Below are positions 1 to 32,000 of a stretch of 32,000 nt of DNA, one piece after another. Source of the DNA: Pyrobaculum aerophilum str. IM2. GTDB taxonomy: Archaea; Thermoproteota; Thermoprotei; Thermoproteales; Thermoproteaceae. The position numbers were made by a program, and so were the translations under genes. The stretch covers positions 2,100,001-2,132,000 of the forward strand of contig NC_003364.1 of assembly GCF_000007225.1 (NCBI RefSeq), in the 5' to 3' direction. Position 1 is the first letter of the stretch. Each line of letters starts with the position of its first letter. Under the pieces are notes generated by a model. That model had not been told where the DNA came from. It ran no database searches and saw only the letters and a list, made by a program, of their open reading frames with translations.

Positions 1-7
1 AAACGTC

Positions 8-298
8 TTGTCTTCCCTGAGAGGCCTCAAGGGGTATGTTGTTTATACAGGCCACGGCGGGAGAGAGCCCGTGGAGGAGTTCGTGGAGAGAATCAGCGCC
101 AGTTTTAAAAAGCTCACTGAAAAATACGTGGAGTGTCTTGGCGAGAAAGTGCCCTACAGAATAGCTCTTTGCGCCAGGGGAGGCGGGGACGTCTTAAGGC
201 TGTCAGAAGAGGGAATTGCTTTTGTAAAATACCTGGCAGAAAACGGCTACGCTAAGATTGTCAACACGTTTCCTTACACAGTCAAGCCCACGTATTGA
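8..298 (+). CDS. hypothetical protein, possibly 5'-truncated by window edge
   Basis: 96-aa ORF with TTG start; frame stays open back to nt 2; no recognisable motif; 3' end overlaps convergent ORF 274-639 by 25 nt. Confidence 0.35.
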   Translation: MSSLRGLKGYVVYTGHGGREPVEEFVERISASFKKLTEKYVECLGEKVPYRIALCARGGGDVLRLSEEGIAFVKYLAENGYAKIVNTFPYTVKPTY

Positions 299-639
299 AG
301 GACTTCGTCTAGCTGACAACGGAAGAGGTGGCTGGGGCTGTCGGGATCGTCCGTGGAGCCGAAGCCGGGGATGTAGTCGCACCTGCTGGCCAGGGCCTTC
401 GCCACCTCCCTCTCACACAGCGGAAGCACTACGGCATATAGAGCCGCGCAGTTTAAGAAGTCGACGTGCCACCTCTTTTTAACAGGCCGGTTTAAATGCC
501 GAGTAACTCTCTTGAGGCAGGACTTTCCACAAGAGCCCACATATGCGTATACGCCGCTTTTTATTACAAATTTTGCCGCCACGTGAGGATCGCAGAGGAA
601 AAAGACCACATAGCTTTTAAAACACTTTGTATGCGACAT
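274..639 (-). CDS. DUF123-like small protein (GIY-YIG superfamily)
   Basis: GVYAYVGSCGKSCLKRVTRHLNRPVKKRWHVDFL matches my recollection of the DUF123 signature (G-Y-Y-VGS...R-RH...K-WHiDyL). Confidence 0.55.
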   Translation of the reverse strand: MSHTKCFKSYVVFFLCDPHVAAKFVIKSGVYAYVGSCGKSCLKRVTRHLNRPVKKRWHVDFLNCAALYAVVLPLCEREVAKALASRCDYIPGFGSTDDPDSPSHLFRCQLDEVLQYVGLTV

Positions 640-669
640 GTGCGATGAGGAGCCGATGGCTGGCGCAAC

Positions 670-1419
670 TCATGGCGTTAAAGCTTGGCGGGTTCTGAGC
701 CTCCTCTTTACCTCCTCCACGAGGCGCGGGAGCACCTCCCCCGCCCTCCCCTGAATGAATACATCTGCTATTGGCGTTATGGCGGAGGGCTCGACGTTTA
801 TTTCCACAACCCTCGCCCCGGCCTCTTTAGCTATCCGCGGGATATACGCCGCGGGGTATACCACGCCTGAGGTGCCGACGACTAGCAAGACGTCTGAAAC
901 TGAAGCCAGCTCCACGGCGGCTCTCCAAGCCTCTTGAGGCAACGGCTCTCCAAACCAAACGACATCCGGCCTCAACAGCCCACCGCATTTTCTGCACAAG
1001 GGGGGCACCTCCTCCACTGGCTTGTCCAATATATACACAGAACCGCATTTTACACACCGCGCACGCCAAATAGAGCCGTGTAACTCAACCACCAGCCTGC
1101 TCCCAGCCCTTTGGTGCAAGCCGTCAACGTTCTGAGTTATGACGCCCCTCACCACGCCCATGGCTTCAAGCTCGGCGATGGCATAATGGCCAGGGCTAGG
1201 CCTTGCGTTGTAAATAACCTCCTGGCGCCATTTATACCACCGCCACACTAGCGCCGGATCTCTCGCAAAAGCCTCCGGCGTGGCCAGCTCCTCGGGCTTA
1301 TACCTCTCCCACAAGCCCCCCGGCCCTCTGAACGTAGGAACGCCGCTTTCGGCGGAGATACCCGCGCCGGTGAAAACTACACAATGACGAGAAGAGGCCA
1401 ATAAGTCTGCAACGTTCAT
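670..1419 (-). CDS. cobB: NAD-dependent protein deacylase, Sir2/CobB family
   Basis: [18 protein letters not shown]-binding motif, QNVDGLH, catalytic ELHGS, Zn ribbon CVKCG...CRKCG; 249 aa is a typical length. Confidence 0.9.
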
Positions 1420-1469
1420 AAATACACCTCACATATTTGTTTATAAGTAATGAGCCAGGCGATTAGGAT
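1402..1469. repeat. direct repeat DR1, left copy (68 bp)
   Basis: Hand alignment with 4043-4107 gives ~61 identical positions and one 3-nt indel; covers Sir2 codons 1-6, its TATA box and adjacent sequence. Confidence 0.85.
1440..1446 (-). promoter_or_regulatory. TATA-like box (TTATAAA on minus strand) for Sir2
   Basis: Centre about 24 nt upstream of the ATG at 1419, consistent with a leaderless archaeal transcript. Confidence 0.45.
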
Positions 1470-1628
1470 ACGCTACGTCCTCCCCCCTAATAGTTCCTAT
1501 CCACGTCGACGAATACAATGGGCCAGATATACGACTCGTCCATCCTCCAGCCTGTTAGTGCCCCGCCCCTTTTGAGACTGCGTTTTGGTATAACTCCTCC
1601 GCTTGCTAGGCATTATAAGAGGGCCAAG

Positions 1629-1865
1629 TTATGCCGTTTTGTCATTGTCATGTATTTTTCTCTTTACTAAACAGAATCGTGTTCTAATTGAACAAAAATG
1701 ATTGGGTTTAATAACAAAGGTTTGAACCGGGGTGAAAACGTCTTGTCTATTAGAAACGTCAAAGCCTAGTTCCATACGGCGGTAGTTTAACAAAACGGCC
1801 CGCTGTTTAGTTAATTTAACCAAACCGCGGGCAGTGTGGTTGCGTAATATTTCCGCTTTTTCCAT
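1629..1865 (-). CDS. hypothetical protein
   Basis: 78-aa ATG ORF inside the islet; no motif recognised. Confidence 0.3.
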   Translation of the reverse strand: MEKAEILRNHTARGLVKLTKQRAVLLNYRRMELGFDVSNRQDVFTPVQTFVIKPNHFCSIRTRFCLVKRKIHDNDKTA

Positions 1866-2030
1866 TTCTTTCTCCGCTTATTTTCCGGTTATCTTTTGCC
1901 CGCAGTGTGCGCAAGCTTATAAACCTCACCAAGGGGGATCTATACGCCTTTACGGGATTTGAAAGTATCTTACGGGGCGTGTGAATGCTGTGTTTGTCTT
2001 GTCCATACCTAAGTATAAGTTTGCAACATC

Positions 2031-2046
2031 TCTACTTTAAGTAGAT
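2031..2046 (+). promoter_or_regulatory. palindromic operator-like 16-mer TCTACTTTAAGTAGAT followed by an A/T-rich box
   Basis: Identical 16-mer recurs at 2846-2861; ends 33 nt before the ORF start at 2079; nested in a larger inverted repeat TCTCTACTT(2028-2036)/AAGTAGAGA(2058-2066). Confidence 0.5.
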
Positions 2047-2078
2047 TAAGTTTTTAAGTAGAGAAGAAAGGCGTTGTC

Positions 2079-2543
2079 ATGTTGGCGATTCACTTATTAC
2101 TAGTGCTGGCAGTTGTTACGCATATGGGGTTGCCCAGTGCTACTGTAAACACTTGTAGCTTTAACGACGTTGTCTACGTGATATCAGGACAATATACCTG
2201 GAAGAACTATTACATGCCCTATGCTATTGATGCGTGGATAGGGGATGCGGTTACTAACGTGCCCGAGGTTTATTATACGTATTACTGGGACAACAATTCC
2301 AAAGTCCTCAATGTGATCTTCTTTGATGCCGGACCTGAAAGCGGCTATGTCACTTATAAAGTATACTTTACGACACAGGGCGCCTGTCCCACAGAACCTC
2401 CAAAAGGAAAGGAGATAGTGTTAAAGGCGTATCGGGCTAGAGTTGTCGAGAATGTTGAGCCGGTGAGCACTAAGCCGCAGTCTATTACATCCACTGAGAG
2501 GATTTTGCCAGCGTATAAAGCTCAGATTAAGGTTACAAATTAG
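2079..2543 (+). CDS. secreted hypothetical protein
   Basis: 154 aa; N-terminal hydrophobic signal-like segment MLAIHLLLVLAVVTHMG; Tyr/Thr-rich body; no known motif. Confidence 0.55.
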   Translation: MLAIHLLLVLAVVTHMGLPSATVNTCSFNDVVYVISGQYTWKNYYMPYAIDAWIGDAVTNVPEVYYTYYWDNNSKVLNVIFFDAGPESGYVTYKVYFTTQGACPTEPPKGKEIVLKAYRARVVENVEPVSTKPQSITSTERILPAYKAQIKVTN

Positions 2544-2548
2544 CCCGG

Positions 2549-2564
2549 TTTTTTAGTATTTTTT
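2549..2564 (+). terminator. oligo-T terminator candidate
   Basis: Two T6 runs (2549-2554, 2559-2564) start 6 nt after the stop at 2541-2543. Confidence 0.4.
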
Positions 2565-2844
2565 ATCCTATAAGGGATTTCATAGATTCTAACTAAGATG
2601 GGGGAATTTACTTTATTCTCAGTAACTGTGGGCGAATTGAAGCGTGGAATGGCGGGAGTTGTCAATGAGTGGATACAAAGGGGATGCGGGTTATGTGCAC
2701 GCAGCCCGTTGCCAGCATAATGGCCGCATCTTCACGCCCCTGAGGTCTCTTCAATTAATGCGACATACTGCCGCTTTAGGAAGATATTGTGTAGCGCCTT
2801 CTAAGTGTATGGCACCGCAACGCCGATTTCAGTAGCCAAATCCC

Positions 2845-2861
2845 ATCTACTTTAAGTAGAT
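2845..2861 (+). promoter_or_regulatory. palindromic operator-like 17-mer ATCTACTT-T-AAGTAGAT followed by a TTTTTTAT box
   Basis: Perfect 8-bp arms; ends 32 nt before the GTG start at 2893, the same spacing as the site at 2031-2046. Confidence 0.5.
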
Positions 2862-2892
2862 CAATTTTTTATCCAAGCGATATTATTACGTC

Positions 2893-3480
2893 GTGAAGTT
2901 ATTTATCATCGTTATAGTTAGCGTTATTGTTATTGTTTTTATCGCATACTCGCTTATAGACAGATACTACGGCGTATGTATCTCGCACGGATCCGGCTAT
3001 GACTGTGTTGTTTACAGAGGATTTAGCGAAGTGGGCAGAGTGGCTCTATTTCAAAACGGCACGGTGGACTTTAAGTGGGGCACGGTATCGGTACGCGGCC
3101 CCTTGAGGTGTGTAGGTAACTGCACGCCTGGTAGCCTGACCGCCATTGGGATACGCGGTATCTACGTGGTTGAGGGCGGGGGGACAACCAGCGTCGTCTT
3201 CTACCACTTAAATGCCTACCTTGGTTACATATTGGCAGTGCCCGTTGCACTATACATATACGCCTTAGCCCTAATTGCAAGCGGCGCTCTTGAGAAGATG
3301 TACCGCGGGCTTAAAATTGTCGTCGTAGCTGGGACAGTTGCAACAGCCCTCTCCATATTCACTACGCCGCTAGAGCCAATCTCAGCGGCGGCGCTGTCAA
3401 TATGTGGTCTGTCTACCACGGCTCTGGGGGTATATGCCGTTAGGCGGGTGAGGCAATGGGTAATGTCGATGTTGACGTAG
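2893..3480 (+). CDS. membrane protein, hypothetical
   Basis: 195 aa, GTG start; N-terminal TM (LFIIVIVSVIVIVFIAY), Cys-containing central domain, about 3 C-terminal hydrophobic segments. Confidence 0.55.
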   Translation: MKLFIIVIVSVIVIVFIAYSLIDRYYGVCISHGSGYDCVVYRGFSEVGRVALFQNGTVDFKWGTVSVRGPLRCVGNCTPGSLTAIGIRGIYVVEGGGTTSVVFYHLNAYLGYILAVPVALYIYALALIASGALEKMYRGLKIVVVAGTVATALSIFTTPLEPISAAALSICGLSTTALGVYAVRRVRQWVMSMLT

Positions 3481-3695
3481 TTATCAGATTGCTCTCCCTC
3501 CTCCTACAGAGGCCTATGAGGAAGACTGAATTATGGAGGCTCAGTAAGCTTAACTATTACAGTTTCGAGAGGTACCTCCTAATATTAATAGAGAGGGGAC
3601 TAGTGGCTGAGAGAGACGGGCTTTATCACTTGACTGAGAAGGGGACTAGAGAGACTTTGGCAATTTTAGAATGGTTGCGCAGAGTCCTCTACTAA
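3456..3695 (+). CDS. small winged-helix (wHTH) DNA-binding protein
   Basis: 79 aa; pattern LLSLLLQRPMRKTELWRLSKLNYYSFERYLLILIERGLVAERDGLYHLTEKG is typical of MarR/PadR-like wHTH; overlaps the upstream ORF by 25 nt. Confidence 0.55.
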   Translation: MGNVDVDVVIRLLSLLLQRPMRKTELWRLSKLNYYSFERYLLILIERGLVAERDGLYHLTEKGTRETLAILEWLRRVLY

Positions 3696-4042
3696 TGGCT
3701 TACACTTGCTGAGATCTATAAAGTGTATTTAAACGTCGGACGGTTGAGTTAGCCTTAACACAGAGATAAGTAGCGACGCAGAAAAGGTGGCTGAGACGCC
3801 CGTAGTGGCTGTAACAGGCGGAGTGTTTATCGCCACGCTAGACGCCGTGATAACCATCGTCATCCCGCCGTTGGGTTGTATCCCGCATTACATAGGAGTA
3901 ATGAGCCACCCGCCAAGTCTTAACTTCTATAAACTCCTCTCTCCGCGTGAAGAGGCCCTTTCAGGCGCCCGTCGAGGTATCTGTTAACCCTCCTACTCTC
4001 CAGGTTTACGATGAATGAGTCCTCTTGTCATCGGCGTTTTAT

Positions 4043-4107
4043 TAAGTCTGCAACGTTCATAAATATACCTCATGTTGTTTATAAGTGATGAGCCAGGCGA
4101 TTAGGAT
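4043..4107. repeat. direct repeat DR1, right copy (65 bp)
   Basis: Aligns with 1402-1469; retains a decoy TATA plus ATG (4060) followed by only 10 codons (MNVADLIKRR*). Confidence 0.85.
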
Positions 4108-4133
4108 GCATGACGCACCACGACCTCCTCTGA
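4085..4133 (+). ncRNA. candidate C/D box sRNA
   Basis: GTGATGA (C box, 4085-4091), 11-12 nt spacer, AGGA (weak D'), ATGACGC (weak C', 4110-4116), 13-nt spacer, CTGA (D box, 4130-4133); ~49 nt total; internal boxes are degenerate. Confidence 0.3.
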
Positions 4134-4210
4134 CTTTATGCAAAGGAGAAGTGGTAGCGGCACGCACTCTTGGTGAGTAACTTTTTAATAACTATAGCGG
4201 GGTTTGCGTC

Positions 4211-5875
4211 ATGAGAAAGGTGGCAGTGTTAACCTTAATACTGGCGTTTATCCTACTGGCCGCCGGGTGGCAGACTTATACTATAAAAGTTGCCTCTGTT
4301 GAAATAAACGCACTTGCCGTGGGGCCGTCAGGAGGGTCCGTCTTGCCGATAAAAGTGACTTTGCTCACGCCCGGCGACGGCCGCGCCTATGTGGCAGGCG
4401 TACCAGAGGCGGGACAGGGGTTTGGCCCCTCGGCGCAAATCGCCCTTTATGTGGCATCGCGCCTCTCGGGAGTCCCCTACACGAATTACACAGCACTGCT
4501 TAGAGTGCTCGCCAGCGATGCCCAAGTCGGCGGGCCTTCTGCCAGCGGCTATATAACAGTGGCGCTGTACGCCTTAATGAACGGCCTTCAGCTACGGAAT
4601 GATACAGCCATGACGGGGATTATACTCCCCGACGGCCTCATAGGGCCTGTGGGCGGGGTGTCTCAAAAAGTCAGCGCCGCCGCTGCGCAGGGAATTAAAA
4701 CGGCGCTTGTGCCAATAGGCGAGGCCCCAAGCGGCATTAGGGGGATAAGGGTCATTGAAATAGGCACTGTGGAGGACGCTATTTATTACCTCACGGGCCG
4801 GAGGATTGAAACCCCGCCTCCCACTGCCGTTGACGACTCTACCTTTAAGACAATTTCGAGGGACTTACTCAACGCGATATACAGCTATTACAACCAGACA
4901 GTGGGAAGGGGGTATGTAGACACAGCGACAATAGAGCGGCTGAAATCGCAGGGCTATTATTACGCCGCAGCCTCTCTAATCTACCAAGGCCTCGTCAATT
5001 ATTACAGAGAACAAGCGTCGTTTTCTAGGAGGGTTTACCGCAATTTATACGACCAGGCGTTACAAATGGCGAAAAACGCCGAGGCTGATTTAGCCCAAAT
5101 CCCAATAACTATAAACAACATTGACCTCGTGGTGGCCAGTTATACGAGGATATACGAAGTTTATTTAGAAGCCAACTCCACTAATCCAGACGCGGGAATG
5201 ATGTACGCCAGGGCAATTACGTTGAAATCTTGGATAGACGAGGCGCGGAAAATGGCCTATGGGCCCGTTGTAAATGAGACGGGCCTCGCCGAAGTGGCGA
5301 AGATGTACCTCGACTACGCAAAGACCATGTATGCGTATCTCGAGACGACTTACGGCGTCACTCTTGGCGACTACGCCACAGCCGTGCAATTAGCGGAGAG
5401 CCTTTACCAACGCGGCTTGTACCTAGCGTCCATGGCTAACTCCATTGAGATAATCGCCGAATCTGCCTCCGCGCTCATGTCCTCGGCGCCTGATAAATAC
5501 CTACAAGTGGCCAGGGAAAGGGCTTTGATAAATATGGCCAGAGCTGCCGCGTGCGGCTACACCAACACTCTGCCGCTGAGCTACTTACAATTCGGCGACT
5601 ACTTCAGCGCTCAGGGCAACGCGGCGCAAAACGCTCTTGCCTACTATATTATGGCCTCTATATATTCCACGGCCATGGGCGACGTGGTGTGTAACGCCAA
5701 GGGAGGGAGAATAATCCCAAGGGCGAATTTCTCAGCGGAAACTCAAGCCCCAACCTCCGCCCCCGTCACGACGCCCATGGAGTCTGTTGCAGAACAGGGG
5801 GAAAAAAGCTTGTGGATTCCCCTGGTTTTAGTCTTGTTGGCCGCGGCGGCTTTGATATACGCCTCTAGACGGTAA
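4211..5875 (+). CDS. membrane-anchored S16 (Lon C-terminal proteolytic domain) family peptidase
   Basis: VGGPSASGY...AMTGIILPDGLIGPVGGVSQKVSAAAAQG resembles the Lon Ser-Lys dyad region (GPSAG...AMTGE...GG..eK); N-terminal signal/TM and C-terminal TM (LWIPLVLVLLAAAALIY). Confidence 0.75.
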   Translation: MRKVAVLTLILAFILLAAGWQTYTIKVASVEINALAVGPSGGSVLPIKVTLLTPGDGRAYVAGVPEAGQGFGPSAQIALYVASRLSGVPYTNYTALLRVLASDAQVGGPSASGYITVALYALMNGLQLRNDTAMTGIILPDGLIGPVGGVSQKVSAAAAQGIKTALVPIGEAPSGIRGIRVIEIGTVEDAIYYLTGRRIETPPPTAVDDSTFKTISRDLLNAIYSYYNQTVGRGYVDTATIERLKSQGYYYAAASLIYQGLVNYYREQASFSRRVYRNLYDQALQMAKNAEADLAQIPITINNIDLVVASYTRIYEVYLEANSTNPDAGMMYARAITLKSWIDEARKMAYGPVVNETGLAEVAKMYLDYAKTMYAYLETTYGVTLGDYATAVQLAESLYQRGLYLASMANSIEIIAESASALMSSAPDKYLQVARERALINMARAAACGYTNTLPLSYLQFGDYFSAQGNAAQNALAYYIMASIYSTAMGDVVCNAKGGRIIPRANFSAETQAPTSAPVTTPMESVAEQGEKSLWIPLVLVLLAAAALIYASRR

Positions 5876-6161
5876 CAACGTCTCTATTAAACGCCGGTTT
5901 TTTTCTCCGCCTCTTCCTCCCGCCCTTTGGCAAGAGCGCCGCGGTGAAAAAAGCAACTGGGATTAGATACTCCCAGTAGGGGGCGTACATATATATCGCC
6001 GCAATAATTCTCTCCACTACATCGCCGTTAACTAATAGGGCTGGTACCGAGAGTAGTATCAGGCCGGCAATTGCTAAGCCTGTGAGAACTCTATCCCTCA
6101 CCCTCCTTAGCGCCAGCGCCGTGATTACTGCTATCACTGTTAAGGCGATTAGCCCAAACAT
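5865..6161 (-). CDS. small membrane protein
   Basis: 98 aa, about 3 hydrophobic segments, basic tail GGRKRRRKKP. Confidence 0.45.
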   Translation of the reverse strand: MFGLIALTVIAVITALALRRVRDRVLTGLAIAGLILLSVPALLVNGDVVERIIAAIYMYAPYWEYLIPVAFFTAALLPKGGRKRRRKKPAFNRDVVTV

Positions 6162-6233
6162 ATGGGGGGCCTACCACGGCAGTTTTATTTCTATTTGTTA
6201 TTATAGGTCCTGGCTTTAAATAAGGCCCCGCGG

Positions 6234-6815
6234 TTGAAACGGGAGGAATCGGCACTGCACAGCTCCGGTGTATTGTTTAAATACTGTCAGAATTGTACAG
6301 CCGTGTGGTTCCTCCCGTTGACTAGAAACGAGGCTGTAGAGGCCATTAAAAAGGCGTATTCTATAGCGCAAGAATACGCGAGGAAAATTGGAGGAAGGCT
6401 GGAGGTAATACAGCCAAAGCATATATACGGCGACTCGGCTGATAAATTCGGCTACTCGTTGCAAATCGGGAGGATAACAGTAAACCTCCCTCCAGCCGCC
6501 GTGTTGATTGTCTGGGGCTTTTACAACGCCGATGAATATCTGGATTTCGTTAGATTTATTCAAGACGGACGCGTCTTCGAGTGGTTTGTAGAGCCCATTG
6601 CCTACTACCCCGAGAGAGTCGGCGTATGGGCAGAGGAGCCGTTAGTATTCAGAAATGTTATTTACATCGACGTCCACACCACCTCTACGGAGCAACGGGA
6701 TAGAGTTTACGGGTGGCCGCTGGGCTATTTCATATCACCTCTCCAGCCGCCCCAAGAGGTGAGGCCTCCCAAGAGGCGTAGAGTGGAGAGGAGGCAGAAG
6801 GGCGGGCAGTCTTGA
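6234..6815 (+). CDS. hypothetical protein coupled to the serine recombinase
   Basis: 193 aa, TTG start; its stop overlaps the recombinase start (TTGA, 6812-6815); basic C-terminal tail PPKRRRVERRQKGG; preferred over antisense ORF 6216-6563 because of this coupling. Confidence 0.45.
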   Translation: MKREESALHSSGVLFKYCQNCTAVWFLPLTRNEAVEAIKKAYSIAQEYARKIGGRLEVIQPKHIYGDSADKFGYSLQIGRITVNLPPAAVLIVWGFYNADEYLDFVRFIQDGRVFEWFVEPIAYYPERVGVWAEEPLVFRNVIYIDVHTTSTEQRDRVYGWPLGYFISPLQPPQEVRPPKRRRVERRQKGGQS

Positions 6816-7567
6816 TAACTGCAGTAACGTACATAAGAGTCTCCACGGAGGAGCAGGACCCGGAAAATCAACGGGTGTTTTTAGAGAGGTGGGCCGGGGA
6901 GAGGGGGATTTACATTGTTAAGCACTATGTCGACGTGGGGGTGTCCGGAGCGACGGAGCCTTGGGAGAGGCCGGCCTTTAGACAAATGGCCTCTGAGGTG
7001 GACAAGCTGGAGCCGAGGCCGCGGGTGTTGCTCGTGTACGAAATTTCGAGGCTAGTGCGCTCTTTCCAAGAGCTCTTTACTCTGCTAGACGTGGTGGAGA
7101 ACAGACTGGGTCTCGTGGTAGTCTCAGCCTCGGAGAGGGAGCAGGCCCTGCAGAACCTCGACGGAGTTTATAGACAGTTCTTACGGGCAGTTTTGGCCTT
7201 TGTGGCGACTATGGAGAGAGAGTTTATAAGACAGAGGACTAAGACGGCGCTTGAGAGGGCGCGCCTCCAGGGGAAGGTGTGGAACGTCGCCGAGAAGCGG
7301 CGGGATTTGACGCAGGCCGTAGTGGAGATGTACCTATCGGGGGCCTCGCTGAGGGAGACCGCCAGGGCCTTCGGCCTCTCACTGTATGAAGTAAGGCGAA
7401 TTCTGTCAAACGCGGGGGTGTACAGGCCAAGCCCCTACACGTGCCCCCGTTGCTTCTCAAAAATGAAAGTAGCTGAGAGGACGGCTAAAATCTCCAACGG
7501 GAAGTACACAGTGGTGGAGAGGCTCTATTGTTATAATTGCGGCTACGAGGAGATCAGGGAGGGATAA
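6812..7567 (+). CDS. serine recombinase (resolvase/invertase family) with C-terminal HTH and Zn ribbon
   Basis: N-terminal AVTYIRVSTEEQDPENQ (catalytic Ser motif), YEISRLVRS, HTH SLRETARAFGLSLYEVRRIL, CPRC...CYNCG. Confidence 0.8.
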   Translation: MITAVTYIRVSTEEQDPENQRVFLERWAGERGIYIVKHYVDVGVSGATEPWERPAFRQMASEVDKLEPRPRVLLVYEISRLVRSFQELFTLLDVVENRLGLVVVSASEREQALQNLDGVYRQFLRAVLAFVATMEREFIRQRTKTALERARLQGKVWNVAEKRRDLTQAVVEMYLSGASLRETARAFGLSLYEVRRILSNAGVYRPSPYTCPRCFSKMKVAERTAKISNGKYTVVERLYCYNCGYEEIREG

Positions 7568-7641
7568 TCAGTTCTTAAAGGACTCTTCACGCCTCTGCGA
7601 GGTGAAGCGTCTTCATCTACTGTTATACCCGGGCTGGTTTA

Positions 7642-8187
7642 TTAACATATCTTTTCTATGTACTTTGAAATGTCGTGTCCCCTTTTCTTAAACTCTCTGA
7701 GATCTTCGTAGCGGCTCCACGGGTAAGAGATCCACACCCACTCCTCTATTCTCTCGGCGTAATAGTCGGGGGTGAGCTGGCTTGTTGTTTTTAAGTGTAG
7801 CACAGCTGTCTTTATTTGGGCCGCGCCTATTAAGTCGAGGAGGTTTTTGGCCAACATTAGCGTGTGTCCCGTGTCCGCCACCTCGTCCACCACAAGTACT
7901 TTCCTATCTCGAATAACCCCTGGCTCTATGCTGTGGTACAACAGGGGCCTCTCAGCCCGCCTCTGTGCCAAGCCCCAGTACTTGACGCCCATGGAGATTA
8001 CGTCGTCAACGCCAAGAACATCGCTTATAATTCTAGCGGGCACTAACCCGCCGCGGGAGATGGCCACAATGACCTCAGGCTTATACCCGTCGCCCTCTAT
8101 CCTCCTAGCCAAAGCCTCGCTTAGAGCTATCCCCTCGGCCCAGGAGATAAACCTGACTTTAACCCCGCCAACTTCAACTATAGCCAT
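7642..8187 (-). CDS. purine (hypoxanthine/guanine-type) phosphoribosyltransferase
   Basis: PRPP-binding motif KVLVVDEVADTGHTL; 181 aa. Confidence 0.8.
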   Translation of the reverse strand: MAIVEVGGVKVRFISWAEGIALSEALARRIEGDGYKPEVIVAISRGGLVPARIISDVLGVDDVISMGVKYWGLAQRRAERPLLYHSIEPGVIRDRKVLVVDEVADTGHTLMLAKNLLDLIGAAQIKTAVLHLKTTSQLTPDYYAERIEEWVWISYPWSRYEDLREFKKRGHDISKYIEKIC

Positions 8188-8234
8188 GTGAATTCATATT
8201 CAGGGAGTTAAAATATACAATTGCGTAGAAATTG

Positions 8235-8954
8235 CTATCCGATTTTAATATAGCGCCCGGAGGCGTTGTAGAGTGGCGTTCCAATTTTTAATTTAGACGT
8301 ATCAACGACCGTATTAATTACAAAGACACAGTTCTTCAAAGTGGGGCCTAGTACCTCGGTTTTCACCCCCACTTCTAACGGCACAACAGATATCCCTCGC
8401 GCGTCGCGGTGTTCAGATTTTATATAGATGCCGTCGGAAGCGAATAAGAAGGCAGAGTGGTTTAGTTCCGCGACTGGTTTACGAACGACGTAAGGCGGCA
8501 GGCTAAAATCATAAATAAAAGATAGGTAGCCAATTCCCCTTTCGGGATAGGCAACTAACACGGCTCGGTACCCATACGCCTCGTCTGTAAATGTCCTTAG
8601 ACCTTTTTTCACGCCACACAGACGTTTGAGGCCTGTTTCAAACGGCGCCTCTGGGTCAGGTTGGCCGGTAAACACCCGGCCTATAAATACAACAGCTGTC
8701 ATATTCCCCACGCGGCCAGCGGTTACGCATTTAAAATCGCTGGCGCTTATAGGCGGCGGCACTTTAATAACACCGCTATACTCACAAGGGCCATATACTA
8801 CTCCAGAAATATTTTCTACAGACATACATGCAACATTAAAATTTACATAACAAATTTTTTCATCCATAAAAAACATATATAAATAGTTAATGAAAAATGA
8901 AATAAAAATTAAAATAAAAAATAAAATTATCACTAATAAAAATAATCTATTCAT
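8235..8954 (-). CDS. N-terminally anchored hypothetical protein
   Basis: 239 aa; extremely A/T-rich 5' end encoding a TM segment (LFLLVIILFFILIFISFFINYLYMFF); no motif. Confidence 0.5.
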   Translation of the reverse strand: MNRLFLLVIILFFILIFISFFINYLYMFFMDEKICYVNFNVACMSVENISGVVYGPCEYSGVIKVPPPISASDFKCVTAGRVGNMTAVVFIGRVFTGQPDPEAPFETGLKRLCGVKKGLRTFTDEAYGYRAVLVAYPERGIGYLSFIYDFSLPPYVVRKPVAELNHSAFLFASDGIYIKSEHRDARGISVVPLEVGVKTEVLGPTLKNCVFVINTVVDTSKLKIGTPLYNASGRYIKIG

Positions 8955-9192
8955 AGTTGTAGAAAGAGGCTAAAACCCATGTGGCGTTTATCTCTACGGC
9001 TTCGGCCTCAACGCCAGCCTTAAGCAAGGCGTTAAGTATAGGCTTAATGTCGGTCTTGCTTATAACACAAGTGAAGTTGACGATGCCGTCATAACAAGTC
9101 AAAGGTTCGGAGGTTTTAATCACGTCGAAATGAGCCAAGGCGGCGATCTTTCCCCTGTGGTTACCGACGTAGTTTATAACTACCCGAGGCAA
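8947..9192 (-). CDS. hypothetical protein
   Basis: 81 aa, TTG start, 8-nt overlap with the downstream ORF; no motif. Confidence 0.3.
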   Translation of the reverse strand: MPRVVINYVGNHRGKIAALAHFDVIKTSEPLTCYDGIVNFTCVISKTDIKPILNALLKAGVEAEAVEINATWVLASFYNYE

Positions 9193-9480
9193 ATGCTCAC
9201 CAGAGCCAGCTTAGGCCAACTGATAAGCGGCTACTGCCACGAACACAGCTACTGACATTATATCTAACCGCCGTTTTCCGATCATATGTATTAAGACAAT
9301 CGGTATTTTTATTTTTTATTTCTACAAATTAATTAATGTAAAGACCGGGGTTATGCGAGGGATTTTCAGCGCCCGCCACTGCTGGGCAGGCTCTCGCCAC
9401 CGCGTCGGCGTGGGTTCAACTCGTCATTCGCACTATTTGCAGTGAGTGTATTTAAATTTTAGGTGTTGTGGACTGTTTAG

Positions 9481-11453
<1,973 letters not shown>

Positions 11454-11455
<2 letters not shown>

Positions 11456-12275
11456 GGTCAGTTCAATGTGTCAGATTTATAACAATTGTTTTTATAGGGA
11501 CGTGATTGACATAACGCTTTCTATAGCGGCGGCAGTTGCCTACGGCGTTGCGCCTCTAGTATACAGACCTGCTTTACAATGTACTAATCAGTTCAGAGCA
11601 ATGAGCGTGTTCTCCACTTATTCAATTCTCCTGGGCCTGCTCCTCCCCTGGGACGGCGCCTCTCTTGACGGCGTTTTATCGGCGGCCGCCGCCGCTTTAT
11701 TTGGCGGCGTGTTGGGATCATGGCTTTATGTAACAGCCGTTAAAATAGGGGGCGCTGCCGTGGGCAATATAAGTAGCTCGTTGTATGTAGTGTTGTTGCC
11801 CATCGCCGCAGGGAAGCTGGCCTTAATACCTGCTGCGCTGTTGGTGTTGTTAGGATCGGCAATTGCCTCTTCTTACGACGTGGTTGCTAAACGCGGGGCA
11901 TTTTACGGCGTAGTAGCCGCCTTCGTGTGGACGGGCTCTATTATGCTCTACGCGTCAGCTGTCCGCGCGCTAGGCCCGGGAGGGGCTTTGTTCACAAGAG
12001 GAGTAATAGTGCTCCTCGCCACATTGCTGTTGGGCTTTAACAAGCCCCTCTGTGAGGCGTGGCGCCTGGTAGTTGGGGGGTTTATAGACACCTTCATTGG
12101 GTTTGGGGCATATACTTCCGCTATTTTTTACGGCGACTATGTAAGCGCCACGCTTATTATGTCCTCCTATCCCCTAATTTCAGCGCTTTTAGAAAAGCCG
12201 TTTATGTGGAGGAGAGTTGCCGGGGCTTTGGCGGCAGTGGCCGGCCTCGTGTTAGTGGCTTTGACAAATAAATAA
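11454..12275 (+). CDS. polytopic membrane protein, DMT/EamA-like permease
   Basis: 273 aa, about 9-10 hydrophobic segments, Gly/Ala-rich; assignment by architecture only. Confidence 0.4.
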
Positions 12276-12279
12276 ATAG

Positions 12280-13047
12280 GTGTTGAATGCGGCCTTTGTG
12301 AAAATCGTTGTGACAAACGACGACGGTCCTCACTCCCCGCTGTTAGAGCCGTTGGTGAGAGGCCTTGAAGCCGTTGGCAATGAGGTCGTAGTGGTGGTGC
12401 CTGAAAGGCCTAGATCGGCCGCTGGCCTTGCCAGGACTTACCACAAGCCGTTGCGAGTGAGAAGGCTTGGGGGGTATTACGTAGTTAACGGCTTCCCTGC
12501 AGACGCTGTATTTTTGGCGTTGAAGCTCATAGCCCCAGACGCAGAGTTGGTAATATCTGGCGTCAACGTAGGAGAGAACATCGGCATAGAGGCTACTTAT
12601 GGTAGCGGGACCGTGGGCGCGGCCTTGCAAGCCGGCGTCTTGGGAGTCCCCTCAATAGCGGCCTCGATGGAGGTTGGAGGAGACGTGGATTTTATGATAA
12701 AAGTGGTGGAAGGGGCTGTGGCGTCGGCTAGGGCGGGGCTAGACGGCGTTTTGGCCGTCAGCATTAACATCCCAAGCGTGTGGAAAGGCGGCGTTTACTG
12801 CGTGAGAAAACTGGCGCGGGCGGTTTATAGGGAGAGGCTATACGAGGGAGTTGATCCAAGAGGCGAAAAATATTACTGGCGGTGGGGCCCCAGAAGATCT
12901 GAATTTGAACCTGACACCGACGCATATTATTTCTACTATATGCGCGGAGTAACTGTTCTAGGGCTCTCCGAGTCAGGCGTGGCGTCTGTTGAGAATTTCG
13001 GCAGAAAACTAGGCCAGCTTATTGGGGCTGTGAAAGTGGACTGTTAA
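12280..13047 (+). CDS. surE: 5'/3'-nucleotidase SurE
   Basis: IVVTNDDGPHSPLL and SGVNVGENIG motifs; 255 aa. Confidence 0.9.
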   Translation: MLNAAFVKIVVTNDDGPHSPLLEPLVRGLEAVGNEVVVVVPERPRSAAGLARTYHKPLRVRRLGGYYVVNGFPADAVFLALKLIAPDAELVISGVNVGENIGIEATYGSGTVGAALQAGVLGVPSIAASMEVGGDVDFMIKVVEGAVASARAGLDGVLAVSINIPSVWKGGVYCVRKLARAVYRERLYEGVDPRGEKYYWRWGPRRSEFEPDTDAYYFYYMRGVTVLGLSESGVASVENFGRKLGQLIGAVKVDC

Positions 13048-13164
13048 AGCCGAGGCTTGCTGACTCCCGCCGGTTTACCCACGGAAGCAAAGTGCGCCGT
13101 TTAGCTGGGGGAGTTGTAATGAGGACGTGCATAAGTCGGGGCCTAAAGAGAAATAAATGGGCAA

Positions 13165-13521
13165 TTGGGTGGCGCCATGGACGTTGTAAAAACTCTGAGG
13201 TATAAATTCGTGCGCTACTGTGTGAATAAAGCGTATGTGGATTTAAATCTAGAAGGCGTGCCCGCCGAAGTTGTAAACGTCTTAGACGACGTGGTAAATC
13301 AAATTAGAGACTTGGAGAGGCACATAGTTTCTTTTGAGTCTGCTGTTAGAGTTTTTAGGGCAGATTTGCCTGAGAAATTAAAGATATTAAAGGAGCGGGA
13401 TCCAGCATTAGCTAGGGCCTTTATAAAGAATTTAGTTAAATACTGCCTAGAGCTGGAGGAAGTGGCTGATTCAAAACTGAAAGATTATTTAGAGGAATTG
13501 TTAAGCAGTTTTAAAGACTAG
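13165..13521 (+). CDS. hypothetical helical protein, first gene of cluster
   Basis: 118 aa; 8-nt gap to the next ORF; no motif. Confidence 0.5.
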   Translation: MGGAMDVVKTLRYKFVRYCVNKAYVDLNLEGVPAEVVNVLDDVVNQIRDLERHIVSFESAVRVFRADLPEKLKILKERDPALARAFIKNLVKYCLELEEVADSKLKDYLEELLSSFKD

Positions 13522-13529
13522 AGAGATGA

Positions 13530-14735
13530 GTGAGAATTGTCTTAAACGCCCCTCCTGGCTTCGGCAAGTCGAGGCTAATTGCGAGATTGGCGTCGGGTAG
13601 AATATCTCTAGTGTTTGTAAGGAGCCATCTAGAGGGTCTGCAAATGGCCCAGTACGTCTCTGAGTTTGGAGGCGTGCCGGGGTTATTATTTGGGCGGAAG
13701 TCTCTGTGTCCTTTCGGGGCCGAGAACGCGGCGCAGTGTTTATGGCTTAGAGAGAGCGGGGCGTGCAAGGCGAAGTCCCGGAGGCCGCCCACATTAATTT
13801 TCGATATTGACGAGCTTTATAAAGCGGGGGTGTGTCCCTATGAGGCGCTACACGCCGAGGGCAGGGAGAAGAACGTAGTAATTCTGCCCATAGCCTATTT
13901 GTCAAAAGTCTCTAACATATCTGCAGTGGCTGATCTTTTTGAAAACGTAGAGTTCGTGGCGTTAGACGAGGCGCATAATTTACTCTCAGTGGTGGAGGTA
14001 AGCGACAGCGAGCTTTACTCTAAGAGATATTGCCAAGAAGAGGACGGCAGGCTTTGGTGTTTAGTACTGCCGCTAGCCGCCGAGGTGGTAAGGGGGGTGA
14101 GATTTATAATTGCGGCCAGCGCCTCTGTGGTTAGGTATTTCTCCGACTTTTTCACGCATTTTCTCAACGCCAAGTTTATAGAAATTAAAACCTTGCCGGG
14201 CGCGGAGAATTTAGAGGTTGAGCACATGCCGTTGAAAATCCGCTATACTACTCGTTTAAAAAAAGACTACGTAGAGGCGGTATTGGACAAGATAAGGGAG
14301 GTATATAAAGAATACAGGCGTGTAGTCGTCTACCTGCCTAATAAAGAACTCGCCAGTTATTACGCAAATAAACTATTAGACCTCCCAGTGTCAGACAAGC
14401 CGCTGGGCGATATAGATCACGTAATTGTCAGTTATTTCGGTTCTCCAATTTCTGAGGGAGTTAACTTAAACGTCAAGGCGGGGGTCTTAGTGGGATTCCC
14501 CATACCAAATGTCAAGAGCAAAGAGCTGTGGCTAAAAGTAAGGCTAATCCAGAGGCTGGGCTTTGACGGCTATAAATACGGAGTTCTATTCACCGCGGTA
14601 AATCACGTGGTACAAGCCGTGGGCAGGGTGTTAAGAGGCTTGGAAAGAGAGAGGAAGTACATCCTCCTTATAGACGACAGATTTGCCGAGTACAAGAGGC
14701 TCCTGCCTGAATATCTTTCAAAGGCGGTTAAGTAG
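13530..14735 (+). CDS. compact XPD/Rad3-like SF2 helicase with Fe-S cysteines
   Basis: Walker A APPGFGKS, DEAH box (LDEAHNL), motif VI QAVGRVLRG, four Cys C-x9-C-x8-C-x22-C between motifs I and II; only 401 aa. Confidence 0.7.
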   Translation: MRIVLNAPPGFGKSRLIARLASGRISLVFVRSHLEGLQMAQYVSEFGGVPGLLFGRKSLCPFGAENAAQCLWLRESGACKAKSRRPPTLIFDIDELYKAGVCPYEALHAEGREKNVVILPIAYLSKVSNISAVADLFENVEFVALDEAHNLLSVVEVSDSELYSKRYCQEEDGRLWCLVLPLAAEVVRGVRFIIAASASVVRYFSDFFTHFLNAKFIEIKTLPGAENLEVEHMPLKIRYTTRLKKDYVEAVLDKIREVYKEYRRVVVYLPNKELASYYANKLLDLPVSDKPLGDIDHVIVSYFGSPISEGVNLNVKAGVLVGFPIPNVKSKELWLKVRLIQRLGFDGYKYGVLFTAVNHVVQAVGRVLRGLERERKYILLIDDRFAEYKRLLPEYLSKAVK

Positions 14736-14756
14736 GTCTTAAAGTGGGGGATTTAC

Positions 14757-15638
14757 GTGTTAGAACTGGCTTTGTTATTGCTACTGCTGGCTTTTACGTT
14801 TAATGACGGCGTATTTATTGGAATTGGGAAAACAGGGCCTGTGGAAATACCGCTGGATAGGCATATAGTAATAACAGGCCCGACTAGAAGCGGCAAGACT
14901 AAACTCGCGAAGAAAATCGTGGCGAGGTCGGGGTTGCCGGCTCTTGTGCTTGATTGGCACGGCGAGTACGAAGGGCTATCAATAGATGCAAGAAAAATAA
15001 AAATTGACATTGAGAAATTTGATAAAAAATTACTAGTAGAGATTTTGGGCCTCTCTCTTAATCTAAACGAGCCAAGTATTTACTTCCTTTATAGGGCAAT
15101 ACGTAACCAAAAACTACGAGACATTAAAGACGTAGTTGCCGCGTTAGAGGACTTTTTAGTGGCCACGAGGAGCGAGGTGGAGATGAAGGCTGCAATTGCC
15201 AGAAGGCTTGAATACGTAATGGACGTGTTTGAAAAAGGCATTATACCGGTGGAGAAAATTTTTAAATATAAAAAGACTATTATTATTAATTTATCTAAAT
15301 TGAAATTATATGAAGAAAAAATATTAATATCACTATTTATATTATCATCTTTATATAATTACTTATTTGAGAAAGGGCCGTCTAAAAAAGTCGACAGGCT
15401 ACTCGTAGTAGACGAGGCGCAGAATATTTTAAAACGCGGCGATGTTGTGAAATACTTGGTTTTTGAAAGCGCCAAGTACGGCCTGAGATTAGTGCTTGTG
15501 AGTAACGAAATGCCCCCAGAGGATATACTAGTCCATGCAACTCTAGTGTTAACTCGCCCTCATTACGCATACAGTTTAAAAACTAAGAGGGCGGCGGTGA
15601 TCCGTGACAACACAATAAAAGAGTTATGGATAATATAG
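14757..15638 (+). CDS. mini HerA/DUF87-type P-loop ATPase
   Basis: Walker A GPTRSGKT, LDWHGEYEG (HerA-like D-HGEY), Walker B LLVVDEAQN; 293 aa. Confidence 0.7.
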   Translation: MLELALLLLLLAFTFNDGVFIGIGKTGPVEIPLDRHIVITGPTRSGKTKLAKKIVARSGLPALVLDWHGEYEGLSIDARKIKIDIEKFDKKLLVEILGLSLNLNEPSIYFLYRAIRNQKLRDIKDVVAALEDFLVATRSEVEMKAAIARRLEYVMDVFEKGIIPVEKIFKYKKTIIINLSKLKLYEEKILISLFILSSLYNYLFEKGPSKKVDRLLVVDEAQNILKRGDVVKYLVFESAKYGLRLVLVSNEMPPEDILVHATLVLTRPHYAYSLKTKRAAVIRDNTIKELWII

Positions 15639-15820
15639 AAAAAATATTGAGGGCTCTGGGTTTGAAAAAAGATGAAATTACTTCTTGTGATATCTATATT
15701 AACTATTTTATGCAATATTTAGCTAGTATTGAGAGGAAAATCGCTGAGTTAAAAAGCAAAGTTGATTACCTAGAGGAAAAATGCATTAAAAATGGAGAAG
15801 AAACCGATAACTCAGGCTAG
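15626..15820 (+). CDS. small coiled-coil protein; 3' end lies in DR2
   Basis: 64 aa; overlaps the upstream ORF by 13 nt; the C-terminal VDYLEEKCIKN is encoded by the repeat. Confidence 0.45.
   Translation: MDNIEKILRALGLKKDEITSCDIYINYFMQYLASIERKIAELKSKVDYLEEKCIKNGEETDNSG
15762..15810. repeat. direct repeat DR2, left copy (49 bp)
   Basis: 43/49 identical to 27107-27155 by hand alignment; the first 23 nt are perfect (TTGATTACCTAGAGGAAAAATGC). Confidence 0.8.
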
Positions 15821-15900
15821 TATAAAAAGGGAAAATCTCCGAGTTAACCTGTCGCGCCCTCCGTCATATCATGTCCCTGTAGTGTTGAATGGCTATATTG

Positions 15901-16004
15901 CCGTCCTCGAAAAATTTCTCAGAGGCTAAAAGCCAAGCTTTCCGACCTGGATAATTCAGGAAATAAAGCCGAAAAATTAGCGTTCAAGAATTCTTTCAGA
16001 ACGG
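15901..16004. repeat. ~105-bp dyad-symmetric module, copy C (most degenerate)
   Basis: CCGTCCTCGA-N5-TTCTCAGAG ... CCTGGATAATTCAGG ... TTCAAGAA-N5-TCAGAACGG; same architecture and spacing as copies A and B. Confidence 0.65.
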
Positions 16005-16033
16005 CATATCCGCAGGATCGAGCAGGAGTTAGG

Positions 16034-16046
16034 AAAAAAGGGGGGG
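16034..16046 (-). terminator. C7-T6 tract directly after the TnpB-like stop
   Basis: Minus strand reads CCCCCCCTTTTTT starting 2 nt after the TAA at 16048-16050. Confidence 0.3.
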
Positions 16047-16047
16047 T

Positions 16048-16950
16048 TTAAATTAATTCGGAGAACCGCCTCTGCGCCCACAGCGCCAACACTTTCTCCC
16101 TCGGCGCCTCAAAGCCGCACTGCTGACACCTCAGCTTCCTATCCGACAGCTCCCCCATTTCTATCCCACACCGGGGGCACACCGCGGAGTACAGCCTGTC
16201 CTCACGGTACGGCACTCCGTACCATGAGGCCAGCTCTCTAATCCGCCTCCTCAGCCTCTCCGCGTTGAGGCGGATTCCTCTGTCTGAGACCTGGCGGGGG
16301 TCTGGCACGCTTACCACAATCACCGCCTTGTTGCGCCTCGCCTCCATTACTAGCTTCTTCGCCGTTTCATCTTCAAACTGGCGCAAGATGTTTTTCACGC
16401 GTCTGCGGAGCGCCGCTACTCTTTCACAGTGGTCCTCCTCCCCGCTCGCACAGAGGGCCTCAAGGCGGGAGATTTCCCTCTGTATGCGGCCAATTTTCCC
16501 CAAGTCCGGCCTGTAGACGCCTTTTTGCAGTACGCGCTCCCCATCTACAGTCGCCCACACCACGCCGTTGTGTAGAGCGATGACATCAACTGCGGTTAGG
16601 CGGGTAGGCTGGTAGGGCTCCGTCTCTTTGGCGAATACCAGCGCCACGTTAAAGGTGAATAAGTCAGACCGCCCAGTGGGGCCCACCCAGGCGTAGGCCT
16701 CCTCCAGCCGGCCGCCCTCCTTCAGCCTCTGGAGTATCCCCCTCACTTCTGCCCTCCTCAGCCTTATTACAATTGCGCCTTCGCCCTGTCCAATTCTGAT
16801 CTCGCCCCCTTGGAGATCGACAGAGAACTGATCTCCGCGGAGTGCCACCCGCTTGTTGATACCCCCTTGCGCTCCCAGAAACTCCACCAGCTTCTCTGAC
16901 GGAATCTCCTCCACTTTTCTCCGTATAAGCACTGTTCTATACGCCATCAT
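16048..16950 (-). CDS. compact TnpB/IS605-OrfB-like protein with non-canonical RuvC residues
   Basis: LTAVDVIALHNG (RuvC-I-like Asp), helical RRRVKNILRQFEDETAKKLV, ELASWYGVPYREDRLYSAVCPRCG-x13-CQQCG Zn finger in the family-typical position; 300 aa. Confidence 0.6.
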   Translation of the reverse strand: MMAYRTVLIRRKVEEIPSEKLVEFLGAQGGINKRVALRGDQFSVDLQGGEIRIGQGEGAIVIRLRRAEVRGILQRLKEGGRLEEAYAWVGPTGRSDLFTFNVALVFAKETEPYQPTRLTAVDVIALHNGVVWATVDGERVLQKGVYRPDLGKIGRIQREISRLEALCASGEEDHCERVAALRRRVKNILRQFEDETAKKLVMEARRNKAVIVVSVPDPRQVSDRGIRLNAERLRRRIRELASWYGVPYREDRLYSAVCPRCGIEMGELSDRKLRCQQCGFEAPREKVLALWAQRRFSELI

Positions 16951-16998
16951 GACTCTTCCTCCGCACTCCCAATTTTGAACAATTTTTCACCGCATGCT

Positions 16999-17101
16999 TT
17001 CCTGAATCCGGTTCTGAGCGGCGGTTTTTGCGCCTTAGCGTCCTGAAAAATTCAGGAAACAGAGGCGGGAAAAACCGGCTCAGGAGGGGGCTCAGGAGAC
17101 G
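16999..17101. repeat. ~105-bp dyad-symmetric module, copy A
   Basis: TTCCTGAA-N5-TTCTGAG ... CCTGAAAAATTCAGG ... CTCAGGAG-N5-TCAGGAGACG; right arm overlaps the ATPase stop codon (17092-17094). Confidence 0.7.
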
Positions 17102-18582
17102 TCCTCTGGCCGGGCCAGCCGGATGAAGATCGGCGCCCTCCCGCCGAACCGGACAACGGCGTGGCGCTCCCCCGGTAGCGACTCGGTGGCCACCCTCTCC
17201 AGCACGGAGCGGTCTATCTGCACGGCGCGGGACACCCTCTCCAGCTGCTCCGGCGCTATCGCCAGCACGGCCTTGGTGTCCGAGTTGGCGATGATGGTGG
17301 AGAGCGGCCCGAACTCCTGGACGTCCTGGCTTATGGCCACGAGCCTGACCCCGAACTTCCTGAGGCCGCGCCACGCCAGCGCCAGCGCCTCTAAGTTGCG
17401 GAGCAGCAGGTGGGCCTCGTCTATGTAGATCTCCAGCTTCGGCCCGCAGGACGGCCTGGGGCACGCCCGCTTGGCCCACAGCGCGTATGCGAACAGCCAC
17501 GAGACGAGCCTCATGACGGAGGCGGGGCCCTCGTCCCCGTACGTGGTCACCGCCACCGCGCCAGACGTGGCGAGCCCCGCGGGCCTGGCCCGGGCCAGGG
17601 ACTTCAACCGGCCGTAGATGGAGTCGACGGCCATGGCGCTGAGGGGGTCCCGGATCCTCGCGAGCGCGCCGACCAGCCCGGCGAGGTCGGCGGAGCCCCC
17701 GGCCCTCTCCAGGGCGTTGAGGATCACCGTGTAGTGCACGTCGTGCACCGCCACGCCGGCGGCCCTCAGTATGTCCAGGAGGAGGTCGGCGTCTGAGGGG
17801 CCCTCCTCGCCGCTGTCGGCCGAGAATGCCATCTCCGGTATGTGTTTCCTGGCGTCGATCACGGCCGTGGCGACGTCGGCCCAGTGCCCGTGGGGATCTA
17901 TGGCCACCACTAGCCTCCCCAGCCGCCTGGCCTGTGCGGCCTGGGCCTTCGCCCACGTGGTCTTGCCAGATCCCGTCTTGCCGATCACCACGGCGTGGGG
18001 GCTCTCCAGCTGGTAGGGATCCATGCAGACCTCCCTCCCCCTGTCGTCCCAGCCCAGCCTGTACGCAGAGGGGCCGCACTGGAAGGGCAACAGCATGAAG
18101 GCATAGGGGGTGAACTCCGCGAGGTCGAAGGTCAGGGCGTCCACGGTGCTGGGCCTCCCCACGGTGAAGGCTAAGGGCCTCCCGTCCACCACCCCCGCAA
18201 CCGCGAAGGCCTCCTCCCTCAGGTGGACGATCCTGTGCCTCACCGCCGCCACCTCCTCGGCCCGCATCATGCGGACTCGGCTGAGGAGGACCGCCGCCAT
18301 GTGCTCCTGCCGGAGGGCCCGCTTCGTGATCCTCTGCAGGAAGCCCCTGTTGGGCGCCCAGGTCACCAGCGCCCTGCTGACCATCAGCTGGGAGACCTTC
18401 GCGATCGAGTGCACCTCCTCGGGGCGCAGGAGGGCGAAGAGGGAGTCGTTGGCCTCCAGGCCCCGCCCGGCGGCTGGCGTCCCCGCGTCCGACGCCAGGA
18501 GGAGGAGGTAGGCCAGGGCCCCGAGGACGGCGCCGGGGAGGGAGGCGGTGGCGGCGTGCACCTGGGATCGCCTGGCGGGCAT
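17092..18582 (-). CDS. HerA/VirB4-like (DUF87-type) ATPase with N-terminal hydrophobic anchor
   Basis: Walker A GKTGSGKT, AIDPHGHW, Walker B EIYIDEAHLL; N-terminal LPGAVLGALAYLLLLA; alternative start at Met67 (18384) forms a TGATG stop-start overlap with the upstream ORF. Confidence 0.8.
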   Translation of the reverse strand: MPARRSQVHAATASLPGAVLGALAYLLLLASDAGTPAAGRGLEANDSLFALLRPEEVHSIAKVSQLMVSRALVTWAPNRGFLQRITKRALRQEHMAAVLLSRVRMMRAEEVAAVRHRIVHLREEAFAVAGVVDGRPLAFTVGRPSTVDALTFDLAEFTPYAFMLLPFQCGPSAYRLGWDDRGREVCMDPYQLESPHAVVIGKTGSGKTTWAKAQAAQARRLGRLVVAIDPHGHWADVATAVIDARKHIPEMAFSADSGEEGPSDADLLLDILRAAGVAVHDVHYTVILNALERAGGSADLAGLVGALARIRDPLSAMAVDSIYGRLKSLARARPAGLATSGAVAVTTYGDEGPASVMRLVSWLFAYALWAKRACPRPSCGPKLEIYIDEAHLLLRNLEALALAWRGLRKFGVRLVAISQDVQEFGPLSTIIANSDTKAVLAIAPEQLERVSRAVQIDRSVLERVATESLPGERHAVVRFGGRAPIFIRLARPEDVS

Positions 18583-19985
18583 GGGGGCGGGGGCGGATCG
18601 TCCGTCACGTTCGGCGGGGGCGGCGGCGGCGGAGGCGGCCTCTGGATGGCGGGGCGGACGTCGTGGTAGGTCACGCCGCCAGGCACCGCGAGTCCCGCAT
18701 AACTTCTGCTACTCGATATAAACGCGACGTAGTCCACGCTGGCACTGGTTATGCTTTCTCTGTTGTGGTAGCCGAGGTTCTGCACTACGGTTCCCACGAT
18801 GTTGGTGCCCAGGATGTAGAACCGCTCGACCGGGGCCACCACAGTGCCGCCACTGGGGCTGTAGGACCAGTCATAGAGGGCGTTGAACCGCTCCACCTGG
18901 GCGCCGAAGCTGAGGTAGAAGTACCTGTAGCTATCGGGCCACACCGCGTAGGCGTTGGGCACCACCGAGTCGGGAACCTGTAGCGGGCCGACGGGCGTCT
19001 CAATGGTGATGGGCGTGGAGCCGAAGGAGATCTCGGCCGCTGGCACGAGGGTGATGTCCTGAGAGACGTAAGCGAGACCTTGCTCTATGGTCTCCCGGCC
19101 AGCCGCCAGCCAGACGGTGGGCCAGCTGTTGGCCACAATGCCGATCCACCTGAAGAACGCCCTGGCTATGTCCACGTCAGAACGGAGTGGGCTGACAGCA
19201 CTCCCCGGGTTGGCGAGCTCCACCCCCTCAGTTCCGGGGACGACCGTCCCGCTCTGCCCCATGAACGTCAGGTTGTACTTGGTGCTGAGTCTCTCCTTGG
19301 CTATGCCACCGAGCGGGACGTACCAGCGACCGTCAGCGCCGCCATTGCGGCTCACTGTCACGCTCCCGACGAGGGCCTCCGTAGAGCCCTGTGGCGTGGC
19401 CACCACGTACGCCACGGCGAAGCCGTAGCACGTATCGCTATGCTTCTTCCACACGTGCCCTACAACGACGAGATCGCCAGCTGGCCACCAGGCGCCTACG
19501 TCCTCTGCCACTACTTCAACCAAGTAGCTGTTTGCCCACGACGCCCTCCCGCCGCCAGCCCTCTGCAGGTGCTCTGGCGTGAGGTATTCATCAATCCTGG
19601 TGGCGTTCTGCGGGACGCAGGTCTCCGGGTCGTACCCCCTGTAGACGCGCCACTCGCTTCCCACCCTGGCAAGGCTGTACAGGCCGTACCTCACCGTGGG
19701 CACCGTGTTCTTGGGGGCCCCCACGGCCATGACCACCCACTGTGGCGGGAGGACGCGGGCCTTCATGTCAAACCTGAAGGGTATGCCGATGGAGGACAGT
19801 CCCAGGCCCTGAACGCTGTCTGGCGCGCCGTACCAGGACTCCGCCCTGTTGCCCGCAGTCCTCCTGAACTCCGACTGCTCGAAGGCGGCCAGGAGGCCCG
19901 CCGGCCCGGCCCTCCCCCAGGCGATCCAGGCGGCCGGGCTACCCCTTACCGCGTACCAGACGAAGTGGAAGTACTCCTCCCTCAT
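18384..19985 (-). CDS. large beta-rich hypothetical protein with C-terminal poly-proline tract
   Basis: 533 aa; N-x-S/T sequons; PPPPPPPPPNVTDDPPPPPCPP; no signal peptide of its own; in frame with the upstream ORF across a TAG. Confidence 0.6.
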   Translation of the reverse strand: MREEYFHFVWYAVRGSPAAWIAWGRAGPAGLLAAFEQSEFRRTAGNRAESWYGAPDSVQGLGLSSIGIPFRFDMKARVLPPQWVVMAVGAPKNTVPTVRYGLYSLARVGSEWRVYRGYDPETCVPQNATRIDEYLTPEHLQRAGGGRASWANSYLVEVVAEDVGAWWPAGDLVVVGHVWKKHSDTCYGFAVAYVVATPQGSTEALVGSVTVSRNGGADGRWYVPLGGIAKERLSTKYNLTFMGQSGTVVPGTEGVELANPGSAVSPLRSDVDIARAFFRWIGIVANSWPTVWLAAGRETIEQGLAYVSQDITLVPAAEISFGSTPITIETPVGPLQVPDSVVPNAYAVWPDSYRYFYLSFGAQVERFNALYDWSYSPSGGTVVAPVERFYILGTNIVGTVVQNLGYHNRESITSASVDYVAFISSSRSYAGLAVPGGVTYHDVRPAIQRPPPPPPPPPNVTDDPPPPPCPPGDPRCTPPPPPSPAPSSGPWPTSSSWRRTRGRQPPGGAWRPTTPSSPSCAPRRCTRSRRSPS

Positions 19986-20033
19986 CAGAATCCCGTCGGT
20001 GGTGCCGTCTGTGTTGGTGTTGTACTGTCCCGG

Positions 20034-20825
20034 CTACAGGCCGCTCATCTGGAGGAACCTGAGACTGCCGCCAGCACCCTCCAGGTACTCGTGGGTCACC
20101 GTCATCTCGTAGCTACCGAACTGGTCGACAGACGGCACGTTCTCCCAGTACTGGGCGCCGAAGTCGCCCGGCTCCACCGTCTCCTTCCCGTACCACGGCA
20201 CCGTCAGAGTGCACGCGTACTCCCCGCTGTCCGCGGTGTCGAGGATCAGCAGGTCGCAGGACCTCTCGCCAGACTGCCAGCCCTCGCCCCTCACGTCCTT
20301 GGCCGTGGTGACCGTGACGGTGGTGCTACCGACGAGTTCACCGCTCGTCTTGTTGTAGTACTCGCACCTTATCACGTACTCGGTCACTGTGGCCGTCCAC
20401 TGTCTCGGCGCGGAGAACCGCACGGACGCCTGCACCCGGTACTCGGTCTTCAGCGGGTTGGGATCGCCCCACTGGGCCGCGTAGGGCTCCGAGCCGCGGG
20501 CCTCCTGCGCTTTATCAGTCCTCGGGAAGCCGGTCTCCACCCTGTAGCTGAACACCAGCCCCATCTCGAAGTCGAAGGCGTTGCGGGTGACAGTCCGCGA
20601 CGTCTGAGACGCCACGTACGTCCTCAGCGATATTTCCGGATCGGCGGGAGAGGGACAGAAGCCTTCAATAACTTTAGGATCGTTCATATCTTTGCGCTCT
20701 CCACTTATTGTTATACTATCCGGATCTACTTTGAAGAATCCGCCTTTGTCGCTGTTGTCGCCACCGTACGCCAGCAACGCCAGTAGCGCCAGGACTGCCA
20801 GCACCGCTGGCCAGGGGTTCCGCAT
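20034..20825 (-). CDS. secreted hypothetical protein
   Basis: 263 aa; signal-like MRNPWPAVLAVLALLALLAYGG; TATA-like TAAAGTTTT about 15-25 nt upstream of the ATG. Confidence 0.6.
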   Translation of the reverse strand: MRNPWPAVLAVLALLALLAYGGDNSDKGGFFKVDPDSITISGERKDMNDPKVIEGFCPSPADPEISLRTYVASQTSRTVTRNAFDFEMGLVFSYRVETGFPRTDKAQEARGSEPYAAQWGDPNPLKTEYRVQASVRFSAPRQWTATVTEYVIRCEYYNKTSGELVGSTTVTVTTAKDVRGEGWQSGERSCDLLILDTADSGEYACTLTVPWYGKETVEPGDFGAQYWENVPSVDQFGSYEMTVTHEYLEGAGGSLRFLQMSGL

Positions 20826-20883
20826 GAGGGGGAGGGGGAAAAACTTTAGTGTTGATTGTGGGGTGGGAGGAGGGGTGGCAACG

Positions 20884-21045
20884 CTATCTGCGCCTGGCGA
20901 GGCGCCCCGCCGCCAGGCCCGCGGCTAGGGCGGCCGCGGCCAGCGCGGCCGCCGCCGTCCAGTCCACCTCCCTCACCCTCACCGTCTCGGTGGCCGTGGC
21001 GACGCTGGTGACGGTCTCAGTGACTGTGGCGGTCTCCGTGGCGGT
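20884..21045 (-). other. in-frame continuation after TAG: Thr-rich stalk plus C-terminal TM anchor
   Basis: My translation: TATETATVTETVTSVATATETVRVREVDWTAAAALAAAALAAGLAAGRLARRR*, in the same frame as ORF 21046-21861. Confidence 0.5.
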
Positions 21046-21861
21046 CTACCTCACGGTGACTGTTGTGGTGGCCACGGCCGTTGCCGTCACGGTTCTGGTC
21101 ACTGTGGTGGTGACGTTGACGTAGACGGGCCTCACCTCCTCCCTTATGGCGACGCCCCTCGGGCCGGGGTAGCTGAAGTTCGGCCACTCAACGTCGGCGC
21201 TGTAGATGAGCTCGGCCCTCCGGACGCCGTCGCCGAAGAGGGTCGCGAAGGTGGAGCCATTTTTGAGTCTCACTAAATACGCGCATTCGTTCCACCACAG
21301 GGCGTAGTCGTAGTCTCCAGTAGTGCCATGTATTTTTCTCATATACTCCCACCTCTCCATAAACGAGCTACCCGTCACGATACAGGGAGTCCTCTTCACC
21401 ACCTCCCCGGCCCTGTAAACGTCCAGTCTCCTCCCGTCAAAGGCGGCAATGCCGACTCTGGTGCCGTTTTTGTAGACGTAGAGGACGACGTCCCTGCCCC
21501 GCGTGGAGTTGAGGAGATCGGCGCGGCTCACCCTGGCGCCCGGGAACAGCTCTTGCAGCTTCTGCAGGATCCTGTGCACGAGCAACGCCGCCGCCACCTC
21601 CCTCTCGAGCATCACGCCACTTGTGGCGAAGAGGGGCCCGTGCACCGGCCAGCTGCCCGCCAGGTAGGCCGCCAGGGGCTCCACAAAGGCGTCTGGAGGC
21701 CGCACCGGTAGCCACATCTGCACCTTGGGCTCGGTCGGTAGTGAATCCCACCAGTAGCCCGGCCTGAAGTTGCCCTCCCCGTCCACCACCAGGTGGTATG
21801 TGCCGTAGTCCAGCTCGGCCCTGTCCCACAGCGACACGGGCCAGAACCAGGTGGCGCTCAC
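21046..21861 (-). CDS. hypothetical surface protein segment (GTG start, ends at in-frame TAG)
   Basis: 271 aa; several N-x-S/T sequons; C-terminal T/V-rich repeat VNVTTTVTRTVTATAVATTTVTVR; no signal peptide of its own. Confidence 0.55.
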   Translation of the reverse strand: MSATWFWPVSLWDRAELDYGTYHLVVDGEGNFRPGYWWDSLPTEPKVQMWLPVRPPDAFVEPLAAYLAGSWPVHGPLFATSGVMLEREVAAALLVHRILQKLQELFPGARVSRADLLNSTRGRDVVLYVYKNGTRVGIAAFDGRRLDVYRAGEVVKRTPCIVTGSSFMERWEYMRKIHGTTGDYDYALWWNECAYLVRLKNGSTFATLFGDGVRRAELIYSADVEWPNFSYPGPRGVAIREEVRPVYVNVTTTVTRTVTATAVATTTVTVR

Positions 21862-21969
21862 GACGCACGAGATCCCCTCTACGCAGAACGGCCGGGCGCC
21901 GCTGGCCGGGCTGGTCGTGTAGAGTCCGGTCTTCCAGGAGGTGAGGGCGCCGTGGACGACCCTGGCCTG

Positions 21970-22704
21970 TCACTCGTAGCTGGTGCTGCCGTTGCCCGGC
22001 ATGACGAACAGGTAGTACAGCACGTAGTCGGCCTCCAGGGACACGGAGAAGTAGTCGGTGTAGGCCACCACGGCGCGTAGCGTGCCGTTGGCCCCCAGCC
22101 ATATGAGGGCCAGGCGGCCCGGTCTCTTGAAGCGGAAGGCGAAGGTGGCGTAGCCGTAGTGGAGCCTCTGGGTGCCGATCACTGTCACCGAGCCGAGGAA
22201 TACCTGCCTGACGTCGTGCCAGCTGACGCAGGCCTCGGGCTCCGGCTGGGCGGTCAGCGGCCTGTCCCAGTCCGCGGGGTAGCCGACCAGAACCACCTGG
22301 GCCCTCTTGCAGGCGAAGAGGGATATCGGGAAGTCCAGACTGCCGTAGTAGTAGTGGACGACGCCCGGATCCGTGAACCACGTGACGTTCACGAAGCCGA
22401 TGCGCGCGGAGCCCCGCTCGAAGGGCGGGCTCTCCCCCAGCCTGAGGAGCCTGCCAAGGTAGCCGCTGACGGGCGGCCTTCCCACCCAGAAGAGGTAGAC
22501 GGGCTCTGAGGCGTTGAGAACCAGCCGGTCTCCGGGGACGACCGCGGCCGTGAAGTTGACCCAGCCGCCTGGCGTGTACAGGGGGCCCTCGGACACGTAC
22601 ACCAGGAGCCGGTAGTCCCAGTACTCCAGCTCCAGCCCCAGCGCGGTTGCGGCCAGCAGTAGCGCCACCAGGGGGACTGCCCTCACCATGGGGAACGGCC
22701 CCAA
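21970..22704 (-). CDS. secreted hypothetical protein (probable true start ATG at 22689)
   Basis: Signal-like MVRAVPLVALLLAATALG from the ATG at 22689; the TATA-like box sits 23 nt upstream of that ATG but abuts the TTG at 22704. Confidence 0.65.
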   Translation of the reverse strand: MGPFPMVRAVPLVALLLAATALGLELEYWDYRLLVYVSEGPLYTPGGWVNFTAAVVPGDRLVLNASEPVYLFWVGRPPVSGYLGRLLRLGESPPFERGSARIGFVNVTWFTDPGVVHYYYGSLDFPISLFACKRAQVVLVGYPADWDRPLTAQPEPEACVSWHDVRQVFLGSVTVIGTQRLHYGYATFAFRFKRPGRLALIWLGANGTLRAVVAYTDYFSVSLEADYVLYYLFVMPGNGSTSYE

Positions 22705-22705
22705 G

Positions 22706-22718
22706 CTATAATTTAAAG
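22706..22718 (-). promoter_or_regulatory. TATA-like box (CTTTAAATTATAG on minus strand)
   Basis: Position relative to the ATG at 22689 fits a leaderless transcript. Confidence 0.45.
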
Positions 22719-22728
22719 ATTTAGCACG

Positions 22729-22835
22729 CCGTCCTGAGATGTCTCCTGAGTCGCCAGTTTTCCAGCGGACAGTTCCTGAAAAATTCAGGAACTCCCGCCG
22801 AATTTTTCGTCGATTCAGGAACTAACTCAGGACGG
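22729..22835. repeat. ~105-bp dyad-symmetric module, copy B (best preserved)
   Basis: Left arm CCGTCCTGAGATGTCTCCTGAGTC and right arm GATTCAGGAACTAACTCAGGACGG are reverse complements at 19/24; each lies 22 nt from the central GTTCCTGAA-AAA-TTCAGGAAC. Confidence 0.8.
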
Positions 22836-22853
22836 CGGGAGGGGGTAGGGGGA

Positions 22854-23009
22854 TTATGTCGACACGAGTAGCGCCACCGGCTCTCCCTCTCTGTCGGTCA
22901 CCAAAATCGCCACCTCACCGTTCTTCTTGTACTCGGCGACTGTGTCTAAGGGCGCCAGCGCAAAGCACCTGTCGGCGGTTTCTATCAAAATCTTCCAGAG
23001 GCGTACCAC
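22854..23009 (-). CDS. possible small ORF or gene fragment (CBS-like pattern)
   Basis: Frame open 23069-22854 with no ATG; first GTG at 23009 gives 51 aa ending ...LDTVAEYKKNGEVAILVTDREGEPVALLVST*; below the ORF-track size cutoff. Confidence 0.2.
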   Translation of the reverse strand: MVRLWKILIETADRCFALAPLDTVAEYKKNGEVAILVTDREGEPVALLVST

Positions 23010-23332
23010 CGTCCACTGGGCGTCTTCTGGGCCTTCACACAGCCTTATCTTTACCAGCCTGGCGTTGCGCTAGTGAATCAATATCTTAATTCGCACTGGG
23101 GCGCCCGTGGCCATGCTTCGAGTTAATAGGCCGAGGTGGTACGTAGACGGCTACTACGTCGAGAGGGACGGCCCCCGCCCCGTCGCGGCTGTAGCAAAAA
23201 GCGTTGCGGCCACATGGCGCGCCCTCTTGGATCCTTCGTCCATCGCCATGTACTCTACCATGGGCGGGCACATGTCGACAGAGCCCCCTTTAGTTGTTTT
23301 TAAACCCCCAGTCATACTTATAATAGTTATAC

Positions 23333-23773
23333 GTGTACGTGGTCTACCTCCTCTACGCCGAGCTCGGGGGGAGGGTCGTGCGCTACGTCGGCTCCGGGAA
23401 GTGGCCGGGCCGGCTGAGGAGCCACGTAAGGGGGCACTCCTCCCTGGCCAAGCGCGGGGGGAGGCCGCTCTTCGCCGTGGTGTTAGCGTTTACTGAGGAT
23501 CGGGAGACGGCCTACCGCATGGAGGCCTATTTCCAGCGCCTTCTGGGGCACGAGACGGGCCGCCGTGTCCGCAAGAGGCCCCTCGCCGCCAGGTTGCCGA
23601 GGAGGTTCAGGCCAGTGAGATTCGGCGGCCTCTTGGTCTTCGTCCCCGACGGGGAGGGGGCAATCCCCGCGCGGCGGGGGATCAGCCCTCCAATGGCCGA
23701 AAGCCCGCCACCCGCAGGCCAGGGAGCCACCACAAGCAAGGAGCCAGGCCCCGGTGGCCCGGGACAGGCCTAG
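23333..23773 (+). CDS. GIY-YIG domain protein with Arg/Pro-rich tail
   Basis: N-terminus YVVYLLYAELGGRVVRYVGSGKWPGRLRSHVRGH ... ETAYRMEAYFQRL fits the GIY-x10-YVG...R..H...E pattern; A/T box TTTTTTAAA ~30 nt upstream of the GTG. Confidence 0.55.
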   Translation: MYVVYLLYAELGGRVVRYVGSGKWPGRLRSHVRGHSSLAKRGGRPLFAVVLAFTEDRETAYRMEAYFQRLLGHETGRRVRKRPLAARLPRRFRPVRFGGLLVFVPDGEGAIPARRGISPPMAESPPPAGQGATTSKEPGPGGPGQA

Positions 23774-23992
23774 TGGGCCTCTGTGGCCGTGGTAGCCACC
23801 GCGGCCAGGCGGACGGGCCTTGCACGGCCTGACCACAGGCCCGGAGGGGGTGAACTCGACGAACTCTATGTGGGGCCAGGCGGAGTACATCACCACGCGG
23901 CCGCCGGACTTCATGCGGGACACCCACGGCCTCACCTGCCCAGAGGCCTCGTAGACGTGGACCACTTGCCACCTGACCCTCGCCACCGCCAC
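23483..23992 (-). CDS. doubtful ORF antisense to the GIY-YIG tail
   Basis: GTG start; only the first ~60 aa look protein-like; lies in GC-rich DNA where long spurious ORFs are frequent. Confidence 0.2.
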   Translation of the reverse strand: MAVARVRWQVVHVYEASGQVRPWVSRMKSGGRVVMYSAWPHIEFVEFTPSGPVVRPCKARPPGRGGYHGHRGPLGLSRATGAWLLACGGSLACGWRAFGHWRADPPPRGDCPLPVGDEDQEAAESHWPEPPRQPGGEGPLADTAARLVPQKALEIGLHAVGRLPILSKR

Positions 23993-24130
23993 ATTCTCTT
24001 AACGTGGCAACAACGCTTTTTGCCTCAACTGCAGGCGTGTCGCCTGCCCCTCGGAAAGAGATTCAGGGCGGTACATATGTCGATATGGCATACTTTAATC
24101 AAAATTTCTGGATGTCGCGAAAACTAGCTC

Positions 24131-25225
24131 ATGAAGGTAGCAGAGGAGGCTTTAAAGTACAGGTCTGAAATTAAGAGACTGTTTGAGGAGGCGGAAATGG
24201 CAATAGAGCAGGGCTCAAAGCCGTGGAGCGACTTGAGGAGAGTTGTGACTTACATGAACAGCAGGCACAATAGGGATTGGCTAAGGTCTGCACACGTAGC
24301 CGTCGCCTGGATCCTACTCGAGGCGGGGCTGAGGGAGCTCGGCGACGTGAGGGACAGAGCGCTATCTGCTCTTAAAGAGATAGCGGAGAGACTGGCAAAG
24401 GGGGAGGAGGCAGAAGTGCCAGTGAAAGAGATATCGGAATTTGTGAGGAGGGCGCACGACGTGGCGCACCGCCTCGAGTTGATATTCGAGGACATCACGA
24501 GAAACGCCGAGAGGTATGGTAGAACTAAAGAGGAGGCCGAGACGATAAGGAGGACTTTCGCCGTAACCGAAGTGGCCAGGGAGCTGGCCGTCGCCACAGT
24601 GAGGAAGCTCAACAAGCTCAGCGAAGCGACGCTCGCCGACAAAGTTGTTGCATTTTTCTACAGCCTAGCTGAGGGCACGGCTTGGAGCCGTATAGTACTG
24701 AACGCCCTGAAGAGGGGAGAGGTATACGGGGCACTGGCCAGATCGCCAACAACGGCGTATACCAAATACGGTGGCGAGCGGAAAAAGACAAGGGGTAAAA
24801 GAGAGAGGCTAAGCGCCATCGTCTCCCGCCTCGCTCTCTGGCTCTCTGAAAGGGGCGTGGACAGGGCCACGATGATACGTGAGGGCGATACGGTGAAGGT
24901 CGTAGTAAATGGCGAGACGGTGGCCGAAGTCGAGACTAAGACTATCAAGACTGGGGGGAGCATTATTTTCTATGCGCAGGGCAGGTGGGTAGAGGAAGAG
25001 GGAAAAACAGCCGCAAAGCTGATAGCGAAGATAAAGCCTGCGAAGGCAGAGGACTACGAGCTAAGGGCGCTGTTGGCCACAGACGGTAATTATACCGCAG
25101 AGGGCAAGGTCATTGCTGGCACCACCTCAGTGCTACAGGCTGTGATCTACAAGCGGTTTGGGATGGAGGTCTCACACACGGGGAAGGGCGACTTGACCAG
25201 GTACGGCCTAAAGCCCATACTTTAG
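24131..25225 (+). CDS. helical hypothetical protein (possibly paREP2a-like)
   Basis: 364 aa, Glu/Arg/Lys-rich helical N-terminal part; C-terminal LRALLATDGNYTAEGKV motif; family name is from memory of P. aerophilum annotation and is unverified. Confidence 0.55.
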   Translation: MKVAEEALKYRSEIKRLFEEAEMAIEQGSKPWSDLRRVVTYMNSRHNRDWLRSAHVAVAWILLEAGLRELGDVRDRALSALKEIAERLAKGEEAEVPVKEISEFVRRAHDVAHRLELIFEDITRNAERYGRTKEEAETIRRTFAVTEVARELAVATVRKLNKLSEATLADKVVAFFYSLAEGTAWSRIVLNALKRGEVYGALARSPTTAYTKYGGERKKTRGKRERLSAIVSRLALWLSERGVDRATMIREGDTVKVVVNGETVAEVETKTIKTGGSIIFYAQGRWVEEEGKTAAKLIAKIKPAKAEDYELRALLATDGNYTAEGKVIAGTTSVLQAVIYKRFGMEVSHTGKGDLTRYGLKPIL

Positions 25226-25231
25226 GCTTGG

Positions 25232-27118
25232 TTGTCGACGCAAAAAGGCGGTGAAGAGGTGATCGAGATAGTTAGGCATGATTTAGAGGAGGGGCTAAGG
25301 GCCTTGCTGAGCAACGCTGAGCTGAGGGAGGAGCTTAGGGAAAAGGCGTTAAGACTCCTTGACGAGATGAAAATCTCAGTTCAAGGCGCAGACAAGAGTG
25401 AAAAGGGTAGAGAGAGGGTAGAGGACACAAGGAATAAGATAAAGGAGCGTATAGAGAAGTTCTTAACCGAGTTGAGGCTTGGAGAGAACAGTTCCGTCTG
25501 TCTTGTCAACTGTCAATTCGGCGAGCCCGTGCTGACGTATAAGCACGAGCCGTACGCCCGCATAATTGCGCCGTTAGTACATTACATCGCCTCAAACGCG
25601 CCGGAGGAGGAGGTCATGAGATTCCTAGCATATGCTGTACTTTTCGACGGAAGCATAGAACACGACAGAGTATCCCTCATGCTGGGCAATTTCCACGTAA
25701 AGGAGGCGTCAAAACGTCTCCCGCTTGATATGTACGACAAAATCGCTCTGTATATAATCCTCGCCGCGAAATACGGCGTGGGTATCAGGACAATTTTCGT
25801 CGGGGAGTATGAGACAATATTGTACTTTGACAGGAAGTATGTTGCAAAAATGTTCTCCCTTGTGTGGGGAGATCTCACAACCCTGTGGAGATTAGGCAGA
25901 ACGCTGGTATCACGCGCCGATCACATTTTCAAGAAGCTTGAAAACATTAGGATGTATGTTGAAGAGTTTGCAAACAGGCTGAAAATTGTCTGCATTCTAA
26001 AGAGTTTCTCAAACACAATCCCCTATGTAACGTTGTTGTTCTGGGAGGACAGCTGGCGGGAATTTGCACGTATATACATTAAATGGTGTCGGAATAAGCT
26101 GTGCGCTTACTTTAGGGGCGCCAAGGAAAAGGCAAAGCGCGCGGCTTCTGTGCTTAGCGCACTGGGCGCCACAGTGATAGTAAAGAAGTATGACGGGGAG
26201 TGGCGCGTCGCCCTTAAGGCGGACTCCATTACTGCCGTCCGCCGGACAGAATGGCTCGACGCAGTCCGCGCCCTCGTGGAGGAACTACACAGGAGGGGCA
26301 TAATAAGCGGGCGACAAAGGAGGCGATTGCTGAGGGAGATCGACGCCGGACCCAACGTGGTAGAGATGGCGGGGGTAGAATTCACCGTTAGAACAAAGGG
26401 CAGGCAGATCATAATAAAGCGCGAATCACTGTTGGCGGAGGTCATAAATTCGACAGTAGAGACACTCAAATCTGCCGGTCTCGAGGAGGGCGCCCACTTC
26501 ATTGCGAAAAGGCCTGATGGCAGTAGCTTGGGCTACGTGTACATAAGTGTGCCGACCGGGCTGTGGCAACTGGAGGAGTTAAGGAGACAGGGTATAGACT
26601 GGGCCGACAGAGCGCTAAAGCGCCTGGAGGAGATTGCAAAGGCCAGAGGCTTCTACGACGTGCTACAAAAGCACTTAAGATTGGCCAGGGAAGCGGAGAC
26701 CGTTAATCCGCGGGGACTGGTAGTAGAGGATCCTGGGGCGGGCGTCAGGGCCGAAATTAGAGACGTGAGGGTGGAGTGGACTGGCCGGAGGCCGAGAGTC
26801 GTGATCGAATACGAGGCGGGCGGACAGATCAAGTCGTTCTCCTTTATCTGGGGGCTGAAGACGCGGAGGGCAATTGTGGCAACTGTGAAACTAAACGCTG
26901 AAAGGGCCCTACTCTTGGCCGCCCTGACTGGCGACGGGAGGCTGAAGGGGAAGAGGGGGGCTTTACAGCTCCACGCCAAGCACTTGCTCGCCCTGACCAA
27001 GTACAAGGGCGTGGGTTTGTCCCCCGTTTTTTCCCTCCCGGTTTCACGGCTCTTTACAGATATCCTCCCGTGGCTGGTTCAGTGGCGGGGATGTGCTATT
27101 TGGGGATTGATTACCTAG
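25232..27118 (+). CDS. large hypothetical protein with LAGLIDADG-like motifs (possibly paREP2b-like)
   Basis: 628 aa; FLAYAVLFDGSIEHDRVSLML (~aa 131) and LLAALTGDGRLKGKRGALQL (~aa 561); 6-nt gap to the upstream ORF; stop lies inside DR2. Confidence 0.55.
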   Translation: MSTQKGGEEVIEIVRHDLEEGLRALLSNAELREELREKALRLLDEMKISVQGADKSEKGRERVEDTRNKIKERIEKFLTELRLGENSSVCLVNCQFGEPVLTYKHEPYARIIAPLVHYIASNAPEEEVMRFLAYAVLFDGSIEHDRVSLMLGNFHVKEASKRLPLDMYDKIALYIILAAKYGVGIRTIFVGEYETILYFDRKYVAKMFSLVWGDLTTLWRLGRTLVSRADHIFKKLENIRMYVEEFANRLKIVCILKSFSNTIPYVTLLFWEDSWREFARIYIKWCRNKLCAYFRGAKEKAKRAASVLSALGATVIVKKYDGEWRVALKADSITAVRRTEWLDAVRALVEELHRRGIISGRQRRRLLREIDAGPNVVEMAGVEFTVRTKGRQIIIKRESLLAEVINSTVETLKSAGLEEGAHFIAKRPDGSSLGYVYISVPTGLWQLEELRRQGIDWADRALKRLEEIAKARGFYDVLQKHLRLAREAETVNPRGLVVEDPGAGVRAEIRDVRVEWTGRRPRVVIEYEAGGQIKSFSFIWGLKTRRAIVATVKLNAERALLLAALTGDGRLKGKRGALQLHAKHLLALTKYKGVGLSPVFSLPVSRLFTDILPWLVQWRGCAIWGLIT

Positions 27119-27155
27119 AGGAAAAATGCTTTAAAAATGACAAAGAAACAAATAA
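27107..27155. repeat. direct repeat DR2, right copy (49 bp)
   Basis: 43/49 identical to 15762-15810; contains the stop of ORF 25232-27118 and the ATG of ORF 27137-27547. Confidence 0.8.
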
Positions 27156-27547
27156 ATAGAGGGGATTTCTCTAAATATATGGCCGATATCAGAACTCTAT
27201 CCCGAACTTACAACGGCAAAACAGATACCTTTCGCGTTAAGCTCATTACCATAAGGTTTTTAAGAGAACAAGTACAAAACGCCAAGGGGAATCTCATAAC
27301 GTTTAGGCCCTCAAAAGTGGCCCAAGATCTGCAGTTATACGGGCGTCAAGATCTAAGGGCGAAAACTGTTTTAATTAGAGCGTTTCTCGACGATTTAGTA
27401 CAGAGAGGGTATATTACAATTATCAAGAGAAGCGCCAGGGGGAAGGTATACGGCTTATACAAATCCAACAGGTACTGGGACATGTTAACAATATATGAGC
27501 CCGAAAAAGTTCTCGAGCTCCTCGAGGCCGAGAAAATTCAACAATAG
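27137..27547 (+). CDS. wHTH-like DNA-binding protein
   Basis: 136 aa; AFLDDLVQRGYITIIKRSARGKVYGLY resembles a recognition helix plus wing. Confidence 0.5.
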   Translation: MTKKQINRGDFSKYMADIRTLSRTYNGKTDTFRVKLITIRFLREQVQNAKGNLITFRPSKVAQDLQLYGRQDLRAKTVLIRAFLDDLVQRGYITIIKRSARGKVYGLYKSNRYWDMLTIYEPEKVLELLEAEKIQQ

Positions 27548-27575
27548 GATTTATATTAAGAGTGGAGCTAGATAA

Positions 27576-28466
27576 GTGCAGGGATTAGAACTCATAGAGT
27601 TTTTAAAAAGGCGTTATAAGAAAGAGAGCTATAAGGCGGCTTTAGTCGGAGCTTACAGAGACGGGAGGCTTGTTGACCCCCCACCCCTTCAGACAGGCCT
27701 TTACTTCTTACTAACGCCCATAGCCCTTTCAGTAATTCCGTTAATAGCTGTAAAAGACGTGTTCATACAATGGGCTTTAGGCGTAGCGGTAATTATAGCA
27801 TCGTATTTAATTTTCTATTTCTACTTAAGGAGGAAGTGTTTTGTACCAGATGCCGTTAAAGTAGTGAGGACTAACTTCGGAGACGTGGAGTACTTGAGGA
27901 GGCATAAACTTGAAATTTTAGAAAACCCCGGAGTTTTACCAGGCGACTACGAGTTTTACTACGCCCCCGTCAACGTCTGCGTTGCCTGGGACAAAAGGGC
28001 CAACGCCTTTACTCTAGACGGCCCCCGGGGCCCCGTTATTTATTTTACCACGGGCATATTCGCCAGGCTTTCCCCAGAGGAGTTGCAGGCAGTGTTAGAA
28101 CACGAGAGGGGCCACGTGGCGTTTAAACATACTCATAAACTACTGGCCTTCCTAGTGGCTGAGTACAGCCTCAGACTCCCGCTGGTGCATTTATTATACG
28201 CCAAGGTCTCAATAATGTTGCTGGCTGTGCACTTAATAGGCGTGGTTCTGGTCTACGCCGCCATGTTACAAGCCTTTGAATTCGAGGCGGATAAATACGC
28301 CGCCTCAAAACACAGAGAAAAGCTGGCCTCGGCCTTAGTCAAGCTTGACTGGAACGGCATAGTGGAGGCAGCGCTCAACCCCTTGGCGGCAAGGCTAACG
28401 CTACTAGCCCGCACCCACCCCCTCACGGTAGACAGGCTTAGGAAACTACATGCAATTCCTAACTAG
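27576..28466 (+). CDS. htpX: M48-family (HtpX-like) membrane Zn metalloprotease
   Basis: HEXXH as LEHERGHVAF, downstream EFEADKYA third-ligand motif, flanking TM segments. Confidence 0.8.
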   Translation: MQGLELIEFLKRRYKKESYKAALVGAYRDGRLVDPPPLQTGLYFLLTPIALSVIPLIAVKDVFIQWALGVAVIIASYLIFYFYLRRKCFVPDAVKVVRTNFGDVEYLRRHKLEILENPGVLPGDYEFYYAPVNVCVAWDKRANAFTLDGPRGPVIYFTTGIFARLSPEELQAVLEHERGHVAFKHTHKLLAFLVAEYSLRLPLVHLLYAKVSIMLLAVHLIGVVLVYAAMLQAFEFEADKYAASKHREKLASALVKLDWNGIVEAALNPLAARLTLLARTHPLTVDRLRKLHAIPN

Positions 28467-28833
28467 ACTTGCGCGCATTATTGAGCAGTTAGATAAACTG
28501 GCTCAGAAATACCAAGACGATGAATTAAAAAACGTGGTTTCCGATTTATATAAACAATTGACACTCATTATAAATCTACTTGAAAAAATATATTCAATTT
28601 ATACAGAACTAGATATAATTATGAAAACAGACCTTAAAATTGAGCCGGGCCTCTACGTGGATATTGAACTGCCCCACCAACAAGAAAAATTGGCGGATTT
28701 CTTAAACAAGGTTAAAAGCCAAGGACACGATCCCAACAGGGCCCTCGCCTATTTCCTGGGGGTAGGGGCTGTGGAGATAGAAGTTAAAGACGGCGAGTTG
28801 TATATACGGCCTAGAGAGCAACGCCGCCGTTAG
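28450..28833 (+). CDS. hypothetical coiled-coil protein
   Basis: 127 aa; overlaps the htpX-like ORF by 17 nt; no motif. Confidence 0.45.
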   Translation: MQFLTRLARIIEQLDKLAQKYQDDELKNVVSDLYKQLTLIINLLEKIYSIYTELDIIMKTDLKIEPGLYVDIELPHQQEKLADFLNKVKSQGHDPNRALAYFLGVGAVEIEVKDGELYIRPREQRRR

Positions 28834-28918
28834 ACGCGGCGAAATATCAGCGCTATTAACCTCAATCACCAATCATACAGCCTGGTCTCCTCACCGAATA
28901 AGGTTAAACACAGGGATT

Positions 28919-29446
28919 TTAACAATTTTCCAGTAGCTGTACGTGTCTCCTCAAAACCTCGCCTATTTCTATACTTGTCCTATACTTCTTCTTGAAATCG
29001 CCGGCCTTGACCCTGGCGAATTTGCCGGTAAAAATTATTTCTGCTGTGGACGTCGGCGTGACGTAGGGCTTGAAAATAACGCCTTCTGTGCTTATTTCTA
29101 AGGGGCCAGTGTATGTATAATACCTAGACTTGACCGCGCTCCCTACCCGGTCCATTAAGCGGCTTAACAACCACGTCGCCTTTTTCAACTCCTCGCTGGT
29201 TATAACACATTCCCTTTCCCTCGTCACTACCGCCGCATAGCTAGACTTAGCGTATAGGTGGGAGGCGAGGATTCTATCGCCAGCGGTTATGGTTATTGCC
29301 CTTACGCCAGGGCTGGAGGTTATTGACAGGAGTGTTTTAGACAAGTTCCAGCGGTGTGTAGCCATCGGGGCATTTGTATTGAAGCTTTCTGGCGCAGACG
29401 TCGCAAAAGACGTAACCCCACTTCTTACAGATATATCTATCATCAA
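28919..29446 (-). CDS. hypothetical protein (true start may be the internal Met, MATHRWNL)
   Basis: 175-aa ORF; its first ~27 codons overlap, in another frame, a more convincing Zn-ribbon ORF. Confidence 0.5.
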   Translation of the reverse strand: MMIDISVRSGVTSFATSAPESFNTNAPMATHRWNLSKTLLSITSSPGVRAITITAGDRILASHLYAKSSYAAVVTRERECVITSEELKKATWLLSRLMDRVGSAVKSRYYTYTGPLEISTEGVIFKPYVTPTSTAEIIFTGKFARVKAGDFKKKYRTSIEIGEVLRRHVQLLENC

Positions 29447-29513
29447 AGGCGTAGATCCTCTTACCGCATCGAGAGCACCTCCCCACCATTAGAGTCTTCG
29501 GCGGGTAGACCAT
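29337..29513 (-). CDS. small Zn-ribbon protein (not in ORF track, 58 aa)
   Basis: My translation: MVYPPKTLMVGRCSRCGKRIYAFDDRYICKKWGYVFCDVCARKLQYKCPDGYTPLELV*; CxxC ... C ... CxxC ... C; A/T box upstream in the divergent promoter region. Confidence 0.4.
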   Translation of the reverse strand: MVYPPKTLMVGRCSRCGKRIYAFDDRYICKKWGYVFCDVCARKLQYKCPDGYTPLELV

Positions 29514-29550
29514 AGGGGTGAGGCATAAATAGGGTTAAAAAATATTTCCC

Positions 29551-30276
29551 ATGATTATAGGGGTACTACACCTCCTTCCCATTGACGACCCCGAGTTTTT
29601 TAACCACGCCGTTCGGAACGCAAGGAGGCTGGAAGAGGCAGGCGCAGACGCCATTATAGTTGAAAATTACTACGACACGCCCTTCAAGCCTTATGCAGAC
29701 TTTCCCAGAGCCGTGGCCGTCGCGGCGGCAGTGCGGGACGTTGTGAGAGAGGTTTCAATTCCCGTCGGCGTAAACCTCTTGAGAAACGCTTGTAGAAAAG
29801 CGGCAGTAATAGCTCGGTACGCAGGCGGCAGGTTTATCCGCTGTAATGCATATACAGACGTCGTCCTCACAGAGTCCGGCCTCCTACTGCCCCAAGCGCC
29901 TTATATAAAAGGCGTAAAGGTACTGGCTGACGTGCACGTAAAACACGGCATGACGGTATACCCGCCCACGCTGGCCGAGGCCGTAGAGACGGCGTCGACA
30001 AGGGCGGCGCCAGACGCCATAGTTATAACCGGCAGGAAGACGGGAGAGCCCCCGGACCCGGTGGAAATAGCGACGGCGAGAGCCCACACAGACCTCCCAG
30101 TTCTGGCGGGCAGCGGGATTTGCTTCAACACCCTAAATCTCTTGAAAATAGTAGACGGGGCCATTATCGGCACGTGTCTTAAGTCAGGCCGGGAGGTGGA
30201 TTTAGAAAAAGCCGCGAGGCTGATAAAAGAGGCCAGGCAAGTCTTAAAGCCGAGGAGAGCGCTTGTCTTACGGTAA
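29551..30276 (+). CDS. BtpA/SgcQ-family TIM-barrel protein
   Basis: IIGVLHLLPI...EEAGADAIIVENYYDTPF matches my recollection of the BtpA family N-terminus. Confidence 0.6.
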   Translation: MIIGVLHLLPIDDPEFFNHAVRNARRLEEAGADAIIVENYYDTPFKPYADFPRAVAVAAAVRDVVREVSIPVGVNLLRNACRKAAVIARYAGGRFIRCNAYTDVVLTESGLLLPQAPYIKGVKVLADVHVKHGMTVYPPTLAEAVETASTRAAPDAIVITGRKTGEPPDPVEIATARAHTDLPVLAGSGICFNTLNLLKIVDGAIIGTCLKSGREVDLEKAARLIKEARQVLKPRRALVLR

Positions 30277-31374
30277 AATCTCCCCCTCTTTTACGTCCTG
30301 TTCAACTTCTCTATTGGGGCCAATTGAGGCGCCGCGCCCCACGAGAACTTCGTCGCGTATATAGACGCCGTCTGCCACCACGGCCTCGATTACTCTAGTC
30401 CATTTCCCAAGGACGACTCCCTCCCCAATTATAGACTTAGCCACGTACGCCCCCGCCTCGGCCACTACGCCGTCCATTAAGACGCTTTCTCGAATTCTCA
30501 CGTTAGGCCCCAGCCTGCTGCCGTTTCCAATCACTACGTAGGGGCCTAGGACGCTGCCCGGTCCCACGACGGCGCCCTCGCCTATATAAACAGGGGGGAT
30601 TATCTTAACCCCCGGCACTTCTCTGTGGCAATTACACCTCTCCAACGCGGCGAAATTCGCCTTTAAATAATCCCCGTGAGTTCCTATATCAAACCACAGC
30701 CCCCTGTGCACGTAGCCGTAAATGTCGAATTTTTGCATTAACTTAGGTATTATGTGCTTGGCTATTTTCAACTCCCCCGAGTTTATATCGGGGAATTGGG
30801 CAATGGCCTCGGGCTCAAATATGTAAATACCGGCATTCGCCAAATTGCTCCCCACGGGCTCCTTGGGCTTTTCTACAAACCTCTTAACCCGCTCCCCCTC
30901 TAATACTGCTATGCCGAACCTGCCGATCTCCTCAGGGGGCACTTCAATAAGGGCTATTGTCACGGCTCCCCCCATCTTTTTGTGAAAATCCCACATTTCC
31001 CTTATAGATATATCCGTAAACACGTCCCCGTTGGCCACTATAACCGGCCCCCTCAAGCCCAAGCTTTTAATTACATTTACAACCGCCCCGCCGTCTCCCA
31101 AAGGCCTATCCTCCTCGACGACGCGCACTCTGCCGCCCCATTTGGCATTGACGTGATTTCTTATTATATACGATAAGTACCTCGCCGAGATTACAGGCTC
31201 AGCCACCTCGCTTACTTTTTCAATAACCCAGTCAATTACGGGCCTGCCCAAGATGGGAAATAACGGCTTCGGCTTAGTGTAGCTAAGCGGCCTCAGCCTC
31301 GTCGCGAACCCCCCCGCGAGTATAATGCCACACTCAGCCACGTCAATTTTAGAAGAGGAGATTAATAAATTCAA
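30268..31374 (-). CDS. sugar-phosphate nucleotidyltransferase with C-terminal left-handed beta-helix
   Basis: GIILAGGFATRLRPLSYTKPKPLFPI signature; C-terminal hexapeptide-like repeats (IGEGAVVGPGSVLGPYVVIGNGSRLGPNVRI). Confidence 0.85.
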   Translation of the reverse strand: MNLLISSSKIDVAECGIILAGGFATRLRPLSYTKPKPLFPILGRPVIDWVIEKVSEVAEPVISARYLSYIIRNHVNAKWGGRVRVVEEDRPLGDGGAVVNVIKSLGLRGPVIVANGDVFTDISIREMWDFHKKMGGAVTIALIEVPPEEIGRFGIAVLEGERVKRFVEKPKEPVGSNLANAGIYIFEPEAIAQFPDINSGELKIAKHIIPKLMQKFDIYGYVHRGLWFDIGTHGDYLKANFAALERCNCHREVPGVKIIPPVYIGEGAVVGPGSVLGPYVVIGNGSRLGPNVRIRESVLMDGVVAEAGAYVAKSIIGEGVVLGKWTRVIEAVVADGVYIRDEVLVGRGASIGPNREVEQDVKEGEILP

Positions 31375-31990
31375 ATGCTGTTATTTCCGCCTCCGCAACG
31401 TCTACCTCTTTTCTCTGCAAGACGTTGCCGCCCTCGCCCATAATGAAAAAAGCCTTTTTACTCCTCGGGGACGAGGCGTTTAGGTAGAATTTCGCCACTA
31501 TGTATCTATTCCCCCTCCTGACGAATATCTCGTAAGGCATTAAGCCCAGCCTGCAAGTGCAGTTGAGATTAAGCTCGCCGCCTCTCTGTAGAACTTTAGC
31601 CGTTGCCCATATTTTTTTAGCCAGCTCGATGTCGGAGGGAACTGCGTTTATGTGAAGCAGAGACCCAGCCCTGGAGGCGCCCACGGCCACTGAGGGGCTT
31701 GCGTCAGTGAGATACAAAGGCTTGTTCCACACAGGCTCCCACGCGCCGAACTCTCTGGCTTTTACGTGGCGTAAAGTCACGGCCCTTTTCGCCAACGGCT
31801 TTAAGCCCTCTAAGTCGAGCACGTAGACTGGCTTGGCCAGGGCCACTCCCTTCACAATAGTGGTGGAAAAAGAGGCAATGGCTAAATGGCCTATTATAAA
31901 TTCGCCGCTTATGCCGGGCTCTGCGGAGTCTATCTCAACCCCTATGTACTCCTCAGCCCTCTTGCCGCTCTCTACTTCTAAATAAAACAC
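31349..31990 (-). CDS. hypothetical protein (frame open to window edge)
   Basis: 213 aa from the GTG at 31990; no stop upstream within the window; overlaps the downstream gene by 26 nt. Confidence 0.45.
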   Translation of the reverse strand: MFYLEVESGKRAEEYIGVEIDSAEPGISGEFIIGHLAIASFSTTIVKGVALAKPVYVLDLEGLKPLAKRAVTLRHVKAREFGAWEPVWNKPLYLTDASPSVAVGASRAGSLLHINAVPSDIELAKKIWATAKVLQRGGELNLNCTCRLGLMPYEIFVRRGNRYIVAKFYLNASSPRSKKAFFIMGEGGNVLQRKEVDVAEAEITAFEFINLLF

Positions 31991-32000
31991 CTTGTTTTTC

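Follow-up and report, generated by a model that had tools for sequence, protein, structure and literature searches.

In the literature on streptococcal ICEs, CIME-like elements are those that have retained their att sites but lost their recombination module. Serine recombinases, for their part, leave no long direct repeats, and no transposase known to us makes target-site duplications that come anywhere near 65 nt. For elements integrated in crenarchaeal genomes, one survey gives att sites of 29–69 bp (PMC6563490, citing She et al. 2002), and the archaeal integrations in that survey are found in tRNA genes, intergenic regions or the 3′ ends of protein genes. Integration at the 5′ end of a gene is described for the bacterial dusA islands, which supply a replacement 5′ end and promoter and leave the original as a remnant (PMC4482086). 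In Pyrobaculum itself, “dark matter” islands have been reported that contain pairs of secreted and membrane proteins, including arCOG07691, arCOG09771 and arCOG09761 (PMC4158269).

The window analysed here, a 32,000-nt stretch of the Pyrobaculum aerophilum genome, holds a 2.6-kb islet that looks like a familiar kind of element at an unusual site, namely a partly decayed integrated mobile element. It lies between a Sir2-family deacetylase gene and a Lon-like gene, has a GC content of 46% (flanks 53–56%), and is bounded by a direct repeat that includes the promoter and 5′ end of Sir2. On balance, it is probably a recombinase-free, partly decayed integrative element that arrived by a single crossover at the Sir2 promoter/5′ end. 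The features of the locus are as follows:

670..1419, minus strand: Sir2-family deacetylase gene (Pfam SIR2, 5.9e-57), the target
1402..1469, no strand: left repeat copy, attL-like, 68 nt (repeat search, shuffles and alignment)
1629–1865, minus strand: 78-aa ORF, antisense to the decayed gene fragment of the next line
1698..1850, plus strand: decayed 3′ end (~50 codons) of a 549-aa secreted-protein gene (weak but concordant evidence)
2031..2056, plus strand: palindrome TCTACTTTAAGTAGA with a T-rich TATA-like box, candidate operator plus promoter
2079..2543, plus strand: 154-aa protein with an N-terminal signal-like helix and beta-rich body, predicted to be secreted (ORF call)
2846..2871, plus strand: second palindromic candidate operator with a TATA-like box, upstream of the 195-aa gene
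2893..3480, plus strand: 195-aa membrane protein (ORF call)
3456..3695, plus strand: 79-aa winged-helix (wHTH) DNA-binding protein (Pfam HTH_45, 1.1e-11)
3696..4042, no strand: islet right arm, without recognisable homologue, holding a 66-aa ORF (3787–3987, plus strand)
4043..4107, no strand: right repeat copy, attR-like, 65 nt (sequence, repeat search and locus comparison)
4211..5875, plus strand: Lon_C-domain (S16) protease-like gene (Pfam Lon_C, 1.6e-11), right-hand neighbour of the insertion site
6812–7567: resolvase (serine recombinase), ~2.7 kb to the right of the islet

A repeat search of the window resolved the repeat into two blocks, 1402–1431 against 4043–4072 (30 nt, 97%, one mismatch) and 1437–1469 against 4075–4107 (33 nt, 97%, one mismatch), which lie 5 nt apart on the left and 2 nt apart on the right, giving a single 3-nt indel and ~61–62 identities over 65–68 nt. 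This agrees with the preliminary description, which had reported ~61 identities and one 3-nt indel between the same segments. The left copy contains codons 1–6 of Sir2 (the first 18 nt of the gene), begun by the ATG at position 1419, together with a TATA box (1440–1446). The right copy keeps both the TATA box (4078–4084) and the ATG (4060), from which a ten-codon ORF on the minus strand (4060–4028; ATG AAC GTT GCA GAC TTA ATA AAA CGC CGA TGA) reads MNVADLIKRR*, forming an orphan 5′ end at the far border. Both the assignment of the Sir2 TATA box and ATG to the left copy and the reading of the right copy had been made in the preliminary description, and the sequence confirms them. Past the right edge there is no significant similarity between the copies (p = 0.6), and past the left edge an out-of-register 12-mer alone offers a doubtful extension (p = 0.015); a tblastn search of Sir2 against the islet right arm found nothing beyond the six codons.

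Allowing three mismatches, each half of the repeat occurs exactly twice in the 32-kb window, where 100 shuffles gave an expectation of zero, and no significant match was found in the rest of the window or in the related cassettes discussed below. Across 113 compared loci the pair is confined to those of P. aerophilum type. In the set searched for the 33-mer, it is missing from all 103 non-P. aerophilum loci and is found twice in each P. aerophilum locus. A 13-nt core, GATGAGCCAGGCG, is kept in the Sir2 spacers of four of six other species, with 1–2 substitutions in the remainder, pointing to a functional promoter-proximal element within the repeat. This conservation would suit the view that the islet is ordinary chromosomal DNA lying between two chance matches, or between two occurrences of a widespread intergenic or promoter motif; that explanation is nevertheless refuted by the two copies against none expected, the lack of further copies in the 32 kb or the 103 other loci, and the empty sites of relatives.

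These empty sites come from a comparison of orthologous loci, gathered mostly via the Lon-like protein (61 homologues, the 100% match among them named Pyrobaculum aerophilum), with the matches listed for Sir2, largely distant homologues, contributing at least one useful locus (L003). Sir2 orthologues adjoin the Lon-like gene, divergently, in all Pyrobaculum loci examined. At nine loci from other Pyrobaculum species (L003 and L091–L098, including P. neutrophilum CP001014) the two genes are separated by 113–169 nt and the repeat region occurs once, and the Sir2 start is directly followed by the sequence that lies to the right of 4107 in P. aerophilum. The right copy and right flank are colinear with this single ancestral Sir2–Lon spacer, while the left copy and left flank are colinear with Sir2. 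The preliminary description had proposed an att pair or target duplication produced by insertion at the 5′ end of a gene and had named such an empty site as the check on it; the comparison supports the proposal. The locus provides a cleanly delimited case, with empty sites, of gene acquisition by a crenarchaeal hyperthermophile at the promoter/5′ end of a protein gene.

Within the P. aerophilum complex, the islet is present in all contigs seen, without any empty-site allele among them, and the repeats are invariant in the ten closest contigs. The empty site is exactly what recombination across a pair of 65-nt direct repeats would produce, as might be expected had the islet and both repeats been ancestral to Pyrobaculum and lost elsewhere. 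Such a history would, however, require many independent losses, since the islet is missing from every locus outside P. aerophilum, even the nearest one found (Lon 80% identical), and it sits poorly with the deviant GC content and with the cassettes that other species carry elsewhere in their genomes. In addition, the repeat copies are only ~6% apart, yet the Sir2–Lon spacer can hardly be aligned from one species to another. An ancestral islet is accordingly very improbable, and insertion in the P. aerophilum lineage is preferred.

The islet encodes no recombinase, as had been concluded from its sequence at the outset. None of its ORFs has an integrase or recombinase match in Pfam, PHROGs, NCBIfam or PADLOC, and a six-frame reading of both islet arms by eye, which short fragments could escape, revealed nothing integrase-like. 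Neither an intact integrase nor an int(N)/int(C) split at the borders is found in the islet, and no tyrosine integrase is present among the window ORFs scanned. Searches of the islet for a transposase (Pfam, PHROGs, NCBIfam), terminal inverted repeats, a tRNA gene or a terminator-like site were likewise negative, as was a search of window positions 1–9000 for Rfam families; promoter-like matches in the islet did not exceed chance in a scan of bacterial type, which is of little value for this host. The neighbouring serine recombinase was considered as the islet's recombinase and ruled out, since it is a genus-wide syntenic gene that occupies the same position at all empty sites. A between-species inversion surrounds this gene, and no inverted repeats were found at the breakpoints.

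Searches for a circular form, a third repeat copy or an attP-bearing contig found none, and neither conserved repeat stretch has an exact match in IMG/VR. A viral or plasmid origin of the cargo was rejected, as the islet proteins have no relatives in IMG/VR contigs, no credible GenBank phage match and, apart from a weak wHTH match, none in PHROGs. A defence function was also discarded, with no credible PADLOC match and one weak wHTH match (E 0.0026).

Measured against described systems, the islet shares with integrated elements of the SSV/pNOB8 type its direct repeats of att-range length (65–68 nt) that are single copy at the empty site, its host-deviant GC content, and a cargo of orphan genes and small DNA-binding proteins. 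It differs in lacking an integrase and any replication or structural genes, in measuring only 2.6 kb, and in targeting the promoter and first codons of a protein gene rather than a tRNA gene. The dusA islands of Proteobacteria are alike in their 5′-end insertion, the working 5′ end kept beside the island, the orphan 5′ end at the far border, and imperfect repeats; unlike the islet, they carry a DusA-specific tyrosine integrase by the att site, have a semi-conserved att of 21 bp, and span tens of kb. Like CIME-like elements, the islet has att-like repeats around a short, cargo-only segment that lacks an integrase and shows internal decay, but no cognate autonomous element or integrase was found for it, and related cassettes occur at different host sequences and not at the same att. 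Transposons and insertion sequences do not fit, given the missing transposase and terminal inverted repeats and the 65-nt duplication, nor do cassettes of IS607-like, invertase or large serine integrase type, given that the islet has no element-specific serine recombinase. The Pyrobaculum “dark matter” islands are similar by description, being Pyrobaculum-restricted combinations of a beta-rich small secreted, a membrane and a large secreted protein; the paper on them does not describe the Sir2 islet locus or its repeat (PMC4158269).

The cargo is a conserved three-gene cassette under purifying selection (dN/dS 0.04–0.18). The 154-aa gene has a dN/dS of 0.085 (against the cassette of contig L099), and its product has no match in Pfam, PHROGs, PADLOC or NCBIfam; an AF2 model was unusable (pLDDT 40). 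The 195-aa protein (dN/dS 0.18) has an N-terminal helix, a beta-rich middle with conserved Cys, and 3–4 C-terminal helices, the AF2 model (pLDDT 45) being used for secondary structure only; a set of 5.8 billion proteins contains just 4 clusters of it, and one of 1.84 billion just 3 representatives. The wHTH gene (dN/dS 0.044) shares its first 25 nt with the end of the 195-aa gene, and its product matches NCBIfam Sso10a_fam at 1.4e-12, below the family cutoff. The first palindrome lies ~25–45 nt upstream of the 154-aa gene, and the 16-nt palindrome core is almost invariant in eight promoters from four cassette lineages, each copy being at most one base off the majority. The 79-aa wHTH protein is a candidate regulator of the two palindromic promoters and would most likely bind their operator. 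On the preferred reading the cargo is a self-contained, selectively maintained module that combines two promoters sharing this candidate operator with the secreted, membrane and winged-helix proteins.

Upstream of these genes, window positions 1704–1823 match the end of a 543-aa gene in locus L110 (blastn, 68% over 130 nt, E 1e-4), and the decayed fragment shows 11/23 identities to residues 502–523 of the 549-aa protein (tblastn, E 0.12), the gene for which precedes the cassette in Pyrobaculum sp. 3827-6. The truncation of this gene, close to the left junction, is a sign of internal decay and lends some support to the earlier suggestion that the islet is a remnant. The secreted, membrane and wHTH genes of the original gene list stand; its fourth member, the 78-aa ORF, is probably spurious and not a gene, judging by its antisense position over the decayed fragment. 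The islet right arm has no blastn or tblastx match in any other locus examined and no family match in Pfam, PHROGs, PADLOC or NCBIfam.

A search for the islet genes elsewhere, also called for in the preliminary description, located them at other loci in other Pyrobaculum, at 48–84% identity, in different genomic surroundings that lack the Sir2 repeat. The same cassette in Pyrobaculum sp. 3827-6 (L108) is flanked on both sides by diverged copies of a 69-aa gene, beside tRNA-Val, at a site that is empty in four other genomes, one of them P. aerophilum-type. A 72-nt terminal repeat of contig L099 had been taken as a possible second att-like pair, and was dropped after the longer contig L108 showed that two complete, diverged copies (201 nt, 74% identical) of this conserved Pyrobaculum gene begin with it; the copies display no mosaic pattern that would point to a crossover and offer no parallel to the Sir2 repeat. 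The L107 cassette has a permuted gene order (195-wHTH-154) and abuts an EF-Tu-like GTPase gene, while in L099, L101, L103 and L108 the spacer between the 154-aa and 195-aa genes holds a piece of the first ~26 codons of that GTPase (tblastn, E 2e-7 to 5e-6). Excision of a circle from a site like that of L107 would create just such a 154-GTPase5′-195 junction. In the corresponding P. aerophilum spacer the GTPase fragment is not statistically detectable (p 0.3–0.8). A tiny orphan gene family, with three representative clusters in 1.84 billion proteins, thus travels among Pyrobaculum genomes without a recombinase of its own. The three cassette contexts involve three host sequences, the Sir2 5′ end, the GTPase 5′ end and the 69-aa gene, which is awkward for one site-specific integrase and better fitted by homology-driven or sloppy recombination.

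Between the window and L118/L123, two P. aerophilum lineages, islet divergence at synonymous plus non-coding sites is 0.87%, compared with 4.3% for the Sir2, Lon and resolvase genes at their synonymous sites (Fisher p 1.4e-7), making the islet 4–5 fold less diverged than its flanks. In the flanks differences occur every ~50 nt, and the shift falls within ~60–130 nt of each repeat. This points to spread of the islet after the two lineages split and gives some support to the earlier suggestion of mobilisation in trans. An alternative, whatever produced the duplication, is that strains of the P. aerophilum complex exchange this region by ordinary homologous recombination through flanking crossovers, which would account for the low divergence without site-specific mobility and make the islet an immobile fossil of one ancient insertion. 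This is improbable: the presence of the islet in all P. aerophilum-type contigs, the invariant repeats and the lack of an empty allele would all be explained, as would the lower islet diversity also seen among ten close strains (not significant, p 0.09), but crossovers in the flanks should scatter further out than the observed tract ends.

The duplication might instead have been made de novo, by capture of linear foreign DNA at a broken or stalled site through illegitimate recombination or template switching, with gap filling copying ~65 nt of target on both sides, in effect an exceptionally long target-site duplication, and neither an att site nor a circle involved. The missing recombinase, attP and circular form are consistent with this, as are the other cassette contexts that lack the Sir2 repeat and the 549-aa gene cut near the left junction, as expected of a randomly captured fragment. 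We consider it unlikely, though not negligibly so, as 65 nt is far outside the range of transposase or casposase target-site duplications known to us, the duplicated segment would happen to suffice for full Sir2 function (promoter and start), and an islet 4–5 fold younger than its surroundings between two lineages, with boundaries at the repeats, would require the same event to have happened twice or an exchange at a later time; in relatives, moreover, the captured piece of the GTPase 5′ end and the permuted gene order point to recurrent insertion at gene 5′ ends.

Under the preferred crossover model, foreign DNA would have entered the P. aerophilum lineage by a single, Campbell-type exchange between the chromosomal Sir2 promoter/5′ end and a matching ~65-nt segment on circular DNA, yielding two repeat copies as attL and attR. 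Strand exchange could have been performed by an integrase acting in trans, by one since lost, or by host recombination on short homology. The Sir2-side copy would keep the complete promoter and first six codons, and Sir2 would thereby stay expressed, leaving the other copy as an orphan promoter and start codon reading ten codons into the islet, which may still be mobile today. A broader and rather doubtful extension is that Pyrobaculum and its relatives harbour a family of circularisable modules without recombinases, the cassette among them. Each module would carry a copy of the promoter and initial codons of some host gene and re-insert at that gene by short-homology recombination, never inactivating the target; the Sir2 repeat, the fossil GTPase 5′ fragment and the younger islet might then be three snapshots of one still-active process. 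If captured 5′ fragments do serve as attachment sites, this would constitute a simple short-homology route for cassette mobility.

Markers of which repeat copy is native point in opposite directions, the GTGATG of the right copy being the genus consensus, while the 27-nt distance from TATA box to ATG in the left copy is the genus norm (26–27 nt in orthologues, as read from their sequences). In the right copy this distance is 24 nt, and the duplicated promoter offers a natural experiment on archaeal TATA–start spacing (27 vs 24 nt) and on antisense transcription into the islet.

The islet lies between two copies of a direct repeat, with a Sir2-family gene to the left and a Lon-like protease gene to the right.

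Features of the islet and its borders
670-1419, minus strand: Sir2-family gene (Pfam SIR2, 5.9e-57)
1402-1469: left repeat copy
Left end of the islet: unmatched stretch, 228 nt
Right of the 228-nt stretch: decayed 3' end of a large gene (549 aa in Pyrobaculum sp. 3827-6)
154-aa protein gene, with a signal-like N-terminus
Spacer between the 154-aa and 195-aa genes, 349 nt
195-aa membrane protein gene, upstream of and overlapping the 79-aa gene
79-aa winged-helix (wHTH) protein gene, overlapping the 195-aa gene (HTH_45, 1.1e-11; Sso10a-like below cutoff)
Right arm, 347 nt, holding a 66-aa ORF
4043-4107: right repeat copy
4211-5875: Lon_C-domain protease gene, right of the islet

The repeat copies, 65-68 nt each by repeat search and alignment of the window, match over a 30-nt block (29/30) and a 33-nt block (32/33) separated by a 3-nt indel; allowing three mismatches at most, each half occurs exactly twice in the 32 kb and in none of 100 shuffles. 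The left copy holds the Sir2 ATG (1419), the first six codons and 50 nt of upstream sequence including the TATA box; the right copy retains the TATA box and ATG, and reads MNVADLIKRR-stop from 4060 to 4028. The duplication of the Sir2 promoter and first six codons at both borders, as set out in the preliminary description, is thereby confirmed as written. The GTGATG of the right copy is genus-typical, as is the 27-nt TATA-ATG spacing of the left copy; in the right copy this spacing is 24 nt, and these two markers thus disagree as to which copy is native. The 33-mer was absent from all 103 non-P. aerophilum loci fetched, and neither the related cassettes nor the rest of the window contained a significant match to the repeat. 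A weak third match in the right arm (3888-3920, 64% over 33 nt), sharing AGTAATGAGCCA with the left copy (E ~0.09 for the 12-mer), is probably due to chance.

Searches with the Lon-like protein returned a 100% identical entry, from P. aerophilum, and 60 homologues in Pyrobaculum and Thermoproteus. Comparison loci were fetched through homologues at 74-80% identity, and one (L003) through a Sir2 scan; they include P. neutrophilum CP001014, one multi-species Pyrobaculum cluster and several MAGs. In all of these the Sir2 and Lon-like genes are divergent and 113-169 nt apart, so that the empty site predicted at orthologous loci was seen in every non-aerophilum Pyrobaculum locus examined. The spacer of the relatives runs Sir2 ATG, TATA, GTGATGAGCCAGGCG, CACGACCTCCxCTGA, GGTGAGTAACTTTTT, Lon ATG; the right copy and its right flank repeat this order, and the left copy with Sir2 matches the other side. 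This division of the ancestral spacer over both copies indicates that the 2,573 nt between them are an insertion, with ~65 nt of target duplicated. The islet is present in every contig encoding an identical Sir2 or an identical 154-aa protein, and no islet-free allele of P. aerophilum was found among them; ten such contigs match the window at 99.77% identity or more across 11.4 kb, with invariant repeats.

The islet has a GC content of 46%, against 56% and 53% in its flanks. It contains no tRNA gene or Rfam family, and no inverted repeat at its ends. No islet ORF gave a confident match to a recombinase, transposase or defence family in Pfam, PHROGs, PADLOC or NCBIfam, in agreement with the original view of a recombinase-free islet. 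The large-gene remnant matches its homologue in L110, a further comparison locus, at nucleotide level (E 1e-4), and at protein level it shows 11/23 identities to the 549-aa protein; the 78-aa ORF earlier listed among the islet's contents runs antisense to it and is unlikely to be a real gene. Upstream of each of the two transcription units lies TCTACTTTAAGTAGA, with a T-rich box after it, ~25 nt from the start codon. Across eight promoters from four cassette lineages the TCTACTTTAAGTAGA core hardly varies, and TCTACTTTAAGTAGA is a candidate operator for the wHTH protein that the cassette itself encodes.

In general kind, the islet belongs with the already known remnants of integrated mobile elements. 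Integrase-bearing archaeal elements carry their own integrase; one was searched for here and not found, which places the islet outside that group, and nor does it belong with the transposons. Its topology is that of the bacterial dusA islands, in which the 5' end beside the gene is functional and an orphan 5' end marks the opposite border (PMC4482086), and its cargo resembles, by gene type, the Pyrobaculum-specific pairs of secreted and membrane proteins listed for archaeal 'dark matter' islands (PMC4158269). It had been suggested that the islet is either a remnant or mobilised in trans, and each has some support: the truncated 549-aa gene is a sign of decay, and the low divergence of the islet between two P. 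aerophilum lineages points to later spread. The islet resembles decayed or cis-mobilisable integrative elements. What is unusual is the target, the promoter and initial codons of an archaeal protein gene, together with the very small size of the islet and its orphan cargo.

The 195-aa family is rare: among 5.8 billion proteins it forms four clusters at 90%, and among 1.84 billion it has three representatives at 50%. A search of the kind suggested earlier showed that relatives of the islet genes do occur elsewhere, in contexts with no significant match to the Sir2 repeat. In Pyrobaculum sp. 3827-6 (L108; same sequence in L099, L100 and L105), the order is 549 aa, 154 aa, 195 aa, wHTH, and the cassette is flanked by two diverged copies of a 69-aa gene and adjoins tRNA-Val; in four other genomes, one of P. 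aerophilum type, an RNase H gene and tRNA-Val come immediately after the 69-aa gene. In L110, inverted tRNA-Val copies enclose a 543-aa homologue of the large gene, and this site looks like a repeatedly used integration hotspot. Three full or partial tRNA-Val(CAC) copies lie there within 5.5 kb (8952-9010, 11966-12039 and 14324-14395), with a PaRep2b gene between the next two copies, beside the interval of the 549-aa-gene homologue. In a decaying cassette (L103) the 195-aa gene contains a stop codon and frameshifts, and the 154-aa gene is inverted. Between P. aerophilum and L099, dN/dS values of 0.085 (154 aa), 0.18 (195 aa) and 0.044 (wHTH) argue that the cassette genes are maintained by selection.

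A 48%-identical cassette on contig FPIC01064931.1 (L107) has its genes in the order 195-wHTH-154 and lies immediately upstream of a GTPase gene of the EF-Tu family. With this GTPase gene, which comes after the 154-aa homologue, as reference, a fragment of approximately its first 26 codons was detected in the spacer after the 154-aa gene in L099, L101, L103 and L108 (16-17 of 22-23 residues, E 2e-7 to 5e-6; 73-78% nucleotide identity over 66-79 nt); in the P. aerophilum spacer it is statistically not detectable. The fragment points to a junction of the 154-aa gene with the GTPase 5' end that predates the split of these cassettes. In the L099 type, 195-wHTH follows this junction, a circular permutation of the L107 order. 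If a circle were excised from a site of the L107 type with a GTPase 5' copy at either end, it would carry a 154-GTPase5'-195 junction. As the L107 contig ends 14 nt upstream of the first operator, the predicted upstream copy falls outside the sequence.

Two P. aerophilum-complex assemblies (L118 and L123; NMUF01000012 and NMUE01000003) share the Sir2-islet-Lon arrangement at 98.4-98.6% identity to the window, with their outer flanks replaced by PaREP2 genes. Similarity ends abruptly at window positions 477 (DUF123 gene region) and 7718 (just after the resolvase gene); PaRep2a and PaRep2b genes lie beyond both breakpoints, placing the Sir2-islet-Lon-resolvase segment in a different chromosomal context. 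Relative to these assemblies, 32/749 synonymous sites differ in Sir2, Lon and resolvase (4.3%), compared with 3/307 in the three islet genes and 11/1,305 positions in the non-coding arms and spacer. At 14/1,612 sites (0.87%) in total (Fisher p 1.4e-7), the islet has a more recent common ancestor in the two lineages than the surrounding genes. The density of differences shifts somewhere in 1341-1470 at the left border and in 4042-4108 at the right one, and the limits of the young tract coincide, or nearly so, with the repeats. Two accounts would fit: one and the same element inserted twice at this site, or recombination at or beside the repeats exchanged the islet. Gene flow of the ordinary kind, with more distant crossovers, is less probable given where the tract ends, though flank differences of only about one per 50 nt limit the resolution of those ends.

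The best-supported mechanism has the Sir2 5' region of the chromosome recombining, in a single crossover, with a matching stretch of a circular DNA, which would yield attL-islet-attR. Crenarchaeal att sites span 29-69 bp (PMC6563490), a range that includes the 65-68-nt repeat and so fits an att-site reading. The cassette is found in three contexts, each with a different host sequence, and this speaks against a single strictly site-specific enzyme. Such diversity is better accommodated by short-homology recombination, or by an integrase of relaxed specificity like that described for pTN3 (PMC5495485, as summarised in PMC8371274). The main rival is that the duplication arose de novo during illegitimate capture of a DNA fragment, which would explain both the missing recombinase and the truncated 549-aa gene, but leaves unexplained the young age of the islet and the pattern in related cassettes.

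Right of the Lon-like gene, 6234-7567 (plus strand) encodes a small serine recombinase (6812-7567; Resolvase, HTH and a Cys-rich C-terminal tail) and an overlapping upstream ORF (170-193 aa across loci). Both occupy the same position in every Pyrobaculum locus examined, including L003 and L091-L098, so the recombinase gene is syntenic across the genus and does not belong to a recent mobile element. The DNA immediately following varies, with a 491-aa ORF in L003 and L091, a 908-aa ORF in L094 and PaREP2 genes in L118. Between P. aerophilum (L081 3241-12398) and the L096 species, a ~9-kb block is inverted with respect to its flanks, with no inverted repeats found at the breakpoints; it comprises a PRTase gene, resolvase, Lon, (islet), Sir2, DUF123, a 134-aa gene and tRNA-Asn(GTT), equivalent to the window from left of position 1 to ~8180. 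In P. neutrophilum the inversion is limited to the PRTase segment adjoining the resolvase.

Further along, two HerA/DUF87-type ATPase genes (within 14757-18582), a 300-aa ORF with a Cas12f1/TnpB-like TNB domain (16048-16950, minus strand) and a PaRep2b protein (25232-27118) were noted, and at 16.9-22.7 kb both strands carry several overlapping long ORFs; this part of the window may be a further mobile or repeat-rich region. A very AT-rich stretch (8820-8960, GC ~32%, made up of A/T runs) covers the 5' end of a 239-aa ORF (8235-8954, minus strand) to which no family was assigned. Upstream of the CTP synthase gene, a 61-65-nt non-coding element (9366-9430, minus strand), with no Rfam match and no stable fold, is 88-90% identical between species, compared with ~74-75% for the surrounding genes; with AUGACGA at its start and CUGA at its end, it looks like a C/D-box sRNA.

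Follow-up and report, generated by a model that had tools for sequence, protein, structure and literature searches.

The closest described systems are the tnpB-only elements of the IS200/IS605 superfamily (IS1341 group), multi-copy units whose two ends are defined and whose 3' region, next to the right end, is structured and conserved, and their TnpB proteins, for which ISDra2 TnpB (PDB 8bf8, 8exa, 8h1j) is the solved reference. TldRs, which derive from TnpB, carry at least two RuvC mutations and are often truncated; they form conserved clades with a neighbouring guide-RNA scaffold, a retained RNA-binding interface and no transposon ends, in consistent linkage with particular host or phage genes (10.1101/2023.11.30.569447). 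In the literature we found nothing specific on Pyrobaculum TnpB, IS605 or palindromic repeats. Here we describe a shortened TnpB-like gene in a 32,000-nt stretch of the Pyrobaculum aerophilum genome (the window), and find that it is probably a decaying, non-autonomous copy of a Pyrobaculum-lineage tnpB-only insertion element (IS200/IS605 superfamily, IS1341-like). The gene and the positions at which it departs from its relatives are as follows.

16048..16950, minus strand: 300-aa TnpB-like ORF, shortened and altered at two catalytic positions (ORF list, Pfam, homologues, AlphaFold2/Foldseek)
16585..16587, minus strand: codon of D122, the RuvC-I Asp, kept; bases read gat, family motif VDLNALHNG (alignments)
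16309..16311, minus strand: codon of S214 at the RuvC-II position, where the family has Asp (98%) and canonical TnpB has Glu (family alignment and profile against TnpB-type PDB chains)
16096..16098, minus strand: codon of E285 at the RuvC-III position, where the family has Asp (98%) (family alignment and profile against TnpB-type PDB chains)
16807..16867, minus strand: junction where about 171 nt (57 aa) were lost in frame (by blastn the window has 60 nt for the 231 nt of locus L021; protein alignment; models)
16048..16050, minus strand: TAA stop, CAA (Gln) in relatives, with about 15 C-terminal residues gone (blastn, nhmmer)

The first-pass annotation had called the protein TnpB-like and quoted the motifs AVDVIALHNG, VIVVSVPDP, WYGVPYREDRLYSAVCPRCG-x13-CQQCG and PREKVLALWA, all of which are present in the translation of the ORF, and both profile searches and structure comparison bear this kinship out. 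The Cas12f1-like TNB domain (PF07282) reaches 28.2 bits, above its gathering threshold of 26.3 (E 2e-6), transposase families in PHROGs match at E 1e-8, and the family profile reaches the ISDra2 TnpB structures 8bf8 and 8h1j at E 3e-4; NF040570 (guided_TnpB) matches residues 108-290 with 41.4 bits (E 1e-10), below its cutoff of 100 bits. An AlphaFold2 model of the 300-aa protein (pLDDT 91.4, pTM 0.85) has Cas12f (E 5e-12) and TnpB 8h1j (E 7e-9) as its top PDB matches in Foldseek, and the protein is confidently predicted to adopt a TnpB/Cas12f-type fold, with a WED barrel followed by a RuvC (RNase H-like) core into which the zinc-ribbon TNB domain is inserted. The model predicts good folding of the RuvC core, the zinc ribbon and a large part of the WED barrel.

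The gene's relatives make up a small Pyrobaculum/Thermoproteales tnpB-only family of 375-400 aa proteins, with 90 cluster representatives at E ≤ 1e-3; of 53 homologues, nearly all belong to Pyrobaculum. They share with ISDra2 TnpB the WED/RuvC/zinc-ribbon (TNB) fold and the order of motifs, and differ from known TnpB in having Asp rather than Glu at RuvC-II, 'PRDxVPxxWA' in place of 'DRDxNAAxNI', and a minimal REC. In the family-profile alignment, the D of the RuvC-II motif 'IVVD' pairs with the E of 'VEDL' in TnpB-type PDB chains, and the RuvC-III motif 'CGFxAPRD' ('CGFeapRD') pairs with 'CG..hdRD'. Catalytic positions had been called altered, and measured against the protein's own family two of the three are: alignments give D122/S214/E285 where the family has D/D/D (90%, 98% and 98%). 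The Glu-for-Asp change at RuvC-III is conservative and keeps the position acidic, and three residues past S214 the sequence offers another Asp, D217, which might reach the active site. N124, W71, R54, K225, T256 and P288 mark further changed positions, each conserved in at least 90% of the family.

The annotated truncation, put at about 100 aa below a typical TnpB, also stands, and comes to about 80 aa relative to the family. The shortfall arises from two in-frame internal deletions, of 57 and 10 aa, and from the CAA-to-TAA change that removes the last 15 or so residues. Comparing the models of the window protein and of a full-length relative (P0002), we find that the larger deletion takes half of the relative's helix 18-40 together with its helix 53-63 and strand 81-88. 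These belong to REC and, in the case of the strand, to WED, so that the N-terminal REC/WED region is no longer intact; the smaller deletion removes a helix after RuvC-II. Beyond what already separates the family from known TnpB, the window copy lacks two catalytic residues, 57+10+15 aa and, as described below, the 3' region.

Full-length copies of the family have a conserved 3' region with hairpins and three compensatory pairs. An intact element runs from a 110-nt palindromic module through a putative promoter motif, GTTCAAAATTG, and a leaderless tnpB of about 380 aa to some 200-280 nt of conserved hairpins, presumed to hold the omega (guide) RNA and the right end. Like described IS1341-group elements, the family is a multi-copy unit with defined ends: loci L022 and L033 are 97% identical from the first base of the module (-147) to +1429 with unrelated flanks, homologous genes are found at contig ends, and nested and truncated copies occur in L021, L026, L029 and L039. 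It departs from the classical IS200/IS605 pattern in that the left palindrome and the right hairpins are unlike each other. Its left terminus differs too, a palindrome of 110 nt standing where a short subterminal hairpin is usual. No tnpA was seen adjoining any family copy examined. The window contains three copies of the module, with associated motifs.

16993..17099, minus strand: module A, a 110-nt palindrome, the left terminus of the IS family (nhmmer 88 bits; DNA fold z -4.0)
16970..16980, minus strand: GTTCAAAATTG motif, found once in the window, after module A and before the ATG
15899..16005, minus strand: module C, a degenerate copy of the palindrome (nhmmer 26 bits; DNA fold z -1.5)
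15811..15898, minus strand: remnant after module C, a ATTCAACACT motif followed by ATGATATGA (a start and an immediate stop)
22727..22840, plus strand: module B, the best-preserved copy in the window (nhmmer 102 bits; hairpin -36.9 kcal/mol, z -6.4)

A palindromic module thus does lie on each side of the gene, as annotated, but the proposal that modules A and C are the left and right ends of one unit is not supported. Module A aligns with the modules upstream of the full-length genes in L021, L022 and L026, and the stop codon of the upstream ATPase gene sits in its first TCCTGA. Because the module is only the left terminus in full-length copies, with the other, conserved hairpin region on the right, module C does not represent a right end. 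It forms a second cassette of module plus promoter motif, which is degenerate and has no gene after it, and the window copy has a left end only. The remnant that follows module C, a dead cassette without significant similarity to the family 3' region, ends at the border of an 11.3-kb insertion.

Module C occupies the expected place of the hairpin region, presumably a guide-RNA scaffold, that other family genes have on their 3' side. The first-pass annotation had named this 3' flank as the place to expect a TnpB guide-RNA scaffold, and we find none: DNA homology to the relatives runs about 25-40 nt beyond the TAA stop, the family 3' profile matches only the 3' end of the gene (nhmmer, 16078-16025) and nothing past it, and a search of the window's 3' flank against Rfam is empty. 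The same Rfam search on four full-length loci yields nothing beyond a Pyrobac-1 RNA, which is unrelated, and a weak match to sR60 in L026. The window copy has no cis-encoded guide; an omega RNA scaffold overlapping the 3' end of the gene and a right end are both absent. A short match after module C, GCAATAT..CCA.TTCAACA, was considered as a remnant of the hairpin region and rejected, as it does not rise above shuffled or random-window controls, and the promoter-like GTTCAACATTG motif found after modules accounts for it better.

The modules themselves invite comparison with ERIC-type repeats, MITEs and palindrome-associated IS200/IS605 derivatives. Like these they are short (about 110 nt), non-coding, multi-copy imperfect palindromes with inverted repeats, located between genes and often at contig ends, with or without tnpB; among 25 distinct copies in the loci examined, at least eight have no tnpB nearby. 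They differ in carrying six TCCTGA hexamers, three invariant in each arm, in the partial co-variation of their spacers (71.6% of cells paired, and 74 two-sided changed cells versus 53 in shuffles), and in that a GTTCAA(A/C)ATTG motif and a start codon follow them at constant spacing, a coupling that was scored for ORF starts in narrow distance bins since a wider test, with a background of 52%, is uninformative. The full 110-nt module is far above chance (A and B have nhmmer E-values between 1e-26 and 1e-30), whereas its 15-nt dyad core alone is within it (three matches versus 1.06 expected, with 12 of 100 shuffles reaching three). Neither a target-site duplication nor a mobilising enzyme was identified for the modules, and the pattern was not found in viral contigs.

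The sequence GTTCAAAATTG, then about 22 nt, then ATG also follows modules in 11 other loci, which suggests that the window copy of the motif would be the promoter of a leaderless transcript; as the motif is intact, the gene may be expressed. Module + GTTCAAAATTG cassettes in these Pyrobaculum genomes stand at a fixed 28-48 nt upstream of tnpB and of unrelated genes, including secreted-protein and pilin-like operons. Module B stands 37 nt upstream of the ATG (22689) of the gene that opens a high-GC minus-strand operon, beside a TTTAAATTATAG box, and tblastn finds no second tnpB fragment downstream of it or in the rest of the window.

The 11.3-kb insertion, which contains the gene 237 nt in from its edge, is absent from the syntenic locus of P. 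neutrophilum and is bordered by a direct repeat.

15762..15810, plus strand: 49-nt direct repeat, left copy (88% identity with 27107-27155)
27107..27155, plus strand: right copy of the 49-nt direct repeat

The right copy is ancestral sequence, arranged as in P. neutrophilum: the 3' end of a 59/64-aa gene, then the promoter and start of a 121/136-aa gene. The ATPase upstream of the tnpB-like gene is itself N-terminally truncated. We find this locus only in a pair of genomes that are nearly identical (99.82% over 21.3 kb) and in a metagenome contig of 969 nt; the MAG GCA_038741535.1 is 99.8% identical to the window. Around the ATPase homologue of P. arsenaticum, the ATPase alone is in common and not the island.

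Substitution in the window gene is relaxed. It differs from the family or is gapped at 24 of 76 family-conserved columns, compared with 0-11 in other Pyrobaculum members. At nucleotide sites conserved in six relatives, changes fall at rates of 0.174, 0.143 and 0.160 on codon positions 1, 2 and 3 (ratio 0.99, with only 25 third-position sites), against ratios of 0.13-0.27 in relatives. The dN/dS on the window branch is about 0.28 compared with about 0.12 in relatives, a pairwise measure limited by saturation of dS among family members (1.4 to >3). These estimates of selection are rough, given that saturation and the small number of third-position sites, and the near-identical strain, with one synonymous difference in the gene, has no power for a selection test. 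Set against this is the frame itself, which is open over 300 codons where opposite-strand frames extend only about 40-80 codons. When neutral change of about 0.11 per site is simulated, only 2-3% of trials remain free of stops, and both internal deletions are multiples of three. The open 300-codon frame, the in-frame deletions and the stop simulation suggest either some selection for a translatable product or a very recent loss of function.

Read as a decaying relic, the window copy retains module A as its left terminus, the putative promoter motif and a frame that is open and specifies the TnpB fold. Lost are the 57 aa of REC/WED, a 10-aa helix after RuvC-II, the RuvC-II acidic residue (with Glu in place of Asp at RuvC-III), the C-terminal tail through a nonsense change, and the whole 3' hairpin region, in whose place the second module cassette now stands. 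With these losses the protein cannot act as the RNA-guided nuclease of its family and is presumably without function. The high-confidence fold of the model, the intact promoter motif, the conservative change at E285 and the nearby D217 count against the relic reading, and the still-open frame leaves some doubt.

The domestication that the first-pass annotation had proposed, a nuclease-dead, TldR-like DNA binder that would draw a guide RNA from the 3' flank and repress a target, is not supported, and we regard it as very unlikely. The protein is TnpB-derived, mutated at two of the three RuvC triad positions (S214, E285) and shorter than its parent, which fits the definition of TldRs by at least two RuvC mutations and frequent truncation (10.1101/2023.11.30.569447); its frame is open despite strong divergence, and immediately upstream on its own strand there is a non-transposon operon. 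However, the 3' flank holds no scaffold, having neither the family hairpin region nor an Rfam match; REC helices and a WED strand are deleted, whereas TldRs retain the RNA-binding interface; and the transposon left end is still attached, whereas tldR loci are free of both LE and RE. Nor is there a clade with conserved mutations, as only identical copies of the window gene exist and its short architecture has no second example among 1.84 billion cluster representatives. Linkage to the ATPase operon is seen in this one locus, and changes strike family-conserved sites without codon-position bias. Still less probable, indeed highly improbable, is an unusual but active TnpB in which E285 and D217 would rebuild the active site and another copy would supply the guide RNA. 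Alternate positions of catalytic residues are known in TnpB-like proteins (10.1101/2023.11.30.569447), D122 is kept, E285 is acidic and D217 is near S214 in sequence, but part of REC/WED is missing, the six further conserved positions are changed too, the cis guide and right end are absent, and guided_TnpB reaches 41 bits against its cutoff of 100.

An exapted protein without a cis guide, acting either as a protein-only binder of TCCTGA-module DNA that would regulate the module-promoter cassettes, or as a dominant-negative partner or competitor that would use in trans the omega RNAs of intact family copies so as to damp transposon activity, is unlikely, although the open frame, in-frame deletions and intact promoter motif argue for some retained selection and the fold predicted for the zinc ribbon, RuvC core and a large part of the WED barrel is good. 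Any binding of DNA or RNA by this protein is hypothetical, the architecture is confined to one locus, and the changes at conserved sites look unconstrained. The two flanking modules, which might seem to favour such a role, recur in L025 around a full-length, apparently intact tnpB with a divergent hairpin region, so that flanking modules alone are no mark of exaptation. A more specific version, in which a guide-less TnpB was kept for module binding or omega-RNA competition and controls the 'module + GTTCAAAATTG promoter' cassettes, strikes us as distinctly improbable; if true, the transposon would have spread the modules, or left them behind, as mobile promoter cassettes.

As a decaying relic the gene is of limited importance in itself, but it documents how TnpB may decay in a hyperthermophilic archaeon, through in-frame loss of REC/WED, of catalytic residues and of the guide region, and it cautions that two dead RuvC residues and a truncation are insufficient to call TldR-like domestication. 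More useful are two by-products of the analysis, namely a small, divergent Thermoproteales TnpB clade with a RuvC-II Asp and minimal REC, and a 110-nt, six-hexamer palindromic left terminus coupled to a promoter-like motif at a fixed distance from start codons, those of non-transposon genes included. Should the cassette drive the genes beside it, archaea would offer a case of mobile promoters carried by a transposon. A GC-rich element follows tnpB in five loci and is absent from the window. A 302-aa protein (P0038) was considered as a second instance of the short architecture and rejected, being the product of a frameshifted full-length gene; it is another decayed family copy, with N at RuvC-III.

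We find that the 300-aa protein of the window is a TnpB homologue, as the first-pass annotation had proposed, and all of the motifs quoted there are present in the translation of its reading frame:

16048..16950, minus strand: tnpB-like ORF, 300 aa in the ORF listing

The protein matches the Cas12f1-like TNB domain in Pfam (PF07282; 28.2 bits, gathering score 26.3), transposase families in PHROGs (E 1e-8) and, over residues 108-290, NCBIfam guided_TnpB at 41 bits, under the 100-bit cutoff. A search of 5.8 billion proteins returns 53 relatives, nearly all from Pyrobaculum, 375-400 aa long and named transposase or zinc-ribbon protein; a family profile built from 48 of these finds ISDra2 TnpB structures (E 3e-4) and, in chain 9yyg_A, an RNA-guided nuclease designed by AI (E 2e-8) in the PDB. 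A confident AlphaFold2 model of the protein (pLDDT 91.4, pTM 0.85) has Cas12f (E 5e-12) and TnpB 8h1j (E 7e-9, TM 0.55) as top PDB matches. HMMER, run exhaustively on 1.84 billion cluster representatives, yields only 90 at E<=1e-3; the family is a small, divergent Thermoproteales clade.

In the family alignment, the RuvC-I motif reads 'VDLNALHNG' and the other motifs 'AIVVDxPxDES' and 'CGFxAPRD[EK]VPxxWA'. Profile-to-PDB alignment places the D of 'ivvD' on the E of 'vEDL' and the family 'RD' on the RuvC-III 'RD', so that the family catalytic triad is D-D-D. The corresponding window residues are D122, S214 and E285; the alignments thus bear out the altered catalytic positions noted previously, with S214 and E285 replacing family Asp and D122 kept. 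Two deletions and an early stop leave the protein ~80 aa below its relatives in length. An in-frame deletion of ~171 nt (57 aa) after residue 25 removes what in the model of the full-length relative P0002 is half of helix 18-40, helix 53-63 and strand 81-88, predicted to be a small REC and one WED strand. A second in-frame deletion of 10 aa takes out the helix behind the RuvC-II strand (alignment and model), and a TAA where relatives have CAA cuts ~15 residues, with DNA homology running on for ~25-40 nt beyond it. In agreement with the earlier proposal, the gene thus codes for a TnpB homologue impaired as a nuclease and has palindromic modules on both sides.

The 15-nt dyad of these modules is the centre of a ~110-nt palindrome with three invariant TCCTGA hexamers per arm:

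15899-16005, minus strand: module C, 26 bits, degenerate
16993-17099, minus strand: module A, 88 bits
22727-22840, plus strand: module B, 102 bits, hairpin z -6.4

In a set of 16 copies, pairing holds at 71.6% of the palindrome positions versus 33-51% with the partner slid, and spacer co-variation is modest (74 cells changed on both sides vs 53 +/- 6 in shuffles). Full-length family genes at loci L021, L022, L025, L026, L028 and L033 have the same module immediately upstream; it is absent from relatives in P. oguniense, Thermoproteus and Caldivirga. From the first module base (-147) to +1429, L022 and L033 share 97% identity, and their flanks are unrelated; the module is therefore the left terminus of the mobile unit. 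Copies that are nested or truncated occur commonly (L021, L026, L029, L039). Pieces of other family copies adjoin modules as an inverted 5' gene piece (L021 3700-3840), 3' hairpin pieces (L026 2747-2890, inverted relative to the intact gene; L029 13802-13924) and a 5' gene stub (L039 12341-12547); these fragments indicate nested insertions or recombination at modules.

The right side of the unit is a different, hairpin region, contrary to the proposal that modules form paired left and right ends. Full-length copies have in common ~170-280 nt 3' of the stop, with GTTCAAC/GTTGAAC hairpins and three compensatory pairs, which we infer to be the omega-RNA scaffold and right end. In the window, a profile built from this region matches within the gene 3' end only (16078-16025), with nothing past the stop even at E<=10, and Rfam gives no match on the 3' flank; the guide-RNA scaffold once expected there finds no support. 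Module C begins where the family hairpin region would be expected. The module-gene-module order recurs in L025, where the two modules enclose a full-length gene together with a divergent hairpin region, and module C is therefore not a right end. A GC-rich, hairpin-rich element of ~190 nt (CTGCCCCCCGCCCCGCCCCGGGCAGGGCGGGGC...) lies 3' of tnpB in five loci:

L024, ~1730-1910: GC-rich element
L025, ~4490-4630: GC-rich element
L026, ~4400-4610: GC-rich element
L027, 4185-4365: GC-rich element
L033, ~3720-3920, minus strand: GC-rich element

Several have their own GTTCAAAATTG motif, then 'ATGARGG', then the element. Because L021 and L033 share a right flank at 98% identity, the element lies inside the mobile unit in L033. 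No Rfam family matches it and the window lacks it; it may be a non-coding RNA of the unit.

We consider the window gene to be probably the decaying remnant of a tnpB-only element specific to its lineage. Of 76 columns with at least 85% conservation in the family, 24 are changed or gapped in the window protein versus 0-11 in other Pyrobaculum members. At nucleotide sites identical in six relatives (only 25 of them third positions), the window is changed at 17.4%, 14.3% and 16.0% of codon positions 1, 2 and 3 (ratio 0.99), whereas each relative is changed at ~4-6% of positions 1 and 2 and 19-40% of position 3 (ratios 0.13-0.27), P0016, with up to 16% at position 1, being the exception. A three-taxon split of distances, with dS saturated, gives dN/dS of ~0.28 on the window branch and ~0.12 for relatives. 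Together these values are the signature of relaxed constraint on exactly the family-conserved sites. Simple pseudogene decay, however, fits poorly with 300 open codons and two deletions that are both in frame, and simulated neutral change of ~0.11 per site keeps the frame open in just 2-3% of simulations. The open frame also speaks for a guide-less exaptation of TnpB, which we regard as unlikely. We take the three features to reflect either a loss of function that is recent or selection that persists weakly, between which saturated dS and so few third-position sites do not discriminate.

Nor is the suggested TldR-type domestication upheld. TldRs, nuclease-dead TnpB-like repressors, are defined by a conserved clade, a retained guide RNA, an intact RNA-binding surface and lost transposon ends (10.1101/2023.11.30.569447); the window gene shares none of the four, having no conserved clade, no guide RNA, a damaged RNA-binding surface and a transposon end still in place. 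Another decayed family copy, P0038 (L044-L049), has a 302-aa product with Asn at RuvC-III and the same context across several metagenomes; a 54-98-aa ORF precedes it in 4/6 loci (by 39 nt where measured), which points to a frameshift in a full-length gene.

The tnpB-like gene itself is of modest interest, and the more unusual by-product is the palindromic module with its putative promoter. At the outer module edge, a conserved GTTCAA(A/C)ATTG motif, ~22 nt and an ATG follow in order, at tnpB and at unrelated genes, the latter including a pilin-like/small membrane protein operon in L034 and L038. Among 25 distinct modules (the window and loci L021-L039, e.g. L034 319-428, L035 1027-1134, L038 5189-5294), 13 are followed outward by an ORF of at least 80 aa whose ATG lies at a distance of 28-48 nt from an edge, compared with 8% of random intervals; adjacent distance bins are at or close to background. 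The motif occurs once in the window, at 16970-16980, ahead of the tnpB-like ATG, and module B adjoins a TTTAAATTATAG box 37 nt ahead of the ATG of a high-GC operon's first gene. Downstream of module C lie ATTCAACACT and then ATGATATGA, which with the module constitute a dead cassette. We infer that the motifs after modules are promoters of leaderless transcripts, and module plus motif may be a transposon-derived mobile promoter cassette.

The window is 99.82% identical over 21.3 kb to JAVYKW010000003.1 (Pyrobaculum MAG GCA_038741535.1). Synteny with P. neutrophilum holds on either side of the region, but in that genome the XPD-like helicase and M48 peptidase genes are ~670 nt apart, versus 12.8 kb in the window:

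15762-15810 and 27107-27155: direct repeats of 49 nt with 88% identity, each a version of the 3' end of a small 59/64-aa gene
15811-27106: insertion of 11.3 kb, absent from the syntenic P. neutrophilum locus and bracketed by the repeats

Bracketed by two versions of a gene 3' end, the insertion resembles an integrated element; Pfam finds no integrase inside it. It contains modules C, A and B, the tnpB-like gene (237 nt in from the left border), the high-GC operon, a GIY-YIG gene, a 364-aa gene and PaREP2b. The operon (17092-22704, minus strand; 64-75% GC, in a high-GC block at ~17100-24000 of a ~50% GC genome), which is next to the tnpB-like gene, has five same-strand ORFs of 244, 271, 263, 533 and 496 aa. 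The 244-aa and 263-aa products have hydrophobic, signal-peptide-like N-termini; the last ORF, overlapping the 533-aa ORF by 200 nt, encodes a HerA/VirB4/TrwB-like ATPase that falls short of its Pyrobaculum relatives (739 aa) by ~270 residues at the N-terminus. None of the four other products matches a family. The DNA around the tnpB-like gene is a patchwork of acquired and partly decayed segments rather than a conserved chromosomal neighbourhood. The GIY-YIG nuclease domain (Pfam 23.3 vs 22.6 bits) is in a 146-aa ORF (23333-23773, plus strand) in the high-GC part, near module B.

Outside the insertion, a DUF87/HerA-like ATPase gene (14757-15638, plus strand; 293 aa, 35% GC) between the XPD-like helicase and 64-aa genes is absent from the P. 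neutrophilum locus and is thus a further acquired gene. A small serine recombinase (6812-7567, plus strand), with a resolvase domain and C-terminal HTH, is at the same place in P. neutrophilum and is therefore chromosomal. Two ~66-nt direct repeats (1402-1469 and 4043-4107; 97% identical), over the SIR2 gene 5' end and upstream, bracket ~2.6 kb with two ORFs (2079-2543, 2893-3480), neither with a family match; since SIR2 and the Lon-like gene adjoin each other in P. neutrophilum, this segment looks like a second small insertion.

Follow-up and report, generated by a model that had tools for sequence, protein, structure and literature searches.

The omega repressor of the bacterial plasmid pSM19035 binds arrays of heptads and has roles in both control and partition. 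The res site of Tn3/gamma-delta spans ~114 bp and comprises three dimer subsites with the crossover subsite at one end, and the recombination motifs of Sulfolobus conjugative plasmids (pNOB8/pING family) are single ~16-bp sites. The native-host regulation of the widespread RNA-guided TnpB nucleases is still poorly understood, and we know of no dedicated upstream operator array for tnpB or omegaRNA; our literature searches found no report of one. The archaeal Lrp/FFRP box has the form abcdeWWWe'd'c'b'a', a 13–17-bp imperfect palindrome, and the FL11 box is CCGAAA[AAT/ATT]TTTCGG, 15 bp in length (PMC2715240). In Lrp-type complexes, boxes recur along one face of the DNA at intervals of two or three turns, and ~100 bp is wrapped (PMC2995911).

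Pyrobaculum is a hot-spring archaeon, and the window, i.e., the whole stretch of DNA analysed here, is ~32 kb of Pyrobaculum chromosome holding three ~105-bp palindromic modules, A, B and C. Module B (22725–22840) is the best-preserved copy, scoring 90.6 bits (E 1e-26) with a profile HMM trained on 14 module copies from outside the window. Its TCCTGA hexamers start at 22732, 22744 and 22774, and its TCAGGA hexamers at 22785, 22815 and 22827. The left half reads CCGTCCTGAG-ATGTC-TCCTGAG followed by a 21-nt spacer, the core (22775–22789, CCTGAAAAATTCAGG) is composed of GTTCCTGAA-AAA-TTCAGGAAC, and the right half consists of a spacer and then TTCAGGA-ACTAAC-TCAGGACGG. The outer 10-mers of this module (22729–22738 and 22826–22835) are exact inverted repeats. 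Module A (16993–17105; core 17042–17056; 72.3 bits, E 5e-21) has the layout of B, with hexamers starting at 17000, 17012, 17041, 17052, 17080 and 17092, the second of which is degenerate (TTCTGA). Module C (15897–16008; 19.8 bits, E 8e-5) is a decayed but still recognisable copy, with the core CCTGGATAATTCAGG and the arms TCCTCG/TTCTCA and TTCAAGA/TTCAGAA. The profile found no match in the window beyond B, A and C. On re-check, all that the initial annotation had said of the sequence of the three copies holds, including the exact outer repeats of B and an asymmetric core centre oriented the same way in all three. Their similarity also exceeds shuffled expectation: the core 15-mer, allowing three mismatches, has 7 matches against 0.63 expected, a number reached in 0 of 100 shuffles, and 12 of the window's 19 TCCTGA/TCAGGA hexamers fall inside the ~340 nt of the modules.

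Based on these results, the three modules are genuine members of an apparently undescribed repeat family. Counting copies elsewhere, as had been suggested, yielded ~25 more, at L121, L132–L144 and L146; these come from a P. arsenaticum-like genome, from P. aerophilum-like MAGs and from 12 metagenome contigs. No copy was found in Rfam, phage and plasmid collections or the searchable literature, in accordance with the earlier remark that no described family matches. Its architecture is rigid: the TCCTGA starts of all 18 full copies are found at -50, -38 and -8, and the TCAGGA starts at +3, +33 and +45, within 1 nt; the conserved layout expected on alignment is borne out. Thus, in each ~105-bp module, six TCCTGAR sites are arranged about the 15-bp palindrome CCTGAA[WWW]TTCAGG, with three on either side directed inward; neighbouring sites are 11, 12 and 30 bp apart under a strict overall dyad. 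The arm pairs are direct repeats, and the central core is the sole full palindromic box. Distances from outer to core hexamers are 42 and 53 bp, i.e., 4.0 and 5.05 helical turns, and A/T peaks in the 18 full copies occur at -42, -22, 0, +22 and +42, one per two turns. The sites are constant, the spacers and linkers variable. Half-modules come in discrete types that are freely recombined, the two halves of one module being usually of unlike types; single halves are up to 100% identical between copies and whole modules 60–85%.

All three window modules belong to one GC-rich island (16000–24000; 58–69% GC compared to ~50% around it), which is what remains of a mobile element carrying T4SS-like genes; relatives encode T2SSE and ParA-like ATPases and pilin-like operons. 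Module C marks the left edge of the island, downstream of a truncated tnpB-like gene. This gene (16048–16950, minus strand; Pfam Cas12f1-like_TNB), bracketed by A and C, is a deleted copy of the paREP12/InsQ-TnpB family; its product has 300 aa, against 380–410 aa in intact copies, and is 44% identical to P0038 with 66 gap positions, and its homologues carry the source names paREP12 or TnpB. A HerA/VirB4-like ATPase gene (17092–18582, minus strand; TrwB_AAD_bind, DUF87), whose product is shorter than its ~740-aa homologues, has its stop codon within module A, the Ser-stop codons (TCC TGA) being contained in the last hexamer. Similarly, L121 retains two TCCTGAA hexamers at its ATPase stop codon. 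Downstream of module B, an operon of four proteins (18384–22704, minus strand) was previously described as a glycoprotein operon; the products match no Pfam family and mostly bear N-termini resembling signal peptides. On the other side of B, a 51-aa ORF (22854–23009, minus strand) ends 19 nt from the module, and its 69-aa homologue in L140 ends 17 nt from one; a structure model gave no informative fold match. The gene context of the copies is otherwise as first described.

The family sits just upstream of putative promoters, recognised by sequence, in Pyrobaculum mobile DNA, including TnpB insertion sequences. A TATA-like box, GTTCAAAATTG (16971–16980, minus strand), lies between module A and the tnpB-like start codon at 16950, and a box of the TTCAAAATT type is found at equal distance in L132, L133, L137, L140, L143, L144 and L146. 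Another TATA-like box, TTTAAATTATA (22707–22717, minus strand), starts 14 nt past the last hexamer of B and lies ~20–30 nt ahead of the start codon (ATG, 22689) with which the first secreted-protein gene begins, a start consistent with a 239-aa gene call in L125. As promoter elements, these boxes are predicted from the sequence, and so are the leaderless starts. At the window's B and A, L132, L133, L137 (both sides), L138, L142, L139, L143, L144 (both sides) and L146, the position is fixed, with the outer hexamer 8–15 nt upstream of the TATA-like box and 37–54 nt upstream of the start codon. Genes downstream of modules include tnpB (paREP12), a candidate omegaRNA, a pilin-like operon and the window's secreted-protein operon. 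Module C has no gene start beside it, and the intact L121 module lies between two convergent gene calls without an obvious gene start next to it.

The initial annotation had offered four roles without choosing among them, and as a whole this list is partly supported. The best supported of the four is a multi-operator array for a regulator, given how rigidly the sites are spaced, the phasing of the A/T tracts, the location immediately before TATA-like boxes and the presence of analogous, similarly placed arrays with other motifs in related elements. In L127, 3+3 ACAGGGAT sites surround ACAGGGATAATTATCCCTGT twice, each time upstream of a gene; eight TTCATGA-type sites precede an HTH gene in L126; and L147 has a CCTGA variant array upstream of tnpB. 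Most likely, the module is a place where a multi-subunit DNA-binding regulator docks, and not an RNA hairpin or a transposon end. The more specific reading, in which mobile-element promoters are served by a wrapped operator of several sites or by an upstream control module, we propose tentatively, with somewhat less than even confidence. Each module would be a ~105-bp double-stranded DNA platform on which a multimeric sequence-specific protein, a set of interacting dimers, binds the six sites and wraps the DNA. Since the platform ends 8–15 bp upstream of the TATA-like box, it may be read as a transcription control module, acting as an operator, upstream activating site or insulator for Pyrobaculum mobile-element genes. 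Module B would control the secreted-protein operon; module A would control the tnpB-like gene and may shield it against read-through from the ATPase gene; and module C would represent the downstream copy, now in decay, of a tnpB unit that is itself broken.

The foremost candidate is an Lrp/FFRP-like regulator, solely because the core fits the box format of that family: every full copy examined (17 scored) shows 5/5 dyad pairs in CTGAA[AAA/AAT/ATT]TTCAG. The core shares box form and 15-bp length with FL11, and the modules may have in common with known Lrp/FFRP arrays (the Ss-LrpB control region, FL11, Ptr2 sites) the arrangement of multiple sites along one side of the helix, given A/T centres that follow one another at two turns and an extent of ~100 bp; like those arrays, they are placed upstream of a TATA box. 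In contrast to those arrays, the central box alone is palindromic and the four arm sites are direct-repeat half-boxes; spacer elements reach just 2–4/5 dyad pairs, non-central elements being half-boxes or weak dyads. Furthermore, the modules occur on mobile elements at many promoters instead of one host operon, binding here is predicted from sequence, and no Lrp gene was found nearby: Lrp/AsnC proteins were seen neither among the window ORFs scanned nor among other ORFs scanned at module loci, and the small proteins adjoining modules yielded no DNA-binding domain. The omega system of pSM19035 is similar in its short 7-bp sites, both direct and inverted, upstream of several promoters of one mobile element, and the module relatives L138 and L127 encode a ParA-like ATPase; however, omega heptads are contiguous, whereas the module sites are separated and arranged with an overall dyad. 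The only RHH-type protein seen (66 aa, L121) has no TCCTGA site near it, and none adjoins a module.

The mosaic halves and the junction positions fit a role in recombination equally well. The module could be a site-specific recombination site of the res, att or FRT type, with the central palindrome as crossover and the arms and bent spacers as accessory sites, at which a recombinase would insert, delete or invert mobile-element gene blocks; we regard this as unlikely, though a serious possibility. Borders of gene blocks do carry modules: A and B bracket the ATPase operon, and in L140 a single module joins tnpB directly to the homologue of the 51-aa ORF. Partial modules occur at junctions, namely a core with one arm in L137 (5789–5867) and an arm only at the ATPase stop in L121 (12209–12243), and tnpB is found in either orientation relative to the neighbouring repeat region (L133 compared to L137). 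The right half of the L121 module equals the left half of the L138 module over 56/56 nt, with differing partner halves and contexts, and L143 and L144 are identical from the inner arm onward. Such mosaics are nevertheless explained by ordinary homologous recombination between 100-bp repeats; the breakpoints are scattered (core edge, spacer, after the inner arm) with no single fixed crossover, and the core orientation relative to genes is inconstant (L133 and L137). Six half-sites in ~105 bp, with an inverted pair, direct-repeat pairs, bendable A/T spacers and a location at borders of exchangeable blocks, resemble Tn3 res, Sin resH and FRT with its third repeat. Unlike res, the module has a central palindrome and is symmetric as a whole. 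No cognate recombinase gene was found beside the site at any module locus and no integrase gene adjoins any module; the window's resolvase-type serine recombinase (6812–7567) lies 9 kb off and has no homologue at the other module loci. A recombination site would also leave the fixed distance to the TATA-like box unexplained. Under the regulator reading, the modules would be recombination hotspots because they are repeated, and gene blocks would be exchanged there as a side effect. The pNOB8/pING motifs are likewise short, conserved and intergenic in archaeal conjugative elements and mark borders of variable regions; the modules differ from them in sequence, size and architecture, being six-site dyad arrays.

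Two further readings, which we take jointly and consider distinctly unlikely, extend these ideas. Either the module is a portable promoter-plus-recombination site through which mobile elements of hyperthermophilic archaea shuffle cassettes (tnpB/omegaRNA units, T4SS-like operons, anti-CRISPR-like genes), which by analogy would be functionally comparable to an integron while built on a six-site dyad and a putative recombinase, or one regulator would switch a whole mobilome regulon via these sites, including tnpB and its guide RNA.

The annotation had also suggested mobile palindromes of the MITE/PATE type. As a small non-autonomous element (MITE- or REPIN-like), the module would have two inverted ~50-bp ends with transposase-binding sites, insert into intergenic mobile-element DNA and bring outward-facing promoters. 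Dyad symmetry and a size of ~105 bp are classic MITE features, and identical or near-identical half-modules do occur in unrelated contexts, but no target-site duplication is visible at the copies inspected and no transposase was found that would match. In L140 and L144, tnpB and the candidate omegaRNA are separated by a module that is missing at this place in L137, L145 and L146, which amounts to presence/absence polymorphism, although the empty and filled sequences are too diverged to place insertion borders. One half-type is accompanied by a conserved promoter-like extension (L144 left side, L140), the module edge ...GAAAGGGGG is identical to the final 9 nt at the right end of the tnpB unit, and assemblies often break within modules (L134–L136, L142, L143). 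Whole modules are, however, not near-identical at the 60–85% given above, and copy number is low: 3 in the window's 32 kb, 12 loci in a strict-pattern scan of 241 million metagenome records, and 0 matches in viral contigs. In addition, elements with ATPases of only 76% identity have the module at the ATPase stop in syntenic position. We find a mobile palindrome rather improbable.

Modules bracket tnpB in the window (A/C), L140 and L144, and one lies upstream in 9 of 10 tnpB loci examined, which partly bears out the suggestion of IS200/IS605-type ends. L145 nevertheless has tnpB and a downstream structured RNA without any module, the downstream module is missing in L137 and L146, and B and many other copies have no tnpB; since related tnpB elements without modules exist, modules are not obligatory as IS ends. 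At its right end, the intact tnpB unit has a structured RNA instead of a module, conserved sequence in L140 and L144 running ~260 nt beyond the downstream module to ...GAGAGTAGAAAGGGGG. Compared with IS200/IS605 ends and PATE/REPIN elements, the modules are alike in being palindromic, intergenic and flanking a TnpB gene, and they differ in their absence from sister tnpB units, low copy number and lack of TnpA/RAYT (no TnpA was seen in the loci examined); they are also much longer than IS200/IS605 subterminal hairpins.

We consider it very unlikely that the module acts as a nucleic-acid hairpin, whether as a long 3'-UTR stem-loop, as a terminator or insulator that works in both directions between transcription units, or, in single-stranded DNA, as a hairpin that an IS200/IS605-type transposase would recognise at tnpB-element ends. 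Compared with shuffled sequences, intact copies form much more stable folds (z -4.4 to -8.5; as DNA, -8.5 and -7.9 for module B and only -2.2 to -2.5 for C), but pairing in the RNAalifold consensus is confined to the three helices that the invariant hexamers form (covariation term +0.15), and linkers and spacers often do not complement one another; the long RNA hairpins once suggested are thus without covariation support. Modules start 0–19 nt past stop codons (window ATPase, 51-aa ORF, L140 69-aa gene) and have T4–T6 runs on both strands, yet spacer A/T tracts occur in either orientation, unlike terminator T-runs, and an L137 module lies between two divergent genes with no 3' end near. The bracketing of tnpB is countered by the module-free units and the missing TnpA noted above. 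Rfam 15 gave nothing at E<=1 over window positions 15000–24500, and the only hit elsewhere, RF03933 on L144, is a chance plant-miRNA-precursor match (29 bits compared to a gathering score of 100). The modules do not match integron attC sites, as the arm pairs are direct repeats, not R''-L''...L'-R' inverted core sites, and inter-module blocks hold 1–6 genes in both orientations, not one promoterless gene per cassette.

If the regulator reading is true, a portable control module of rigid build is common to Pyrobaculum mobile elements, and one DNA-binding factor would stand over very different genes: those of a TnpB nuclease and its candidate guide RNA, conjugation-like pilus genes, genes of secreted proteins and one that is anti-CRISPR-like. 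As DNA bait, module B or the consensus could help to find the regulator or recombinase in archaea that are not yet genetically manipulable. The family also accounts for the breaks and rearrangements that assemblies of these elements show at such points.

The three modules of shared architecture proposed for the window in the initial annotation were confirmed in detail by reading the sequence and aligning the three stretches. Module B (22725-22840) consists of CCGTCCTGAG-ATGTC-TCCTGAG, a 21-nt spacer, GTTCCTGAA-AAA-TTCAGGAAC, another spacer and TTCAGGA-ACTAAC-TCAGGACGG; as had been stated, the outer 10-mers match exactly as inverted repeats. Module A (16993-17105) follows the same plan, and its last hexamer supplies the ATPase gene with its Ser-stop (TCC TGA); the copy at 15897-16008, module C, has decayed. 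The similarity exceeds shuffled expectation: the core 15-mer CCTGAA[WWW]TTCAGG, counted with ≤3 mismatches, has 7 matches in the window against 0.63 expected, a level reached in 0/100 shuffles. With a profile HMM trained only on copies from outside the window, the scores were 90.6 bits for B, 72.3 for A and 19.8 for C (E 8e-5), and the rest of the window gave no match.

The anatomy of the module was determined from 18 full copies, with hexamer starts measured from the core centre. TCCTGA hexamers start at -50, -38 and -8 (tolerance ≤1 nt) and TCAGGA hexamers at +3, +33 and +45 (mostly ≤1 nt, one copy being off by 2). Because the starts are fixed at these offsets, the hexamers follow one another at centre-to-centre steps of 12, 30, 11, 30 and 12 bp; the distances from outer to core hexamers are 42 and 53 bp, i.e., 4.0 and 5.05 helical turns. 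A/T peaks at -42, -22, 0, +22 and +42 have a period of two turns. One subfamily, which includes A and B of the window and copies on L133, L137 and L146, has TCCTGAG sites and the core CCTGAAAAATTCAGG; a second has TCCTGAAATTTnTCCTGAA arms and the core CCTGAAAATTTCAGG, often with additional abutting hexamers. When modules were cut at the centre, the halves grouped into a few discrete types, and the two halves of one module usually differed in type, a half's own partner ranking only ~10th to 30th in similarity. An identical half can occur in two unrelated contexts, as for the right half in L121 and the left half in L138 (56/56).

Further copies do exist elsewhere. In L121, a P. arsenaticum-like genome, a full module is located between two gene ends, and two TCCTGAA hexamers are kept exactly at the stop codon of an ATPase 76% identical to that of the window. 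The strict pattern, the core plus two arm hexamers, was found in 12 metagenome contigs, several bearing two or three modules, and in none of the viral contigs; homologues of the tnpB-like protein yielded more loci on L144 (two modules) and L146 (one). A scan of genome_contigs with a 17-mer core was discarded, since this pattern is too short for the collection and gave >120 chance single matches in unrelated organisms. The view that no described family matches agrees with our searches: Rfam searches gave no family for the modules, phage and plasmid collections queried with the DNA and the ATPase protein gave no match, and no description of the module was found in the searchable literature on Pyrobaculum repeats, paREP12, TnpB and the Ted system. 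The modules appear to constitute an undescribed family.

At least 12 cases show an A/T (TATA-like) box (TTCAAAATT, TTTAAATTATA, CTTAAATA or AATCAAAATATAG) 8-15 nt after the last hexamer and a start codon a further 20-30 nt on. Within the window, B stands in this way before the first secreted-protein gene (ATG at 22689) and A before the tnpB-like gene. The same arrangement precedes tnpB in L132, L133, L137, L140, L143, L144 and L146, and a pilin-like operon ending in a ParA-like gene in L138 and L142; L139 also has it. On L137 and L144, a second box and start lie on the opposite side of the same module. Many modules begin 0-19 nt past the stop codon of the preceding gene, and therefore exactly at the seams between transcription units. 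Judged by archaeal promoter geometry, the boxes would function as promoters. Our tentative reading, to which we give slightly less than an even chance, is that these are promoter-upstream control modules of Pyrobaculum mobile elements, in which the DNA would be wrapped by protein, and whose repetition would also make them a recombination hotspot. The structure of the module is striking and well supported; its function is inferred.

Among known proteins, an Lrp/FFRP-type regulator is a lead as the putative binder. Archaeal Lrp/FFRP proteins recognize the format abcdeWWWe'd'c'b'a', the optimal site of FL11 being CCGAAA[AAT/ATT]TTTCGG (PMC2715240), and the module core CCTGAA[AAT/ATT]TTCAGG has this published format. 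The boxes that they bind share one face of the helix at intervals of two or three turns, and ~100 bp is wrapped around three dimers or an octamer (PMC2995911). In contrast to Lrp/FFRP arrays, only the central element of the module is a full palindromic box and the arm sites are direct repeats; the spacer elements were rejected as full Lrp-type boxes, with only 2-4/5 dyad pairs. No Lrp gene was found among the ORFs scanned. A Pfam search for a regulator in ~50 neighbouring ORFs returned only a weak HTH (109 aa) and an RHH protein (66 aa) with no TCCTGA site nearby, both in L121, and yielded no binder. The 51/69-aa ORF adjoining B has only 2 homologues, and its AlphaFold model (pLDDT 75) matched no PDB fold at E<1.

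More distant relatives of the element carry the same kind of arrays with other motifs. L127 has two (1988-2065; 19060-19130), each with 3+3 ACAGGGAT sites 14 nt apart around ACAGGGATAATTATCCCTGT and upstream of a gene. Eight TTCATGA-type sites lie immediately upstream of an HTH-protein gene in L126 (1563-1690), a CCTGA variant upstream of tnpB in L147 (334-465), and CACCTGC palindromes near tnpB copies in L129 (5225-5280; 13484-13551). Element-specific motifs at equivalent positions are expected of operators co-evolving with element-specific regulators. The earlier suggestion of a multi-operator array is thus favoured by the rigid sites, the promoter-proximal position and these analogous arrays, although a binder was not found in the ~50 neighbouring ORFs.

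Mosaic blocks and partial modules at junctions would also suit a recombinase site. The tnpB interiors of L140 and L144 are 97-100% identical and their 5' regions and modules differ, while L143 equals L144 in sequence from the inner module arm onward. L140 is without the A-to-B ATPase operon of the window, and a single module directly links its tnpB to a homologue of the 51-aa ORF. Partial modules lie at junctions in L137 (5789-5867), L121 (12209-12243) and L136 (5-45). However, the breakpoints vary, with no single fixed position, and no recombinase gene adjoins the modules at any locus examined; we consider a recombinase site unlikely, and homologous recombination between the repeats is the simplest account of the exchange. 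The window does encode a small resolvase/invertase-type serine recombinase (6812-7567, +), in which the catalytic domain is N-terminal and is accompanied by a C-terminal HTH and a zinc ribbon. This gene lacks a tnpB partner and was rejected as the module enzyme, having no homologue in any other module-bearing locus.

The gene flanked by A and C belongs to a large Pyrobaculum/Thermoproteus family (346 homologues), named paREP12 or InsQ/TnpB in the sources. Intact units on L144 and, reversed, on L140 have the order module, TATA-like box, tnpB, ~185 nt of TTCAAC repeats, second module with an A/T box after it, ~70 nt, and a conserved ~200-nt GC-rich RNA-like element ending in ...GAGAGTAGAAAGGGGG, where similarity between copies stops. 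This element lies downstream of the paREP12/TnpB gene at L144:5505-5712 (+), L140:5995-6205 (-), L145:5465-5673 (+) and L137:3775-3907 (-), and is absent from the window. It has a multi-stem fold with 9 compensated pairs (3 sequences compared), matches nothing in Rfam and shows no conserved reading frame. We regard it as a good omegaRNA candidate and as the candidate right end of the TnpB element. Immediately 3' of tnpB, 5-7 copies of GTTCAAC/GTTGAAC, ~25-30 nt apart, occur at L144:5153-5340, L140:6368-6484, L146:1500-1680 and L133:13790-13900, with a single such copy in the window at ~15878-15884. The TTCAA(A/C)AT motif of these repeats also makes up the TATA-like box 5' of tnpB; the repeats could be transposase binding sites or part of a transcript. 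A STIV_B116-like (PF08960/DUF1874) gene directly 3' of a module-associated promoter adjoins tnpB at L144:3253-3615 (-) and L143:12738-13100 (-), the copies being 98% identical. AcrIII-1, an anti-CRISPR ring nuclease of viruses, belongs to this family; the gene was therefore set aside as a regulator and may instead be anti-defence cargo.

The proposal of IS200/IS605-type ends holds in so far as modules flank tnpB (A/C, L140, L144), but they are missing from L145, the P. oguniense chromosome, which has tnpB and the RNA-like element. In L137 no module separates the two, and L146 is without a downstream module or RNA-like element, a PaREP1 gene following its repeats. These sister units argue against an essential role. 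With a module at the tnpB promoter in 9/10 tnpB loci, modules are frequent companions of tnpB promoters, not obligatory element ends. The A-tnpB-C stretch of the window is a broken unit, with deletions in the gene, no RNA element and a module C in decay. Modules as att sites of the island were rejected, since C stands at its border only as the broken tnpB unit lies there, and the conserved sequence of intact units extends beyond the module. A MITE-like promoter cassette has a distinctly low probability in our estimate. An insertion scar of the module was sought between tnpB and the candidate omegaRNA, where the lineages compared are too diverged to show one. A hairpin or terminator, of which the proposed long RNA hairpin is a form, is the least probable of the readings: single-strand folds are strong (z -4.4 to -8.5) because any dyad must fold so, but the alignment consensus pairs only three invariant hexamer helices (covariation term +0.15) and the linkers and spacers hold no conserved helices. 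Invariant sites at rigid spacing, with free spacers between them, point to protein recognition of double-stranded DNA, not to selection for an RNA or ssDNA hairpin.

All three window modules lie within the GC-rich island (~16000-24000; GC 58-69% vs ~50% around), and MAG contig L125 carries the locus nearly base for base. The HerA/VirB4/TrwB-like ATPase of the island has ~740-aa homologues in Pyrobaculum-type contigs only, near a T2SSE-type ATPase, a ParA-like ATPase, pilin-like small membrane proteins and very large proteins, neighbourhoods that resemble archaeal conjugative or Ted-like T4SS loci (PMC9905601). The island copy seems degraded: its ATPase (496 aa vs ~700-740 aa) and tnpB-like gene (300 aa vs 380-410 aa) are shorter than those of relatives. 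The ATPase ORF overlaps an upstream 533-aa ORF by ~200 nt (17092-19985, -), which suggests a frameshift or truncation. ORF 25232-27118 encodes a PaRep2b protein (E 1.8e-143), which identifies the host as a Pyrobaculum. Two copies of a 49-nt direct repeat (88% identical) form the 3' ends of a 64-aa ORF immediately to the left of C (15762-15810) and of the PaRep2b gene (27107-27155). They enclose the island together with the PaRep2b gene and a 364-aa gene, which puts the island within a paREP2-type repeat region; the 64-aa ORF may derive from the 3' end of a PaRep2b gene. While L140 has an intact SWIM-zinc-finger-like protein (8190-8540), its counterpart in the window is split into halves on opposite strands (23107-23496, +; 23483-23992, -) with a GIY-YIG nuclease gene (23333-23773) between them, suggesting inversion or insertion; the module-bounded contig L135 encodes a homologue of the nuclease at 62% identity. 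Elsewhere in the window, ~65-nt direct repeats (97% identical, 2.6 kb apart; 1402-1469 and 4043-4107) enclose a lower-GC stretch (43-51%) with Pfam-less ORFs at 2079-2543 and 2893-3480, and could mark the ends of a further small insertion in the manner of attachment sites.

Set against the multi-site operator arrays already known, the module is a variant built as a strict six-site dyad that moves with mobile-element promoters, among which would be the promoters of tnpB and of the candidate guide RNA. Metagenome contigs L134, L135, L136, L142 and L143 often end inside a module core, and two of them are bounded on either side by inverted modules, an artefact that assemblers probably produce at a 29-nt perfect palindrome. 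The implication for this family is that short-read assemblies systematically fragment module-bearing elements.

Follow-up and report, generated by a model that had tools for sequence, protein, structure and literature searches.

Nonsense-interrupted coding sequences (unitary pseudogenes) take the form of two open reading frames (ORFs) in the same frame, with one stop codon between them and continuous homologues. The gene pair PAE3535/PAE3533 of Pyrobaculum aerophilum IM2, referred to here as the split gene, shares this arrangement, and it also resembles such pseudogenes in that the codons between the ORFs are conserved as coding sequence, the downstream piece is without start signals, and more lesions are found in the operon. 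It differs from them in that the lesion is very young, with no decay at conserved positions downstream, in that the locus lies in a foreign GC-rich island, and in that the adjoining partner gene has three alternative nonsense alleles in near-identical strains, a number exceeding the prediction for neutral decay. We found no mention of PAE3533, PAE3535, PAE3538 or PAE3540 in the literature.

In Archaea, stop-codon readthrough has been shown only for selenocysteine and pyrrolysine (2021 review, PMC8211752). The present locus is similar to genes recoded in this way (pyrrolysine at UAG, selenocysteine at UGA) in having an in-frame UAG and UGA within otherwise continuous coding sequence. Recoded stops of this type are kept across orthologues, lie at catalytic positions and depend on dedicated machinery (pylTSBCD, or SelB plus a SECIS element), whereas the stops in PAE3535/PAE3533 and the partner gene are absent in all relatives or polymorphic, occupy variable positions of surface proteins, and include TAG, the main terminator of the neighbouring genes. 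A precedent for recoding candidates is fucA1 of Saccharolobus solfataricus, a split alpha-L-fucosidase gene in which programmed -1 frameshifting takes place at a slippery heptamer and whose full product has been shown experimentally (PMC1616953, PMC8211752). This crenarchaeal gene was likewise annotated as two ORFs while its homologues are single; unlike fucA1, the gene described here is interrupted by a plain stop without a recognisable signal.

The 'dark matter island' families arCOG09761 and arCOG07691 comprise large secreted proteins with a Pyrobaculum-specific expansion (Makarova et al. 2014, PMC4158269). As judged by the published one-line descriptions only, the split gene is like them in encoding a large, beta-rich, secreted protein with no Pfam domain, in its restriction to Pyrobaculum and Thermoproteus, and in its location in an island of foreign composition with a membrane-anchored partner adjoining. 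Ced/Ted DNA-import and conjugation-type VirB4 systems also occur in Crenarchaeota (PMC9905601). The product of the gene directly downstream of PAE3533 is a membrane-anchored ATPase that weakly resembles the VirB4, TraD and Ced-type proteins, but no TedA- or TedC-like genes were identified here, and the ATPase does not accompany the two-gene cassette at other loci.

Reading frames of the split gene and its partner

The window, i.e. the whole stretch of 32,000 nucleotides of IM2 DNA that was analyzed, contains an island of approximately 7 kb with a GC content of 63–69% around PAE3535/PAE3533. The two ORFs, at present annotated as separate hypothetical proteins, lie on the minus strand. The features of the region are listed below in window coordinates.

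22717–22707, minus strand: TATA-like box of the partner gene (motif)
20884..22689, minus strand: partner gene (PAE3540 + PAE3538 + 54-codon tail), directly upstream of the split gene
20839..20850, minus strand: TATA-like box ACTAAAGTTTTT, AT-rich, within the spacer of 58 nt that precedes ATG 20825
20034..20825, minus strand: 5' piece, PAE3535, 263 codons, with signal peptide MRNPWPAVLAVLALLALLAYG and N-terminal beta-rich domain; ends at TAG
20034..20036, minus strand: in-frame TAG nonsense codon that divides the gene; a sense codon in homologues
19986..20033, minus strand: '16-codon linker' PGQYNTNTDGTTDGIL, conserved coding sequence of the ancestral gene and not a spacer
18384..19985, minus strand: 533-aa ORF, PAE3533, starting at ATG 19985
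18585..19985, minus strand: 3' piece, the homologous part of PAE3533 through the poly-proline stretch; in the family, ATG 19985 corresponds to an internal Met
18384..18584, minus strand: final ~66 codons of PAE3533; a read-on, rich in R/S/P and of low complexity, overlapping the next gene
17092..18582, minus strand: ATPase ORF, the downstream neighbour, with an N-terminal TM helix; weakly similar to VirB4, TraD and Ced-type ATPases

The minus strand at the junction reads ATG AGC GGC CTG TAG CCG GGA CAG TAC AAC ACC AAC ACA GAC GGC ACC ACC GAC GGG ATT CTG ATG AGG GAG GAG and is translated as ..MSGL*PGQYNTNTDGTTDGILMREE.. or, if the TAG is read as a residue X, as ...FLQMSGL-X-PGQYNTNTDGTTDGILMR. 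A first-pass annotation of this DNA had proposed that TAG 20034–20036 and ATG 19985 share one frame, that the 16 intervening codons are stop-free and that all three junctions of the operon are of the same-frame type. The minus-strand sequence bore out each of these points: the start coordinate mod 3 is 2 for both the 263-aa and the 533-aa ORF, no stop occurs at 20033–19986, and the partner gene is cut in frame by TGA 21972–21970 (between a 244-aa and a 271-aa ORF) and by TAG 21048–21046 (between the 271-aa ORF and the 54-codon tail). The accompanying argument that three such junctions have a joint chance of 1/27 has no discriminating power, since nonsense substitutions, unlike indels, preserve the frame, and three of them give the same pattern. 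With an in-frame prior of 1/3 and p = 0.70 for 16 stop-free codons at the stop-codon frequency of the island, the joint probability of this junction is ~0.23. Thus, the junction geometry by itself is within chance, and it is homology at the sequence level that makes the one-gene link real. The codon-position GC of the linker (0.50/0.50/0.81) has the same signature as the bodies of the flanking ORFs.

TATA-like boxes are present at both true gene starts, 22689 and 20825, and the one at 20839..20850 is presumed to be the promoter of the whole split gene. A promoter in front of ATG 19985 would have spoken for an independent gene; the 70 nt upstream of this codon contained neither a TATA-like nor a Shine-Dalgarno-like motif. 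The only export signal resides on the upstream piece, as had been suggested: the 263-aa ORF has a signal peptide and the 533-aa piece has none at its N-terminus, though the region homologous to it is extracellular, with N-glycosylation sequons.

Homologues spanning the junction

Among 1.84 billion representatives, only ~10 relatives were identified by an exhaustive HMMER search, and the fused secreted protein had no match in Pfam, PHROG, NCBIfam or PDB. Sequence comparison places the split gene in a family of large secreted proteins of Thermoproteaceae that has no name (P0002–P0005, P0027–P0029). The fused window sequence is 59–62% identical to P0002–4 and 38–41% identical to P0005, over 89–97% of its length, and it contains the marks of the family, namely the signal peptide, the MSGLxPGxYN.., CxxFAVAYVV and GIPFRF blocks, and the C-terminal poly-proline stretch. 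PAE3535 aligns with residues 1–258 of the intact homologue P0002.

The junction is uninterrupted in every more distant homologue that spans it, the continuous sequences being P0002 (1106 aa), P0003/L001 (intact from MRPTHAL), P0005 (763 aa), P0027 (1141 aa), P0028, P0029 and L009. Few parts of the family are as well conserved as the linker, where the consensus is MSGLxPGQYNQNxDGTTDKIYMKKEYFDFVW and several columns are invariant. The homologues are thus fused over the junction, and the proposal that the two ORFs are one gene was upheld, with the linker conserved as coding sequence. At the stop site itself, a sense codon or a residue was found in seven out of seven more distant relatives spanning the site: GCG (Ala) in L001 and L002, ATA (Ile) in L003, while at the protein level P0004 and P0027 have Thr, P0028 has Lys and P0029 has Met. 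Since Ala, Thr, Ile, Lys or Met can occupy this site, it is a variable position. A conserved separate start for the 533-aa protein, which would have contradicted the one-gene proposal, was not seen among the homologues; the Met encoded by ATG 19985 is an internal residue, and P0027–29 have Ile or Val in its place. The 533-codon remainder deviates from the family at 8 of 93 family-invariant positions (85/93 are kept), and the intact P0002 does so at 5 of 90.

Residues 30–242 of P0002, the counterpart of the N-terminal domain, are confidently predicted (pLDDT 83–95), and in both AlphaFold models the segment containing the junction is of low confidence. The N-terminal beta domain appears self-contained in the prediction, with the stop located just after it.

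Strain variation and the origin of the stops

The partner gene is predicted from its sequence to encode a secreted glycoprotein of ~600 aa that comprises a stalk rich in Thr/Val, a TM helix at the C-terminus and an RRR tail. In L009 and L010 it is intact and adjoins the homologue of the split gene, and the L001 copy is frameshifted. Strains were compared by using nine independent assemblies with 99.5–99.9% identical DNA. TAG 20036 was present also in six other independent assemblies covering the site (NCBI MAGs, an ENA metagenome contig and Logan assemblies), at least five sources call the same products of 533/532 aa and 263/256 aa, and the protein and metagenome collections yielded no intact allele of the split gene. 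The partner gene, in turn, varied at its stop sites: the alleles were TGA/AGA at 21972, TAG/GAG at 21048 and TGG/TGA at 21843, the last of these being a fourth stop (TGG to TGA) carried by other strains. The outgroups have sense codons at all three sites. The alleles combine into four haplotypes, none of which is free of stops, and it is mildly curious that the neighbouring gene is stopped in 4/4 haplotypes at three different sites. Within the split gene, the small number of polymorphisms consisted of five non-synonymous changes, no synonymous ones and a 3-nt poly-proline indel, a pattern that fits relaxed constraint.

We consider it probable (approximately 80%) that PAE3535 and PAE3533 are the halves of one gene that was recently inactivated by a nonsense mutation in a decaying, acquired island. 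The ancestral gene would have had ~750–810 codons and encoded a Thermoproteaceae-specific, secreted, N-glycosylated, beta-rich surface protein, and the island would have been acquired horizontally. The next step, a point mutation of a variable sense codon to TAG, is the documented one. Ribosomes most likely stop at this TAG, so that only the N-terminal domain with its signal peptide would be released, and the other 533 codons are probably untranslated, or translated in traces only, since they are without promoter, ribosome-binding motif, conserved start and export signal. This remainder would still be open because the lesion is young and stops rarely arise in GC-rich DNA. The adjacent partner gene would have been struck likewise by nonsense substitutions. 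Continuous homologues, a downstream piece devoid of start signals and extra independent lesions in the operon and in sister lineages were all found, and at its 3' end the 533-aa ORF continues into the ATPase gene in another frame. On the other side, all sampled members of the island lineage have TAG 20036, and long-term decay is not seen in the 533-codon remainder, so selection on the downstream part may persist; these two observations also fit a young lesion shared by descent.

The open downstream ORF, its in-frame junction, the TAG fixed in all sampled close strains and the family-invariant residues kept beyond it would also be expected if a near-cognate or suppressor tRNA decoded UAG 20036 in a fraction of translation events, giving a secreted protein of ~812 aa by programmed or leaky readthrough, and likewise the UGA and UAG of the partner gene; moreover, the downstream piece can reach the surface only via the upstream signal peptide. 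However, the stop is confined to a group of near-clonal strains and is absent from the other homologues, the polymorphisms of the split gene are all non-synonymous, and the documented archaeal cases are limited to selenocysteine and pyrrolysine (PMC8211752). The other two junction stops vary against sense codons among near-identical strains, with a different stop in another haplotype, which indicates mutation and not a signal. The stops themselves differ (TAG-C, TAG-A and TGA-C, with unrelated flanks), and the RNA around and downstream of TAG 20036 (121-nt fold) showed no structure beyond that of shuffled sequence (z = -0.72). TAG is also the commonest genuine terminator in the window, ending 12 of the 26 ORFs of at least 100 aa, including those of an XPD-type helicase, a HerA-like ATPase and an M48 peptidase. 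A window-level reassignment of TAG, or pyrrolysine decoding, was rejected, as TAG is not rare and the window contains no tRNA. Pyrrolysine machinery is not known in Thermoproteales. Readthrough is accordingly improbable, and the split gene is most likely an ordinary young pseudogene; of the initial suggestion that the pieces are joined, the part concerning one gene holds by virtue of the continuous homologues, whereas translational joining by readthrough or recoding is opposed by the non-conserved and polymorphic stops and their lack of a shared context. Marginally less credible still is a broader version, in which P. aerophilum decodes UAG and UGA appreciably at sense-like positions, independently of selenocysteine and pyrrolysine, so that the nonsense alleles would retain part of their expression and, at the level of the population, the set of four stop haplotypes would work like a dimmer or an on-off switch of a surface structure under selection. 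What leaves it a small probability is that the lineage is fixed for the TAG, that the 533 codons have not decayed and that nonsense changes are over-represented among the few polymorphisms; if true, it would amount to Sec- and Pyl-independent readthrough in a hyperthermophilic crenarchaeon. A functional fission, with a secreted 263-aa domain and a 533-aa protein made by reinitiation at ATG 19985, 48 nt downstream, would agree with the early in-frame ATG and with the position of the stop, just past a domain predicted with confidence to be self-contained and within a low-confidence segment. We regard it as very unlikely, since the 533-aa piece has neither signal peptide nor promoter or Shine-Dalgarno motif, its ATG corresponds to a non-conserved internal residue, the break cuts one of the most conserved blocks of the family, and none of the homologues is split. 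An error in the reference, the gene being really intact, is conceivable in general for a Sanger genome of 2002, but the recurrence of TAG 20036 in six other independent assemblies makes it exceedingly improbable.

The reading as a young pseudogene can be refined by assuming that the nonsense alleles were selected, since losing the surface-protein pair was advantageous, e.g. because a virus receptor was lost or because the foreign island no longer yielded a costly or toxic product. Such adaptive inactivation, which is possible though rather doubtful, would explain an independent knockout of the partner gene in each lineage. Three different nonsense sites occur in this ~1.8-kb gene among genomes that are 0.1–0.5% apart, and three of the four haplotypes, all of which are affected, were found in at least two independent datasets each. 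Only 3.4% of random point changes in these genes create stops, as compared with three of nine polymorphic sites for both genes together (p = 0.003) and three of five for the partner gene (p = 0.0004), and there was no nonsense change among ~12 coding differences in the flanks. However, two of the three nonsense sites were what prompted the flagging of the region, and without them the proportion is one in four, which is not significant (estimated p of ~0.13). The alleles at 21972 and 21048 occur in all four combinations, so that recombination or recurrent mutation is needed. Against adaptive inactivation stand the small counts and the fact that metagenome assemblies may be strain mosaics. Neutral decay of the partner is also expected after the death of the split gene, and the surface-protein pair has no known function, receptor role or toxicity.

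The ATPase gene and the 3' end

Past the poly-proline stretch, the homologues soon end (P0005) or enter a domain of ~400 aa that is missing here. At 18384..18584, GC3 was 0.95–1.0 in the frame of the ATPase, as compared with 0.38–0.70 / 0.95–1.0 / 0.73–0.85 in the frame of the 533-aa ORF. The last ~66 codons of the latter are thus probably not a native C-terminus.

The Pfam matches of the ATPase ORF to TrwB_AAD_bind and DUF87 were barely over the cut-offs, and its scores with the NCBIfam VirB4, TraD, CedB and CedD models were 15–39 bits, as compared with cut-offs of 325–700. A Ced/Ted or conjugative type IV secretion locus was rejected on the basis of these low VirB4-type scores and because the island contains no recognisable VirB6/CedA/TedA-like or pilin (CedA1/TedC) genes. 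No homologue of the ATPase was found in L001–L003, L009 or L010, and it is not a conserved partner of the two-gene cassette, its neighbourhood probably being incidental. Two further lesions that fit a decaying island lie elsewhere at the locus: the TnpB gene is a 300-aa remnant, and an extra G at 23317 is present in IM2 alone among the compared strains.

Continuity of the split gene

Both the split gene and the partner gene (20884–22689, minus strand; PAE3540, PAE3538, and a 54-codon tail) are interrupted by stop codons, as follows.

20825..20034, minus strand: 263-codon ORF (PAE3535) of the split gene, ending with TAG 20036–20034
20033–19986, minus strand: 16 codons without a stop, reading PGQYNTNTDGTTDGIL
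ATG 19985 to 18384, minus strand: 533-codon ORF (PAE3533), in the same frame as the 263-codon ORF
21972–21970, minus strand: TGA, in-frame junction between the 244-aa and 271-aa ORFs of the partner gene
21048–21046, minus strand: TAG, in-frame junction between the 271-aa ORF and the 54-codon tail (tail end 20884)

The conceptual fusion across the split-gene TAG reads FLQMSGL-X-PGQYNTNTDGTTDGILMR, where X is the stop position. The chance of this geometry was approximately 0.23 (1/3 for the frame × 0.70 for 16 stop-free codons at the stop frequency of the island), and by itself it is weak evidence. We also observed a 568-aa ORF antisense to the split gene (19080–20786, plus strand), a by-product of high GC content that illustrates the ease with which this DNA yields long frames free of stops.

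The exact proteins were identified as PAE3533, PAE3535, PAE3538, and PAE3540 of Pyrobaculum aerophilum IM2. When the fused sequence was used as the query, single long proteins spanning both pieces were found: P0002 (1106 aa; 60% identity and 96% coverage to the fused sequence), P0003 from a P. aerophilum MAG, the partial protein P0004, and P0005 from a Thermoproteus MAG (763 aa; 38% identity, 97% coverage). When 1.84 billion cluster representatives were searched exhaustively with HMMER, only approximately 10 relatives emerged, including P0027 (1141 aa), P0028, and P0029; all those spanning the junction were continuous, and the genome contigs L009 and L010 agreed. The junction lies inside one of the best-conserved blocks of the family (..LRFxxMSGL[x]PGQYNxNxDGTTDxIxMxxEYFxFVW..), and the residue equivalent to the stop is GCG Ala in loci L001 and L002, ATA Ile in L003, Thr in P0004 and P0027, Lys in P0028, and Met in P0029.

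The Met of ATG 19985 is an internal family residue, being Ile or Val in distant members, and there is no conserved separate start for the 533-codon ORF. A TATA-like box was found upstream of ATG 20825 (split gene) and of ATG 22689 (partner gene), and no TATA-like or Shine-Dalgarno-like motif was found upstream of ATG 19985 or GTG 21861. With an internal Met and no start signals at 19985, both grounds on which the first-pass annotation would have dropped its suggestion fail, and that suggestion, that the pieces constitute one gene, stands.

Past the poly-proline stretch, the relatives either end soon (P0005) or run into a domain of approximately 400 aa that is missing here. The long homologues share their final ~90 residues (profile positions 1010–1097, absent from the window protein) with the C-termini of many other proteins of approximately 900–1000 aa (P0033–P0046), and this end looks like a common module.

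Origin and age of the stops

The stop sites were compared in eight further independent assemblies (NCBI MAGs, one ENA sediment contig, and Logan assemblies), in which the island occupies the same chromosomal site and the DNA is 99.5–99.9% identical.

Alleles at the stop sites in IM2 and the near-identical assemblies
21972 (partner gene): TGA in IM2, L008, and L013; AGA (Arg) in L004–L007, L011, and L012
21843 (partner gene): TGA in L007 and L012; TGG in all others
21048 (partner gene): TAG in IM2, L004–L006, and L011; GAG (Glu) in L007, L008, L012, and L013
20036 (split gene): TAG in every assembly covering the site

The outgroups carry a sense codon at all four sites. Taken together with the strain polymorphism, this identifies the other two IM2 junctions as ordinary recent point mutations; TGA 21843 is an additional partner-gene stop that is absent from IM2. 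The three partner-gene nonsense alleles (TGA 21972, TGA 21843, and TAG 21048) are distributed over four haplotypes, each of which has at least one stop, and the alleles at 21972 and 21048 occur in each of their four possible combinations, implying recombination or recurrent mutation. In the JGI metagenomes, no intact allele was found, either with a DNA pattern of the junction that left one codon free or with a scan for a protein pattern.

The first-pass annotation had regarded the three same-frame junctions, with a joint chance of about 1/27, as suggestive of joined pieces but not decisive. The same-frame state was confirmed for TAG 20036, TGA 21972, and TAG 21048. However, in-frame junctions are just what nonsense substitutions produce, and the 1/27 argument therefore has no power to separate readthrough from mutation; the in-frame state of every junction is the expected mark of nonsense substitutions and no evidence for recoding. 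We found no positive evidence for readthrough at TAG 20036, and the stop-spanning reading is not supported. The TAG is unconserved outside the near-identical clone group, the three junction stops differ (TAG-C, TAG-A, and TGA-C) and share no common context, and for the RNA surrounding and following the TAG, folding is no better than that of shuffled sequences (z = -0.72). TAG also ends 12 of the 26 ORFs of the window, housekeeping genes included, and is thus not reassigned. The window contained no tRNA or Rfam family, and literature searches on readthrough in Pyrobaculum and on the locus tags PAE3533, PAE3535, PAE3538, and PAE3540 found nothing. According to a 2021 review, Sec and Pyl are the only cases in which readthrough of a stop codon has been demonstrated in Archaea (PMC8211752). 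Readthrough here, if shown, would be the first archaeal case beyond these two. Low-level leakiness may occur at the TAG.

The results instead favor, with a probability of roughly 0.8, a recently nonsense-inactivated gene that is one of a disrupted pair in an acquired GC-rich island. Such a gene would yield no more than the N-terminal domain, as a truncated, secreted product of 263 aa. Downstream of the stop, 85 of 93 family-invariant positions are kept in the window sequence vs 85 of 90 in the intact P0002, and upstream the values are 55 of 59 and 55 of 60, respectively; the lesion is thus young relative to the family divergence. Within the clade, the split gene showed five non-synonymous and no synonymous changes plus a 3-nt poly-proline indel, compared with 8–9 non-synonymous and two synonymous changes in the island overall and approximately seven and five in the flanks. 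This pattern, albeit in small numbers, fits relaxed constraint.

A plausible refinement of the pseudogene reading is that loss of the surface-protein pair has been selected for. Only 3.4% of possible point changes create a stop, and nonsense alleles made up three of nine polymorphic sites in both genes (p = 0.003) and three of five in the partner gene (p = 0.0004), but two of these sites had brought the locus to attention in the first place, and once they are removed the excess loses significance. The presence of at least one partner-gene stop in every haplotype is in line with such selection. If the nonsense alleles reflect selection, they would point to a surface structure whose loss is favored, e.g. 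a virus receptor.

The phenomenon as such is ordinary, and the alternative partner-gene nonsense alleles across near-identical strains are its sole mildly unusual aspect: in each P. aerophilum haplotype sampled, the cassette has been disabled, by nonsense mutations that differ among haplotypes. The main value is an annotation fix, as PAE3535 + PAE3533, and PAE3540 + PAE3538 + the unannotated 54-codon tail, are two disrupted genes instead of four or five hypothetical proteins.

The two-gene cassette

The 244-aa ORF, 36 codons, the 271-aa ORF, and the 54-codon tail make up one protein of approximately 600 aa with a signal peptide, N-glycosylation sequons, a Thr/Val-rich stalk (VYVNVTxTVT...), a C-terminal TM helix, and an RRR tail. 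The partner gene is uninterrupted in L003, L002, L009, and L010 and always lies directly upstream of the split-gene homologue; thus, the conserved unit is a two-gene cassette. From the sequence features, the split gene would encode a secreted surface glycoprotein whose partner is anchored in the membrane. The cassette of large surface glycoproteins is confined to Pyrobaculum and Thermoproteus, with no detectable relatives elsewhere among the 1.84 billion cluster representatives. In the homology search with the untrimmed partner protein, the Thr/Ala-rich tail swamped the word index, and the trimmed query recovered its own cluster only.

Neither large protein matched Pfam, PHROGs, NCBIfam, or PDB in sequence-profile searches. 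No viral relatives were found by tblastn in a phage collection (split-gene protein and ATPase) or in IMG/VR. The AlphaFold models for P0002 and P0005 rest on shallow alignments and were confident only for an N-terminal beta domain (P0002 residues 30–242) and, in part, a second domain. Ala259 of P0002, which corresponds to the stop, lies inside a low-confidence segment (243–309), and fold comparison of the models gave no significant matches. By description alone, the split-gene product resembles the Pyrobaculum-specific large secreted proteins described in "dark matter islands" (PMC4158269).

A second cassette, paralogous or orthologous, was observed at a different locus in a P. aerophilum MAG (GCA_026414425; L001, 7905–9736), next to PaRep2a/b genes. 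The identity was 55–58% for the split-gene homologue, which is intact with a called start ~78 codons too far downstream, and about 40–43% for the partner gene, which is frameshift-split (433 + 191 aa).

The GC-rich island and its neighbours

The cassette lies in a GC-rich block of ~7 kb (16950–24130, roughly 17.0–24.0 kb), with 63–69% GC vs ~50% in the flanks and a GC3 of 82% in the split gene and 94–97% in the neighbouring ATPase. By its composition, the block is presumably a foreign, acquired island. All eight related assemblies carry it at this site, and neither direct repeats on its flanks nor a tRNA target could be recognised. Within the island are a TnpB remnant, an ATPase weakly similar to VirB4/TraD/Ced-type proteins, and a GIY-YIG ORF; a PaRep2b gene is a close neighbour.

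16048–16950, minus strand: 300-aa ORF whose match to TnpB/Cas12f-like nucleases is confined to their C-terminal part (profile positions 183–384 of 389); a truncated IS200/IS605-type remnant at the island edge
17092–18582, minus strand: ATPase ORF encoding an N-terminal TM helix, LPGAVLGALAYLLLLAS; its similarity to VirB4, TraD, CedB, and CedD is below threshold

The ATPase start differs between gene callers (496, 440, 430, or 428 aa), and codon-position GC favors the long form from 18582. The last ~66 codons of the 533-codon ORF (18584–18384) are an R/S/P-rich read-on overlapping the ATPase ORF, and the coding signature in the overlap (GC3 0.95–1.0) is in the ATPase frame, which encodes the TM helix. 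We rejected a frameshift in the poly-proline run that would give the split-gene protein this helix, since the ATPase frame runs stop-free into the full ATPase and has a coding signature from ATG 18582. The ATPase was not found beside the cassette at other loci.

Three copies of a palindromic motif, CCTGAAAAATTCAGGAA, were observed: one past the TnpB remnant on its downstream side (15946–15973), one between the ATPase and TnpB ORFs (17042–17069), and one ~90 nt upstream of the operon start at ATG 22689 (22775–22802). The motif may represent an operator, a terminator, or the end of a mobile element. Of the aligned strains, only IM2 has an extra G at 23317; the five others lack it. The extra base falls at the 3' end of a plus-strand ORF of 69–71 aa, which in IM2 extends to 129 aa (23107–23496) and overlaps the GIY-YIG ORF (23333–23773), and it may represent a further IM2-specific lesion.

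Follow-up and report, generated by a model that had tools for sequence, protein, structure and literature searches.

Stop codons inside otherwise open frames are set here against a small number of described systems. In programmed readthrough, as with Qbeta A1, MuLV gag-pol and luteovirus CP-RTD, an in-frame stop stands between a shorter and an extended product, and a stop followed by C is a leaky context in other systems. There are TAG- or TGA-recoded phage genomes with suppressor tRNAs, in which the stop has been reassigned. Loss of phage receptors in bacteria is a recurrent loss-of-function series under selection, and the surface glycoproteins of Archaea include the haloarchaeal S-layer glycoprotein and Sulfolobus SlaB. 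Established cases of readthrough in Archaea are limited to Sec and Pyl, and “interrupted coding sequences” have been catalogued in archaeal genomes (PMC8211752).

The locus described here lies in a 32,000-nucleotide stretch of the Pyrobaculum aerophilum IM2 genome (NC_003364.1, 2,100,001 to 2,132,000), hereafter the window, to which all coordinates refer. Two genes annotated as hypothetical, PAE3540 and PAE3538, are the interrupted pieces of a frame that we call gp1, and a second such frame, gp2, is its neighbor. We consider it probable that gp1 is one element-borne surface glycoprotein gene cut by recent nonsense mutations, and somewhat more likely than not that its stops have been selected for rather than left by neutral decay.

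Architecture of the Interrupted Frame

An earlier note, made from the letters of the DNA, had described a single 607-codon frame interrupted only by an in-frame TGA and TAG, and coordinates, translation, and base composition at third codon positions (GC3) all confirm that description. The gp1 frame runs on the minus strand from 22704 to a TAG at 20886-20884, and in IM2 its only internal stops are the TGA at 21972-21970 (codon 245) and the TAG at 21048-21046 (codon 553). GC3 is 0.925 in ORF1, 0.944 in the linker after the TGA, 0.841 in ORF2, and 0.925 in the tail after the TAG, and the GC of the other codon positions in these pieces is 0.46-0.72. Because GC3 stays at 0.84-0.94 in all four pieces, and because linker and tail are conserved at the protein level in distant homologues, the continuity of the frame is more than chance.

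The first piece, PAE3540 (21973..22689, minus strand; 239 aa), starts at ATG 22689 with the N-terminus MVRAVPLVALLLAATALG and comprises a signal peptide and the N-terminal part of the ectodomain, with four conserved N-x-S/T sequons and two conserved Cys; it is collinear with residues 1-234 of the homologue P0002. An A/T-rich, TATA-like box (TTTAAATTATA; 22707..22717, minus strand), read from the sequence, stands ~24 nt upstream of the ATG. Leaderless transcription is known in P. aerophilum, and the position of the box suggests that the gp1 mRNA would be leaderless as well. Contigs beginning at 22760 were considered as a mark of the transcript start and more likely represent breaks at a thrice-repeated palindromic motif. 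The TGA of codon 245 (21970..21972, minus strand; ...STSYE-X-QARVVHGALTSWK) is matched in homologues by a sense codon for Arg or Glu. The 36 unannotated codons that follow (21862..21969, minus strand) are stop-free and in frame with ORF2, as the note had claimed, and form a conserved coding sequence with the motif GAL..W..GLY..P..G..P.C.....C, the invariant residues in the homologue alignment extending from G247 to C275. The stops of two other alleles, at codons 276 and 288, fall within this linker or just after it.

The second piece, PAE3538 (21049..21861, minus strand; 271 aa from GTG 21861, Val282), completes the ectodomain on its C-terminal side and opens the Thr/Val stalk, with conserved sequons at 477 and 525 (P0005 numbering), another at 394 in 3/4 members, and conserved Cys436 and Cys469. 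Read from the sequence, and in keeping with the earlier description of this ORF, the piece lacks a separate signal peptide; the position of its GTG start is TCA or TTA (Ser or Leu) in homologues. The TAG of codon 553 (21046..21048, minus strand; ...TTVTVR-X-TATETATV) lies inside a 12-nt tandem unit, (T/G)AGACCGCCAC(G/A). The 53 codons after it hold the Thr/Val-rich stretch, Ala/Leu-rich hydrophobic helix, and RLARRR that had been described; this unannotated third piece (20884..21045, minus strand) thus completes the Thr-rich stalk, adds a TM helix (AAAALAAAALAAGLAAG) and the basic tail RLARRR, and ends at the true stop, TAG 20886-20884. It is translated in other alleles, as part of the proteins P0001, P0008, P0010, and P0012.

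The resulting layout has a signal peptide ahead of an ectodomain of ~520 aa, in which 6 Cys are conserved; a Thr/Val-rich stalk comes next, and a TM helix and basic tail close the C-terminus. Ten of the 12 Asn of gp1 are within sequons, and 6 sequons and 6 Cys are kept across the gp1 family (4/4 members), the ORF2 part included. By this architecture, gp1 is a predicted type I membrane-anchored, heavily N-glycosylated surface protein. The signal peptides MVRAVPLVALLLAATALG and MRRSALVLGLLLLAAAATA, read from the sequence, are conserved in the alignment. Pfam, PHROGs, and NCBIfam returned no match to a described family, a PDB sequence search gave nothing significant (best match E=0.014), and an AF2 model from a two-sequence alignment had a pLDDT of 37 and was unusable.

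Homologues in Other Pyrobaculum

Three homologues from other Pyrobaculum, 41-46% identical to gp1, are single uninterrupted ORFs of 579-616 aa that are collinear with it from the signal peptide through the “LARRR” end. One of them, P0002 (579 aa), aligns end to end at 46% identity, linker and tail included, and the Pyrobaculum MAGs L014 and L015 each carry a single ORF, of 616 and 594 aa, respectively. The C-terminal EVDW...LARRR, the T/V repeats, and the Ala/Leu helix are conserved in homologues, and L012, L014, and L015 have sense codons at the positions of the IM2 stops. The three pieces are evidently remains of one ancestral gene. Their earlier assignment to the signal peptide, N-x-S/T-rich ectodomain, stalk, and anchor of one surface glycoprotein is supported by these collinear homologues, which are single ORFs and not three separate genes with their own starts and export signals.

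These homologues come from an exhaustive HMMER search; a word-seeded protein search, with the whole protein or with ORF1, missed even gp1's own cluster and is therefore uninformative. The gp1 family is confined to a few Pyrobaculum lineages. No match was obtained by blastn and tblastn against a phage and virus collection, by a scan of IMG/VR with the gp1 family alignment, or by a scan, with the single gp1 protein, of genome contigs among which the source genome is apparently masked.

Alleles Within P. aerophilum

Among P. aerophilum sequences that are at least 99.3% identical over the frame and come from several continents, six alleles are found, and none of the six is intact. Their premature stops occupy four codons (245, 276, 288, and 553). 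IM2 has stops at codons 245 and 553, L010 at 276 and 553, and L013 at 288 only; the common allele, seen in L016-L019 and L027 (WP_287069682.1, 547 aa), has the stop at 553 only, and L020 and L021 have the one at 245 only. The variant alleles originate from natural samples, namely an Indian hot spring and neotropical oil-reservoir water, and the last contigs checked added no further allele type. Each stop is one substitution away from a sense codon (AGA/TGA, GAG/TAG, TGG/TGA, and GAG/TAG): codon 245 is AGA (Arg) in L010, L013, L016-L019, and L027, and codon 553, which is GAG in L013, has been lost from L020 and L021 through an in-frame deletion of 12 nt. The first 244 codons are intact in all alleles, as is the frame downstream. 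Some haplotype pairs fail the four-gamete test, so the count of independent events rests on site identity, without a clean tree. A-specific diversity-generating mutagenesis was considered and rejected, the substitutions being of mixed types.

Since the stop positions are polymorphic among near-identical strains and absent from homologues, the gp1 stops are evidently recent, polymorphic nonsense mutations and not programmed recoding. Between the two alternatives that the earlier note had raised, polymorphic stops and uninterrupted homologues thus favor a recently nonsense-inactivated gene without frameshifts. The IM2 genome was sequenced in 2002, and an error of sequencing or assembly in that reference would be another account of its stops. 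The IM2 sequence with both stops is, against this, also present in contigs of 8 other public samples, although some of these are possibly re-sequenced IM2 DNA; moreover, TGA245 recurs in L020 and L021, and TAG553 in L010, L016-L019, and L027, on slightly different backgrounds. The stops are real, and the probability of error is negligible.

For IM2, the proposed events are two recent point mutations, a change of the Arg codon AGA, still present in sister alleles, to TGA at codon 245, and one of GAG to TAG at codon 553. Given the TGA, translation of the presumably leaderless mRNA would therefore be expected to end at codon 245, with an output of at most the 239-aa secreted N-terminal fragment (PAE3540). 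The pieces downstream of codon 245 probably yield no product: linker, anchor, and “PAE3538” would persist as untranslated remnants that only the youth of the mutations has kept clean so far.

The Element and Its Second Broken Gene

Both gp1 and gp2 lie between 43-bp imperfect direct repeats on the plus strand, a left copy at 15762..15804 and a right copy at 27107..27149 that is 39/43 identical to it, which mark the boundaries of an 11,345-bp element. This element is absent from P. aerophilum L023, L025, and L026, in which window position 15804 is joined directly to 27107. Metagenomes that do carry it are SRR8369092, SRR8368399, SRR14424469, SRR21619488, SRR24490436, SRR32700097, and ERR14821858. 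Empty site and flanking repeats together locate gp1, as the note had assumed, and gp2 on what is evidently a mobile element. The element carries a TnpB-like remnant, a GIY-YIG protein, PaREP2b proteins, and an ATPase of the FtsK/HerA superfamily; no integrase or recombinase was recognised on it. The P-loop ATPase (17092..18582, minus strand) has weak similarity to VirB4, TraD, TrwB, and CedB/CedD, and the longer version of its ORF, from ATG 18582, gains a hydrophobic helix at the N-terminus and overlaps gp2 at the latter's 3′ end.

In gp2 (18384..20825, minus strand), PAE3535 (263 aa, with signal peptide), a TAG at 20036-20034, 16 conserved codons, and PAE3533 (533 aa) form one frame. A single tblastn HSP at 61% identity spans the TAG against a single 1060-aa ORF of L015. 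The residues around the stop read ...MSGL-X-PGQYNTNTDGTTD..., and the TAG is fixed, being present in every allele examined. From this comparison, gp2 putatively encodes another large secreted protein and is likewise cut by a stop. Relative to the L015-type domain, ~340 residues are missing at its C-terminus, with no remnant in any frame, and a simple frameshift of such a domain as the origin of this C-terminus is rejected on that account. A PDB sequence search with gp2 gave nothing significant.

In the annotation, PAE3540 and PAE3538 are to be merged with the tail, so far unannotated, as one disrupted gene, PAE3535 and PAE3533 likewise, and the region flagged as an 11.3-kb integrated element.

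All five disruptions of gp1 and gp2 are in-frame stops; frameshifts would be expected among them if the series were one of loss of function alone, an observation that speaks against selected loss. Indels likewise preserve the frame: coding frames of the element contain just two, of 12 nt in gp1 and of 6 nt in the ATPase. The repeat unit taken out by the deletion in L020 and L021 is precisely the one with the TAG, as though the reading frame were still of consequence.

Readthrough and Reinitiation

The second alternative of the earlier note, stop-codon readthrough or recoding, finds no support in the features that would be expected to accompany it. Suppressor tRNAs, for which a search had been suggested, are not encoded nearby, as an ARAGORN scan of the 32-kb window, the whole element included, returned no tRNA gene. 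Rfam has no match at E<=1 in 15500-24500, and thus no known SECIS- or PYLIS-type element, and 106-nt folds from each stop, compared with shuffled sequence, have z = +1.56, -0.95, and +0.50, with no excess structure downstream. The positions of the stops are not conserved, being sense codons in homologues and 245, 276, 288, 553, or none among conspecific alleles, and where Sec or Pyl might be read, sister alleles have Arg and Glu codons. In-frame stops number just three in the element, one TGA and two TAG distributed over two genes, and the same codons serve there as true terminators, TAG for gp1 and TGA for PAE3533. A scan for sigma-70 promoters and terminators gave no match, that consensus not being applicable to Archaea, and a literature search on the locus tags and on Pyrobaculum readthrough found nothing relevant.

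In a weaker form of the same idea, the stops would be leaky or programmed attenuators, near-cognate decoding of UGA-C and UAG yielding a trickle of full-length anchored glycoprotein (and of gp2), so that expression would be dimmed reversibly. Such leakiness would explain why the disruptions, which comprise five stops and two in-frame deletions but not one frameshift, all leave the frame unaltered, why the deletion in L020 and L021, which gives back the tail, removes the exact TAG-bearing unit, and why no fully intact allele is found; every allele has kept its downstream frame intact, and C is the next base at 3/5 stops (TGA-C at 245, TGA-C in L013, and TAG-C in gp2). A clean downstream frame is, however, uninformative at ~0.2% divergence, stops that differ between strains at least 99.3% identical and are absent from all distant homologues are not what attenuators would predict, and the mixture of TGA and TAG, in a gene that itself terminates with TAG, the lack of a tRNA in the window, an Rfam element, or structure beyond that of shuffled sequence, and the restriction of established archaeal readthrough to Sec/Pyl (PMC8211752) all weigh against it. 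We regard leaky stops as improbable; if they were real, they would be a kind of archaeal stop-codon readthrough, involving neither Sec nor Pyl, of which no earlier case has been described. The natural stop contexts at this locus are in any case well defined for testing termination fidelity at ~100 °C.

It is more doubtful still that the gene has undergone fission, the pieces now being separate functional genes and ORF2 being translated from GTG 21861 by reinitiation. In favor, an SD-like GAGGGGATC (8/9 to GAGGTGATC), read by eye, stands 9 nt before this GTG. The new TGA of L013 is followed by CCC GTG, and the TAG of L010 is 15 nt before the GTG, two arrangements that fit termination-reinitiation, and every allele retains the first 244 codons. 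Yet ORF2 lacks a signal peptide and carries the conserved sequons and Cys of an exported domain, its GTG replaces the Ser or Leu of homologues, and the conserved 36-codon linker would be lost in IM2. No A/T-rich promoter box stands ahead of ORF2, and the split is not a feature of the species, given the common 547-aa allele.

Selection or Decay

Taking gp1 as a gene cut by recent nonsense mutations, the question becomes whether these were selected. The changes among gp1 alleles are 4 nonsense, 3 missense, and 2 synonymous. Four nonsense changes in nine substitutions, where ~3.4% would be expected, have P≈1.4e-4, or P≈0.0025 under the most stop-prone mutation type; once the two IM2 stops on which ascertainment was based are dropped, nonsense changes are 2/7 and P≈0.02-0.085. 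In the region outside gp1, there are no nonsense changes among >30 differences. Three “first” stops lie within 44 codons (245-288), a clustering that is not significant (P≈0.07).

Neutral decay on a defunct integrated element, with the nonsense alleles reflecting chance and ascertainment, is a possible explanation that we think rather unlikely. The element does look defective: gp2 has its fixed TAG and falls ~340 residues short of L015 at the C-terminus, “internal deletion” is the annotation given to the TnpB-like gene, no integrase is recognised, and other element genes have many missense differences; the ascertainment-corrected test, moreover, is weak. Against decay are the nonsense fraction itself, 4/9 where 3-7% would be expected, the freedom from nonsense changes of other, presumably equally relaxed element genes, and the failure of any of the six haplotypes to be intact though recombination, of which there are signs, could rebuild an intact one.

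Provided that the core reading of gp1 is correct, we therefore lean, by a modest degree of confidence, toward the view that the nonsense excess and the lack of an intact allele reflect selection against the full-length anchored protein. A possible reason would be that the partner gp2 was already broken by its fixed TAG and C-terminal truncation; alternatively, an exposed surface protein may be a liability, for example as a virus receptor. If the pattern holds, the locus would be a compact natural case in which selection has acted repeatedly against a surface-exposed protein of a hyperthermophilic archaeon, and it would single out gp1 and gp2 as a candidate virus receptor or a candidate envelope module that is encoded by the element and carries a cost. 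The population pattern, with different truncating alleles of one element-borne glycoprotein across continents and none sampled intact, may be of interest in its own right.

Relation to Described Systems

With programmed readthrough, archaeal Sec and Pyl decoding included, the locus shares an in-frame stop between a shorter and an extended product, and a following C at some gp1/gp2 stops. It differs from such systems in lacking positional conservation, a stimulatory element, a dedicated tRNA, and a SECIS/PYLIS-like structure, in having two stop types, and in that its homologues need no stop. Stop-reassigned phages are likewise mobile elements with in-frame stops in large, structural-looking genes, but this element has only 3 stops in 2 genes, uses TAG and TGA as terminators still, and is accompanied by no tRNA gene in element or window.

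In architecture and sequon enrichment, gp1 resembles the haloarchaeal S-layer glycoprotein and SlaB, and its pairing with gp2 recalls that of SlaB with SlaA; unlike S-layer glycoproteins, it has no similarity to a described family, resides on an accessory element, and lacks a PGF-CTERM motif. A parallel to the population pattern is receptor loss: here, too, several independent truncating alleles of one exposed surface protein segregate in natural populations, and the nonsense excess is restricted to gp1. The gp1 series, sampled in 6 haplotypes, differs from receptor loss in consisting of nonsense substitutions only, with no frameshifts.

Genes interrupted by ordinary nonsense mutations resemble gp1 in having uninterrupted orthologues and stops one substitution from the sense codons of sister alleles, in downstream pieces that have no export signal or start of their own, and in being split by annotation into hypotheticals. 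What distinguishes gp1 from them is an allelic series with 4 stop positions, none of its members sampled intact, next to a neighbor, gp2, that is broken in the same manner.

A single gene annotated in pieces

The minus-strand gp1 frame opens at window position 22704, runs for 607 codons and terminates at TAG 20886–20884, and its only internal stops are TGA 21972–21970 (codon 245) and TAG 21048–21046 (codon 553). Exact look-up identifies the window as Pyrobaculum aerophilum IM2 DNA and gives ORF1 as PAE3540 (ATG 22689, typical signal peptide), ORF2 as PAE3538 (called start GTG 21861), and the next two ORFs as PAE3535 and PAE3533. GC content at third codon positions is 0.925 in ORF1, 0.944 in the 36-codon linker, 0.841 in ORF2 and 0.925 in the 53-codon tail (0.46–0.72 at the other two positions), and all four therefore share one coding signature. 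Past the TAG at codon 553 the frame encodes a Thr/Val-rich stretch followed by a hydrophobic Ala/Leu helix and then RLARRR; the Thr-rich stalk has a 12-nt unit in tandem, (T/G)AGACCGCCAC(G/A), at 21037–21060 (minus strand). Contigs from eight other public samples, some possibly re-sequenced IM2 DNA, are 100% identical to IM2 across both stops, which argues against sequencing error, an explanation of next to no probability.

With the linker plus ORF2 as query, exhaustive HMMER searching through 1.84 billion representatives matched two clusters only: gp1's own and that of P0002, an uninterrupted protein of 579 aa in which the matched region is residues 235–512. From the signal peptide through the ORF1 part to the linker, in which GAL, W, GLY and two Cys never vary, and on through the ORF2 part, Thr-rich stalk, EVDW and TM helix to LARRR, the conceptual IM2 gp1 protein aligns with P0002 end to end at 46% identity. 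Scanning species-representative genomes by pattern yielded two further relatives in Pyrobaculum MAGs, each a single ORF (616 and 594 aa), and a metagenome scan one more, a partial copy. Ten of the 12 Asn of the IM2-type protein lie within N-x-S/T sequons; since 4/4 family members keep six of the sequons and every one of the six Cys, the ORF2 part included, that part would be an exported domain relying on the ORF1 signal peptide. The gp1 frame is a single gene, carried on an integrated element, for a predicted type I membrane glycoprotein. The earlier note's surface-glycoprotein frame, broken by an in-frame TGA and TAG with stalk, TM helix and basic tail beyond the latter, is thus upheld, its relatives being uninterrupted rather than three separate genes.

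Opposite the annotated GTG of ORF2 the homologues have Ser or Leu codons, and by eye a TATA-like box lies ~24 nt 5′ of ATG 22689 and none before ORF2. An SD-like GAGGGGATC precedes this GTG, and reinitiation there would permit functional fission of gp1, a reading we consider highly improbable.

Alleles and the excess of nonsense changes

Among P. aerophilum sequences at least 99.3% identical over the frame (codons numbered from TTG 22704), six allele types are found. The IM2 allele (reference plus 8 samples) has stops 245 (TGA) and 553 (TAG). That of ERR14821858 has AGA at codon 245 and stops at 276 (GAG→TAG) and 553; that of L013 (SRR14424469, also a 72-kb ENA contig) stops only at 288 (TGG→TGA), codon 553 being GAG. 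Alleles at loci L016–L019 and L027 (WP_287069682.1, 547 aa) retain stop 553 only, and those of GCA_038741535.1 and SRR21619488 stop 245 only, a 12-nt in-frame deletion having removed exactly the TAG-bearing repeat unit and restored the frame to the membrane anchor. No intact allele occurs among the sampled sequences. L013 comes from a water metagenome of a neotropical oil reservoir (PMC8591294) and L016 and L018 from the Surajkund hot spring, India (PMC9241837); as these are natural samples, the alleles are natural variants. Sites 21972 and 20621 fail the four-gamete test across the haplotypes, a sign of either recombination or recurrent mutation. The gp1 stops are young and polymorphic.

The alleles differ by nine substitutions, namely, four nonsense, three missense and two synonymous, while nonsense changes make up 3.4% of possible substitutions in the frame (P(≥4 of 9) ≈ 1.4e-4; P ≈ 0.0025 at the 7.2% that applies to the single mutation type most prone to create stops). 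Elsewhere in the region there are over 30 differences, none of them nonsense. Leaving aside the two IM2 stops that prompted the finding, the count is 2/7 (P ≈ 0.02 to 0.085), and the three stops within codons 245–288 do not cluster significantly (P ≈ 0.07). Because the stops are recurrent and gene-specific and no intact allele was seen, the series suggests selection against the full-length protein, a reading we favor by a modest degree; neutral decay, without such selection, is a serious but rather unlikely alternative. In IM2, gp1 was cut short by two nonsense mutations of recent date. A secreted fragment of 239 aa may still be made from PAE3540, and everything after it (linker, PAE3538 and anchor) is in all likelihood an untranslated remnant.

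Readthrough and recoding

The best argument for leaky readthrough, in which the gp1 stops would be passed at some frequency, is that every disruption keeps frame; indels in the element's coding frames are all in-frame (12 nt in gp1, and 6 nt in the ATPase gene of L013, 17374–17379, minus strand). A 1-nt indel at 23317 lies within no ORF of the gene list. The earlier note had proposed a search for suppressor tRNAs in the genome or element, and the 32-kb window has no tRNA gene. No Rfam match at E ≤ 1 was found in 15500–24500, and the RNA 3′ of each of the three IM2 stops does not fold better than its shuffled counterparts. Both TGA and TAG interrupt the frame, and TAG is also gp1's own terminator. 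A 2021 review records archaeal readthrough only for Sec and Pyl, along with −1 frameshifting in Sulfolobus fucA (PMC8211752). Leaky readthrough is accordingly improbable, and between the two options originally raised, the evidence supports recent nonsense inactivation, the stops being polymorphic at ≥99.3% identity, and does not support recoding, for which neither a tRNA gene in the window nor an Rfam match or unusual RNA structure speaks.

The neighboring genes and the integrated element

The next gene downstream, gp2 (18384–20825, minus strand), is broken in the same manner as gp1: PAE3535, TAG 20036–20034, 16 conserved "intergenic" codons (PGQYNTNTDGTTDGIL) and PAE3533 occupy one frame, which matches the single 1060-aa ORF of L015, from a Pyrobaculum MAG, in one HSP spanning the TAG (61% identity). 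This TAG is in every P. aerophilum allele examined. Selection against gp1 might, speculatively, reflect the earlier breakage of its partner gp2 or the liability of an exposed protein. IM2 gp2 lacks ~340 C-terminal residues of L015, and at its 3′ end it overlaps the gene of an FtsK/HerA-type ATPase, one with weak resemblance to VirB4, TraD and CedB. The longer version of the ATPase ORF (17092–18582, minus strand; ATG 18582), which adds a hydrophobic N-terminal helix (GAVLGALAYLLLLA), overlaps gp2 by ~200 nt out of frame, and the Arg/Ser/Pro-rich gp2 end is an out-of-frame reading of this region.

In sister P. aerophilum strains (three loci, 98.4–99.9% identical in the flanks), position 15804 is joined directly to 27107. 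The 11,345-bp segment absent there has an imperfect 43-bp direct repeat at its ends (15762–15804 and 27107–27149), has a core GC of 63–69% (flanks ~50%), and carries a TnpB-like remnant, the ATPase, gp2, gp1, a 51-aa ORF, a GIY-YIG protein and two PaREP2b genes. No integrase was recognized in it. The segment is an integrated element, which confirms the placement of gp1 on mobile DNA.

Several further features were observed. The palindromic motif CCTGAAAAATTCAGGAA occurs at 15946–15973 and 17042–17069, flanking the TnpB-like paREP12 gene, and at 22775–22802, just upstream of the gp1 promoter; Logan contigs L004 and L006 end right beside this third copy. Also just upstream of the promoter region, JGI contig L003 (9827–9856) has ~30 nt where the window has ~19 (22833–22853) and is otherwise identical. 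The paREP2b (364-aa) and PaRep2b (628-aa) ORFs (24131–27118, plus strand) share a frame, separated by TAG 25223–25225 and two codons; Pfam PaRep2b matches the second only, and the pair could be another interrupted gene or chance in-frame neighbors. Three more co-directional pairs share a frame across one stop, at about the chance rate of one in three: helicase PAE3526/DUF87 ATPase (14733, plus), PaRep2b/136-aa ORF (27116, plus) and 249-aa/121-aa ORFs (672, minus).

Relation to known systems

No homology of gp1 to any described family is detectable in Pfam, NCBIfam, PHROGs or PDB; PDB sequence searches gave nothing significant for gp2 either, and the phage/virus collection and IMG/VR no match. 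The predicted gp1 structure has a pLDDT of 37, and literature searches on the locus tags found nothing relevant. In architecture gp1 resembles archaeal S-layer-type glycoproteins. It fails the defining tests of programmed readthrough, stop reassignment and Sec/Pyl decoding, and is a standard case of a nonsense-disrupted gene wrongly annotated as separate ORFs, from which it differs in its unusual allelic series.
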